From assembly GCA_903874275.1 (NCBI GenBank), contig CAIQRS010000027.1:1-32000 (forward strand): a DNA stretch of 32,000 bases. The letters run 5' to 3'. The notes beneath the pieces were generated by a model, which saw only the letters and a program-made list of their open reading frames with translations, was not told the DNA's origin and made no database searches. Below, in pieces: positions 1 through 32,000 of this stretch. The translations under genes were made by a program, and so were the position numbers. This DNA comes from an uncultured Anaeromyxobacter sp. (lineage in GTDB: Bacteria > Myxococcota > Myxococcia > Myxococcales > Anaeromyxobacteraceae). How positions within the stretch are numbered: position 1 is the first letter of the stretch; every line of letters starts with the position of its first letter.

Positions 1-1259
1 CCGGCGTGGAAGCCCAGGTCGCCGGTGTCGAGCCACCCTTCGCGCAGCGCGAGCGCGGTGGCGGCGGCGTCGCCCAGGTAGCCCTGCATGAGCGAGGGGC
101 CGCGCACGTGGATGCGGCCGGGGCGCCGCTCCGGGAGCGCGACCCCGTCCTCCCCGCGCACCTCCACTTCCACTCCGGGTATGGGCAGGCCCACCGAGAC
201 CGCACCACCCTCGACGCGTGGCGGCCGCCCGGGCGGGGAGAAGGTCACGGCCAGCGCCGCCTCGGAGAGCCCGTAGACCGGCATGAGGGCCCCGGGATCG
301 AGCCCCACGGGGGCGAAGCGCTCGGCGAAGCGCAGCAGCGCGCCGGTGGTGACCGGCTCGGCGCCGTCGAGGGCGATGCGCCAGGAGGCGAGCGAGAGTC
401 CGGCCAGGTCCGCGTCCTGCACCCGGTCGGCGGCGAAGGCGTAGGCGAAGTGGGGCGCCGCCGAGATGGTCCCGCGGTGGCGGGCCACCGCGCGCAGCCA
501 GAGGGCCGGACGGGCCAGGAAGTGCTCGGGCGGGATGAGCACCAGCGGCCCCGGGTAGGAGACCGCGCCGAGCAGGCAGCCGATGAGCCCCATGTCGTGG
601 TAGAGCGGCAGCCAGGAGACCAGCACGTCCCCTGCCGTCGGTTTCACGAGGACCACGAGTGAATCGACCTGGGCCACCAGGGCGGCGTGGCAGAGGGCCA
701 CCGGCTTGGGATCCACCGTCGATCCGGAGGAGAACTGGACCAGCGCCAGGTCGCCGCCGGCGCGGGGCACCGAGGCCAGCGGGCCTTCGCCGAGGGTTGA
801 CGCGTCCACCACCCCGAGATCCAGCCCGGGCCCGGCCGCGGCCACGGCCCGGCCGATGACCCTGGCCACGCCCCCCGAGGTGATCAGCGCCCGCGCCCCC
901 GACACCCGCAGCATGCGCGCGGTGGCCTCGACGTACTCGTCCATCCGCCCGAGCCGCACCGGCGGGTAGAGGGGGACCGGCACCGCCCCGGCGTGCAGCG
1001 CGCCGAAGAAGGCGTCGAGGAAGGCGGGCTCGGTGCGGAGCACGATGGCCACCCGGTCGCCTTCGCGGACGCCGCGGGCGATGAGCACCCCGGCTGCGCG
1101 GCGGGCCCGTGCGTCCACCTCGGCCCAGGAGAGGCGGGTCTCCTCCTCGCGCAGCCCCACGAAGGTCACGCCGGAGGGGTGGCGGGCCGCCGCCGAGAGC
1201 ATCGCGGCCACGCCCTGGTGGCGCGGGACGGGCGCGGGAGGGCCCCGCAGCCGGTTCAC
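1..1259 (-). CDS. Fatty acyl-AMP ligase (FAAL) / AMP-dependent synthetase; N-terminal ~419 codons, 3' end beyond window start
   Basis: Open minus-strand frame from GTG 1259-1257 to the window edge. It is absent from the ORF track because it has no stop inside the window. My translation gives LVQFSSGST (AMP-binding core), SWLPLYHDMGLIG (FAAL-typical) and REGWLDTGDLGFHA at nt 59-3 (GW.TGD core). The GTG overlaps the ACP stop (GTGA). ATG 1202 is an alternative start. Confidence 0.85.
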   Translation of the reverse strand, partial: MNRLRGPPAPVPRHQGVAAMLSAAARHPSGVTFVGLREEETRLSWAEVDARARRAAGVLIARGVREGDRVAIVLRTEPAFLDAFFGALHAGAVPVPLYPPVRLGRMDEYVEATARMLRVSGARALITSGGVARVIGRAVAAAGPGLDLGVVDASTLGEGPLASVPRAGGDLALVQFSSGSTVDPKPVALCHAALVAQVDSLVVLVKPTAGDVLVSWLPLYHDMGLIGCLLGAVSYPGPLVLIPPEHFLARPALWLRAVARHRGTISAAPHFAYAFAADRVQDADLAGLSLASWRIALDGAEPVTTGALLRFAERFAPVGLDPGALMPVYGLSEAALAVTFSPPGRPPRVEGGAVSVGLPIPGVEVEVRGEDGVALPERRPGRIHVRGPSLMQGYLGDAAATALALREGWLDTGDLGFHA

Positions 1260-1528
1260 GGCGCCACCTGCTCCGGGGCGCGCGCGGCGACGATCCGCGC
1301 CAGGTCGGAGAGCGAGCGGGCCTGGGCGGCGTCCTCGTCGGTGAGCAGGATGCGGAAACGGTCCTCGACCGCGACCACGAGCGAGAGCAGCTCCAGCGAG
1401 TCGAGGCGGGAGGCCAGCTCCTCGTCGTCGCCGAACTCGGTCCGCGCGTGCAGCTGCTCCCGGACGATGCGCCGGATCTCCGCGGCCACCTCCTTCTCGC
1501 GCGGGGTCGGGCCGGGCGGCGCGGTCAC
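1256..1528 (-). CDS. Stand-alone acyl carrier protein
   Basis: A 90-aa reading frame forming the C-terminal part of track ORF 1256..1810. GTG 1528-1526 overlaps the upstream stop (GTGA). It carries the phosphopantetheine attachment motif LDSLELLSLVVAVE. Size and acidic helical pattern are typical of carrier proteins. Confidence 0.85.
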   Translation of the reverse strand: MTAPPGPTPREKEVAAEIRRIVREQLHARTEFGDDEELASRLDSLELLSLVVAVEDRFRILLTDEDAAQARSLSDLARIVAARAPEQVAP

Positions 1529-2076
1529 GGGACGAACCTCCCCTTCCCCTGGAAGGCGCGGCTCCATTCCGGGCCGAGCGCCCGCTCCTCCTCGCGGATG
1601 CGGAAGTACAGGATGGCCGCGTTCCCCAGGGTGAACAGGATGGCCAGGCGCCACATGCCCCAGGCCAGCGGCAGGCAGGCCATCTCCACGATCACCGCCA
1701 GGTAGTTGGGGTGGCGCAGGAAGCGGTAGGGGCCGCCGGTGACCGGCTTGGCCTTCGGGAGCACGATGACCCGGGTGCTCCAGCGGTCGCCCAGCGTGCG
1801 AACCGCCCACCAGCGCAGCCCCTGGGCGGCGAAGGCCCCGGCCACGGCGAGGAGGGCCCAGGCGGACGGGGGCTCCCGGTAGGCGATGGCGGTGAGCGCC
1901 AGCACCGGGAGGAAGAGGGCGTGGAAGGCCACCATCACCCGGTAGAGCCGCTGGCCGCTCTCCTTCCCACCGCGGGAGAGCAGGGCACGGGCGTTGCGGC
2001 TCGAGACCGAGAGCTCCGCCCCCCGCTCGGCCGCCACGAGACCGAGGAGCGCCAGGTAGGCCCAGAGTGCGGTCAC
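1525..2076 (-). CDS. ICMT/PEMT-family (isoprenylcysteine carboxyl methyltransferase-like) integral membrane methyltransferase
   Basis: Hydrophobic multi-TM protein of 183 aa with the C-terminal motif GGPYRFLRHPNYLAVIVE...REEERAL typical of ICMT-like enzymes. GTG 2076 lies 13 nt after the PKS stop with GAGGGA upstream. I prefer it to the track start 2151, which would overlap the PKS gene by 62 nt. Confidence 0.8.
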   Translation of the reverse strand: MTALWAYLALLGLVAAERGAELSVSSRNARALLSRGGKESGQRLYRVMVAFHALFLPVLALTAIAYREPPSAWALLAVAGAFAAQGLRWWAVRTLGDRWSTRVIVLPKAKPVTGGPYRFLRHPNYLAVIVEMACLPLAWGMWRLAILFTLGNAAILYFRIREEERALGPEWSRAFQGKGRFVP

Positions 2077-2089
2077 GTGCCGGTCCCTC

Positions 2090-3181
2090 TCACCACCGGA
2101 GGAGTACCATCTCCGCGCAGAATCCGGGCCCCATGGCGACGACCAGCCCAAGATCCCCGGGCCTGGGCTCGCCCGAATCGAGGAGGTCGCCGAGCACGAA
2201 GAGCACCGAGGCCGAGGAGAGGTTTCCCACCTCCTCGAGCGACGTCCAGGAGCGGCGCAGCGCCCCGTCGGGCAGCGCCAGGGCGGACTGGAAGGCCTCG
2301 AGCACCCTGGGCCCCCCGGTGTGGGCGATCCAGTGGCGCACGTCCCCGCGCCCGAGCCCGTGCGACGCCAGGAACCCGTCCACGTCGCCGGCGATGTTCT
2401 CGCGGGTGATGCGGGGGACCTCGGCGGAGAGCACCACCTGGAAGCCGGTGTCGCGGAAGTCCCAGCCCATCACCCACTCGGTGTCGGGGTAGAAGGCGGC
2501 CCGGGTGGCCACCACGCGCGGGCGCGGGGAAGCTTTCACTTCTCGTGAACCCCCGGCCAGGACCACCGCCGCCGCGCCGTCGCCGAAGATCCCCGAGGCC
2601 ACCGCGTTCGCCACCGAGAGGTCGTCGCGCTGCAGGGTGAGCGAGCAGAGCTCCACCGAGAGGAGGACCCCGACCCCTCCCGGAGAGCTGGACATGAGAT
2701 CGGAGAGGCGCGCCAGGCCGGCGGCGCCGGCCACGCAGCCCAGCCCGAAGATGGGAAGCCGCTTCACGTCACGCCGCAACCCGAGCCGGTTCACCAGCTT
2801 GGCGTCGATGGAGGGCGTTGCCAGGCCGGTGACGGTCACGAAGACGAGCTGGTCCACGTCGGCCGGCCGGAGCCCGGCGTCGTCGAGGGCCCGCATCACC
2901 GCCTCGGCGCCCAGCTCCTCGGCCACCCGGATCCAGGCGTCGTTCGACTTCTTGAAGGTGTCGAGGGGCGGGTAGGCGGCGAGCGGCAGGGCGAGGTGGC
3001 GCCCCTTCACCTTGACCGCCCGGTGCAGCTCCTCGAGCCGGTCGGCGTTGAAGTGCTGCGCGGCCCAGTGGGCGCGGAGTGCCGCGGTCAGGGTCTCCTG
3101 GTCGGCGTAGTTCCCGGGGAGGGCGCGACCCATGGAGAGGACCACTGGCCGTGCTTCGCTCGTCCTGGATGGGTCGTTCAC
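2090..3181 (-). CDS. Type III polyketide synthase (chalcone/stilbene synthase superfamily)
   Basis: 363 aa. All three catalytic-triad contexts are present: [11 protein letters not shown] (Cys), [13 protein letters not shown] (His) and [13 protein letters not shown] (Asn). GTG start at 3181. Confidence 0.92.
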
Positions 3182-3246
3182 CCTCGACCCCTAATGGCCC
3201 GGGACGGCACTTGCCATGCATGCCCGAGGTCTTACGCTTCCGGGAT

Positions 3247-5883
<2,637 letters not shown>

Positions 5884-5936
5884 GGGCGTGGGGAAATGGG
5901 GCGAGCCTCCTCCCACTGCCCCGATTCTCCCCGACC

Positions 5937-5966
5937 CCTGCACGGGTTTCGTGCAGGTACATTTTT
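5937..5966 (+). terminator. Rho-independent terminator-like hairpin downstream of clpB
   Basis: Stem CCTGCACG (5937-5944), loop GGTTT, stem CGTGCAGG (5950-5957), followed by GTACATTTTT with a T-run at 5962-5966. Confidence 0.6.
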
Positions 5967-6199
5967 CAACCTGCTGAAATCATTTGCGTTCCTGGAAATG
6001 GAACTTCGGAACGGGGCTTGCTCCTGGATCCGGAAAACGATTCCCAAGGAGGCCAGGTAGACGCGAGCCCTCTCATAAGACCCAAGACCTTCGGGGCCGG
6101 TGGCGAGAGCCGCCGGCCTCGTCGTTTCCGGCGGAGGCGATTCGAGGGAGAATCCGCGCCACCGTCGGAGGGTTCACCGGAAGGGGCCAGGGAGCGCAC

Positions 6200-6976
6200 A
6201 TGGAATCGGAGAGACCGAAGACCTCGATTCGCCCGCCCAGCGCGGCTCCGCTGGTTCTCGCCGGGCTCGGGGTGGTCGTTGCCGCCGCGGGCGGGCTCTG
6301 GTGGTTCCTCGGTGGGAACCCGCCTCCAACCGCCCCCGGGGCGTCGGCCCCTCCCGCCATCGTGGCTCCTGCCGGTGCGACCGGCCCGGCGGTGGACCCG
6401 GCCCGGCAGCTCTCCCTCCTCGAGGCCGTCTCGGCGAACCCCGTGCTCCGCGGGCTCCTCGTCGCGCCCGACGTGGCGCGCCGCTGGGCGGTGGCCGTCG
6501 AGAACCTGGCCAACGACGTGGTGCCGCGCAAGCAGCTCGAGCGGCTCGCGCCCACCGGCGCCTTCGCGGTGGTGCGCCGGGACGGGAAGGTCTCCATTGA
6601 CCCGCAGTCCTACACCCGCTTCGACGCGGTGGGAGACGCGGTGGCCTCGGTGAACGTGGACGCGTTCGTCATCGCCTACGCCGCGCTGCGCCCGGCGCTG
6701 GAGGCCGCCTACCGCGCCCTCGGCTACCCGGACGGCTCGATCGACAAGGCGGCGGCGCGGGCGCTCCACCGCATCGAGGTCTCCCCGGTCCGCGACGGAG
6801 GGGTCGCGGTGGTGGAGGGAACGGGCGCCACCTGGGCCTTCGCCGATCCGACGCTGGAGGGGCTCGGCGACGTCGAGAAGCAGATCCTGCGGATGGGGCC
6901 GCGCAACGCCCGCATCCTCCAGGCCAAGGCCCGGGAGATCTCCCAGGCGCTGGGAATGGGCGCGCCGGCCAGGTGA
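6200..6976 (+). CDS. Membrane-anchored protein, DUF3014-like
   Basis: ATG 6200 with GGGAG about 6 nt upstream. N-terminal TM helix (LVLAGLGVVVAAAGGLWWF). The C-terminal part has motifs I associate with DUF3014 (VENLANDVVPRK, IDPQSYTRFD, AYRALGYP, FADPTLEGL, QILRMGPRNA). The family call is from memory only. Confidence 0.75.
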   Translation: MESERPKTSIRPPSAAPLVLAGLGVVVAAAGGLWWFLGGNPPPTAPGASAPPAIVAPAGATGPAVDPARQLSLLEAVSANPVLRGLLVAPDVARRWAVAVENLANDVVPRKQLERLAPTGAFAVVRRDGKVSIDPQSYTRFDAVGDAVASVNVDAFVIAYAALRPALEAAYRALGYPDGSIDKAAARALHRIEVSPVRDGGVAVVEGTGATWAFADPTLEGLGDVEKQILRMGPRNARILQAKAREISQALGMGAPAR

Positions 6977-6995
6977 GGGGGGGGCCCCTCCTCAC
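6973..6995. terminator. Bidirectional terminator-like GC hairpin between convergent genes
   Basis: GTGAGGGGGG-GGC-CCCCTCCTCAC forms a 10-bp stem (one G-U pair) with a 3-nt loop. It covers both stop codons: TGA 6974-6976 of the plus-strand gene and TCA 6992-6994 (TGA on the minus strand) of truA. There is no T-run. Confidence 0.5.
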
Positions 6996-7735
6996 TCGTC
7001 GTAGAAGACCCGGTCGAGCACGAGCCCCTGCGGCGGGGCGGTCCTGCCGGCCAGCTTCCGGTCGCGGCTCCGCAGCACGTCGGCCATCGACCCGGCGCTC
7101 CGGGCGCCCAGGCCGACCTCGACCAGCGTCCCCACCACATTTCGCACCATGTGCTTCAGGAAGGCGGTCGCCTCGGCCACCACCTCGATGCGCCCCTCCG
7201 GGCCGTCCTGGACCTCGAGCCGTCGCAGCTCGCGCACCGCGTGTGCGGCGTCGCAGTCGGCGGCCCGGAAGGCTCCGAAGTCGTGGCGGCCCAGGAGCGG
7301 CGCGGCGGCGGCCCGCATGGCGGCGACGTCGAGGGGCCGGAAGACCTGCCAGGCCTGCAGCCTGCCCAGCGGATGGCGCGTGGGGAGGTTCTCGATCCGG
7401 TACCGGTAGCGCTTGCCCCGCGCGTCGCGCCGCGCGTCGAAGGGCGACCCGCGGACCTCGGCCTCGCGAACCGCGATGTCCTCCGGCAGGTGGGCGTTCA
7501 TCCCCTTCACGTAGGCCGGCACCGGAATGGGGCGCTCCACCGCGAAGCTCACCACCTGGCCGAGGGCGTGGACGCCGGAGTCGGTTCGCCCGGCCGCGGT
7601 CACGCGCACCGTCTCCTTGTGGAGGACGGCCAGCGCCCGCTCCACCTCGGCCTGGATCGACGGCCCGTTGGCCTGGAGCTGCCAGCCCACGTAGCGGGTG
7701 CCGTCGTAGGAGAGGACGAGCTTGACCCAGGACAC
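6992..7735 (-). CDS. truA: tRNA pseudouridine(38-40) synthase TruA
   Basis: The C-terminal 247 codons of track ORF 6992..7858, starting at GTG 7735 (VSWVKLVLSYDGTRYVGWQ...). Contains GRTDSGVHALGQV (catalytic Asp motif) and FLKHMVRNVVGTL. Confidence 0.93.
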   Translation of the reverse strand: MSWVKLVLSYDGTRYVGWQLQANGPSIQAEVERALAVLHKETVRVTAAGRTDSGVHALGQVVSFAVERPIPVPAYVKGMNAHLPEDIAVREAEVRGSPFDARRDARGKRYRYRIENLPTRHPLGRLQAWQVFRPLDVAAMRAAAAPLLGRHDFGAFRAADCDAAHAVRELRRLEVQDGPEGRIEVVAEATAFLKHMVRNVVGTLVEVGLGARSAGSMADVLRSRDRKLAGRTAPPQGLVLDRVFYDE

Positions 7736-7766
7736 GGGACGACCGTAGCACGCCGGCGCGGCGGCT

Positions 7767-8924
7767 TCAGGGCCGCAGGGTGAGCGTGAGCCCCAGGGCC
7801 ACGTCGGGGGCGTTGGTGTCGTGGAACCAGGTCGGCCCCAGCCCCGGCACGTGTCCAATGGTGAAGTCCTCCTGGAACCAGAAGGTGACGGGTCCGTAGC
7901 GCACGCCGCCGGTGATCTGGTTCTGGGGCAGGGTCACCGCGGTGAAGGCGCTCGACTGCAGAGTCCACTCCGGGTCCACCTCGACGAAGCCCCAGCCGGC
8001 CTGGAAGGGGGCCGAGGACCAGCGGTCCTCGAGCAGGAGCGACCACCCGCCCAGGAGGACCGCCAGCGAGAGCCCGGCGCTGCCCTGCCAGGTGCGCGGC
8101 TGCAGGGGCAGGTCGCCCGCCATGGGCGACCAGAGCGATCCGGTGACGATGGCGTGCCCGACCAGCCAGGAGGTGGCCTGCCAGGTGCCGAGCAGGCCGA
8201 GCCCGACGTCCCAGCCCCCCGAGCCGCCCATGCGCGGGAGCGACCCGGTGGGGATCTTCACGTCGAGTCGCAGGGAGACCCCGGCCCGCGCCCCCGGCCC
8301 GTCGCGGAGCGGATCCCCGCCCTCCCAGAGGAGCAGCTGGTTGCGCAGCACCACGTCGCCGAAGGCGAAGGTGGCCTGGCGGATGTCCACCGGAGCCGTT
8401 CCCAGGGCGGGGTGGAGCGCCAGGTGGATCTCGTTCGAGGGGAAGGCGGGCCGGGCGAAGTCGTTGTAGGCGAAGACCCGGTGCCAGGCGTCGATGACCG
8501 GGTCGCTCCACCCTCCCCAGTGCACGGTCCCCCGGATCTCGAGCGCGGTCGCGAGCCGTCGCAGGAACGACCCCTCCGGCGACCCCAGGACCACTCCCCA
8601 GGGCACGCGGAGCGAGGCGGTGAGCGAGTCGGCCTGCTCGTCGAGCCGCACCTGCACGACCTGCCCGTCCCGGGTGAGCGTGGTGGGCGTGCTCCAGTCG
8701 TTGGCCATGGCCCATCCCACGTCGAGCCGGAGCGCGGGGACGGCGCGCGCATCCCACTGCACCACGTCGAGGAAGAGGTCGCGGAGCGAGCCCGGGGTGC
8801 GGACGCCGAGCGGCCCCTGATCCGGCGACGCCGCCGCGCTCCCGCAGGCGGCGAGCAGCAGGACGGCGGTCATTCGTCGGACGCGATCGGACAGCGCGGG
8901 ACCTCCCTGGGCAGGCGAGGTCAT
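7767..8924 (-). CDS. Hypothetical envelope lipoprotein, beta-rich (possibly outer-membrane; DUF3187-like is a weak guess)
   Basis: 385-aa ORF with normal coding character. Signal peptide and lipobox RVRRMTAVLLLAAC|GS. The body is rich in Trp, Gly and alternating hydrophobic residues. ATG 8873 is an alternative start. With start 8924, only 17 bp separate it from the divergent polyprenyl synthase gene. Confidence 0.7.
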   Translation of the reverse strand: MTSPAQGGPALSDRVRRMTAVLLLAACGSAAASPDQGPLGVRTPGSLRDLFLDVVQWDARAVPALRLDVGWAMANDWSTPTTLTRDGQVVQVRLDEQADSLTASLRVPWGVVLGSPEGSFLRRLATALEIRGTVHWGGWSDPVIDAWHRVFAYNDFARPAFPSNEIHLALHPALGTAPVDIRQATFAFGDVVLRNQLLLWEGGDPLRDGPGARAGVSLRLDVKIPTGSLPRMGGSGGWDVGLGLLGTWQATSWLVGHAIVTGSLWSPMAGDLPLQPRTWQGSAGLSLAVLLGGWSLLLEDRWSSAPFQAGWGFVEVDPEWTLQSSAFTAVTLPQNQITGGVRYGPVTFWFQEDFTIGHVPGLGPTWFHDTNAPDVALGLTLTLRP

Positions 8925-8941
8925 GCTATATCGCGCCGTCA

Positions 8942-9988
8942 GTGGCGAACGACAACGTGATCCGCGAGCAGCTGGAGGACGCCGCCCGGCGCGGCGCCCG
9001 GCCAGAGAAGGCCCAGGCCGCTCTCGCGCAGGTCCCCCGCCTCTTCGACGAGCTCGGCGCGCTGGAGGTGCAGCTCACCCGGGCCACCGCCGACGCAGAA
9101 GCCACGCTCCAGTCGGCCGCCCGCCACCAGGTGGCGGCCGGGGGCAAGCGCATCCGCCCCACGGTGGCGCTCCTCGCCTGCGGCGCCAGCGGCGGCGAGA
9201 TGTCGGCCGCGGTCCCCTTCGGCGTGGCCGCCGAGCTGACCCACTCCGCCACGCTGCTCCACGACGACGTGATCGACGACGGTCCGCTGCGGCGCGGCAT
9301 GCCCGCCTCGCGCGTCATCTGGGGGAACACCGTCTCGGTGCTGGCCGGCGACTGGCTCCTCACCCGCTCCCTCGAGATCACCGCGGGCCACCCCGCCGCG
9401 GCCCGGGCGCTGCCCGCCCTTCTCGCCACCATGCGACGGCTCGTGGAGGGGGAGGTGAAGCAGCTCTCGCTCCGCGGCGGCTTCCGCGCCACCGAGCAGG
9501 ACTACTTCCAGGTCATCGAGGGCAAGACCGCCTCGCTCTTCGGCTGGGCCTGCGCCGCGGGCGGCTGGGCCGCCGGCCAGGAGGGCGCCATCCCGGCCGC
9601 GCTCTCCCGGTTCGGCGAGGGCATCGGCACCGCCTTCCAGCTGGTGGACGACGCCCTCGACTACGCCGCCGACCCCGAGAAGCTCGGCAAGCGGCTGGGC
9701 GCCGACCTGGTGGAGGGCAAGGCCACGCTGCCCCTCATCCGCGCCCTCCTCGCCGAGCCCGGCCTGCACGCCCGGCTCGCCCCCATCGCCGACGGCGCCG
9801 ATCCCACCGACGAGGTGTGCCTCGAGGTGATCGCCGCGGTGAAGCGCACCGGCGGCGTCGAGGCGGCGCGCGCGCTGGCCCGCGAGCACACCCGGGGAGC
9901 GCTTTCGGCCCTCGAGACATTGCCCGACGGCGTGCACCGACGCGCGCTGGTCGAGGCCGCCGTGATGCTCACCGAACGGGCGTTCTAG
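8942..9988 (+). CDS. Long-chain polyprenyl diphosphate synthase (IspB/HepT-like; probable menaquinone side-chain synthase)
   Basis: 348 aa. Two Asp-rich motifs, LLHDDVIDD and FQLVDDALDY, plus GKRIRP and EGKTASLF contexts typical of trans-prenyltransferases. GTG start; exact start uncertain. Confidence 0.9.
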   Translation: MANDNVIREQLEDAARRGARPEKAQAALAQVPRLFDELGALEVQLTRATADAEATLQSAARHQVAAGGKRIRPTVALLACGASGGEMSAAVPFGVAAELTHSATLLHDDVIDDGPLRRGMPASRVIWGNTVSVLAGDWLLTRSLEITAGHPAAARALPALLATMRRLVEGEVKQLSLRGGFRATEQDYFQVIEGKTASLFGWACAAGGWAAGQEGAIPAALSRFGEGIGTAFQLVDDALDYAADPEKLGKRLGADLVEGKATLPLIRALLAEPGLHARLAPIADGADPTDEVCLEVIAAVKRTGGVEAARALAREHTRGALSALETLPDGVHRRALVEAAVMLTERAF

Positions 9989-10018
9989 CCCCATTCGGGT
10001 CGTGATAGTTTCGGGGGC

Positions 10019-12769
10019 ATGCGCCTTCTCCCCGGATTCCGCATCGCAGCAGCGCTCTCCCTCCTCCTCTCCGCCTCCCCGGCCCTCGCCTTCAACAGCA
10101 AGGTGAAGGGGAAGCCGGTGCCCTACCAGGGCTACTCGGCGCAGGGCCCCTCGGGCCTGCGGGTCGTGGCCTACGAGATCCCGGTCTCGCCGCGGGCCAC
10201 GGTCGGCGTCTCCTACCGGGCCGGTTCCTCCGACGACCCGCCGGGCAAGGAGGGGCTGGCGCACCTGGCGGAGCACCTGGCCTTCCGCGGACGCCCGGGC
10301 GGCGGGCTCCGCATCTGGGACCGGCTCGAGGCCGCCGGCGTCGAGTTCAACGCCTTCACCACCCACGACCACACCACCTACTACTCGGCCGGTCGCACCG
10401 ACCAGCTCATCGAGATGGCCGCCGCCGAGGTGGCGCGGCTGCGCGATCCGCTGGCCGGGATCGACGAGCAGGAGTTCCTGACCGAGCGGGAGGTGGTGCT
10501 CTCCGAGATCCGGCAGCGGCAGGACCACTCCCCCGACGTCGTGCAGCTGGAGTGGCTGGCCGCGATGGGGATGGGGGGCCACCCGTACGGCCGGTCGATC
10601 GCCGGGACCGAGGCGTCGCTCCGGAGCATCAGCCTCGCCGACGTCCGCGCCTGGATGAAGGTGCACTACACGCCGGACCGGGCCATCGCCGTCCTCTGCT
10701 CCCCGCTCCCGGCCAAGGAAGCCGCCCAGGCCTTCGCGACCCGGTTCGACGACCTCTTCTTCGGGAGTGGCCCCTCACCCACCCGCGTGACCCCGGCGCC
10801 CCGTTCGCCTCCGCCGGCGCCGAAGCTCCCGGACGCCGTCGCCCTGCAGACCCGGAGCGGCCCCGTCGAGCGGCCGACCCTCTGGGTGGGATGGATCGTG
10901 CCCGGGCAGTTCGCCGGCCAGCGCGCCCGGGCCATCGCCGCGACGAACTACGTCTCCTCGCTCGCCGGCGGCTCGATCCGGGCCCTCAAGACCGGGGACG
11001 GCGAGCGCTACGTCGATGGTGTGAGCGCCGGGATCTGGGAGCTGGACGCCGCGACGCTGGTCTACGCGCGCATCGAGCTGCGCAACGAGGCCGACGCGCA
11101 GTGGGTCCTCGACAAGGTGAAGGGCTCCCTCTTCCAGGCCCGCGACAGCTTCGGCGTCATGGGGCAGCTCTCCCGCGACACGCTGCTCGTCGATCACTAC
11201 ACGGCGCTCGAGGAGAACGGCGCGGTCGGCGAGATCGCCCAGCACCTGCGCCTCCACGGCGACCCGGACTACCTGGGTGGCTGGCAGCGGCAGATCGGCG
11301 CCCAGCTCACCGAGGGGATCGACGAGTACGTCCGGGAGCACTTCCAGGGGGATCGCACCCTCGGCCTGCTCGTCCTGCCCGACAAGAATCCCCGCCTGGC
11401 CGGCTCATCGGGCGTAGCCGGGGGCGACCTCCCTCCCGCGTCGCTCGACGGCGCCTGGAAGGCGCCCTCCCGCAGCATCCTCGAGGTGGCCCGGGCGCCC
11501 GGGCTCGACAAGGTGCAGCGGCGCCGCCTGGCGAACGGCCTCGAGGTCGTCGTGGCGCGGCGCGGGGCCGCGCCGGTGGCGGAGGTGAAGGTCGCCTTCC
11601 GCACGGATCTCGACGGGTCGCCGGCCTTCCCATCGGGCACGATGGCGCTGTCGCTCGCCTCCCTGAGCTCCGCCGACCTGGCCCTCGAGAAGGTGCAGTA
11701 CGGGATCCTGGCCAGGACCTACCGGGCCCCGGGCCAGGTGATCCGCACCGAGCGGGGATCTGCTGGCAACCTCGACAAGATCCTGGAGTTCACCGGACGC
11801 TGGGTCCGGAACCTGTCGGTGGGCGACCGGCTGGGGCGGATGAAGGACGAGCTCGTCCGCAGCCTCGCCATCAACCGCCAGCGCCCGGCCCGGCTCGGGG
11901 AGGACGCCCTCATGGCCGGTCTCTTCCCGGGAAGTCCGCTCGGCACCAGTCCCACCGAGGACTCGGTGCGCTCGGTGACCGGGGCGCAGGTCGATGCCTG
12001 GACCGAGGCGAGCCTCAGGCCGGAGCGGGCCACGCTCGTCGTGGTGAGCAGCATGGAACCGGACGCCGAGATGTGGGAGGCCATCGAGAGCGAGTTCGGC
12101 GGCTGGAAGGGCTCCGGCAAGGCGCGGGAGCCGGAGGCGGCGATCCCCGCGGCTCCGGCCGGCCGCACGCTCGTGCTGGTGGACCAGCCGGGAGCCACCC
12201 AGCCGCTCCTCCGGATCGGCGTCGCGTCACCGCAGCAGGGCGGGCGCGACGACACGGCCCGGGACACGCTCGCCGAGTACCTCTCCTGGACGCTCCAGCG
12301 CCACCTCCGCATGGAGAACGGCGTGACCTACGGGATCTCGGCGCGGTGGCGGGAGCTCGAGCCCGCCGACCCGCTGATCGTGCAGATGGCGGTCGCCGAC
12401 GGCGCGCTCGTCCCCTCCCTGCGCGCCATCCTCGACGCCCTGGCCGACGTCGCGGCGAAGCCGGCGCCCGACCTCGACGTCCAGCGGGCGCGCTGGAATG
12501 TGGCGCGGGGCCTCACCCTCGGCTTCGACACCGTCCGGGCCTCGGCCGCCGAGCTCGCCGACATGTCGCTGCGCAAGCGCCCCCCCGACTACTGGGAGCG
12601 CTACCCGGCCTCGCTGGCGTCGGTGGACCCGGCGCGCGTCCAGGCCGCCGCGAAGGGGCTCGCGGTGGGCAAGGAGGTCGTGGTGATCGTGGGCGACGCC
12701 GCGCGGCTCCGCCCGCTCATCGAGAAGGCCGGGTTCCGGGTGGACCGGGTGGTGACGGCGAAGCGCTGA
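10019..12769 (+). CDS. Secreted M16 (pitrilysin/insulinase) family zinc peptidase, double-length
   Basis: 916 aa. Signal peptide MRLLPGFRIAAALSLLLSASPALA. Inverted zinc motif HLAEHLAF (HxxEH) near the N-terminus. The length is consistent with two M16 active/inactive domain pairs. Confidence 0.9.
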   Translation: MRLLPGFRIAAALSLLLSASPALAFNSKVKGKPVPYQGYSAQGPSGLRVVAYEIPVSPRATVGVSYRAGSSDDPPGKEGLAHLAEHLAFRGRPGGGLRIWDRLEAAGVEFNAFTTHDHTTYYSAGRTDQLIEMAAAEVARLRDPLAGIDEQEFLTEREVVLSEIRQRQDHSPDVVQLEWLAAMGMGGHPYGRSIAGTEASLRSISLADVRAWMKVHYTPDRAIAVLCSPLPAKEAAQAFATRFDDLFFGSGPSPTRVTPAPRSPPPAPKLPDAVALQTRSGPVERPTLWVGWIVPGQFAGQRARAIAATNYVSSLAGGSIRALKTGDGERYVDGVSAGIWELDAATLVYARIELRNEADAQWVLDKVKGSLFQARDSFGVMGQLSRDTLLVDHYTALEENGAVGEIAQHLRLHGDPDYLGGWQRQIGAQLTEGIDEYVREHFQGDRTLGLLVLPDKNPRLAGSSGVAGGDLPPASLDGAWKAPSRSILEVARAPGLDKVQRRRLANGLEVVVARRGAAPVAEVKVAFRTDLDGSPAFPSGTMALSLASLSSADLALEKVQYGILARTYRAPGQVIRTERGSAGNLDKILEFTGRWVRNLSVGDRLGRMKDELVRSLAINRQRPARLGEDALMAGLFPGSPLGTSPTEDSVRSVTGAQVDAWTEASLRPERATLVVVSSMEPDAEMWEAIESEFGGWKGSGKAREPEAAIPAAPAGRTLVLVDQPGATQPLLRIGVASPQQGGRDDTARDTLAEYLSWTLQRHLRMENGVTYGISARWRELEPADPLIVQMAVADGALVPSLRAILDALADVAAKPAPDLDVQRARWNVARGLTLGFDTVRASAAELADMSLRKRPPDYWERYPASLASVDPARVQAAAKGLAVGKEVVVIVGDAARLRPLIEKAGFRVDRVVTAKR

Positions 12770-12835
12770 TCGACTGGCGAGCCTCGCGTACGTCCGGTTC
12801 CTGGATCTGCTACGTACGGGAAGGGGAGGCATCGG

Positions 12836-13777
12836 ATGGGTGGTGACTTGCAAGATTGGCGCGTCCTCCTGTGCGCGGCGCTCCTCCTTGGCTTCACCGG
12901 CAGCCCGGCGCCGGCCGTCGCGCAGGCTCCCCGGAACCTGTTTCCCGTGAAGCCGGTGGTCTGGGACCCCGCGCCGCCGGACCGCAGCCTCGGCATCGGC
13001 AACGGCCGTTTCTTCTCCTACGCCCTCCCGCCGGGCTGGCGCGTCGGGGAGGACGGCCAGTACGCCTTGACCCTTGCCGCGCCGGACAGCAGGGCCTTCA
13101 CGGTGATGGTGGGCAACGCGGGGCTCCCCCTCGACCATCCGTGCGGCCGGTTCGTCCACGACAAGCTCTCGGCACTGAAGCCGGAGAACCTCCAGATCGG
13201 GCAGCCCCGGAAGGCGGCTCCGATCGCCGGCTTCGCCCACGCCTACCAGTTCGACGTCACCTACTCCATCCGCGGCGTGGCCTGCCGCGGGACCGTCAAG
13301 TGTCACGTCGCCCCGGCCTACGACACCGTGGTGATGGCGATGACCGCGGCACTTTCCGAGGCCAGCCAGTGGCCGGGGTACGCTTCCTGGCTGCCCCTGG
13401 TCGCCGAGCAGATCTCCGCCACCAGTGGCGCCGCCTTCGGAAGGCGCGGGATCATGGCCCAGAATCTGAAGGACTCCGCCGCGTACGCCGAGGCGGCTCG
13501 CCAGTACCGCGACTGGTCCCGGCGCACCTGGCAGCAGGTGGCCGACGACAGGAACGCCTCCCAGGACCGCAAGGCGTACCAGGTGCGGGAGAACCTCGGC
13601 GCCGTCCAGACCTACGTGAATCCCTTCGGGACGGGCGCGCCGGTGCAGCTGCCCACGACCTACAAGTACTACTGGAGCGACGACCAGGGCGGCTTTCTCG
13701 GGAGCAACGACCCGAGCGCCAACCCCAACCTGGGCTCCACCACCGAATGGAAACGGATGGCGCCGTACAATCCGTGA
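12836..13777 (+). CDS. Secreted hypothetical protein (paralogue of the next gene)
   Basis: ATG 12836 preceded by GGGGAGG. Signal peptide ...VLLCAALLLGFTGSPAPAVAQA. 313 aa with no recognisable catalytic motif. Its domain and tail organisation is shared with 13799..15268. Confidence 0.8.
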   Translation: MGGDLQDWRVLLCAALLLGFTGSPAPAVAQAPRNLFPVKPVVWDPAPPDRSLGIGNGRFFSYALPPGWRVGEDGQYALTLAAPDSRAFTVMVGNAGLPLDHPCGRFVHDKLSALKPENLQIGQPRKAAPIAGFAHAYQFDVTYSIRGVACRGTVKCHVAPAYDTVVMAMTAALSEASQWPGYASWLPLVAEQISATSGAAFGRRGIMAQNLKDSAAYAEAARQYRDWSRRTWQQVADDRNASQDRKAYQVRENLGAVQTYVNPFGTGAPVQLPTTYKYYWSDDQGGFLGSNDPSANPNLGSTTEWKRMAPYNP

Positions 13778-13798
13778 AGTCGGCAGGGGGGAGCAGCC

Positions 13799-15268
13799 AT
13801 GTCGAAGTCCATCGGTTTCACCTTGCTCTTCCGGTCGATGGTCGGCGGCGCACTCGCGGCAGCGGTCGCACTTCCGCTGGCGGCCTGCTCGTCGGGGCAG
13901 GCCGATGCGGCCCCGGCAGGATACGAGGTCGTCCGCGCCATCGACTCCGGCAAGGCGCTGTCCAGGCGCGTCCCGCAGGCCAAGACGGTTCGTGACGCCC
14001 TGCGAACGACCTTGGCGGATCTGGAACGGTACTTCGGCTCGAAGGTGCACCTGCGAGGAGCCTACGAGGACACCCGGGATCACCTGGCCGGCGGCGCCGG
14101 GTTCCAGGGGCAATTCGGGGGGCGGCCGATCCAGGGCATCATCTCCTGCCGGGTCGGCCCGGACGGCGCCTTCGTCGTCGTGGTCTATGCAAATGGCGAC
14201 GCGCCCCGGAGCGAATGGGCGCAGCTCCTCGCGGCCTCGCCCAGCGAGGGCTCCAGGCCGGATTCCCGGACCGCGGAGGCGGCCAGCTCCCCACCAGGGG
14301 CGGCGTCCTTGAAGCCCTACAAGTTCCCCGATGGAACCGGGATGATGGGCATCGCCGACGGCTGGCGCACCAGCGCCCAGTCGTGTGCCGGCCCGGTTCT
14401 GGTGCAGGGCCCAGCCGATCAGTCCGTCGGGATGGGACTCAGCTGGAGCGTGAGCACCCCCGATTCACTGGCGGTTCAGAACCATCGGCAGATGGTGGCG
14501 ACCGCGCGGCAGCTCGGCTCCCCGCCTCCCCGGTTCGAGATGCTGGTGGCGCCCTTCTCCGGGCCGCTGGATGCGATCAAGAACCTCGCGCCGCAGCTGA
14601 GCGAGATGGCGGCTCGCACGGGCGGACGGCCCTTCCAGATCGACAAGCCGGCTCTCGGTCAGGAGATGCGCCCGAGCGTCGCAGGCGGCAGGGCGGCGAT
14701 GGTCACCTACGGCTTGTCGGAGAAGGGTGCCGACGGGCGCGTCCGGCACTACCGGGCCGAGGCCTACCTCGAAACGAGCCCTCTCGGACAGGGAGCCTGG
14801 ATGATGCAGGGGGTCATCATCCGAGCCCCCGACGCCTCCTTCGAGCGCGACCTGCCGACGATGCGGGCGATGGTGTACTCGCTGAGGGAGGATGCCCAGG
14901 TCATCCAGCAGAAGACGCAGCAGGCCTTGAACGCCCAGAACCAGTGGTTCCAGGCGCAGCAGCAGGCTCATCGGCAGCAGGTCGAGGGGTTCGAGCGCCA
15001 GCAGCAGGCGCACCGGGAGGCGACGAAGGCCCGCGACCGACAGAACAAGGACTGGGAGAAGAACCAGAACGCGACGTCGCGAACGCACGACGACTACGAC
15101 GAGGTGCTCCGCGGTTACCGGACGGTCGAGGACACGCGCAGCGGGGTCAAGACCAGCGTCGATCTGGGAAACGTGGACGTCATCGTGGACAAGCTGAACG
15201 AGGCTGACCCCGGCCGGTATCGACAGATCCCCCTGCGCGACGAGATGAACCCCCTTCCCGGACGGTAG
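13799..15268 (+). CDS. Hypothetical lipoprotein with Gln-rich coiled-coil-like segment
   Basis: 489 aa. Lipobox LPLAAC|SS. Internal Gln-rich stretch QQKTQQALNAQNQWFQAQQQAHRQQVEGFERQQQAHRE. The C-terminal half resembles the preceding gene. Confidence 0.8.
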   Translation: MSKSIGFTLLFRSMVGGALAAAVALPLAACSSGQADAAPAGYEVVRAIDSGKALSRRVPQAKTVRDALRTTLADLERYFGSKVHLRGAYEDTRDHLAGGAGFQGQFGGRPIQGIISCRVGPDGAFVVVVYANGDAPRSEWAQLLAASPSEGSRPDSRTAEAASSPPGAASLKPYKFPDGTGMMGIADGWRTSAQSCAGPVLVQGPADQSVGMGLSWSVSTPDSLAVQNHRQMVATARQLGSPPPRFEMLVAPFSGPLDAIKNLAPQLSEMAARTGGRPFQIDKPALGQEMRPSVAGGRAAMVTYGLSEKGADGRVRHYRAEAYLETSPLGQGAWMMQGVIIRAPDASFERDLPTMRAMVYSLREDAQVIQQKTQQALNAQNQWFQAQQQAHRQQVEGFERQQQAHREATKARDRQNKDWEKNQNATSRTHDDYDEVLRGYRTVEDTRSGVKTSVDLGNVDVIVDKLNEADPGRYRQIPLRDEMNPLPGR

Positions 15269-15282
15269 GCGCGGCCTGGCGT

Positions 15283-16602
15283 CTACTCCGGACGCAGCTG
15301 CAGGCGGGCCTGCGACTTGAACGTGGGCTGCAGGTCGGTCCCGTCCGCGCCGGAGACCCGTCCGAACTCCAGGTCCACGGTGAGCAGGTGGGGTGGCTTT
15401 CCCAGCAAGAGGTGGCCGGAGATTCGAACGTAGGCCTGGCCGTCGCTGGCCCGGCCGGTGCGCATCCCCTCGAAGGAGACCCGGTCGCCGTCGCGCGTGG
15501 CCCGCACGGTCATGGGAAAGAAGCCGGGTGACTGGTTCGCGGGCGCGAAGGTGAACGAGTCCCGCGGTCCCAGGTACCACTTCGCCTCGCCCACGAGGGA
15601 GCGGCCGTGCCCGCGAGCCTCGGGACTTCCGAGGTACTGGTTGAAGGCCAGGACCTCGGCCGTCGCGAAGGCGAGGCGCTGCTCGGCGGGTTTCGGGGGA
15701 GCGTGGTCCGTGCGCGCGGGCTCGGCCGTGGCCACCGCCGCGGGCGGCGAATGGGGCACCTTCGCCGGCGCCGGGGCCCTCGACGGGGGCGAGCCGTTCC
15801 CGGGCGGCGGGCGGGCGGGGGCCTTCACCGGGGATGGCTTCGGCGGGGCGACGGCCGCCGAGGGAACGGCCACCGGCGAGGCATGAGCGGTGGATTCAGG
15901 GGGCGCGGCAGGCGCGACGGGCCCGCCCGACTTCCCCACCGGAATCGTCGCTGCAGGAGGCGCGGTGGCTGCGGGGGGAGCGTCGGGTCTTCCCTCCCGG
16001 AGGGTCAGGACCGCGACGACGCCCCCGATCGTGGCGAGAATGGCGGCTGCCGCGAGCCCGACCCAGAGCCGCCTGCGAGAACCCGACCCGGACTGGCCGA
16101 CCCTTCTCTTCAGGGTCTCGACGAGCTGCGAGACGTTGTGGTCCCAGTCCTGCTCGGTGAGCTGGAGGCATTGCCGGCTCAGCAGGCCGTTCAGCGACTC
16201 GGGGAGGTCGTCCTCGGCAGGGAGCGCCGCTCCTCCGACGAGCACGGGGATCACGAGGACGTCCGGGCGGCGCAGCGCCGTCCCGATCTCCAGGGCCACC
16301 ACGTCCCGCGGGTCCTTGAGCCGGCGCCTCCCCGCGGCGTCCGTCACCCCCGCCCACGCCTTCCCGATGAGGACCAGGACCACCTTGCAGCTCCCCACCG
16401 TGTGCTCGATCTCCTCCAGGTAGTTCACGCCTGGTGCGAGCCCCTTCACGTCCATGAAGACCTGGCCGGGGAAGGCGCGCTCCAGCGCGTAGAGCAGCGC
16501 GCGGGCCTGGCCGCCGCTGTCCTCGCGCCGGTAGTTGACGAAGATGGCGCGGCTGGGATCGGAACGCTCCCCGTGCCTCGCCTCCCCGGTCCCCTGGCTC
16601 AC
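15283..16602 (-). CDS. Membrane-anchored TIR-domain protein: N-terminal TIR, one TM helix, Pro/Ala-rich spacer, C-terminal domain of unknown fold
   Basis: The last 439 codons of track ORF 15283..17697. GTG 16602-16600 overlaps the RyR gene stop (GTGA), with GGGAAGGGAGGGG upstream. TIR_2-like motifs: IFVNYRREDS, VFMDV, CKVVLVLIGKAW, DVVALEIGTAL, VIPVLVGGAALP. The TM helix follows RRR (LWVGLAAAAILATIGGVVAVLTL). A Pro/Ala-rich segment of ~100 aa follows, then a ~130-aa beta-rich tail. Confidence 0.88.
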   Translation of the reverse strand: MSQGTGEARHGERSDPSRAIFVNYRREDSGGQARALLYALERAFPGQVFMDVKGLAPGVNYLEEIEHTVGSCKVVLVLIGKAWAGVTDAAGRRRLKDPRDVVALEIGTALRRPDVLVIPVLVGGAALPAEDDLPESLNGLLSRQCLQLTEQDWDHNVSQLVETLKRRVGQSGSGSRRRLWVGLAAAAILATIGGVVAVLTLREGRPDAPPAATAPPAATIPVGKSGGPVAPAAPPESTAHASPVAVPSAAVAPPKPSPVKAPARPPPGNGSPPSRAPAPAKVPHSPPAAVATAEPARTDHAPPKPAEQRLAFATAEVLAFNQYLGSPEARGHGRSLVGEAKWYLGPRDSFTFAPANQSPGFFPMTVRATRDGDRVSFEGMRTGRASDGQAYVRISGHLLLGKPPHLLTVDLEFGRVSGADGTDLQPTFKSQARLQLRPE

Positions 16603-16913
16603 CGCGCCCCTCCCTTCCCGGACGGACCGTGGATGCCGAAGCCGAGCGCACAGAGGGCCTTCAGGGTCTCGCCCACCGCGATGCGGTCGTACTTCTTCTC
16701 CTCCTCGGGGAGTTCCTCGTAGGGCACCAGGCTGGGGTGGAGCCTGGCCGCCTCGTCGCGGTGCGGACCCCACCGCCACCCGTCCGAGAGCCGCTCCAGG
16801 GCCCAGGCCTCGTGGGCGTTGCGGGCGAGCAGTTCCAGGACGGCCGCCACCTCGGCGGGCAACCGCACCGTCGCGGTGTCCAGGGGTGCGGGTTGATATC
16901 GTTTGGACGGCAT
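16599..16913 (-). CDS. Small RyR (ryanodine-receptor repeat, Pfam RyR-like) domain protein
   Basis: 104 aa from ATG 16913 (the track start 16925 is a TTG). LLARNAHEAWALERLSDGWRWGPHRDEAARLHPSLVPYEELPEEEKKYDRIAVGETLKALCALGFGI matches the bacterial RyR-domain pattern (HE.W....GW.yG......k.HP.lvPy.eLpeeeK.yDR). Confidence 0.85.
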   Translation of the reverse strand: MPSKRYQPAPLDTATVRLPAEVAAVLELLARNAHEAWALERLSDGWRWGPHRDEAARLHPSLVPYEELPEEEKKYDRIAVGETLKALCALGFGIHGPSGKGGAR

Positions 16914-16982
16914 GACCGGACCCAACTCTCGCGCACCTCTGGTGGAATTTCACAATGCCTCGTTCATGGTAGCTTCGAGGGA

Positions 16983-16992
16983 CCCATATGGG
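16983..16992. repeat. Perfect 10-bp palindrome CCCATATGGG in the divergent intergenic region
   Basis: Read directly from the sequence. It lies in the 136-bp, visibly AT-richer spacer between the RyR/TIR and OMP/SLATT operons. Function unknown (candidate operator). Confidence 0.3.
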
Positions 16993-17049
16993 CGGGGACG
17001 AGGGGGCAGCGATCGGGCACTCTCGGGCTCCATCGACGGGGGGCGCACG

Positions 17050-17739
17050 ATGAAGCGACTTTGCGTGGTGTTGTTCCTGGCCGTGGGGATCCTCTCCGCG
17101 GGGCGCGCGTCGGCGCAACAGGGGGTTGACCCGTTCCTCAAGTCGGCGCCCCCGGGGCCACCCGAGAGCGGCGTCTCCATCGGGTTGAGCGTCGGGTACG
17201 CGCTGCCCATGGGCAACGTCAGCGGCTCCCAGCCGATGAGCGACCTCTTCAGCGGGGCCCTCCCGCTCCAGCTCGACGTGGGGTGGCGCTTCACGCCGAA
17301 TCTCTACGCGGGAGCCTTCTTCCAGTACTCGTTCGGCTTCCTCAGCTCCTTGCAGAACGCGGCGTGCACCGCAAACGGCTGGACGAGCTGCACTGGTGGT
17401 GACATGCAGTTCGGCCTGGACTTCGTCTACACCTTCCTGCCCTACGCGACGTTCGCGCCCTACGTGGGGCTGGGCGTGGGCTGGGAGATCGCGACCCTCA
17501 GCTACTCGGGCTCGAACCAGTCCATCTCGGAGTCGGTCTCGGGATTCCAGTTCGCGCGCATCCTCGTGGGCGGGGACTTCCGGGTGGGGTCGGCCTTCCG
17601 GGTCGGGCCCTTCGTGAACTTCTCCTTGGGCCAGTTCAGCAGCCTGAGCTCCCCGGACCCGGCCGCCAACGGCACGATCGCCAACAAGGCGCTCCACGAG
17701 TGGCTCCAGTTCGGGATCAAGGGCACCGTCGACCTGTGA
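17050..17739 (+). CDS. Small outer-membrane beta-barrel protein (OmpW/OMP_b-brl-like)
   Basis: ATG 17050, 229 aa. Signal peptide MKRLCVVLFLAVGILSAGRASA|QQ. Alternating amphipathic strands (LQLDVGWRFTP, MQFGLDFVYTF, YVGLGVGWEI, FRVGPFVNFSLG, WLQFGIKGTVDL). One Cys pair, CTANGWTSC. Confidence 0.8.
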   Translation: MKRLCVVLFLAVGILSAGRASAQQGVDPFLKSAPPGPPESGVSIGLSVGYALPMGNVSGSQPMSDLFSGALPLQLDVGWRFTPNLYAGAFFQYSFGFLSSLQNAACTANGWTSCTGGDMQFGLDFVYTFLPYATFAPYVGLGVGWEIATLSYSGSNQSISESVSGFQFARILVGGDFRVGSAFRVGPFVNFSLGQFSSLSSPDPAANGTIANKALHEWLQFGIKGTVDL

Positions 17740-18656
17740 CCGGGGGCGTGCAGACCGGGCCCCCCTCGTTCGACGCCTACCCCGGCCTGTACGTCGCGGC
17801 CGACGCCGCCGCGGTCTCGCTGCAGCGCCAGCACTTCCTGGGCGAGGCGGTGCTTCTGGTCCTGAACCCGCTCAGCGCGGCGCTGGTCCTGGCCATCGCG
17901 CTCGGCGTGGTGCGCTTGCAGTTCGCCGTGCTCACCGCCTTCTCCACGACGCTGCTCGTCCTCGTGCTCTGGGTGGTGCGTGCCAGCCGATGGCAGAACC
18001 AGTGGTACGACTGCCGCAGCGCCGCGGAGGACCTGAAGCGGATCACCTGGCGCTACCTCATGCAGCTCGATCCGTTCCCGCCCGGCGCGCCTGCTCCGGA
18101 CGCGAGCTTCGTCCGCGCCATGGAGGAGGCGGTGCGCGACCATCCCGACGTCCTTCGCGCGCTGGGCAGGCGCGCCCACGTCCTCGCGCCTCCGGTCACC
18201 CCCGAGATGCAGCGGATCCGGCGGGCCAGCGCGTCCGAGCGCGCCGAGATCTACCTCGCCTCCCGCCTTCGCCCCGAGGCGGCCTGGTACGCAGCCAAGG
18301 CGGAGCGCTTCGCCGCCGCGGACCGGAGGTGGTTCGCCGGACTGATCCTCGTGCAGGTCGCGGCGGTGGTCTCGGCCATCGTCCTGGCAGCGCGGGTCCA
18401 GGGAGGGGGAGCCGGGAGCGCCGCCGCGGACAGCTGGGTCCCCATGCTCACGGCCTTCGGGACCGCGCTCATGGGCTGGCAGCGCTCCAAGCGCCATGCG
18501 GACCTGACGATGTCCTACTCCGCCACGGCGCAGAAGCTGGCCGGATTCGAGTCCAGCCGGCCGCCGCTCGCGGAGCCGGCCGCCTACCTTTCCTGGGTCG
18601 AGCGGGTGGAGGCGACGCTCGCACAGGAGCACGAGGCCTGGCGGCACATGACGTAG
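17736..18656 (+). CDS. Tandem 2TM+2TM SLATT/DUF4231-like membrane protein (predicted membrane effector family)
   Basis: GTG 17736 overlaps the OMP stop (GTGA), 306 aa. Hydrophobic pair 1 (AVLLVLNPLSAALVLAIALGVV / FAVLTAFSTTLLVLVLWVV) is followed by WQNQWYDCRSAAEDLKRITWRY. The second unit has RLRPEAAWYAAKAERFAAADRRW, then two more helices (FAGLILVQVAAVVSAIVLAA / WVPMLTAFGTALMGW). These are the patterns I associate with SLATT and DUF4231 families. Confidence 0.75.
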   Translation: MTGGVQTGPPSFDAYPGLYVAADAAAVSLQRQHFLGEAVLLVLNPLSAALVLAIALGVVRLQFAVLTAFSTTLLVLVLWVVRASRWQNQWYDCRSAAEDLKRITWRYLMQLDPFPPGAPAPDASFVRAMEEAVRDHPDVLRALGRRAHVLAPPVTPEMQRIRRASASERAEIYLASRLRPEAAWYAAKAERFAAADRRWFAGLILVQVAAVVSAIVLAARVQGGGAGSAAADSWVPMLTAFGTALMGWQRSKRHADLTMSYSATAQKLAGFESSRPPLAEPAAYLSWVERVEATLAQEHEAWRHMT

Positions 18657-18678
18657 CGCCGCCAGGTCGGGTGGACGG

Positions 18679-19377
18679 TCAGAAGAGCCGGTATCCGGCG
18701 AAGGCCTGGACCATGAACGCGAAGGCCGCCGAGGAGTTCTTGGCCGTGGGGATCATCACGCCGAAGCGGGTGTTCAGGCCGATGGCGATGTTCGGATCGT
18801 CGAAGTGGTACTCGACGTAGGGGCCTGCCCAGGGGCCGATGACGAAGTTCACCGGGTCGGTGACGTTGAGCGCCAGGTTGAGATCGAGTCCGCCGCCGAT
18901 CTCGAGGTTGTGCGCCACCGGGAAGCCTCCCACCACGCCCGCCGGGAAGGTGAAGGCGAACAGGGTCTTGCTCGTGTCGTAGCAGAAGCTGGTTCCGGCC
19001 ACGCAGGTGCTGCCCGAGAAGTAGAGCCGGACCCCCGGATCGACGTGGAACACGAGGTTGAACTTTTCCCCCTTGATGAACTGGAAGCGCAGCGGCGCCC
19101 AGAGCCCGAGGCCGAACTGGGTGTAGGTCGTGCCCTCGAGGCCGTAGAGGAGGCCGAAGCGGATGCCCATGTCGGACGCCTTGCCCAGGTTGAACGTGTA
19201 GCCGAAGTTGACGTTCGGCCAGCCAGCCTGGACGTCCTCGAATGGCTTGCCGGTATTGATCTCGCTGCCGACGACGCTCCAGTCCCCCAGCCCCTTGCCA
19301 TGCTGGGAACGCTGGGCGTGCACGGCGACGGGGGCGATGGCGAGTGCGACGGCGACGGCCAGCATCGGGAATCTCAT
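18679..19377 (-). CDS. Small outer-membrane beta-barrel protein
   Basis: ATG 19377 with GGAGGAG upstream, 232 aa. Signal peptide MRFPMLAVAVALAIAPVAVHA|Q. Canonical C-terminal beta-signal ...AFAGYRLF. One Cys pair, CVAGTSFC. Confidence 0.85.
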   Translation of the reverse strand: MRFPMLAVAVALAIAPVAVHAQRSQHGKGLGDWSVVGSEINTGKPFEDVQAGWPNVNFGYTFNLGKASDMGIRFGLLYGLEGTTYTQFGLGLWAPLRFQFIKGEKFNLVFHVDPGVRLYFSGSTCVAGTSFCYDTSKTLFAFTFPAGVVGGFPVAHNLEIGGGLDLNLALNVTDPVNFVIGPWAGPYVEYHFDDPNIAIGLNTRFGVMIPTAKNSSAAFAFMVQAFAGYRLF

Positions 19378-19425
19378 CGGTTGCTCCTCCGGGTTGGGGC
19401 CATGGACGGACAGCGAGCCCAATGG

Positions 19426-19454
19426 AGAATTCGATCGTCGAGGGGCCCTGTCAA
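19426..19454 (-). promoter_or_regulatory. Sigma-70-like promoter candidate for the OMP gene at 19377
   Basis: On the minus strand: TTGACA (19454-19449), 17-nt spacer, AATTCT (19431-19426), about 45 nt upstream of the ATG. Pattern match only. Confidence 0.3.
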
Positions 19455-19532
19455 GCAGGGTTCGGGCAGCGCCCCATCGAGCCTTGACTCAAGGTCAACC
19501 TTTCGGGGCAGCACCCATCCGGGGCGTGCCGG

Positions 19533-20273
19533 TCACGGCGCTCCTCGAGGCGGCGAGGCGCCGCCGCACCTCATCCGCCCCTCCAGCGCCTTCGCGTTCA
19601 GCGGGTCGCGCCGGAGGGCATCGTCGTAGGCCTTGATGGCGAGCTTGCAGTTGCCCTTGGCCCGCTCCTGGTCGCCCATCTTCACGTAGCGCGCCGCGCT
19701 CCCGCCACCCACCTCGTTGGGAAAAGCGGCCCGCTCCGGGTTCACGATGCGGTCCACCGCCGCCTGGTCGAGCTCGCCGAGCAGGAGGCGCACCCGCGCC
19801 CGGACGATCTCGCAGGAACGCAGCCGCTGGTAGGGCTCGACCGCGTGGACCTTCCCCTTCGCGTCCACGATGACGATGACCGGGTGCTGCCGCAGCTCCA
19901 GCCGGCCGTAGACCCGGTCCCCCTCGTCGAGCAGGATCGGCGACTTCACCCCCGACCCGGCCACCATCGCCTGGACCTGGTCGCGCGGCGCGCCCGCCGA
20001 CACCACGCCCACCGTGTGGACCGGCTTGCCGGCGAAGAGGGGCTCGCACTGGGCGAGTCTTCGCAGGGTGTCCGCCGAACGATCCTGCTCGGGGCGGAAG
20101 AAGACCACCAGGTTGACCTGCCCCGGGACGATCAGCGCGTGGCGGCCGCCCGCCAGGGTCGCGAGCTCGGCGCCCTCCACGAGGGTCCCGGCCTCGACGT
20201 GGCCCCTGGCCGCGGCCGGCGCCCCGAGCAGCGCGACCGCCAGCGCGACCAGCAAGCCAGCATTCGCCGTCAT
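19533..20273 (-). CDS. Periplasmic thioredoxin/redoxin-fold (no catalytic Cys) plus TPR protein, paralogue 2
   Basis: The last 246 codons of track ORF 19533..22196. ATG 20273 overlaps the upstream stop (ATGA). Signal peptide MTANAGLLVALAVALLGAPAAA. The redoxin-like core VNLVVFFRPEQDRSADTL has no CxxC or Cys at the catalytic position. C-terminal TPR-like KLAIKAYDDALRRDPLNAKAL. Confidence 0.75.
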   Translation of the reverse strand: MTANAGLLVALAVALLGAPAAARGHVEAGTLVEGAELATLAGGRHALIVPGQVNLVVFFRPEQDRSADTLRRLAQCEPLFAGKPVHTVGVVSAGAPRDQVQAMVAGSGVKSPILLDEGDRVYGRLELRQHPVIVIVDAKGKVHAVEPYQRLRSCEIVRARVRLLLGELDQAAVDRIVNPERAAFPNEVGGGSAARYVKMGDQERAKGNCKLAIKAYDDALRRDPLNAKALEGRMRCGGASPPRGAP

Positions 20274-21118
20274 CTCTTCCCCTCGCAGCCACGCCTGCCC
20301 TCGGCGGCCGATGCGCTCCCCGGGTCGATCTTCAGCGCCTGGTCGAAGGCGGGCAGCGCCTGGCGGCACTTCCCCTGCCCGGCCAGCGCCTGGCCCATGA
20401 GGACGTGGGCCGCGGCCAGCCCGGGCTCCTTCTCCAGCGCGATCCGCGCCTGCTCGGCGGCCTTGGACCACTGCCTGGATTCCAGGAACATCTCGCCGAG
20501 CTTCACGCGCCGCCCGGCCACGGCGCCCGGCACCGCGTTGGGGAAGAGGGCCTTCTGCGGCTGGTCCACCCGCTCGACCGCCGCCAGGTCCACCTCGTGG
20601 AGCGCGTGGCGGATCCGCACCCGGATCATGTCGCAGTAGTTGATCCGGTGGTACGGCACGTAGTCGAGCAGCGCCCCCTTTTCGTCGGCGATGCCGATCA
20701 CCGGGTGCAACCGCACGCCCAGCTTGCCGTAGAGCGCGTCCCCCTCGTCGAGCAGCACCGGCATCTGGATGCCGGACGCGATCACGAACGCCCTCAGCTC
20801 GTCGCGCGCGTGGCTCCCGGAGACGACCGCCACCCAGCGCACCGGCTTGGCCGTGAACTCCTTCTCGCAGACGGCCATCGCCTTCAGCGTGTCGAGCGAC
20901 CGATCGTGGCCGGGCCGGAAGAAGACCAGGACGTTGGCGAGCGCCTTCCCGGACAGGAGCATCTCCCGGCGTCCGTCGAGGGTGGCCAGTTCCACGTTCT
21001 CGACCCGCTGCCCCACCTCGACGTTGGCGAAGGCCGAGCCGGTGAGCGGCCAGAGCACGCCGGAGAGCGCCCCCCCGAGGACCCCCAGGATCAGCCGTCG
21101 CCTCGCCTGCTCGCCCAT
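20270..21118 (-). CDS. Periplasmic thioredoxin/redoxin-fold (no catalytic Cys) plus TPR protein, paralogue 1
   Basis: 282 aa with a signal peptide. The core NVLVFFRPGHDRSLDTLKAM...PVLLDEGDALYGKLGVRLHPV is collinear with the downstream paralogue. C-terminal TPR-like repeats (AAAHVLMGQALAGQGKCRQALPAFDQALKIDP). Confidence 0.78.
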   Translation of the reverse strand: MGEQARRRLILGVLGGALSGVLWPLTGSAFANVEVGQRVENVELATLDGRREMLLSGKALANVLVFFRPGHDRSLDTLKAMAVCEKEFTAKPVRWVAVVSGSHARDELRAFVIASGIQMPVLLDEGDALYGKLGVRLHPVIGIADEKGALLDYVPYHRINYCDMIRVRIRHALHEVDLAAVERVDQPQKALFPNAVPGAVAGRRVKLGEMFLESRQWSKAAEQARIALEKEPGLAAAHVLMGQALAGQGKCRQALPAFDQALKIDPGSASAAEGRRGCEGKR

Positions 21119-21124
21119 CCGCCG

Positions 21125-22180
21125 CTACCTCTCGTAGCTCTTGGTGTCGTGGCAGGTCCGGGCGCACTGCCCGCCGGTGGGGGTCTTCAGGTAGTTGATC
21201 TTGAGGACCCAGCCGGTCGGGCCGTAGGGGACGCCGTCGCGGACGTGTCGGGGTTGCCGGGAGGCGTGCACCTCGTGGCAGGCCCGGCAGGCGCGGCCGC
21301 GGTCGGCCTTGTTCACGTGCAGGAAGTGCAGGTTGCGGGAGCCGTCGCGGAAGTTGGTGAGGGTGCGCGTCTCCGGCTCGCTCACCACCTTCTCGTTGTG
21401 GCAACTGAAGCACAGCGCGTAGTTCTTGCGGTCGTACGCCGAGTAGAATGTGGCCGGGTACTCGGCGATCAGCAGGCGGAAGTTCTCGCCGCCGTGCGTC
21501 CGGTGGCAGGCGGAGCAGTCCTTGGCCTGGACCGGCGCGTGCTTGACCTTGTTCTCGTCCAGCCACTTCTTGTAGTTCGTGAGGACGACACCCTCGTGGT
21601 CCTTCATGTCGTCCACGGCGTGGCAGCTCACGCACTGGTCGTAGGGCAGCTGGATGAGCAGCTTCTCCACCGAGGTTCCGTGGGGGTTGTGGCAGTTGGC
21701 GCACTTCGCGCCCTGGTCCAGGGCGCCGTGCTTCACCTTCGACGTCTCGGCGATCTCCTTGACCTGCCGGTGGCAGTCCTTGCAGCCCGTGGCCAGCTCG
21801 GTGTGGAGGAGCCCTCGCTCCCGGGAGTTGTGCGCGTTGTGGCAGTTGAGGCAGCTCTCCACCGCCGGCGGGTGCTGGTACGGGCGCTTCATGATCTCCT
21901 GGAACTCGTCGTGGCAGGAGTAGCAGAGCGCGTTGCCGCTGGTCGTGACCGGCCCGGGCTTCCTTGGATCCGCGCTGGCGTGGCAGATGGAGCAATCGCC
22001 CGCCTCGTAGGGCGCGTGGCTCCAGGCCGTCTTCTCCCTGGCGGGCAGGGGGCCCGGGTTCACCTTGAAGGTGTGCTTGCGGAGCGCCTTCGGCTCCGTG
22101 GACGGCGCGCCCGCCGCCGGGCCAGGCAGCGCCAGCGCCGCGGCGCAGGCCACCGACACGAGGATCTTCGCCCACGCCAT
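21125..22180 (-). CDS. Multihaem c-type cytochrome (9 CxxCH plus 1 CxxxCH)
   Basis: ATG 22180 with GGAGGA 8 nt upstream, 351 aa. Signal peptide MAWAKILVSVACAAALALPGPAAGA. Haem motifs: CSICH, CYSCH, CLNCH, CKDCH, CANCH, CVSCH, CSACH, CFSCH, CRACH and CARTCH. Several are of the CxxCHxxH type. Confidence 0.93.
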   Translation of the reverse strand: MAWAKILVSVACAAALALPGPAAGAPSTEPKALRKHTFKVNPGPLPAREKTAWSHAPYEAGDCSICHASADPRKPGPVTTSGNALCYSCHDEFQEIMKRPYQHPPAVESCLNCHNAHNSRERGLLHTELATGCKDCHRQVKEIAETSKVKHGALDQGAKCANCHNPHGTSVEKLLIQLPYDQCVSCHAVDDMKDHEGVVLTNYKKWLDENKVKHAPVQAKDCSACHRTHGGENFRLLIAEYPATFYSAYDRKNYALCFSCHNEKVVSEPETRTLTNFRDGSRNLHFLHVNKADRGRACRACHEVHASRQPRHVRDGVPYGPTGWVLKINYLKTPTGGQCARTCHDTKSYER

Positions 22181-22400
22181 TCGTGCCGTCCTCCACGCGT
22201 CGAGACGCGACCAGGGTTGCATGGCAGCTTTCTCACGGTCCGCACGGCCCGGCAAGGTTCCGTGGCCGATCGGGCGCGAGAAAGTTCACTGTAGGTCTAA
22301 GTGGGAACGGGTGGGCGCGGAGGACCCGGGCCATTCGACCGACAGTAAATGCTCGCTGACCGCCTTGCTACGTCCTTCCGCACGAACGTAGGATGGCGCC

Positions 22401-23288
22401 GTGCGATTCACCTGCGGCAACTGCGGCCGGGCCTACGTGGCGGACGACCGGATCCAGGGTCGCTCCTTCAAGATGCCGTGCCGGCGCTGCGGCCAGATCA
22501 TCTCGGTGGAGGGGACGCCCCCGCCGCCGCCAGCCCCGACGGAACCCGGGGCGGCCGCCGGTCCGGAGCCTGCCCGCGAGCCCCCGGTCGTCGTCGAGCC
22601 CCCTCCCGCCCCCCGGAAGCGCGGGGCGGCGCCGCTGCTCCTCGTGGGCGTGGTCATCCTCGCCGCGATCGGCGGGGTCGCCTGGTACCTCGCCACCTCC
22701 CCGAGCCGCGGCGTGCCCCCGCAGGCGGCGCGCCCCCCCGAGATCCCGCCCGCGCCCGTCCCGGCGATCCCTGCACCCGCGGAACCACCGGCCCCGGTCG
22801 TGGCGGCGCCCGCCGCGCCGGTGGAGGCGGCCGCCGCGCCCGTGGAGGCGCCGCCCAGGGACGCAAAGAAGCGCGCGCCCCCGCCGGCTGCTGCCGCGGC
22901 TCCCGCGAAGACCCCCCCGGCTCCCGCGCCGGTGAGCAAGGCCGCACCGCAGGCGGCGGCCGCGGCGCCCGCGGCACCCCGACCCGACCTCCCTCCCCGC
23001 GACGAGCAGCAGATCCAGGCCACGCTCGCTGCGCACGCCGGGAGCTTCGACGGCTGCGTGGCGGACGCGCGCCGCGACGAGCCGGACCTGCTCGCGAGCC
23101 CCCGGCCGATCCTGGTGACCATGACGGTCCGCCCGACCGGCAAGGTGATCTATCCCACCCTCGACGACGCCCAGCTCAACGGGACCGCCCTGGGCACCTG
23201 CGTGAAGGAGCAAGCCACGCGGATGGTCTTCCCGGAGAGCGGGGGCGAGCCGGTCCGCGTGCGGATGCCCGTGACCCTGGGCAGGTGA
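22401..23288 (+). CDS. Zinc-ribbon (MJ0042-type) / TM / Pro-Ala-rich / AgmX-PglI-like C-terminal domain protein
   Basis: GTG 22401. N-terminus MRFTCGNCGRAYVADD...FKMPCRRCGQII (two CxxC pairs). TM helix LLLVGVVILAAIGGVAWYL. A Pro/Ala-rich segment of ~130 aa. The C-terminal ~95 aa has two Cys (FDGCVADA...GTCVKEQATRMVFP), resembling the myxobacterial AgmX/PglI tail. The family call is from memory. Confidence 0.8.
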   Translation: MRFTCGNCGRAYVADDRIQGRSFKMPCRRCGQIISVEGTPPPPPAPTEPGAAAGPEPAREPPVVVEPPPAPRKRGAAPLLLVGVVILAAIGGVAWYLATSPSRGVPPQAARPPEIPPAPVPAIPAPAEPPAPVVAAPAAPVEAAAAPVEAPPRDAKKRAPPPAAAAAPAKTPPAPAPVSKAAPQAAAAAPAAPRPDLPPRDEQQIQATLAAHAGSFDGCVADARRDEPDLLASPRPILVTMTVRPTGKVIYPTLDDAQLNGTALGTCVKEQATRMVFPESGGEPVRVRMPVTLGR

Positions 23289-23296
23289 GCGTCGGG

Positions 23297-23857
23297 CTAC
23301 GCCGCGAACCTCGCCGCCCAGCGTGCCAGCTCCTCGAGCAGCTTCCCCAGGAACTTGCGCGTTCCCTCGTCGGTGAACACGCCCGCGGCGTCCCGCTTCT
23401 GGTGCGCCTGCGCCACCAGCACCTCGGGTGAAGGGACGACCAGGGCGCCCATGGCGGCGAGGATGCGCCGAAGGTCCATCTGGGCGCGGGCCGTGCCGAG
23501 CACCCCGGGCGACGCTCCGGTGATGGCGACGACCTTGCCGCGGAAGGGCGACTTGCCCGGCGGGCGCGCCGCCCAGTCGAGCGCGTTCTTGAGGACACCG
23601 GGCACGGACTGGCTGTACTCGGGCGTGATCACCAGCACCGCCCCGGCGCGCTGGATCTCCTCGTTCATCGAGGCGACCGGGCCGGGGAGGCCCTTCTCCT
23701 CGAGGTCACCGTCGTAGAACGGGAGGGTCCCGATCCCTTCCCATGCGCGGACCGCCATCCCGGGCGGCGCGATCTCCCGGGCCAGGCGCAGGAGGGCGCG
23801 GTTGTGGGAGCCCGCGCGCAGGCTCCCTGCGATTCCGATGACGTCGAGGTCGGCCAT
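23297..23857 (-). CDS. NADPH-dependent FMN reductase family oxidoreductase (ChrR/YieF-like)
   Basis: The last 186 codons of track ORF 23297..24409, starting at ATG 23857 (MADLDVIGIAGSLRAGSHNRALL...). Contains VLVITPEYSQSVPGVLKNALDW, typical of the FMN_red family. Confidence 0.88.
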   Translation of the reverse strand: MADLDVIGIAGSLRAGSHNRALLRLAREIAPPGMAVRAWEGIGTLPFYDGDLEEKGLPGPVASMNEEIQRAGAVLVITPEYSQSVPGVLKNALDWAARPPGKSPFRGKVVAITGASPGVLGTARAQMDLRRILAAMGALVVPSPEVLVAQAHQKRDAAGVFTDEGTRKFLGKLLEELARWAARFAA

Positions 23858-23868
23858 GATCCGCCTGC

Positions 23869-24510
23869 CTAACCGGCCCGGTCTTCCCCGTCCACCGGCG
23901 GCGCGTAGACCGGCACCGGGAAGACCGCCTGCGCCCGGGCTCCGCCCCGCCCCTGCACCCGGAGCTCCCAGCGGCGGGCCTCGGGGGCGCGGAGCGCGGT
24001 GCCGAGGTCCCGCTCGACGGCGGGGAGCTCGAAGGTGATCTCCGTCTCCGCCGCCGGGAGGATCACCTGGGAGGTCCGGTAGACCTCCACCTCGGGCCAG
24101 GCGGCCGGGCCGTCCTCGCGCCTCCGCTCCAGGCAGGCCAGCGTCACCTCCACCGCGCCCCTGCCCTCGTCCACCGCGTCGAGCGCCAGCACCGCCTCGA
24201 AGGGCTCGCCGAGGAAGAAGGGGAAGCGGTCGAAGCGGAGCCGGGGCGCGCCGCTGCTGCGCCAGGACCGGCGCATCCAGGCGCCTCGCAGGAGCAGCGC
24301 CGCCGGGACCAGGTCGGCCACCGCCACCACCCCGGGCCAGAGCAGGTCGGGGCGCCCCGCCGAGAGCGCGTTCCAGGGGAGCAGCACCGCCGCCGAGGCG
24401 AGCCCCCACCAGAGCACCCGGCGCCCCCGCCGATCCAGGTCTCCGGGCTCGCCAGCCGGGTCCCAGGGACGGTCGCTGCGCCAGGGCTGGGCGAGGTCGA
24501 GGGCCGGCAA
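23869..24510 (-). CDS. Hypothetical 2-TM membrane protein
   Basis: 213-aa ORF lying between mqnD (stop 24515) and the FMN reductase gene. Two hydrophobic helices (VLWWGLASAAVLLPW, LLWPGVVAVADLVPAALLL) follow DRRGRR, then a ~130-aa soluble domain. The TTG start 24510 is uncertain; GTG 24417 is an alternative. Confidence 0.6.
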   Translation of the reverse strand: MPALDLAQPWRSDRPWDPAGEPGDLDRRGRRVLWWGLASAAVLLPWNALSAGRPDLLWPGVVAVADLVPAALLLRGAWMRRSWRSSGAPRLRFDRFPFFLGEPFEAVLALDAVDEGRGAVEVTLACLERRREDGPAAWPEVEVYRTSQVILPAAETEITFELPAVERDLGTALRAPEARRWELRVQGRGGARAQAVFPVPVYAPPVDGEDRAG

Positions 24511-24514
24511 GGGA

Positions 24515-25369
24515 TCAGCGCTCCTGGAACTCCGGGGTCACGCGCGGGACGAGGCCCAGGTCGGCGGCCTCGGAGAGGAAGCGGCGCACCGCCTCCTTCC
24601 CCCTGGGTCCGGCGTCGCGGGTCCACTCGTTCACGTACATCCCCACGAACCGGTCGGCCTTCTCGCGGTCCAGGTCGCGGGCGAAGCCCATGGCGTAGTC
24701 GAGGGCCTCCTTGCGGTGGTCGAGCCCCCAGGCCACGGTCTCGGCCATGACCCTGGCGAGCGTGCGGCGCAGGGGATCGGGCAGGTCGCGCCGCAGCGCG
24801 TTCATGCCGAGCGGCAGCGGCAGGCCGGTGCGCTCCTTCCAGCTCGCCCCCAGGTCCTCGAGCACGCGGAACCCGTCCTCGCGGGCGGTGAGCTGCCCCT
24901 CGTGGATCACCAGCCCGGCCTCGGCCTTGCCCATCTTCACCATGCGCCCCACGTCCTTGAAGTCCACGAACATGGGGTCGAAGCCGGGGATGCGCATGCG
25001 CAGCGCCAGGTAGGCGCTGGTCCACTCGCCGGGCACGGCGATGCGGGCCTGGCCGAGCTCCTCCAGCCGGAGGAAGCGGGAGGTGGGGCTCACGATCACT
25101 GTGGGGCCGTAGCCGTCGCCGAAGGAGGCCCCGGCGTCGAGCAGCACGTACCGGTCGTGAACGTGGGCGTAGGCGGCCACGGAGATGGCGGTGATGTCGT
25201 GGGTGGCGTTGCGGGCCTCGTGGTTCAGCGACTCGATGTCGCCGGTCTGCTGGACGAAGGCCAGGCCGTCGGCCCCCACGGCTCCGTTGAAGAGACCGCA
25301 GAACATGAACGCGTCGTCGGAATCGGGGCTGTGGGCCACCCGGATCGTCTGCGGCATGGGCGCACTCAT
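24515..25369 (-). CDS. mqnD: MqnA/MqnD-family (VitK2_biosynth) protein, probably 1,4-dihydroxy-6-naphthoate synthase MqnD
   Basis: The last 284 codons of track ORF 24515..26806, starting at ATG 25369. The N-terminus IRVAHSPDSDDAFMFCGL resembles the MqnD HSPCPNDTF motif. A distinct MqnA-like domain occurs elsewhere in the cluster. Confidence 0.8.
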   Translation of the reverse strand: MSAPMPQTIRVAHSPDSDDAFMFCGLFNGAVGADGLAFVQQTGDIESLNHEARNATHDITAISVAAYAHVHDRYVLLDAGASFGDGYGPTVIVSPTSRFLRLEELGQARIAVPGEWTSAYLALRMRIPGFDPMFVDFKDVGRMVKMGKAEAGLVIHEGQLTAREDGFRVLEDLGASWKERTGLPLPLGMNALRRDLPDPLRRTLARVMAETVAWGLDHRKEALDYAMGFARDLDREKADRFVGMYVNEWTRDAGPRGKEAVRRFLSEAADLGLVPRVTPEFQER

Positions 25370-25372
25370 ATC

Positions 25373-25390
25373 TTTCAGCAATCGTTGAAA
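25373..25390. repeat. Inverted repeat TTTCA-N8-TGAAA in the mqnD / ubiD-like divergent spacer
   Basis: Read directly: TTTCAgcaatcgtTGAAA within the 54-bp AT-richer spacer 25370-25423. Function unknown (candidate operator). Confidence 0.3.
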
Positions 25391-25423
25391 CAAGGGATGG
25401 ATGGGAGTAGATCCCGGCTCCCC

Positions 25424-26938
25424 ATGGCTTACCGGTCCCTGCGCGATTTCCTCGATCGACTGGAGCGGGCCGGCGAGCTCGTCCGCGTCCGCGAACCCGT
25501 CGACCTGAAGCTCGACATGGCGGCGCTCGCCGACCGCGCCGCCAAGCAGCAGGGGCCCGCCCTCCTCTTCGAGAAGCCCTCCTCCGGCGCCATGCCGGTG
25601 GCCATGAACCTCTTCGGCACCCGGCGGCGCGCCGCCTGGGCGCTCTCCTGCGAGGACCTCGACGAGCCGGCCAGCGAGCTCCGGGCGCTGCTCAAGATGG
25701 CGCCTCCGCAGGGGCTCTGGGACAAGCTCAAGATGATCCCGAAGCTCGGGAAGCTGGCCTCGCTCCCCCCGAAGCACGTCTCCTCGGGGCCGGTACAGGA
25801 GATCGTGGAACGCGAGCCGGACCTGGCCTCGATCCCGGTGCTCACCACCTGGCCGCACGACGGCGGCCCGTTCATCACCCTGCCGCAGGTCATCACCCGC
25901 GACCCGGAGACCGGCATCCGCAACGTGGGGATGTACCGCTGCCAGGTGATGGGACCGCGCCAGGTCGGGCTCCACTGGCAGCTCCACAAGACCGCCAACG
26001 CCCAGTGGCGCGCCTACCGGAAGCGCGGCGAGCGCATGCCGGTGGCCATCGCGCTGGGCGGCGACCCTGCGCTCACCTACTGCGCCTCGGCCCCGCTCCC
26101 GCCGGGCATCGACGAGTACCTCTTCGCCGGCTTCCTGCGGAAGGAGTCGGTGCACATGGTGAAGGGCGTCACCGTGGACCTCGAGGTTCCCGCCGACGCC
26201 GACGTGGTCATCGAGGGCTACGTTTCCGACCAGGGAGTGGTTCGCGAGGGGCCCTTCGGCGACCACACCGGCTACTACTCGCTGGCCGACGACTACCCCT
26301 TCCTCGAGGTCACCGCCATCACGCGCCGCCGGGACGCCGTCTACCCGGCCACCGTGGTGGGGCCGCCGCCCATGGAGGACTACTGGATGGGCACCGCCAC
26401 CGAGCGGCTCTTCCTGCCCATGCTCCAGCTGGTCTTCCCCGAGGTGGTGGACATGGCCTTCCCGCCCGAGGGGGTCTTCCACAACCTCTGCTTCCTCTCC
26501 ATCCGGAAGGACTTCCCCGGCCACGCGCGCAAGGTCATGCACGGCCTGTGGGGCTCGGGACAGATGTCGGCCACCAAGACGCTGGTGGTCTTCGACGAGG
26601 ACGTGGACATCCACGACTTCTCCCAGTGCGCCTGGCGCGCCTTCGCCAACGTGGACGCCAAGCGCGACATGGTGGTGGTGGACGGCCCGGTGGACGTGCT
26701 CGACCACGCCTCCACCGCCTTCGGCCTGGGCGCCAAGGTGGGCATCGACGCCACCAGGAAGTTCGTCGAGGAGGGCGGGCGGGAGTGGCCCGAGCCCTGC
26801 GTCCACCCGCCCGAGGTGCTGGCCCGCATGGACGCCCTCTACGAGACGCTGGTGCCCGGGGCGCCGAAACCGTCGCGCCCCCGCATCGCGCCGCCGCCGG
26901 CGGCCAGCTGGATCCCGCGCCGCGGAGGCGGGGCGTGA
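25424..26938 (+). CDS. UbiD-family decarboxylase (menaquinone-pathway type, SCO4490/MqnL-like)
   Basis: ATG 25424 (MAYRSLRDFLDRLERAGELVRV..., the classic UbiD N-terminus), 504 aa. Contains NVGMYRCQV, GPFGDHTGYY and other UbiD contexts. The track ORF upstream of 25424 is antisense to mqnD. Confidence 0.92.
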   Translation: MAYRSLRDFLDRLERAGELVRVREPVDLKLDMAALADRAAKQQGPALLFEKPSSGAMPVAMNLFGTRRRAAWALSCEDLDEPASELRALLKMAPPQGLWDKLKMIPKLGKLASLPPKHVSSGPVQEIVEREPDLASIPVLTTWPHDGGPFITLPQVITRDPETGIRNVGMYRCQVMGPRQVGLHWQLHKTANAQWRAYRKRGERMPVAIALGGDPALTYCASAPLPPGIDEYLFAGFLRKESVHMVKGVTVDLEVPADADVVIEGYVSDQGVVREGPFGDHTGYYSLADDYPFLEVTAITRRRDAVYPATVVGPPPMEDYWMGTATERLFLPMLQLVFPEVVDMAFPPEGVFHNLCFLSIRKDFPGHARKVMHGLWGSGQMSATKTLVVFDEDVDIHDFSQCAWRAFANVDAKRDMVVVDGPVDVLDHASTAFGLGAKVGIDATRKFVEEGGREWPEPCVHPPEVLARMDALYETLVPGAPKPSRPRIAPPPAASWIPRRGGGA

Positions 26939-27639
26939 GCGGCGTCCCCCTGCCCGGGCAGGGCGAACGGGCCCAGGCGGTGCGCGCCATGTTCGACCGC
27001 ATCGCCCCCACCTACGACCTGCTCAACCGGGTCATGACGCTGCGGGTGGACCAGCTCTGGCGCAGGCGGGCGGTCCGCACCCTGCGGCTCGCACCGGGCG
27101 AGCGGCTCCTCGACGTCTGCGCCGGCACCATGGACGTGGCCGCCGAGGCCAGGCGCCAGTACCCGGAGGCGGTGGTCCTGGGGAGCGACTTCTCCATCCC
27201 CATGCTCTCGCGCGGGGCCGCCAAGACCGGGCTTCCCGCCGCCACCGCCGACGCGCTCCACCTCCCCTTCCGCACCGGCTCGGTGGACGCCGTCACCGTG
27301 GCGTTCGGCGTGCGCAACCTCGACAGCCACGAGGTGGGGCTCTCCGAGATGGCCCGGGTCATGAAGCCGGGCGCCCGGCTCGCCATCCTGGAGTTCTTCC
27401 GCCCCGAGTCCACCGGCACGCGCGCCTTTCACGGTGCGTACAACCGGCTGGCACTCCCGGTGATGGGGCGGCTGCTCTCGGCCGACGCCGGGGCCTACCG
27501 CTACCTGGTCGAGTCGATGGAGCGCTTCGCCTCCCTGCCCGAGTTCCTCGACGCGGCCGGGCGGGCCGGCTTCCGCGACGTGAAGGGGGAGCTGCTCTTC
27601 CCCGGGGTCTGCGGGCTGGTGACGGGGGTGCGCGCGTGA
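26935..27639 (+). CDS. menG: Demethylmenaquinone methyltransferase (UbiE/MenG family)
   Basis: GTG 26935 overlaps the upstream stop (GTGA), 234 aa. Contains VRAMFDRIAPTYDLLNRVMTLRVDQLWRR and the SAM motif LLDVCAGTMDV. Confidence 0.9.
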   Translation: MSGVPLPGQGERAQAVRAMFDRIAPTYDLLNRVMTLRVDQLWRRRAVRTLRLAPGERLLDVCAGTMDVAAEARRQYPEAVVLGSDFSIPMLSRGAAKTGLPAATADALHLPFRTGSVDAVTVAFGVRNLDSHEVGLSEMARVMKPGARLAILEFFRPESTGTRAFHGAYNRLALPVMGRLLSADAGAYRYLVESMERFASLPEFLDAAGRAGFRDVKGELLFPGVCGLVTGVRA

Positions 27640-28226
27640 AGCTGGTCGTCGCAGTGGGCGGAGCCTCCGGCTCCCCGTACGCGAAGCGGCTCCTCGACTT
27701 CCTGGCCCGGGAGGGGCCGTCGGCCGGCGTGTCTGTGGACCTGGTCTTCACCACCACGGCCCGCCAGATCTGGACCCACGAGATCGGCTCCCCCCCCGAC
27801 TACCCGTTCAAGGTCTGGAAGAACCAGGACCTGACCGCCCCGTTCTCCTCGGGCAGCGCCGGCTACGACGCCATGGCCATCGTGCCCTGCTCGGCGGCCG
27901 GACTGGCCCGCGTGGCCTACGGCGTCTCCACCGACCTGGTGGGGCGGGCCGCCGACGTGATGCTGAAGGAGCGCAAGCGGCTCGTCCTCCTGCTCCGCGA
28001 GACACCCATCTCCCTCATCCACGCCCGCGCCATCGCGCAGGTGGTGGAGGCCGGCGCCTTCGTCATGCCGGCCTCGCCCAGCTTCTACTCGAAGCCCAGG
28101 ACCATCGACGCGCTGGTGGACACGGTGGTGTCCCGCGTCCTCGACCGGCTCGGGATCCCCAACGAGCTGATGCGCCGATGGGACGGGATCTCCCCCCACG
28201 GCTGCGGCGAACCCACGGAGGAATGA
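27636..28226 (+). CDS. ubiX: Flavin prenyltransferase UbiX
   Basis: GTG 27636 overlaps the upstream stop (GTGA), 196 aa. Contains MKLVVAVGGASGSPYAKRLL, MAIVPCSAAGLARVA and LLLRETPIS, all typical of UbiX/Pad1. Confidence 0.93.
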   Translation: MKLVVAVGGASGSPYAKRLLDFLAREGPSAGVSVDLVFTTTARQIWTHEIGSPPDYPFKVWKNQDLTAPFSSGSAGYDAMAIVPCSAAGLARVAYGVSTDLVGRAADVMLKERKRLVLLLRETPISLIHARAIAQVVEAGAFVMPASPSFYSKPRTIDALVDTVVSRVLDRLGIPNELMRRWDGISPHGCGEPTEE

Positions 28227-29386
28227 TGCTCTCACCCCTGGCACACCGCGCCCTGGAGCGCGACGGGCTCGGCGCCATCCGCGACCGGGTGCTGGCAGGC
28301 CAGCGCCTGGGCGAGGCCGAGGCCCTCTCGCTCTTCGAGGCCAGCGACCTGGCCGCGCTGGGCGCGCTGGCGAACCACGTGCGCGAGGCCCGGCACGGCG
28401 ATCTCACCTTCTACAACCGCAACGTCCACCTGAACCCCACCAACGTCTGCGTGGCCACCTGCAAGTTCTGCTCGTTCGCGCGCCCCGACGACAAGCACGC
28501 CAGCGAGGGCTACACCATGTCCCTCGACCAGGCCGTGCAGCACGTGGTGTCGAAGCGGGCGCTGGGGATCACCGAGGTGCACATCGTCTCCGGCCTGCAC
28601 CCCGATCTTCCCTGGGAGTACTACCTCGAGACCGTGCGGCGGATCCGGCAGGCCTGGCCCGAGCTGCACATCAAGGGCTACACGGCGGTGGAGCTGCACT
28701 TCTTCGCCGAGAAGTTCGGGAAGTCGCTCGAGCAGGTGCTGCGCGAGCTCATCGAGGCCGGCCTCACCACCATCCCCGGCGGCGGCGCGGAGATCTTCGC
28801 CGCGCGGGTGCGCCGGAAGATCTGCGACGACAAGGCCACCGCCGAGCAGTGGCTCGAGGTGCACCGCACCGCGCACCTGCTGGGCTTGAAGTCGAACGCC
28901 ACCATGCTCTACGGCCACATCGAGACGCTGGCCGAGCGGGTGGACCACATGGCCCGGCTGCGCGACCTCCAGGACGAGACCCACGGCTTCCAGGTCTTCA
29001 TCCCGCTGGCCTTCCACCCCGAGCACAACATGATCGGGAAGGCCTTCCCCAAGCCCACCGGCTACGACGGCCTGCGCACCTTCGCGGTGGCCCGCCTCTT
29101 CCTCGACAACTTCGACCACGTGAAGGCCTACTGGGTCTCGCTGGGCGAGCGGCTGGCCCAGGTCTCGCTGTCGTTCGGCGTGGACGACGTGGACGGCACG
29201 GTGCTCGAGGAGCGCATCTACCACATGGCCGGGGCCACCACGCCGCAGGCCCTCTCGGAGGCCCAGCTCCACCGCATGATCCGCTTCGCCGGGCGCGTGC
29301 CCGTGGAGCGGGACAGCCTCTACAACGTGCTTCGCGTCCACGACGCGCCCGCCTCCGCCACCGCCGTCTCCGGGGGTCTCCGATGA
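28223..29386 (+). CDS. mqnE: Aminofutalosine synthase MqnE (radical SAM)
   Basis: ATG 28223 overlaps the ubiX stop (ATGA), 387 aa. Radical SAM cluster CVATCKFC. MqnE-type contexts FYNRNVHLNPTNVC, HIVSGLHP, TIPGGGAEIF, ATMLYGHIE and FQVFIPLAFHPEHN. Confidence 0.88.
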   Translation: MMLSPLAHRALERDGLGAIRDRVLAGQRLGEAEALSLFEASDLAALGALANHVREARHGDLTFYNRNVHLNPTNVCVATCKFCSFARPDDKHASEGYTMSLDQAVQHVVSKRALGITEVHIVSGLHPDLPWEYYLETVRRIRQAWPELHIKGYTAVELHFFAEKFGKSLEQVLRELIEAGLTTIPGGGAEIFAARVRRKICDDKATAEQWLEVHRTAHLLGLKSNATMLYGHIETLAERVDHMARLRDLQDETHGFQVFIPLAFHPEHNMIGKAFPKPTGYDGLRTFAVARLFLDNFDHVKAYWVSLGERLAQVSLSFGVDDVDGTVLEERIYHMAGATTPQALSEAQLHRMIRFAGRVPVERDSLYNVLRVHDAPASATAVSGGLR

Positions 29387-31254
29387 AGCTCCGCGCCGCC
29401 GCCGTCTCCTTCCTGAACGCGCGCCCGCTCACGGCTGGGCTCTCGGGAAGCCCGCTCATCGACCTGGTGCTGGCCGAGCCCTCCCTGTGCGCCTCGATGC
29501 TCGAGGCCGGCGACGTGGACCTGGCCCTGCTCCCGGTGGGGGCGCTGCCGGGGCGCGACTGGGAGGTGGTGCCCGGCATCGGCATCGGCGCCGACGGGCC
29601 GGTGGAGACCGTGGTGCTGGCCGGCGAGGAGCCGCCCGAGACCTGGGACGAGGTCTTCCTCGACACCGCCTCGCGCACCTCGCAGATCCTGGCCCAGCTC
29701 GTGCTCCGCGAGCGGGGGATCACTCCCCGTTACACGCACCTCCCGGCGCTGGAGGGGCTGGCCCGCGCGGTGGGCACGAAGGGGGCGCTGGTCATCGGCG
29801 ACCGGGCCTTCGAGGTGAAGCGCAAGGTGGTCCTCGACCTGGGGCGCGAGTGGAACCGGCTGACCAAGCTCCCCATGGTCTTCGCGGTCTGGGCGGCCCG
29901 CCCCGGCCTGCTCCGCCCCGAGGACGTGCAGGAGCTGGCCCGCGGCGCCCAGGTGGGGCTGGGGATGCGCACCGAGCTGGCCCAGCAGTTCGCCCGCGAG
30001 GCCGGCGGCGACCCCGAGCACTACCGGCGCTACCTGACCCGGAAGATCCGCTACGGCCTGGGTCCGCACGAGCTGGAGGGTCTGGAGACCTTCCTCTCGC
30101 GCGCCGCCGGGGCCGGGCTCGTGCCCCCCTCCCGGCTGCGCTTCGCCGACGACGTGGTGCGCAGCCGCCGCATCCGGCGCTCCGTGTCGCTCGACACCGC
30201 GCTCCAGAAGGGCGCCGACGGCGAGCGGCTCGACGCCGACGAGGCCGAGGCCCTCGACGAGAAGGCGCCGCTGCTCGAGCTGGGGCTGGCCGCCGACATG
30301 CGCCGCCGCGCCCTGCACCCCGACGGCGTGGTCACCTACATCGTGTCGCGCAACATGAACTACACGAACGTCTGCACGACCGCCTGCTCCTTCTGCGCCT
30401 TCTACCGCCCCCGCGGCCACGGCGAGGCCTACGTGCTCGACCGCGGCCAGATGGCCAGGAAGATCGAGGAGACGCTGGCGCTGGGCGGCATCGAGGTCCT
30501 GCTGCAGGGCGGTCTCCACCCCGACCTGGGGATCGAGTGGTACGAGGAGCTCTTCCGCTGGGTGAAGACCACCTACCCGGCCATCAACCTGCACGCCCTC
30601 TCCCCCGAGGAGATCTGGCACATCGCCCGCACCAGCCAGCTCTCGCTGGACGCCACCGTGGACCGGCTGGTGGCCTCCGGCCTCGACAGCATCCCGGGGG
30701 GCGGCGCCGAGGTGCTCGACGACGAGGTGCGCCGGCGCATCGCGCCCCTCAAGTGCTCCACCGACGAGTGGCTGACGGTGATGCGGGCCGCACACGTGAA
30801 GGGTCTGCGGAGCACCGCCACGCTGATGTTCGGGGTGGGCGAGGAGGCGCAGCACCGGGTCAACCACTTCCTCCGGCTGCGCGAGCTGCAGGACGAGACC
30901 AGGGGGTTCACCGCCTTCATCTGCTGGACCTTCCAGCCGGAGAACACCCGGCTCGAGCCGTCCGACAACAGCGCCCACGCCTACCTGCGCGTCAACGCCC
31001 TGGCCCGCCTGGTCCTCGACAACGTCCCCAACTTCCAGGCCTCCTGGGTCACCATGGGCGGAGGGGTGGCCCAGGCCGCCCTCCACATGGGGTGCAACGA
31101 CTTCGGCAGCGTGATGATCGAGGAGAACGTGGTCAGCGCCGCCGGCACCACCTTCCAGATGGACGCCGACGAGGTCGAGCGGCACATCCGCGACGCCGGC
31201 TTCCGCGCCGCCCGGCGCAACATGCGCTACCAGCTGGTCGGCCAGGCGGCCTAG
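29383..31254 (+). CDS. mqnA-mqnC: Fused MqnA (chorismate dehydratase)-MqnC (cyclic dehypoxanthinyl futalosine synthase, radical SAM) protein
   Basis: ATG 29383 overlaps the mqnE stop (ATGA). One uninterrupted 623-codon frame. The N-terminal ~270 aa is MqnA-like (MKLRAAAVSFLNARPLTAGL..., MVFAVWAAR). The C-terminal ~350 aa is MqnC-like (TYIVSRNMNYTNVCTTACSFCAFYR, LLQGGLHP, SIPGGGAEVL, ATLMFGVGE, FTAFICWTFQP). Confidence 0.88.
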   Translation: MKLRAAAVSFLNARPLTAGLSGSPLIDLVLAEPSLCASMLEAGDVDLALLPVGALPGRDWEVVPGIGIGADGPVETVVLAGEEPPETWDEVFLDTASRTSQILAQLVLRERGITPRYTHLPALEGLARAVGTKGALVIGDRAFEVKRKVVLDLGREWNRLTKLPMVFAVWAARPGLLRPEDVQELARGAQVGLGMRTELAQQFAREAGGDPEHYRRYLTRKIRYGLGPHELEGLETFLSRAAGAGLVPPSRLRFADDVVRSRRIRRSVSLDTALQKGADGERLDADEAEALDEKAPLLELGLAADMRRRALHPDGVVTYIVSRNMNYTNVCTTACSFCAFYRPRGHGEAYVLDRGQMARKIEETLALGGIEVLLQGGLHPDLGIEWYEELFRWVKTTYPAINLHALSPEEIWHIARTSQLSLDATVDRLVASGLDSIPGGGAEVLDDEVRRRIAPLKCSTDEWLTVMRAAHVKGLRSTATLMFGVGEEAQHRVNHFLRLRELQDETRGFTAFICWTFQPENTRLEPSDNSAHAYLRVNALARLVLDNVPNFQASWVTMGGGVAQAALHMGCNDFGSVMIEENVVSAAGTTFQMDADEVERHIRDAGFRAARRNMRYQLVGQAA

Positions 31255-31262
31255 GACGCGCC

Positions 31263-32000
31263 GTGACGGTCCGCGTCGCCGCAGCCACCTGGGTGCTCTC
31301 CGGACCGGACGCCCCTCCGGTGCGGGACGGCGCCGTGGCGCTCGACGGCGACGTGGTGGTCGAGGTCGGGCCCCGCGCGGAGGTCGAGGCGCGCCACGGT
31401 CCGGCCGGGGTGCGGCAGGCGGTGATCCTGCCGGCGCTCGTGAACGCACACCTGCACCTCGAGCTCTCCCACCTGGCCGGAGAGGTCCCCGGCGGCCGTG
31501 GCCTGGTCCCCTGGATCGAGACGCTGGTGGCCCGGCGCGCGCTGGGTGGCTCGGTCGAGGAGGGCATGGCCCGGGGCGCCGCGGCGCTGCGGGAGGCCGG
31601 CGTCGCCGCGGTGGGAGAGGTGACCAACGGCCTCGGCTCCGCCCCCCACCTGGCCCGCGAGGGGATTGCCGGCACCCTCTTCCACGAGATCTACGGCTTC
31701 ACCGAGAGGCGCGCGGCCGAGGCGATGCGGGCCGCCGCCGGAGTGCGCGACCGGGCCGGCGACTCCGGCCCGGGGCTGCGCGTGGCCCCGTGCCCGCACG
31801 CCGTCTACTCGACCTTCCTGGGCGCGGCCGCGGAGTTGCTCGGCGCCGGCCCCTCGTCGATCCACCTGGCCGAGGTCCCGGAGGAGCGCTCCTTCGTGGC
31901 CGGAGCGACCGGCCCCTTCGCCGACCTCGTCCTCCGGCTCGGGCTCGAGCCGGGCGCGCTCCGCCCCTTCGCCCGCTCCGCCGTGGACGCCGTGGCCCCC
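31263..32000 (+). CDS. Amidohydrolase-superfamily deaminase, N-terminal 246 codons (candidate aminodeoxyfutalosine deaminase); continues beyond window
   Basis: My translation from GTG 31263 is open to the window end: VTVRVAAATWVLSG...PALVNAHLHLELSHL (HxH metal motif), PHAVYS, IHLAEVPEE. It lies 8 nt after the mqnA-mqnC stop. Not in the track because it has no stop in the window. Confidence 0.8.
   Translation, partial: MTVRVAAATWVLSGPDAPPVRDGAVALDGDVVVEVGPRAEVEARHGPAGVRQAVILPALVNAHLHLELSHLAGEVPGGRGLVPWIETLVARRALGGSVEEGMARGAAALREAGVAAVGEVTNGLGSAPHLAREGIAGTLFHEIYGFTERRAAEAMRAAAGVRDRAGDSGPGLRVAPCPHAVYSTFLGAAAELLGAGPSSIHLAEVPEERSFVAGATGPFADLVLRLGLEPGALRPFARSAVDAVAP

Follow-up and report, generated by a model that had tools for sequence, protein, structure and literature searches.

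Type VII Thoeris consists of a TIR protein, ThsB, and an effector, ThsH, that combines a SLATT_3 with a SLATT_1 domain (Yirmiya et al., doi 10.64898/2025.12.03.692087). Defence and cADPR-triggered toxicity have been demonstrated for these TIR and SLATT systems; the signal of the validated type VII systems is canonical cADPR, and ThsH responds to added cADPR without any RyR protein (doi 10.64898/2025.12.03.692087). Domains of the family PF02026 bind or cleave cADPR isomers, and in the phage protein RyDEP four residues bind and cleave 2'/3'cADPR (Lopez Rivera et al., PMC13232231). The RyDEP homologues were assayed on 2'cADPR and 3'cADPR only, not on canonical cADPR, and conserved residues do not predict which of them is a hydrolase and which a sponge (PMC13232231). 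All RyR-domain proteins characterised to date act negatively on signalling, either as sponges or as a glycosidase (PMC13232231).

The window, a stretch of 32,000 nucleotides from an uncultured Anaeromyxobacter sp., contains a gene cassette that we interpret, with moderate confidence, as a variant of Thoeris with a type VII core, which would be triggered at the envelope and would carry a built-in signal buffer or off-switch. The core of TIR and SLATT has already been named; the OMP-paired membrane receptor TIR and the operon-borne RyR domain look like additions to it. The cassette has the following parts:

15283-16602, minus strand: TIR gene (439 aa), receptor-like, ThsB analogue
16599-16913, minus strand: RyR gene (104 aa), R12, PF02026 domain
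16914-17049, no strand: divergent intergenic region (136 bp, 65% GC), in which both promoters are placed
17050-17739, plus strand: OMP1 gene (229 aa, signal peptide)
17736-18656, plus strand: SLATT gene (306 aa), tandem SLATT_3 and SLATT_1, 2 x 2 TM
18679-19377, minus strand: OMP2 gene (232 aa), convergent with the SLATT gene

All five gene models are public gene calls on identical contigs. They agree with those of the sequence-only reading, as do the 136-bp spacer and the two GTGA overlaps, which were read directly in the sequence (RyR-TIR: plus-strand tcac at 16599-16602; OMP1-SLATT: gtga at 17736-17739, plus strand). The spacer is indeed AT-richer, with 65% GC compared to 72% for the window. 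Alignment of the spacers of five species showed a short conserved motif, CCCATATGGGCG, at approximately 16985-16996; a search of 16914-17049 for the sigma-70 consensus gave no match. Between about 16650 and 15283, GC3 of the TIR frame lies at 0.86-0.96 (150-nt windows), except for one window of 0.78 within the Pro/Ala linker; further upstream it falls. This profile favours the internal GTG start over the 804-aa ORF.

The SLATT protein matches SLATT_3 (E 1e-24) and SLATT_1 (E 4e-19) above the Pfam cut-off, and both NCBIfam SLATT models also score it above cut-off. Its AF2 model is all-helical (pLDDT 79), and residues 15-302 align to SLATT proteins of other phyla. The SLATT proteins that adjoin type VII TIRs have the same architecture and are matched over the full length (phmmer E 1e-24 to 1e-28). 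The TIR neighbours of the homologous SLATT proteins were compared with type VII TIRs listed in Table S1 of the preprint on Thoeris (doi 10.64898/2025.12.03.692087); they matched the validated TIRs of an Alteromonadales scaffold (E 2e-73 to 2e-69) and of Pseudohongiella (E 2e-25) and the TIR of Bacillus PvP124 (E 5e-71), whose system is annotated as type VII and showed no defence on testing (doi 10.64898/2025.12.03.692087). By sequence, the SLATT protein is homologous to ThsH, and it is predicted to be a signal-gated pore. The claim that the gene set matches no named TIR system is thus not supported, since type VII Thoeris is such a combination of TIR and SLATT; the sequence-only reading was right that ThsA (SIR2/Macro-SLOG), STING and cyclases are absent.

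As in type VII Thoeris, a TIR with a catalytic Glu adjoins a SLATT_3+SLATT_1 membrane protein of roughly 300 aa. The window differs in having two divergent operons with RyR and OMP1 genes, whereas the described systems are two-gene operons, and its signal and defence phenotype are predicted. The TIR proteins differ as well: the described ones are soluble and 130-180 aa long, while the 439-aa TIR of the window is a receptor-like membrane protein with these parts:

16108-16554, minus strand: cytoplasmic TIR domain (aa 17-165; SARM1 TIR alignment over aa 17-158)
16288-16290, minus strand: codon of the catalytic Glu105, coordinates confirmed by translation
16006-16062, minus strand: single TM helix (aa 181-199; hydropathy scan)
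15679-15990, minus strand: Pro/Ala-rich spacer (about aa 205-308, ~105 aa), predicted to span the periplasm
15286-15678, minus strand: C-terminal extracytoplasmic domain (aa 309-439), a small beta-barrel and putative sensor or OMP contact

The protein matches TIR_2 in the profile search (E 8e-9, residues 20-161), and its best solved relative is the TIR domain of human SARM1, a cADPR-producing NADase. Glu105, which had been proposed as the catalytic residue within ALEIGTAL, lies opposite the catalytic Glu of SARM1 (E642 in our numbering) and is invariant in all seven aligned homologues, and the TIR domains of the orthologues in five other genomes are 80-90% identical. The domain therefore looks catalytically competent. 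It belongs to another clade than the three type VII TIRs, which it did not match with phmmer at E 0.01, so that its product cannot be assigned from those clades. The TM helix is preceded by RRR, a positive-inside flank, and its position is conserved among the orthologues. The spacer (Pro+Ala ~55%) differs between species in length and sequence, whereas both flanking domains are conserved. The C-terminal domain is modelled well by AF2 (pLDDT 93.4), resembles the avidin/calycin fold only weakly (E 0.016, TM about 0.44) and turned up in no more than about 12 representative proteins, among them two Ser/Thr kinases that carry it at their C-termini. A receptor-like TIR with a periplasmic domain was not described in the literature searched.

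OMP1 carries a signal peptide and matches OMP_b-brl just under the cut-off (E 1e-5; 26.3 bits, cut-off 28.7 bits). This OMP call and the RyR, TIR and SLATT calls of the sequence-only reading were all confirmed, as was its operon anatomy. That reading had paired the OMP with the SLATT protein; the evidence instead ties OMP1 to the periplasmic domain of the TIR receptor. Both co-occur in six of six other loci, and OMP1 is found in none of 92 loci that lack the domain. One Ser/Thr kinase, adjoining an FHA-GAF-guanylate cyclase, ends in this domain (56% identity), and its divergent neighbour is an OMP1 homologue (L107; 45% identity, E 2e-67). This single locus is the link outside the cassette, and here the two co-occur even with a kinase as the cytoplasmic domain, which supports the proposed envelope-spanning arrangement. 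At a Dormibacteraeota TIR-SLATT locus (L030) the TIR has a different C-terminus and OMP1 is absent. OMP1 is therefore the predicted partner of the periplasmic domain; no description of the two travelling together was found in the literature searched.

The two gene pairs might also be separate, with a stand-alone, NAD+-depleting TIR and its RyR partner lying merely adjacent to OMP1-SLATT. Transcription is divergent, a role as NADase effector is established for some bacterial TIR proteins, and the closest relatives of the window TIR elsewhere stand alone, without a SLATT or RyR gene in the vicinity. Since OMP1 follows the C-terminal domain of the TIR protein, however, the two divergent operons are linked; moreover, TIR-SLATT adjacency recurs independently in five or more further phyla, and the four genes stay together in six species-level genomes while all their flanking genes change. 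We regard this explanation as highly improbable.

OMP2 is a second putative outer-membrane protein; it has a signal peptide and ends in YRLF. It gave no family match in the Pfam and NCBIfam profile searches and no similarity to OMP1. The sequence-only reading had counted it in the set, but with the window's own contigs excluded, it is present in only two of five related loci (L006, L007) and hence not a conserved member; its place in the cassette is doubtful.

Five other Anaeromyxobacteraceae genomes contain the same arrangement of four genes, as had been predicted for a set conserved beyond chance; all genomes compared are metagenome-assembled. Altogether, the cassette occurs in six species-level genomes, the window included, and in at least four different neighbourhoods with differing flanking genes. 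The genes common to the window and the other five are these four only (five with OMP2), and the four relocate as a unit between related genomes. None of the cassette neighbourhoods examined contained known defence or mobile-element genes, and PADLOC gave only weak matches on the locus. The cassette, which lies among housekeeping genes in all of these neighbourhoods, might thus not be anti-phage at all; it might be a module for envelope stress, kin recognition or programmed death, in which an OMP-linked receptor reports surface events via a TIR-made second messenger. The kinase locus, where OMP1 and the periplasmic domain appear to serve ordinary signalling, and the often solitary TIR relatives are consistent with this. 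We consider it quite unlikely, because the output protein is homologous to a validated cell-killing defence effector, the cassette moves as a unit and the only known setting of RyR-domain proteins to date is the conflict between phage and host over TIR signals. Against it also speaks another host RyR gene, which lies in a TIR/Pycsar-like island on a plasmid (L106), together with PycTM and TIR genes.

The RyR protein matches PF02026 (E 1e-30) and repeat 1 of the mammalian RyR1 Repeat12 domain (E 2e-20). It shares the Pfam family of the RyDEP proteins and is likewise small and soluble. Its residues H34, W37, H59 and D76 align to H75, W78, H100 and D117 of RyDEP, which hold and cleave 3'cADPR, and are invariant across 21 bacterial homologues. 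Over the core it is 36% identical to RyDEP, and it lacks the N-terminal extension of roughly 40 aa. Given the action of PF02026 domains on cADPR isomers, the protein can be seen as a regulator of the signal and not as an unexplained extra; it is predicted to bind or hydrolyse cyclic ADP-ribose signals in the cytoplasm. RyDEP is phage-encoded and serves immune evasion, whereas this protein is host-encoded inside a TIR operon and would serve self-regulation. A host RyR protein coupled to a TIR was not described in the literature searched. RyR is absent from all 23 other sampled SLATT_3+SLATT_1-type loci (L011-L033), about eight of which have TIR neighbours, and is thus not a general part of the TIR-SLATT system.

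The RyR protein might instead be the receptor of the signal, binding the TIR product and gating or nucleating the SLATT pore as a bacterial cADPR-regulated RyR-domain channel; the animal RyR domain also belongs to an ion channel. The closest small RyR proteins (52-64% identity) adjoin SLATT-type membrane proteins, with no TIR found in the 5 kb flanks. One such neighbour is a DUF4231/SLATT_1 protein (L037). Two further RyR genes (L039, L043), probably of the same kind, are translationally coupled to homologous 4-TM proteins, but the SLATT assignment of these partners is weak (colinear but low similarity; E 9e-5 to Pfam SLATT_1, and E 8e-4 and 0.02 in hhalign). Another small RyR gene (L034) lies upstream of a membrane TrkA_N-RyR fusion. 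In the window, however, translational coupling joins RyR to the TIR gene and not to the SLATT gene, the SLATT protein shares the architecture of ThsH, which answers added cADPR without RyR, and the characterised RyR-domain proteins all act negatively. A receptor role thus seems rather unlikely.

The preferred reading, a Thoeris variant with its own control, would work as an abortive-infection system, a proposal that we find reasonably probable: a TIR signal synthase and a ThsH-like tandem-SLATT pore with two lineage-specific additions. The TIR would be an inner-membrane receptor that holds its periplasmic beta-barrel out on the Pro/Ala spacer, which may be long enough to cross the periplasm, and acts with OMP1. 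When the cell surface is disturbed, most plausibly by an adsorbing phage or by damage to the envelope, the contact between OMP1 and the receptor would change, and this would bring the cytoplasmic TIR domains together. From what is known of the family, the activated TIR would then use Glu105 to convert NAD+ to a signal of the cyclic ADP-ribose type. Homology to ThsH suggests that the signal is bound on the cytoplasmic face of the SLATT_3+SLATT_1 protein, which would oligomerise and breach the inner membrane, so that growth halts before the phage cycle is completed. Translational coupling would keep the RyR protein in a fixed ratio with the TIR. Its conserved residues and the biochemistry of RyDEP suggest that it captures the cyclic ADP-ribose signal and may also hydrolyse it, thereby setting a threshold against leaky TIR activity and/or resetting the system. 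If this is true, the RyDEP sponges and glycosidases of phages would have a counterpart on the host side in the RyR protein.

A comparable arrangement is found in type III CRISPR, where host ring nucleases (Crn1-3, Csx3) have a viral counterpart, AcrIII-1. There too, host and virus draw on one enzyme family, the host to clear the cyclic nucleotide with which its own system raises the alarm, the virus to counter the defence; fold and chemistry are unrelated to the present case, which makes this an analogy only. The receptor resembles trans-envelope devices such as TonB, FecA-FecR and PknB-type kinases in its layout: it sits in the inner membrane by one TM helix, continues into a Pro-rich spacer on the periplasmic side, ends in a C-terminal domain and is paired with an outer-membrane beta-barrel. 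Its sensor domain also occurs on Ser/Thr kinases. OMP1, however, is a small barrel and not a TonB-dependent receptor, the output is a TIR, and the cassette contains no TonB, ExbBD or anti-sigma domains. With Toll-like and IL-1 receptors the protein shares a plan in which a single TM helix joins a sensor outside the cytoplasm to a TIR inside it, and its catalytic TIR is most similar to SARM1; the orientation, however, is reversed (TIR N-terminal) and the ectodomain is unrelated. The plan shared with these animal receptors is probably convergent.

Because the window has a GC content of 72% and contains many spurious ORFs, the gene models were checked in two ways. Along the long minus-strand ORF, GC3 is 0.86-0.96 only from ~16650 down to 15283 (150-nt windows; the one exception, 0.78, falls in the Pro/Ala linker), and all five gene models exactly match the public gene calls for identical metagenome contigs:

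15283-16602, minus strand: TIR gene, 439 aa
16599-16913, minus strand: RyR gene, 104 aa
17050-17739, plus strand: OMP1 gene, 229 aa
17736-18656, plus strand: SLATT gene, 306 aa
18679-19377, minus strand: OMP2 gene, 232 aa

Four of the genes form two pairs, RyR-TIR and OMP1-SLATT, which diverge from a spacer of 136 bp (65% GC versus 72% in the window) and are each translationally coupled through a GTGA start/stop overlap; 1.1 kb separates the TIR gene from the SLATT start. A sequence-only reading had already described the five models, the overlaps and the spacer, and GC3, the sequence itself and the public gene calls bear it out. The domains named there were also recovered in profile searches (RyR PF02026, E 1e-30; TIR_2, E 8e-9; SLATT_3, E 1e-24; SLATT_1, E 4e-19). 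OMP2 is without a family match and unrelated to OMP1, and was rejected as a core member, being present in only two of the five related loci. PADLOC and NCBIfam naming gave no system-level assignment, PADLOC reporting only weak TIR and 2TM matches, and promoter and terminator scans were uninformative in this 72% GC genome.

TIR-RyR and OMP1-SLATT are present in the same divergent order in five other Anaeromyxobacteraceae genomes. A tblastn comparison of 18 window genes with these related loci found only the four cassette genes, joined by OMP2 in the two nearest relatives. The flanks change from locus to locus: an M16 peptidase and a multihaem cytochrome in the window; CBAH and FKBP on one side and an alcohol dehydrogenase on the other in L006; a radical SAM enzyme and, on the opposite side, a HAD hydrolase in L007; and in the remaining three relatives, xanthine-dehydrogenase-type genes (L005, L009) and GH3 (L004, L009) or DUF4397 (L005), then tig-clpP-clpX, to which the gene calls add lon in L004 and L005. 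TIR, RyR, OMP1 and SLATT are a discrete, relocating cassette, and chance adjacency of the two pairs is rejected because they are kept together while the flanks change. Outside the Anaeromyxobacteraceae the four-gene set was not found: neither RyR nor OMP1 occurs in any of 23 distant SLATT loci, and three relatives of the window TIR elsewhere are solitary genes. The neighbourhoods of the window and the related loci contain no known defence or mobile genes and no defence islands, so that genomic context lends no support to phage protection, and phage genes are absent from both the cassette and the regions flanking it. As a defence-island context is lacking, a signalling role other than defence has some probability, though we regard it as quite improbable.

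Several genes next to the cassette were also inspected. Two co-directional genes at 12836-15268 of the window (313 and 489 aa) encode N-terminal signal- or lipoprotein-like sequences, with a LAAC lipobox in the second; they have no Pfam, NCBIfam or PADLOC match, occur only on the two contigs identical to the window, are absent from the related loci and lie outside the cassette. Downstream of OMP2, at 19533-22255 on the minus strand, genes for 246 and 282 aa proteins (the second with weak TPR matches) are followed by a multihaem c-type cytochrome gene (Paired_CXXCH); these are ordinary respiratory or envelope genes and mark the right-hand cassette edge. In L004, an 815 aa protein with weak ZU5 and Ig-like/cadherin-like matches is encoded just beyond the TIR gene (2232-4679, minus strand). 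ZU5 domains are present in other bacterial conflict systems.

On its domain content and homologies, we read the cassette as a type VII-like Thoeris system to which an OMP-linked putative receptor TIR and a host RyR-domain putative regulator have been joined. The sequence-only reading had proposed a distinct envelope-linked, defence-like TIR module; this is partly supported, in that comparison backs the envelope link, the core being instead type VII Thoeris-like. The SLATT protein contains SLATT_3 and SLATT_1 above the Pfam and NCBIfam cut-offs. Its distant relatives, at 22-33% identity in alignments that span residues 15-302, come from Planctomycetota, Gammaproteobacteria, a deltaproteobacterial MAG, Gemmatimonadota, Dormibacteraeota and Actinomycetota, and in all of these groups except the Actinomycetota TIR genes directly adjoin the SLATT genes. 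The combination of TIR and SLATT has been named type VII Thoeris (ThsB/ThsH) and provides phage defence; canonical cADPR is made in a phage-dependent manner, and toxicity is set off specifically by cADPR (Yirmiya et al., 2025; doi 10.64898/2025.12.03.692087). Three representative type VII TIR domains from Table S1 of that study were compared with the collected loci using phmmer. The validated Alteromonadales TIR matches the TIRs of L013, L014, L016 and L017 (E 2e-73 to 2e-69), the Pseudohongiella TIR matches that of L011 (E 2e-25) and the Bacillus PvP124 TIR, whose system gave no defence when tested (Yirmiya et al., 2025), matches that of L015 (E 5e-71). In these loci the SLATT proteins match the window protein in their SLATT_3+SLATT_1 architecture. 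Judged by full-length homology and by this architecture, both of which it shares with SLATT proteins encoded next to type VII TIRs, the window effector is a homologue of ThsH. The assignment cannot draw on a solved SLATT relative, because a PDB fold search with the AF2 model (pLDDT 79) reached only E 0.77 at best and a profile search of PDB sequences found nothing.

The cassette shares with type VII Thoeris a ThsH-homologous SLATT effector and a TIR with a catalytic Glu encoded nearby. It differs in that the window TIR falls outside the three TIR clades compared (no window ORF gave a phmmer match to the three type VII domains at E <= 0.01) and in having two divergent pairs instead of a compact two-gene TIR-effector operon. 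The markers of Thoeris types I/II, CBASS and Pycsar (SIR2/Macro-SLOG ThsA, CD-NTase and pyrimidine cyclase) were found neither in the cassette nor among the Pfam-annotated flanking genes of any related locus. Among the distant loci, L011 from a Planctomycetaceae MAG (3333-6806) has a ThsH-like SLATT gene with three flanking TIR-domain genes and a gene for a nucleoside 2-deoxyribosyltransferase-like protein; by gene content it is a multi-TIR form of the type VII layout.

The nearest solved relative of the window TIR is the human SARM1 TIR (E 4e-4, residues 17-158). Glu105 lies opposite the catalytic Glu of SARM1, which we take to be E642 in SARM1 numbering, and is invariant among the aligned homologues. 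The TIR domain (residues 17-165) is followed by RRR and a single TM helix (181-199), a Pro/Ala spacer and a conserved C-terminal domain, and these topology signals predict a membrane receptor. The spacer is ~55% Pro+Ala and differs in length between species; if extended, its ~105 residues would reach across the periplasm, as in TonB. The C-terminal domain (residues 309-439) is modelled as a strand-helix-beta-barrel unit (AF2, pLDDT 93.4). Its fold matches in the PDB are restricted to avidin/calycin-like barrels (E 0.016, TM ~0.44), too weak for a fold family to be claimed, and the search of a viral library returned nothing; sequence matches to Ig-like repeat proteins cover residues 35-70 only and were judged unreliable. 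Among 1.8 billion representative proteins searched, no more than about a dozen contain the domain. Two of these are Ser/Thr kinases built to the same plan: kinase, TM helix, Pro/Ala-rich linker, domain.

OMP1 has a signal peptide and scores 26.3 bits (E 1e-5) against OMP_b-brl (PF13505), slightly under the cut-off of 28.7 bits; no solved relative was found. An OMP1 homologue (45% identity, E 2e-67; 21 bits to OMP_b-brl) is encoded in L107, the one kinase locus retrieved (JGI 3300025326 contig, 2668-7583), head-to-head with the gene for an 816 aa Ser/Thr kinase that carries the C-terminal domain of the TIR receptor; an FHA-GAF-guanylate cyclase gene follows the OMP1 homologue. The locus resembles the envelope sensor of the cassette, here connected to a kinase/cyclic-nucleotide output. 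Among 98 distinct loci, a sample drawn for other purposes, the C-terminal domain and OMP1 occur together six times and never apart. OMP1 and the periplasmic domain would therefore make up a trans-envelope input module that could be attached to different cytoplasmic outputs; common to TIR and kinase receptors, it would be a portable, previously undescribed sensing unit. The Thoeris TIRs described so far are, to our knowledge, soluble cytoplasmic sensors. Linkage of a TIR receptor to a putative OMP suggests detection at the cell surface, possibly at phage adsorption, and abortive infection would then be triggered by another logic. L030 also encodes a membrane-anchored TIR, from the clade of the window TIR (Dormibacteraeota MAG, 6593-9984), on one strand with a trypsin-PDZ (HtrA-like) protease and a SLATT_3+SLATT_1 protein; there a Cys-rich C-terminal region replaces the beta-barrel domain, and the locus is without OMP1 and RyR.

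The RyR protein scores 106 bits against PF02026 (gathering score 27.4) and is similar, at E 2e-20, to the first repeat (repeat 1) of the Repeat12 (R12) domain in mammalian RyR1. Phage PF02026 proteins (RyDEP) bind 2'cADPR and 3'cADPR, and some are sponges; the glycosidase DyoEdafos gp78 uses an H75/D117 dyad, with W78 stacked against the adenine and H100 against the phosphates (Lopez Rivera et al., 2026, preprint; PMC13232231). H34, W37, H59 and D76 of the window protein align exactly with gp78 H75, W78, H100 and D117 and are invariant in 21 bacterial homologues. The conserved residues do not tell sponges from the glycosidase, and the study covered viral proteins with 2'/3'cADPR as ligands, canonical cADPR being outside its tests (Lopez Rivera et al., 2026). 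RyDEP proteins are phage-encoded and used against host Thoeris, whereas the window RyR gene lies on the chromosome, where it is coupled to the TIR gene of the host. RyR contexts were collected from seven independent host loci and 59 viral loci; none of the latter has SLATT or TIR neighbours. Besides the cassette, the nearest small RyR proteins have these host contexts:

L037: RyR gene convergent with a gene for a DUF4231/SLATT_1 protein
L039:5001-6379 and L043:5001-6466: RyR gene translationally coupled to genes for 362 and 388 aa proteins, respectively, with four TM helices (2+2)
L034:5001-7254 (NCBI GCA_040767665.1): 125 aa RyR gene, followed directly by the gene for a 613 aa membrane protein that combines TrkA_N with RyR, the latter at its C-terminus
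L042: RyR gene without membrane partner
L106 (Priestia aryabhattai plasmid NZ_CP128553.1, 56618-68887): on one strand a PycTM effector, two hypothetical genes, a 489 aa TPR-S protein (annotated adenylate/guanylate cyclase) and a 94 aa RyR gene; converging on these, genes for a 3-TM 153 aa protein, a 280 aa protein and a 743 aa TIR protein

The partners in L039 and L043 are mutual homologues (31% identity, E 6e-28) with no confident Pfam family, and show weak colinear similarity to tandem SLATT, including a shared C-terminal motif, E-x-x-L-E-x-D/E-H-R/E-x-W. The gene after RyR in L042 was ruled out as SLATT; its product is a secreted low-complexity protein. By its gene content, L106 is a composite signalling island, with a second, unrelated host RyR gene among nucleotide-signalling defence genes.

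Our model draws on domain identities, catalytic and ligand-binding residues, topology signals, ThsH homology, cassette integrity and the pairing of OMP1 and the C-terminal domain across loci, all obtained from sequence and comparison. A surface event would be passed by OMP1 and the periplasmic domain to the TIR, the activated TIR would make a cADPR-type signal, and the SLATT protein would respond by forming a pore. The RyR protein, made in a fixed ratio to the TIR, would buffer or destroy the signal. Such a brake is consistent with the negative action of all characterised family members and with ThsH working without RyR. RyR might instead be the signal receptor, as the RyR-SLATT pairs without a TIR in the 5 kb flanks retrieved and the fusion to a TrkA_N-containing membrane protein in L034 would suggest; we consider this unlikely. 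Neither the Thoeris preprint and its tables (Yirmiya et al., 2025) nor the Aravind group's review mentions RyR, and the searchable literature, whose coverage is incomplete so that absence is not proof of novelty, holds no report of a RyR regulator or an OMP-linked TIR in Thoeris. With RyR as a brake, the cassette would have a built-in signal remover or buffer, reported for no Thoeris system, and would show bacteria controlling cADPR-type alarms with the protein family that phages use against them.

The mode of action of cADPR on ryanodine receptors is a long-standing question. The cassette unites a SARM1-like TIR, an R12-like RyR domain and a predicted cADPR-type effector in one operon set, and is a tractable natural system for asking whether R12 domains bind canonical cADPR. 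It is a tentative and rather doubtful idea that bacteria carry, complete and in an ancestral version, the animal axis of a TIR/cyclase making cADPR and of cADPR acting on a RyR-domain channel, with a SARM1-like TIR as source, and a free-standing R12 as dedicated receptor regulating a SLATT pore (or, elsewhere, a TrkA_N-RyR membrane fusion), triggered in this lineage from outside via a Toll-like plan of OMP-linked ectodomain, TM helix and TIR. In that case the long-sought module with which ryanodine receptors bind cADPR would be R12, and the cassette would supply a natural cognate pair for proof.

The spacer between the two pairs contains a short conserved element, CCCAT(A/C)TGGGCG, at 16985-16996 of the window and in the aligned spacers of L004, L005 and L009; its distance upstream of the OMP1 start is ~55-60 nt. 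Three species have GGGGAA ahead of the element and, ~20 nt after it, GGATATAAG or CACTATAAG. The element may be a shared promoter or operator of the OMP1-SLATT operon.

Follow-up and report, generated by a model that had tools for sequence, protein, structure and literature searches.

A possible outside-in TIR receptor in a barrel- and RyR-associated gene cassette of Anaeromyxobacteraceae

The window, the 32,000-nucleotide stretch of contig CAIQRS010000027.1 (uncultured Anaeromyxobacter sp., GenBank assembly GCA_903874275.1) that was analysed, contains a cassette of two divergent, translationally coupled gene pairs. In one pair a RyR-domain gene precedes a TIR gene, and in the other an outer-membrane (OM) beta-barrel gene precedes a gene for a SLATT membrane protein (Table 1). 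The members of each pair overlap in the sequence GTGA, which joins the stop codon of the upstream RyR gene to the GTG start of the TIR gene and, as read from the sequence, the stop codon of the barrel gene to the start of the SLATT gene. The SLATT gene is part of the divergent operon and lies 1.1 kb from the TIR gene, with two genes between them. An alignment of 8 intergenic regions separating the two pairs revealed a conserved motif, CGTTCATGGTAGC, at 16961-16973 and a conserved palindrome, CCCATATGGG, at 16983-16992. No sigma-70-like promoter was found in this region, and a promoter and terminator scan of positions 15000-19000 gave nothing informative.

Table 1. Coordinates of the cassette genes, their parts and an accessory gene in the window.
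Feature	Position	Strand	Description	Basis
TIR gene	15283..16602	-	GTG start; 439-aa protein, predicted bitopic	translation, orthologs, tblastn across loci
C-terminal domain (CTD)	15286..15687	-	~130-aa beta domain	AF2, Foldseek, identity to kinase C-termini
Pro/Ala spacer	15688..16005	-	residues 200-305, 106 aa	composition, ortholog alignment
Transmembrane (TM) helix	16006..16062	-	residues 181-199, RRR before	Kyte-Doolittle
TIR_2 domain	16120..16545	-	residues 20-161	Pfam PF13676
RyR-domain gene	16599..16913	-	104 aa from ATG 16913; stop overlaps TIR start	Pfam RyR
Divergent intergenic region	16914..17049	.	136 bp, conserved motifs	alignment of 8 intergenic regions
OM beta-barrel gene	17050..17739	+	229 aa, 8 strands, signal peptide	AF2, Foldseek
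SLATT_3 + SLATT_1 membrane protein gene	17736..18656	+	306 aa from GTG 17736	Pfam, NCBIfam
Second putative OMP gene	18679..19422	-	accessory	

The four genes occur together in 12 distinct loci of Anaeromyxobacteraceae (the window, L001, L003, L005, L006, L010, L012 and L021-L025), and the RyR and SLATT genes, together with those of the TIR protein and the barrel, define the system. The flanks are unrelated among the loci in which they were inspected. In the window the neighbours of the cassette are housekeeping genes, and the surroundings are not a defence island. Since the conservation is seen in one bacterial family only, shared ancestry could account for part of it. The defence-system models of PADLOC gave a weak ThsB match at 25 bits and no system-level match, and the NCBIfam ThcB4 model scored 30 bits on the TIR protein against a cut-off of 220, so that there was no equivalog match.

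The TIR reading frame is a real gene, as full-length orthologs with 65-84% identity are encoded in metagenome bins of Anaeromyxobacteraceae. A preliminary description, made from the window alone, had divided its product into a TIR_2-type domain (residues ~18-165), a hydrophobic helix following RRR (~179-201), a Pro/Ala-rich spacer of ~100 residues and a beta-rich C-terminal domain of ~130 residues without a recognised motif, and all four parts were recovered with closely similar boundaries. That description had overlooked the RyR gene and the SLATT gene. The TIR_2 match has an E value of 8e-9 and 36.5 bits, above the Pfam gathering score of 28. When a profile of the domain was searched against the PDB, the sole matches were to the TIR domain of SARM1 (E 7e-4). 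Glu105 (E105), which is invariant across 15 orthologs, is aligned in this comparison with the KE-I glutamate of the SARM1 segment 'WVHKEIVTAL', a residue that we take to be E642 in SARM1 numbering. E105 is the putative catalytic glutamate, and an activity of the NADase type is predicted. Because the domain resembles that of SARM1 and the catalytic glutamate is kept, it is probably an enzyme and not a scaffold.

The helix was assigned by a hydropathy scan, as distinct from a dedicated topology predictor; its peak (Kyte-Doolittle 2.43) follows the sequence SRRRLW and has the same position in all full-length orthologs. Of the 15 residues flanking it on the N-terminal side, 5 are Lys or Arg and none is acidic; the C-terminal flank of the same length has 2 Lys or Arg and 2 Asp or Glu. 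The spacer consists of 29% Pro and 25% Ala and varies in both length and sequence, forming an indel-rich, badly aligned block in the ortholog alignment. The charge bias of the helix flanks, the absence of a signal peptide from the N-terminus, the existence of single-pass kinases that end in the same C-terminal domain and the secreted type of its free-standing homologs are indirect lines that favour a bitopic inner-membrane protein of N-in/C-out topology. They agree with the placement proposed earlier, in which the TIR domain is cytoplasmic and the CTD lies outside. It had also been considered that homologues might routinely be devoid of the helix and the tail. Among 47 non-orthologous TIR homologs, however, 36 have a TM-like segment directly past the TIR domain, followed by a tail of 120-450 aa, and the TIR-TM architecture is widespread. 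Near the remoter TIR-TM homologs P0024, P0038, P0031 and P0026, however, none of the RyR, SLATT and barrel genes is found, and the complete cassette is therefore clade-specific. A 321-aa variant seemingly devoid of the TIR domain (P0009) was set aside as an assembly error, its contig holding several fragmented genes.

The AlphaFold2 (AF2) model of the CTD has a mean pLDDT of 91.3 and comprises a long strand, a helix and then seven strands. Conservation of the domain is strong, and 28 of its positions are invariant. A Foldseek search of the PDB and BFVD returned nothing below E 1e-3. The only matches were weak ones to avidin-like up-and-down barrels (TM-score ~0.4, E > 1e-3), and because of their weakness no fold was assigned. 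The CTD represents a new family and is predicted to be extracytoplasmic. Remote homologs were collected by an HMM search of 1.8 billion representatives; in 19 of the 27 free-standing ones the N-terminus is strongly hydrophobic and resembles a signal peptide, in some cases with a lipobox. The search also picked up giant adhesins with Ig repeats (CshA, He_PIG, Big_9), which were rejected as relatives, their matches being partial and driven by a repeated 35-aa hairpin motif that was hit many times. A pattern-limited scan of GTDB genomes found at least 6 CTD loci, a lower bound, all of them in Anaeromyxobacteraceae.

The barrel was modelled by AF2 with a pLDDT of 87.7 as 8 long strands, and Foldseek matched it at probability 1.0 to NspA, the TM domain of OmpA, Ail and OmpW. 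Its score against Pfam OMP_b-brl (26 bits) is slightly under the cut-off of 28.7. Surface loop 2 holds a pair of cysteines, Cys106 and Cys114. The N-terminal periplasmic tail, QQGVDPFLKSAPPGPPESG, is conserved as GVDPFLKxAPPGPPESG. No other 18-mer in the family is conserved to the same degree (mean pairwise identity 0.73, as compared with 0.54 for the barrel), yet the tail is disordered in the AF2 model. It is missing from more distant barrels without a linked CTD; one of them, P0124, has neither an adjoining CTD gene nor the tail motif.

The CTD and the barrel are also found together with a different output. Single-pass Ser/Thr kinases end in a CTD that is 57-60% identical to that of the TIR protein, and their genes are divergently paired with a barrel homolog of 35-43% identity. 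At one such locus (L007) a gene for an FHA-GAF-cyclase protein follows the barrel gene, at the place occupied by the SLATT gene in the TIR cassette. The barrel family accompanies the CTD in every locus with enough flanking sequence, whether the CTD belongs to a TIR protein or to a kinase, and the barrel and the CTD therefore behave as a portable input module. The suggested link of the CTD to OM proteins encoded next door is supported for the barrel, with which the CTD may be in contact. It does not extend to the second OM protein, which has no Pfam match and no homology to the barrel and is confined to a sub-clade (present in L001, L005, L010, L021 and L022, absent from L003, L006, L012, L024 and L025), nor to the two secreted proteins (genes at 12836..15268), which are kept in the closest relative only. 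The co-occurrence of CTD and barrel over two chemistries is a solid observation, as are the domain identities, the topology indicators, the gene overlaps, the conservation of the cassette and that of the catalytic and ligand residues.

The ligand residues are those of the RyR protein, which matches Pfam RyR (PF02026) with an E value of 1.3e-30 and is encoded in all cassette loci. Residues H34, W37, H59 and D76 (numbering of the 104-aa protein) are invariant among the cassette orthologs, and their spacing (+3, +25, +42) equals that of H75/W78/H100/D117 in the phage protein RyDEP and of H129/W132/H154/D171 in RyR Tad. In RyDEP these residues bind or cleave 2'/3'cADPR, a second phage RyR protein binds canonical cADPR as well, and hydrolases and sponges of the RyR family are, according to the same preprint, not separable by sequence (PMC13232231; bioRxiv 10.64898/2026.06.04.730250). 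Of 46 other metagenomic loci with RyR genes related to that of the cassette, 16 have a TIR gene within ~3 kb, and no other family is as frequent next to these genes as TIR. The linkage of RyR and TIR genes is general.

The SLATT protein matches SLATT_3 (1e-24) and SLATT_1 (5e-19) in Pfam at 87.9 and 69 bits, in addition to DUF4231, and two NCBIfam models at 1.8e-29 and 1.3e-28 (102.9 and 99.6 bits); the scores given are above the cut-offs. It has strong TM peaks at residues 38-56 and 200-218, and another hydrophobic stretch comes after each of them. A tblastn search of the PLSDB plasmids gave no match to it.

From these components we infer how the parts are connected, what the signal is and what triggers the system, as follows; the cassette looks like a form of TIR nucleotide signalling that is set off from the envelope. 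The best model, to which an even chance of being correct is given, leads from an envelope input through the TIR domain and a cADPR-type signal to the opening of the SLATT protein, with the RyR protein as a buffer. The SARM1-like, probably catalytic TIR domain would face the cytoplasm, and the spacer would hold the CTD in the periplasm. The barrel and the CTD would form the envelope-input module, the disordered tail of the barrel being a candidate ligand of the CTD. A change in the envelope, such as phage adsorption, envelope damage or cell contact, would alter the engagement of the CTD; this may change the clustering of the TIR domains and switch on the cleavage and cyclisation of NAD+. The cADPR-type product would then gate the 4-TM SLATT protein and change the permeability of the membrane. 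The co-translated RyR protein would bind or hydrolyse the messenger, setting a threshold and allowing a reset. Several observations were counted against this model: the division of TIR and SLATT between divergent operons, the lack of significant similarity to two validated type VII ThsB TIR domains, the weak ThsB profile matches, the housekeeping neighbours, the remoter TIR-TM homologs that occur without the other genes, a CTD fold without a characterised relative, conservation seen within a single family, and a TM helix assigned by hydropathy.

An alternative purpose is signalling of envelope state or cell contact in Myxococcota outside immunity, in which the TIR domain makes a messenger, the SLATT protein is a regulated channel and the RyR protein is a phosphodiesterase-like terminator, with no abortive infection. 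The molecular mechanism is shared with the best model and the purpose alone differs. The same barrel and CTD input is also wired to an ordinary pathway of Ser/Thr kinase and FHA-GAF-cyclase, the flanks are of the housekeeping type, and the defence databases yielded no system match, all of which speak for such a role. It is nevertheless considered unlikely, in view of the fact that SLATT and TIR proteins have so far been documented in conflict systems and that the surroundings of the cassette differ from one related genome to another, in the manner of mobile defence modules.

Quite improbable is a conventional, Thoeris-like abortive infection triggered in the cytoplasm, in which the TIR domain itself senses a phage component, the helix, spacer and CTD merely tether it near the SLATT protein and the barrel is a passenger. 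The combination of TIR and SLATT domains is that of type VII Thoeris, and the characterised ThsB proteins are described as infection sensors that are activated only on phage infection (PMC11204291). A mere tether, however, needs no folded periplasmic domain conserved to this degree at the end of a spacer of ~100 aa. In addition, the CTD and the barrel move jointly onto a kinase output, the barrel and SLATT genes overlap, and the window shows no defence-island context. A further alternative is that the TIR protein acts alone, as an effector that depletes NAD+, or serves as a scaffold without enzymatic activity, the adjacency of the RyR and SLATT genes having no functional meaning. This would suit the many remoter TIR-TM homologs without these genes but is made very improbable by the RyR/TIR start-stop overlap, by the constancy of the four-gene order across 12 loci, whose flanks are unrelated where inspected, by the prominence of TIR among the neighbours of related RyR genes elsewhere and by the conserved catalytic glutamate.

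Taken as a whole, the fuller reading, in which the barrel and the periplasmic domain of an outside-in TIR receptor report a surface event to a SARM1-like TIR domain, its cADPR-type product opens the SLATT protein, a cell-encoded RyR protein is the sink of the signal and the animal cADPR-ryanodine-receptor axis has its origin in prokaryotes, is rather doubtful. If it is true, TIR signalling would be triggered from the envelope by a logic like that of Toll-like receptors (TLRs) and could act before or at the entry of phage DNA, whereas the TIR systems of Thoeris are described as soluble sensors of infection inside the cell. The RyR protein of the cassette would be the first off-switch of TIR/cADPR signalling on the side of the host. 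Encoded by the cell and translated jointly with a TIR protein, it would, together with the linkage at 16 of 46 loci, provide candidates for host-side clearance of the signal. In type III CRISPR signalling the role of signal clearance belongs to ring nucleases. The presence in one cassette of an enzyme class that makes cADPR, a RyR domain and a channel, along with the RyR-TIR linkage, is what would suggest such a prokaryotic origin. The exchange of one barrel and CTD input between TIR/SLATT and kinase/FHA-cyclase outputs is a natural experiment on what that input senses. In the literature consulted, largely outside subscription journals, no description was found of membrane-anchored TIR receptors of bacteria or of cell-encoded RyR proteins in TIR operons.

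Among the known systems, type VII Thoeris comprises pairs of TIR and SLATT proteins that defend against phage via canonical cADPR (Yirmiya et al., bioRxiv 10.64898/2025.12.03.692087). The cassette shares with it (ThsB TIR and ThsH SLATT) the linkage of a TIR gene to the gene of a SLATT membrane protein and, by analogy, the expected logic of a TIR-made, NAD-derived nucleotide that acts on a SLATT pore. It differs in that the TIR protein is membrane-anchored and has a domain predicted to be periplasmic, the TIR and SLATT genes belong to separate divergent operons in place of the typical two-gene operon, two further genes (RyR and OM barrel) are constant, the SLATT protein is double (SLATT_3+SLATT_1) and there is no defence-island context. 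A BLASTP comparison of the TIR protein with the two validated type VII ThsB TIR domains of Table S1 of that preprint gave a best E value of 0.57, which is not significant.

The phage proteins RyDEP and RyR Tad have the PF02026 family and the His/Trp/His/Asp spacing in common with the RyR protein of the cassette. They are viral anti-defence proteins, which destroy or sequester the signal of the host, and before RyDEP no enzyme degrading 2'/3'cADPR was known, according to its authors (PMC13232231; bioRxiv 10.64898/2026.06.04.730250). In contrast, the RyR protein of the cassette is encoded by the cell and translationally coupled to the TIR protein that would produce the signal, which implies self-regulation, by a threshold or a reset, or a relay. 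SARM1 has the closest TIR domain of solved structure in the profile search, sharing the N-terminal motif FI(S/N)YRR...SG.Q.A.LL in addition to the aligned catalytic glutamate. Cytosolic ARM and SAM domains control it, whereas here regulation would run via the TM helix and the periplasmic domain.

The likeness to animal TLRs seen in the preliminary description is one of logic only: both would have a single pass, an outside domain and a cytoplasmic TIR domain, and hence an outside-in logic. The orientation, however, is reversed, as TLRs are type I proteins with the N-terminus out and a C-terminal TIR domain, and the TIR domain here is N-terminal and the ectodomain C-terminal. The TLR ectodomain consists of leucine-rich repeats (LRRs), for which the small beta domain gave no matches, and the TIR domain of TLRs is an adaptor scaffold, whereas the one described here is probably enzymatic; no homology extends beyond the TIR domain. 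The Ser/Thr kinases of the PknB/PASTA type are alike in having a cytoplasmic catalytic domain, one TM helix, a linker and an extracytoplasmic sensor, and differ in that their output is phosphorylation and not, as would be the case here, an NAD-derived nucleotide. The kinases that share the CTD and the barrel partner with the TIR protein likewise belong to Anaeromyxobacteraceae.

The TIR gene belongs to a cassette of four genes encoding an RyR-domain protein, the TIR protein, an outer-membrane barrel and a SLATT protein. The GTG start of the TIR gene overlaps the stop of the RyR gene, and the barrel-gene stop overlaps the SLATT start, each within the sequence GTGA; on this reading the unit is two divergent, translationally coupled pairs, RyR-TIR and barrel-SLATT. 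The preliminary description had suggested contact with the neighbouring outer-membrane proteins (OMPs), an idea with substance for one of them, and had missed the RyR and SLATT genes. The SLATT_3 and SLATT_1 matches have E-values of 1e-24 and 5e-19 in Pfam and of 1.8e-29 and 1.3e-28 in NCBIfam. By context look-ups and tblastn, the four genes are found in unchanged order at 12 distinct loci (the window and comparison loci L001, L003, L005, L006, L010, L012 and L021-L025). Where flanking genes are listed, they differ between loci and are unrelated: type III PKS, ClpB and polyprenyl synthase; trigger factor and a GH3 glycosidase; a beta-lactamase-family protein and a radical SAM enzyme; ClpX/ClpP and CO-dehydrogenase genes. 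We regard the identities of the components, and the cassette itself, as near certain.

Coordinates of the cassette, its surroundings and the comparison loci
Feature	Position	Strand	Description
Two upstream secreted proteins	12836..15268 (first 12836-13777, second 13799-15268)
TIR gene	15283..16602	minus	439 residues
RyR-domain gene	16599..16913		upstream of TIR; 104 aa; PF02026, E 1.3e-30
RyR/barrel intergenic region			divergent; 136 bp
Conserved motif	16961-16973		CGTTCATGGTAGC
Conserved palindrome	16983-16992		CCCATATGGG
Outer-membrane barrel gene	17050..17739	plus	229 aa, signal peptide
SLATT gene	17736..18656	plus	306 aa; SLATT_3 + SLATT_1
Second 'OMP'	18679..19422
Kinase cassettes	L007:3596-8151 (= L014); L008:320-3495 (= L009)		kinase-TM-CTD + divergent barrel
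RyR beside TIR, examples	L035:341-3912; L037:702-2526; L063:3147-7427; L061:1767-4264; L044:2485-4282
NUDIX-TCAD9-RyR fusion	L053:1274-4282
TCAD9-RyR as read	L064:1751-4282
TIR-TM protein P0024	L017:2282-6272
TIR-TM protein P0026	L020:4639-8017
Cassette copy with damaged genes	L072:2582-5966

The two secreted proteins, named earlier as candidates for an interaction test, are conserved in the nearest relative only and thus fall outside the cassette. Both are secreted or lipoprotein-like and went unmatched in Pfam, NCBIfam and PADLOC; the second carries a Gln/Arg-rich, probably coiled C-terminal segment. The divergent intergenic region holds a conserved motif and a palindrome (consensus ACCCATCTGGGC), the latter recognisable in seven of eight aligned cassette loci and a possible regulator site. 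In one cassette copy, L072, the SLATT gene is fragmented and the TIR gene truncated at its N-terminal end; assembly error is more probable there than gene decay, other genes on the contig being fragmented too.

The architecture of the TIR protein is as first described: Pfam, hydropathy, composition and AlphaFold2 recover the TIR domain, the RRR motif, the hydrophobic helix, the Pro/Ala spacer and the beta domain. The TIR_2 domain spans residues 20-161 (E 8e-9; 36.5 bits against a gathering score of 28). In a hydropathy scan a single segment, 181-199, stands out as strongly hydrophobic (score 2.43); it is directly preceded by SRRRLW and followed by a spacer (200-305) of 29% Pro and 25% Ala. The G+C content of the window is ~72%. 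Full-length homologs of 65-84% identity occur in Anaeromyxobacteraceae metagenome bins, and among 15 aligned sequences conservation is good in the TIR and C-terminal (CTD) domains, the spacer being variable and indel-rich. Four indirect lines agree with the topology proposed earlier, in which the TIR domain is inside and the CTD outside. The charges follow the positive-inside rule (five K/R and no acidic residue in the 15 residues on the N side of the segment, two K/R and two D/E in the 15 on the C side); the N-terminus has no signal peptide and TIR requires cytoplasmic NAD+; an identical TM-spacer-CTD arrangement stands behind kinase domains; and free-standing CTD relatives mostly have signal-like N-termini.

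The PDB matches to the ortholog profile were SARM1 TIR structures only (E 7e-4), which have the N-terminal motif FI(S/N)YRR..SG.Q.A.LL in common with the window protein. Its E105 aligns with the Glu of SARM1 WVHKEIVTAL, which we take to be the catalytic E642 (SARM1 numbering), and is invariant among orthologs, so that the domain is probably an active NAD+-consuming enzyme. Homologues do not routinely lack the helix and tail, a possibility raised in the preliminary description: in 36 of 47 non-orthologous TIR homologs the N-terminal TIR is followed within ~110 residues by a TM-like segment, and this by a tail of 120-450 aa. The Pfam families matched on these homologs include PASTA, PAN/Apple, periplasmic-binding-protein, TPR and WD40. 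N-terminal TIR, TM and variable tail thus form a widespread architecture, of which no account was found in the searchable literature. At L017 there are two Tle1-like (DUF2235) hydrolase genes, and the gene for a remoter homolog overlaps the stop of the second; this partner set differs from that of the cassette although the TIR-TM architecture is the same. At L020, a 121-aa unknown ORF overlaps the start of a 653-aa TIR-TM protein, and a second, convergent TIR_2 gene lies downstream.

The CTD (last ~130 residues) is modelled by AlphaFold2 as one long strand, a helix and then seven strands (mean pLDDT 91.3, pTM 0.84). Foldseek found no confident structural relative, the best being avidin-like eight-stranded barrels (TM-score ~0.4, E > 1e-3). 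Searching 1.8 billion representative proteins with a profile recovered ~27 small free-standing relatives (E 1e-9 to 1e-3); 19 of the 27 begin with a strongly hydrophobic, signal-like segment, and a lipobox is present in several. The CTD is also the sole part that the TIR protein has in common with Ser/Thr kinases of 716-753 aa from Anaeromyxobacteraceae, recovered in the homolog search (residues 308-428 against 585-705 of kinase P0022, 58% identity), which have one TM, near residue 440. At both kinase loci with usable flanks a barrel homolog lies divergently upstream of the kinase (35-43% identity to the window barrel, E 1e-44 to 1e-60). At L007 an FHA-GAF-guanylate-cyclase protein follows the barrel gene, in the position of SLATT in the window, and judged by its genes this type of locus is a parallel cassette with different output chemistry. 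The barrel and CTD are thus combined with two different cytoplasmic chemistries: TIR and SLATT in one case, a kinase together with a phospho-Thr reader and cyclase in the other. No other evidence speaks as strongly for the pair being an input module. The suggested link to the neighbouring OMPs is accordingly narrowed to the barrel that accompanies the CTD on TIR or kinase; the second 'OMP' is kept in closer relatives only.

The barrel model has eight long strands (pLDDT 87.7) and matches NspA, the OmpA transmembrane domain, Ail and OmpW (Foldseek probability 1.0). Its mature N-terminus, GVDPFLKxAPPGPPESG, is poorly modelled (pLDDT < 50 at residues 19-30; 10-residue block means of 41 and 63 over 21-40). 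No 18-residue stretch of the family is more conserved than this tail, whose mean pairwise identity is 0.73 against 0.54 for the barrel; against kinase-linked barrels, the values are 0.61-0.72 and 0.36-0.43. The tail motif is found in the kinase-linked barrels and absent in remoter barrel homologs, and no CTD protein adjoins the one remoter homolog whose context was checked. We propose the periplasmic tail as a candidate CTD ligand. Residues 106 and 114 are a nearly invariant Cys pair within the loop that joins strands 3 and 4. This loop includes a short helix and is predicted to be exposed at the cell surface, where a disulfide may staple it.

Lopez Rivera et al. (PMC13232231) showed 2'/3'cADPR to be hydrolysed or sequestered by phage RyR-domain proteins, the ligand residues being H75, W78, H100 and D117 and the catalytic dyad H75/D117, and a phage RyR sponge binds canonical cADPR too, with sub-micromolar Kd (10.64898/2026.06.04.730250). 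The window RyR protein has H34, W37, H59 and D76 at identical spacing, invariant among cassette orthologs. Both preprints cover viral proteins only; a cell-encoded RyR gene in a TIR operon is mentioned neither there nor in the Thoeris survey (10.64898/2025.12.03.692087), and recurrent RyR-TIR adjacency was not found in these preprints. A metagenome scan with cassette RyR proteins gave 51 loci, five of them further cassette copies. In the other 46 (L026-L071), with RyR identities of 44-58% and G+C of 36 to 75%, TIR_2 is by far the commonest neighbour family (5 of 20 and 10 of 84 sampled neighbouring ORFs). An iterated TIR profile placed a TIR protein within ~3 kb of RyR in at least 16 of the 46, a lower bound as many contigs are short. 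Chance would yield, by rough estimate, well under one such locus, which supports a functional RyR-TIR partnership in cells, beyond phage counter-defence. Many of these TIR genes are directly adjacent and on the same strand, and their architectures include TIR-TPR, TIR-WD40, TIR-STAND and short TIRs.

Two loci, L053 and L064, encode large RyR fusions with a ~1000-aa TIR-containing protein ~0.9 kb downstream. Since ADP-ribose is a substrate of NUDIX enzymes, the NUDIX-TCAD9-RyR fusion fits an RyR role in NAD-derived signal processing. Another RyR operon recurs in genomes of 41-45% G+C (L028, L036, L038, L039, L041, L046, L047, L048 and L051); where flanks were captured, the order is a DUF2130 protein, RyR (108 aa), proteins of 283 and 441 aa without a Pfam match, and a TPR protein.

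Gene linkage, residue conservation and precedent suggest how the cassette may be wired. An envelope event would act on the barrel and CTD and cause TIR clustering; the clustered TIR would make a cADPR-type messenger, which would change membrane permeability through SLATT and be buffered by RyR. We give this model as a whole an even chance. It has two main rivals. In one the trigger is cytoplasmic, with the CTD a mere tether. In the other the cassette serves physiological signalling, not immunity; this second reading is kept alive by the kinase parallel and by the housekeeping context, the rest of the window encoding PKS III, ClpB, TruA, an M16 peptidase, a multihaem cytochrome, UbiD and menaquinone genes, with no defence island among the neighbours.

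The likeness to animal Toll-like receptors drawn earlier is not one of homology, the orientation of the TIR protein being reversed and LRRs absent. Yirmiya et al. (bioRxiv 10.64898/2025.12.03.692087) validated TIR+SLATT operons as type VII Thoeris, whose SLATT effector is believed to breach the membrane in response to canonical cADPR made upon infection. The cassette has the same domain content. Unlike type VII Thoeris, however, its TIR has no detectable relation to two TIR domains of validated type VII systems (E 0.57 at best in BLASTP), TIR and SLATT lie in divergent operons without defence-island context, and two further genes are constant; curated defence models do not recognise it. Assignment to type VII Thoeris was rejected on these grounds. 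We describe the cassette as a new variant that probably works like type VII Thoeris, taking its input from the envelope and carrying its own signal sink.

Follow-up and report, generated by a model that had tools for sequence, protein, structure and literature searches.

Does a bacterial protein made of a single RyR repeat and encoded directly beside a TIR gene take part in a signalling connection like that of cyclic ADP-ribose (cADPR) and the ryanodine receptor in animals? The question arises from a 32,000-nt stretch of DNA from an uncultured Anaeromyxobacter sp. (hereafter the window), and it touches a long-standing debate on the action of cADPR on ryanodine receptors, its existence as well as its site. 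On sequence grounds, the RyR protein of the window probably binds an ADP-ribose signal made by TIR, which would amount to a bacterial form of the connection between cADPR and RyR known from animals.

The RyR protein and its predicted pocket

The RyR gene (16599..16913, minus strand; ATG at 16913, stop codon TGA at 16601-16599) encodes a 104-aa protein that was matched by the Pfam family RyR (PF02026) with an E value of 1.1e-30 and 106.1 bits against a cutoff of 27.4. Since the match spans aa 6-94, corresponding to positions 1-89 of the 91 in the profile, the protein is essentially one RyR repeat, as a sequence-only reading of this DNA had proposed, and the AF2 model (pLDDT 91.3), which has the RyR-repeat fold, bore the proposal out. 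Orthologues with 67-89% identity certify that the gene is real. Foldseek comparison of the model gave 6UAG/3NRT as the best matches (TM 0.84-0.93, rmsd ~1 Å, 45% identity), and human RyR3 Repeat12 was the next structural match.

The predicted ligand-pocket residues are H34 (minus-strand codon 16814-16812), W37 (16805-16803), R52, H59 (16739-16737) and D76 (16688-16686), among which H34, W37, H59 and D76 are invariant in 28 homologues. These four residues align with H129, W132, H154 and D171 of the phage protein RyR Tad, and their spacing equals that of H75, W78, H100 and D117 in RyDEP. RyDEP (mycobacteriophage DyoEdafos gp78) and RyR Tad (Pectobacterium phage CB1 gp68) are anti-Thoeris proteins with RyR/R12 domains, and two preprints of May-June 2026 reported binding of 2'cADPR, 3'cADPR and canonical cADPR by RyR-domain proteins of phages, with nanomolar affinity for the cADPR isomers, and hydrolysis of these molecules by one of the proteins; no activity other than sequestration and hydrolysis has been demonstrated for any stand-alone RyR protein (PMC13232231; 10.64898/2026.06.04.730250). 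The former statement that no function had been established for bacterial RyR-domain proteins is thus outdated for the phage members (PMC13232231; 10.64898/2026.06.04.730250). Judging from the dimers of 3NRT/6UAG, RyDEP and RyR Tad, the window protein would be a homodimer as well, its two copies making up the two-fold symmetric domain.

Coupling to a membrane-anchored TIR protein

The RyR stop codon overlaps the GTG start of the TIR gene (16602-16600) as GTGA, and the SD-like GGGAAGGGAGGGG at 16619-16607 lies 5-17 nt upstream of this start, completing a translational-coupling junction at 16599..16619 on the minus strand. The overlap, which had been noticed from the letters, was recovered as an identical 4-nt RyR/TIR overlap in independent gene calls on the same contig or orthologous contigs. 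Co-expression at a similar ratio had been deduced from it; the overlap backs coupled expression but does not fix the RyR:TIR ratio.

The TIR gene (15283..16602, minus strand) encodes a 439-aa protein with 17 full-length or partial orthologues (alignment A5), in which Pfam TIR_2 was found at aa 20-161 (E=8e-9, 36.5 bits versus a cutoff of 28). The best PDB sequence match of the TIR domain (~aa 17-165, 16108..16554) is the SARM1 TIR (E=3.6e-4), with 'DVVALEIGTAL' of the window aligned to 'DWVHKEIVTAL' of SARM1. This alignment places the putative catalytic Glu, E105 (codon 16290-16288), opposite the SARM1 Glu that we take to be the catalytic E642, and E105 is invariant in 13 TIR orthologues of alignment A5. 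A single transmembrane (TM) helix at aa 181-199 (16006..16062; hydropathy scan, score 2.43) is preceded by RRR, so the C-terminus of the protein is predicted to be periplasmic, and it is followed by a Pro/Ala-rich linker that varies across the orthologues. The C-terminal extracytoplasmic domain (CTD, aa 308-439, 15286..15681) is conserved and consists of all-beta structure with one helix in the AF2 model (pLDDT 90). Its sequence shares 58% identity with the C-terminal part of the Ser/Thr kinase P0075. It had no Pfam match and no PDB fold match at E<=1e-3, the fold search giving only avidin-like barrels (TM<0.45, E>5e-3). The 'TIR enzyme' of the sequence-only reading holds for the presence of a TIR_2 domain, but the protein is membrane-anchored with an extracytoplasmic domain and is not soluble.

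A divergent SLATT operon completes the unit

The RyR-TIR pair is real, but the unit is larger than the pair first described, as a divergent SLATT operon had been missed. Its four genes are arranged as a pair of divergent operons, each translationally coupled: RyR→TIR-TM-periplasmic domain on one side and OMP-barrel-like→tandem SLATT on the other. The operons share a 136-nt intergenic region (16914..17049) as the presumed control region. The first gene of the plus-strand operon (17050..17739) encodes a secreted outer-membrane beta-barrel-like protein of 229 aa with the signal peptide MKRLCVVLFLAVGILSAGRASA and a Pfam OMP_b-brl match at E=1.2e-5, which is below the curated cutoff. It is followed by the gene of a 306-aa tandem SLATT protein (17736..18656, plus strand), the GTG start of which overlaps the OMP stop as GTGA (17736-17739). 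Pfam identified SLATT_3 (E=1.1e-24) and SLATT_1 (E=5e-19), families of the SMODS and SLOG-associating 2TM effectors, in this protein, and a hydropathy scan gave two TM segments, aa 38-56 and 200-218, one per SLATT half. The SLATT gene lies ~1.1 kb from the TIR gene.

The four-gene module occurs in at least six Anaeromyxobacteraceae-type contigs with differing flanking genes; the OMP-like protein is conserved in every window-type module, and SLATT is co-inherited with TIR in all of them. No sigma-70 consensus promoter was found in the 136-nt intergenic region, consensus scans of the module for promoters and terminators gave nothing above shuffled expectation, and the window contains no tRNA or Rfam elements. 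In one metagenome-assembled genome (MAG; L092), TIR, OMP and SLATT are intact, while the RyR gene is disrupted by an inverted 5' RyR segment. An invertible promoter or phase variation was rejected as the explanation, since no inverted repeats flank the segment in L092 or in the window, and we read the inversion as an isolated disruption or an assembly error.

RyR genes are linked to TIR and SLATT genes across phyla

In total, 81 non-redundant loci encoding close RyR relatives were surveyed, with neighbours scored within 4 kb. TIR was found in 40 of them and SLATT in 49, and the loci divide into 28 with both, 21 with SLATT only, 12 with TIR only and 20 with neither. The recurrent RyR-TIR adjacency that had been named as a check of the original proposal thus exists, and the 40 loci extend over eight phyla and several gene orders. 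The RyR-TIR-SLATT triad itself takes five gene orders in Myxococcota, Acidobacteriota, Planctomycetota, Gemmatimonadota and Binatota, and its TIR proteins are non-orthologous. Because Acidobacteriota MAGs supply most of the 81 loci, the counts lack phylogenetic independence.

As a distance control, 52 loci with full 8-kb flanks were divided into successive 2-kb bins. The TIR ORFs numbered 23, 5, 2 and 0 per bin with increasing distance from RyR, falling to zero past 6 kb, and the SLATT ORFs numbered 36, 0, 0 and 0, with none past 2 kb. SLATT rather than TIR is the commonest and most tightly linked partner of the RyR clade (49/81), with the stand-alone RyR gene typically 4 nt upstream of SLATT or overlapping it, and these RyR-adjacent SLATT proteins are homologous to that of the window (hhalign probability 96.8%, E=3e-10; Pfam SLATT_1 in seven of eight members). 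In the window, the gene with which RyR is coupled is TIR, not SLATT. The 21 loci with RyR and SLATT and no nearby TIR indicate that the ligand need not be made by TIR. The distant TIR homologues P0077 and P0091 have neither RyR nor SLATT in their neighbourhood, which indicates that only certain lineages of TIR take part in the link.

Cellular RyR domains also occur covalently fused to outputs, including an Ion_trans K+ channel (L078:1121-2236), TrkA_N membrane proteins and a RelA_SpoT protein. In six further loci (L015, L049, L063, L074, L081 and L088), RyR is fused with TPR-S and Guanylate_cyc and adjoins TIR genes. An N-terminal domain 'X', present in 629-aa SLATT proteins and in RyR-cyclase fusions, had no Pfam or PDB sequence match; our impression, which we take as an assumption, is that it is SLOG-like. 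The SLATT proteins of cluster 22 have an extra N-terminal domain of their own, which could be the sensor of SLATT.

A proposed receiver for a TIR-made signal

The best reading is that the RyR dimer is the host receiver, or possibly a buffer, of the TIR signal. In its complete form, to which we tentatively give slightly less than an even chance, the four genes would together make up a single Thoeris-like module for TIR signalling, based at the membrane, with the RyR dimer as the receiver controlling the SLATT pore. The observations on the module concern gene anatomy, conserved residues and gene linkage, and we infer the first three and the fifth of the following steps. The TIR-TM-CTD protein would sense an envelope or periplasmic event via its CTD, possibly together with the OMP-barrel-like protein, and its cytoplasmic SARM1-like TIR domain (E105) would turn NAD+ into a cyclic-ADP-ribose-type signal. 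Third, the RyR homodimer would bind the nucleotide in the pocket of H34, W37, R52, H59 and D76, and fourth, it would serve as receiver subunit and activate the tandem SLATT pore in the inner membrane, the opening of which may lead to membrane depolarisation and to abortive infection or cell death. Fifth, if the H34/D76 dyad were catalytic as in RyDEP, RyR would in addition remove the signal and so return the system to its resting state.

The receiver model is supported by the identification of RyR, TIR_2 and SLATT_3+SLATT_1 by Pfam, the GTGA coupling of both operons and the recurrence of the module, as well as by the survey, in which the triad accounts for 28 of 81 loci and linkage declines steeply with distance. 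The covalent fusion of cellular RyR domains to outputs argues for a sensor role. A cADPR-type ligand is supported by the alignment of the invariant pocket residues with the residues of RyDEP and RyR Tad that bind or cleave 2'/3'cADPR and cADPR. In addition, type VII Thoeris, described in December 2025, consists of the ThsB TIR and the ThsH SLATT and uses canonical cADPR as its signal, and SARM1 makes cADPR in animals according to the same preprint (Yirmiya et al. bioRxiv 10.64898/2025.12.03.692087); such a ligand is therefore further supported by the combination of TIR and SLATT and by the window TIR being most similar to SARM1.

The receiver model is weakened by the fact that validated type VII Thoeris functions without any RyR protein, with a ThsH SLATT for which binding of cADPR is predicted (10.64898/2025.12.03.692087), by the dissimilarity of the window TIR to validated type VII ThsB TIRs, by the 21 RyR-SLATT loci that lack a nearby TIR and by the phylogenetic dependence of the survey counts. 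Three further points weaken it and at the same time favour a role as host buffer or off-switch: RyR in the window is coupled to the signal generator instead of SLATT, sequestration and glycosidic cleavage of cADPR isomers are so far the only activities of stand-alone RyR proteins, and L092 tolerates the loss of RyR while keeping its TIR, OMP and SLATT. As such a buffer, the RyR dimer would sequester the TIR product as a sponge or hydrolyse it as an H34/D76 glycosidase, providing a threshold and a reset while SLATT senses the signal directly, and it would do for Thoeris what ring nucleases do for type III CRISPR. The conserved catalytic-dyad positions of the window RyR, the predicted cADPR binding of ThsH and the possible N-terminal sensor of cluster 22 SLATT agree with this role. 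A pure buffer, however, leaves unexplained both the RyR fusions to channels and cyclases and the RyR-SLATT pairs of the 21 loci without a nearby generator, and non-catalytic sponges and animal RyR conserve the dyad residues just as well (PMC13232231; 10.64898/2026.06.04.730250). We regard the buffer as rather unlikely, though a serious contender. Binding, buffering and relay would not be separable as modes of RyR action on the present sequence-level evidence.

It is improbable, in our estimation, that RyR senses a general adenine nucleotide (the level of ATP, ADP or NAD+) or binds TIR directly, gating TIR or SLATT by metabolic state. Human RyR3 Repeat12, the close structural match, was crystallised with AMP-PCP or ADP, and the Repeat12 domain has been proposed as a metabolic sensor in the literature; RyR-SLATT pairs without TIR and RyR fusions to TrkA_N, which is of the NAD-binding type, fit this as well. 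However, the strong distance-dependent enrichment of TIR beside RyR points to a TIR-linked ligand, and phage RyR proteins bind cADPR isomers with nanomolar affinity.

The anti-Thoeris function of phage RyR proteins raises the idea that the window gene is itself an anti-defence gene, like RyDEP or RyR Tad, of a phage or mobile element that lies beside TIR by accident. No phage genes were found around the locus, the surroundings of which are chromosomal housekeeping genes with even GC content, and only two RyR relatives were found in 2.9 million viral contigs versus 222 in genomes. Phage RyR proteins are distant matches (tblastn E>=0.01, two uncultured contigs excepted), and the window protein is much closer to animal R12 repeat 1 and to the Bacteroides thetaiotaomicron RyR, with A1 profile scores of 98 bits for RyR2 repeat 1 and 137 bits for 3NRT. 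A phage or anti-defence origin was rejected on the grounds of chromosomal context, rarity in viral contigs and weak phage similarity, and the accident is made highly improbable, too, by the translational coupling and co-inheritance of RyR with the TIR gene. Equally far-fetched is adjacency by chance or hitch-hiking, for although 20 of the 81 loci have neither partner and some RyR genes adjoin housekeeping genes (DeaD, for example), the triad persists across phyla in five gene orders and with TIR proteins that are not orthologous, the counts drop steeply with distance and the genes are joined by 4-nt overlaps.

Wider implications

A broader joint reading, which we put forward as speculation and consider doubtful, is that cellular RyR proteins are native bacterial receptors of TIR-made cyclic ADP-ribose signals that gate membrane conductances once the signal is bound, acting in trans on SLATT pores and in cis on K+ channels or TrkA_N proteins. 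The animal cADPR-to-ryanodine-receptor axis would then have its ancestry in an immune module of bacteria made up of TIR, RyR and a pore, and the phage proteins RyDEP and RyR Tad would be copies of the host receiver that phages had captured. The cognate TIRs would, as one element of the same reading, be Toll-like in topology, with the sensor outside the cytoplasm, the TIR inside it and one TM helix in between. The window locus and ~60 related loci encode a host RyR protein genetically linked to a TIR enzyme and/or a membrane pore, and they offer a simple, reconstitutable three- or four-gene system for asking if an RyR domain is a physiological receiver or regulator of cADPR. The same module bears on the origin of the phage sponges and on the trigger of a membrane-anchored TIR with Toll-like topology.

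Comparison with known systems

In the literature searched, no host-encoded RyR protein in a TIR system and no RyR component of any Thoeris type was found described, and the Aravind-group papers PMC9503650 and PMC7159879 do not mention RyR. The closest solved structure is the 'putative ryanodine receptor' of B. thetaiotaomicron (3NRT, 6UAG, 6UAM and 6UG4), likewise a stand-alone single repeat, which is homodimeric with open and closed forms and has PDB titles that give no function or partner. Bacteroidales RyR relatives in the survey adjoin TIR genes (L033 and L079) or DeaD (L023 and L035) rather than SLATT. Ring nucleases of type III CRISPR are host-encoded small proteins that degrade the cyclic nucleotide messenger of their own system, thereby setting a threshold or resetting it; they would resemble the window RyR, by analogy only, if it were a buffer, and they have an unrelated fold and a different messenger.

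RyDEP and RyR Tad share with the window protein PF02026, a small single repeat forming dimers (inferred for the window protein) and His/Trp/His/Asp at equivalent pocket positions, and cADPR isomers and cADPR are the expected ligand class. In contrast to the phage proteins, the window RyR is host-chromosomal, inside a TIR/SLATT module and coupled to TIR, and its role would be pro-signalling or regulatory instead of counter-defence. The animal RyR Repeat12 (R12) is alike in its fold, in ~45-50% identity of its repeat 1, in the nucleotide/drug pocket residues and in the association with a membrane ion-conducting protein. It is, however, a tandem repeat in a 5000-aa channel, whereas the window protein is a stand-alone single repeat that would need to homodimerize, and the partner in the window is a SLATT pore instead of a Ca2+ channel with six TM segments; a fusion of Ion_trans with RyR is nevertheless found in bacteria (L078).

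Type VII Thoeris is a two-gene operon with a soluble ThsB-type TIR, different from the four genes in two divergent operons of the window, which add the RyR and OMP-like proteins, a tandem SLATT_3+SLATT_1 and a SARM1/TIR_2-like TIR that is membrane-anchored with an extracytoplasmic domain. Membership of the window TIR in the type VII ThsB clusters is not supported, as BLASTP against three type VII TIR domains of Table S1 gave a best E value of 1.1; the PADLOC ThsB match was limited to 25 bits over 60 aa. Both systems encode together a TIR with a (putative) catalytic Glu and a SLATT membrane effector, and they presumably share the logic that an ADPR-type signal made by TIR opens or assembles the SLATT pore.

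A single RyR repeat in a four-gene module

The RyR gene lies on the minus strand (ATG at 16913, TGA at 16601-16599) as an ORF of 104 aa, and one RyR repeat fills nearly the whole protein (Pfam PF02026, E = 1.1e-30, 106 bits against a cutoff of 27.4). The AlphaFold2 model (pLDDT 91.3; alignment input of 28 homologues) superposes on the stand-alone RyR protein of Bacteroides thetaiotaomicron annotated as 'putative ryanodine receptor' (3NRT/6UAG; TM 0.84-0.93, rmsd ~1 A, 45% identity), as well as on Repeat12 of human RyR3 crystallized with dantrolene and AMP-PCP. The description in the sequence-only reading, essentially one RyR repeat, is confirmed by both Pfam and the model, and the protein clearly belongs to the RyR/R12 family. 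Aligned with the binding residues of the phage protein RyR Tad are H34, W37, R52, H59 and D76, with H34, W37, H59 and D76 invariant across the 28 aligned homologues.

The RyR stop codon overlaps the GTG start of the TIR gene as GTGA (16602-16599, minus strand), with GGGAAGGGAGGGG preceding the GTG, and the identical 4-nt overlap is present in independent gene calls for this contig and orthologous contigs. The overlap recognized earlier is thereby verified by sequence and gene calls; of the co-expression at a similar ratio deduced from it, coupled expression is supported, but no particular RyR:TIR ratio.

The locus comprises four genes, where two had been seen. A divergent intergenic region of 136 nt separates the RyR-TIR operon from a plus-strand operon encoding a secreted 229-aa protein resembling an outer-membrane beta-barrel (17050-17739; Pfam OMP_b-brl match below threshold) and a 306-aa tandem SLATT protein (17736-18656; SLATT_3 E = 1.1e-24, SLATT_1 E = 5e-19), the two also coupled by a GTGA overlap. 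The flanking genes are of the housekeeping kind (menaquinone synthesis, multihaem cytochromes, M16 peptidase, polyprenyl synthase), and the window around the module showed neither phage genes nor tRNAs, nor any GC anomaly. The same four genes with other flanks occur in Anaeromyxobacteraceae-type contigs (L001/L012, L010, L011, L097 and the P0061 contig), so the module behaves as a cassette.

Three conserved hypothetical proteins nearby, of 313 and 489 aa (within 12836-15268, plus strand) and 247 aa (18679-19422, minus strand), gave no Pfam match, and in other genomes they do not belong to the module; the 489-aa protein contains a TM or signal segment and ends in a coiled, Q-rich region, and the 247-aa protein is secreted. 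Further along (19533-22255, minus strand), a multihaem c-type cytochrome (376 aa, many CXXCH motifs) is encoded with two paralogous proteins, thioredoxin-like with TPR repeats by eye (database TPR matches faint or weak), a cluster consistent with an Anaeromyxobacter-type metal-respiring host.

In one Anaeromyxobacteraceae MAG (GCA_035543235, L092:4540-5010), the OMP/SLATT and TIR genes are arranged as in the window and the RyR gene is broken: the codons of about aa 8-31 (PRPIDTSAVALPAEVTRVAERLAR) are inverted onto the opposite strand, with the codons of aa 33-103 and the GTGA junction to TIR intact. No flanking inverted repeats were found at the inverted segment, and the break is either genuine or an assembly error.

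A membrane-anchored TIR protein

The TIR gene encodes a 439-aa protein with a TIR_2 domain (Pfam E = 8e-9, above cutoff), divided into a TIR domain, a TM helix with linker, and a C-terminal domain. The best sequence match of the TIR domain (~aa 17-165) among solved structures is SARM1, whose 'DWVHKEIVTAL' aligns with 'DVVALEIGTAL' of the window. The Glu of the SARM1 motif is the catalytic E642, which puts the window's E105 in the catalytic position; all 13 aligned orthologues conserve this Glu. The residues RRR stand ahead of the single TM helix (aa 181-199), and a variable Pro/Ala-rich linker connects the helix to a conserved C-terminal domain of 130 aa (15286-15681, minus strand) predicted to face the periplasm. 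Its model has a beta-rich fold (pLDDT 90), for which structure search found no significant PDB match. The domain shares 58% identity with the C-terminal end of Ser/Thr kinases from Anaeromyxobacteraceae (716-753 aa; P0073-P0076), making it a swappable sensor-type module, one extracytoplasmic unit common to TIR and kinase signalling heads.

A TM helix follows the TIR domain in 35 of the 44 TIR proteins encoded beside RyR genes (loci L001-L089), giving a predicted Toll-like topology of cytoplasmic TIR, one TM and large extracytoplasmic region despite non-orthologous TIR lineages. A distant homologue of the window TIR (P0077, 37% identity; L093:2282-6272) overlaps the end of two consecutive T6SS Tle1-like lipase genes; the available sequence, which stops ~200 nt past the TIR gene, holds no RyR or SLATT gene near it.

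Recurrent neighbours of the RyR gene

A scan with the RyR alignment of one genome per GTDB species yielded 222 relatives, of which the best 80, together with further loci, made up 81 non-redundant loci whose neighbours were assigned by ORF clustering and iterative HMMs. Both TIR and SLATT lay within 4 kb of RyR in 28 loci, SLATT only in 21, TIR only in 12 and neither in 20. The RyR-TIR adjacency that the sequence-only reading had proposed to survey, and whose absence it held against its idea, is thus recurrent, with TIR nearby in 28 + 12 of the 81 loci. In 52 loci with full 8-kb flanks, used as an internal distance control, successive 2-kb bins outward from RyR contained 23, 5, 2 and 0 TIR ORFs and 36, 0, 0 and 0 SLATT ORFs. 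The ~370-aa RyR-adjacent proteins are true tandem SLATTs, as certified by hhalign against the window-type SLATT (probability 96.8%, E = 3e-10, 274 columns) and by SLATT_1 matches in 7 of 8 group members. No partner of this RyR clade is more frequent or more closely linked than SLATT, whose gene usually lies 4 nt from RyR or overlaps it.

The triad occurs in five gene orders (a slash separates divergent genes): the window type, SLATT<-OMP<-/->RyR->TIR; TIR<-/->RyR->SLATT, in ~19 Acidobacteriota and Binatota loci; TIR->RyR->SLATT, in Planctomycetota (L045, L053); RyR->SLATT->TIR (L016, L056, L066, L025, L028); and SLATT<-/->RyR<-TIR (L071). The TIR partners are mutually non-orthologous, the window TIR and an acidobacterial one sharing 31% identity over 68 aa. 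Acidobacteriota MAGs supply most of the loci, which makes the counts non-independent; the variety of gene orders, phyla and TIR families carries more weight as evidence.

RyR domains in other settings

RyR domains of the same kind are fused to output domains in cellular proteins. A Brocadiaceae MAG encodes a 371-aa Ion_trans/Ion_trans_2 K+ channel (Pfam; TTVGYGD filter) with a C-terminal RyR (L078:1121-2236, plus strand), followed by a TrkA_N-RyRx2 protein (2456-4267); TM-TrkA_N-RyRx2 proteins are found in L007, L018, L019, L034, L069 and L078. An 876-aa protein (L089:4411-7041, minus strand) joins an N-terminal RelA_SpoT nucleotide pyrophosphokinase to a C-terminal RyR and also has a weak SLOG (LSDAT_prok) match. 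In Verrucomicrobiota and Acidobacteriota, genes for RyR-TPR-S-X-Guanylate_cyc proteins of ~730-800 aa, carrying a class III nucleotide cyclase (L015:7494-9776, L088:8001-10265, L081:7746-10100, L074:4219-6405, L049:7881-10283, L063:513-2831), adjoin TIR or TIR-WD40 genes and may form a TIR-signal-to-cyclic-nucleotide relay.

Domain X of these fusions, without a Pfam or PDB match, is shared (E ~1e-6) with proteins of 621-686 aa (L042:8291-10180 and 9 similar loci, cluster 22; L073:5891-7951) that carry it N-terminally (motifs G-H, A-x-G-x-D, LP[FY], WDG and T) to a C-terminal tandem SLATT and whose genes overlap or directly follow the RyR stop codon. TIR is absent within 4 kb in 9 of these 11 loci, lying ~280 nt away in L059 and ~4.2 kb away in L073. 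Stand-alone RyR genes also occur upstream of Metallophos (calcineurin-like phosphoesterase) and/or PQQ-type beta-propeller genes (L033:6816-10122, L085:8478-10070, L044:8404-11010), with a TIR-TM gene upstream overlapping the RyR start in L033, which looks like another recurring partner set. In L027, a stand-alone RyR gene stands after two TIR genes and before a TrkA_N protein gene.

The RyR family includes at least 7790 clusters at E<=1e-10, the best matches almost all of 94-104 aa, and the clade is essentially cellular: a search of 2.9 million viral contigs gave 2 loci. These two (IMG/VR contigs, L095/L096:3998-4282; 49% identity) have no TIR or SLATT match among their neighbours, one flanking ORF resembling a DNA methyltransferase by eye, a setting that fits a phage anti-defence role, unlike the host loci.

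Possible roles of the RyR protein

Beside the established gene anatomy, conserved catalytic and pocket residues and conserved RyR linkage with SLATT and TIR, a mechanism can be proposed in which the membrane TIR would be triggered from outside the cytoplasm and make a cADPR-type molecule, which an RyR dimer would bind, with control of the SLATT pore as the outcome. RyR as receiver or adaptor is tentatively favoured on the grounds that cellular proteins join RyR to output domains, that SLATT is the partner to which the RyR gene is most tightly coupled, and that some loci keep a RyR-SLATT pair with no TIR close by.

The leading alternative, that the host encodes a buffer or glycosidase to set a threshold, is possible if rather doubtful. 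It agrees with the only demonstrated biochemistry, that of phage anti-Thoeris proteins: mycobacteriophage RyDEP is a PF02026 homodimer and inverting glycosidase, and other phage RyR homologues are nanomolar sponges (PMC13232231, dated 29 May 2026), and RyR Tad (phage CB1 gp68) has a Kd of 43 nM for 3'cADPR and binds 2'cADPR and canonical cADPR below 1 uM, via H129/W132, K147/H154 and K170/D171 (10.64898/2026.06.04.730250). It also suits the coupling of RyR to TIR in the window, the prediction that the SLATT protein ThsH of type VII Thoeris binds cADPR itself, and the L092 MAG, with RyR disrupted and the other three genes intact. Receiver and buffer roles are compatible, not exclusive. That RyR senses ATP, ADP or NAD+, or regulates TIR directly, is improbable; a phage anti-defence gene, in an essentially cellular clade, and chance adjacency to TIR/SLATT, beside the fall-off with distance, are both very improbable. 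The broader proposal, in which the RyR domains of bacteria natively receive cADPR, gate membrane conductances and gave rise to the animal cADPR-RyR axis, is speculative and on the unlikely side.

Comparison with known systems

Now that the phage work has been published, a nucleotide-signal role for the RyR domain, the central idea of the sequence-only reading, has a precedent; in host systems, where it is open to direct test, the literature searched gave no description of it. Neither RyR preprint (PMC13232231; 10.64898/2026.06.04.730250) discusses host-encoded RyR genes in TIR operons, and further literature searches gave nothing. A RyDEP- or RyR Tad-type phage protein was rejected as the identity of the window RyR.

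Type VII Thoeris is defined by a TIR and a SLATT effector with canonical cADPR as signal; its description (Yirmiya et al., 10.64898/2025.12.03.692087) covers only two-gene operons and mentions RyR nowhere in text or tables. The module would work in a similar way but differs in both architecture and TIR lineage. It is most aptly described as a TIR-SLATT signalling system in which the host encodes an RyR-domain component and the TIR is anchored in the membrane with a Toll-like topology.
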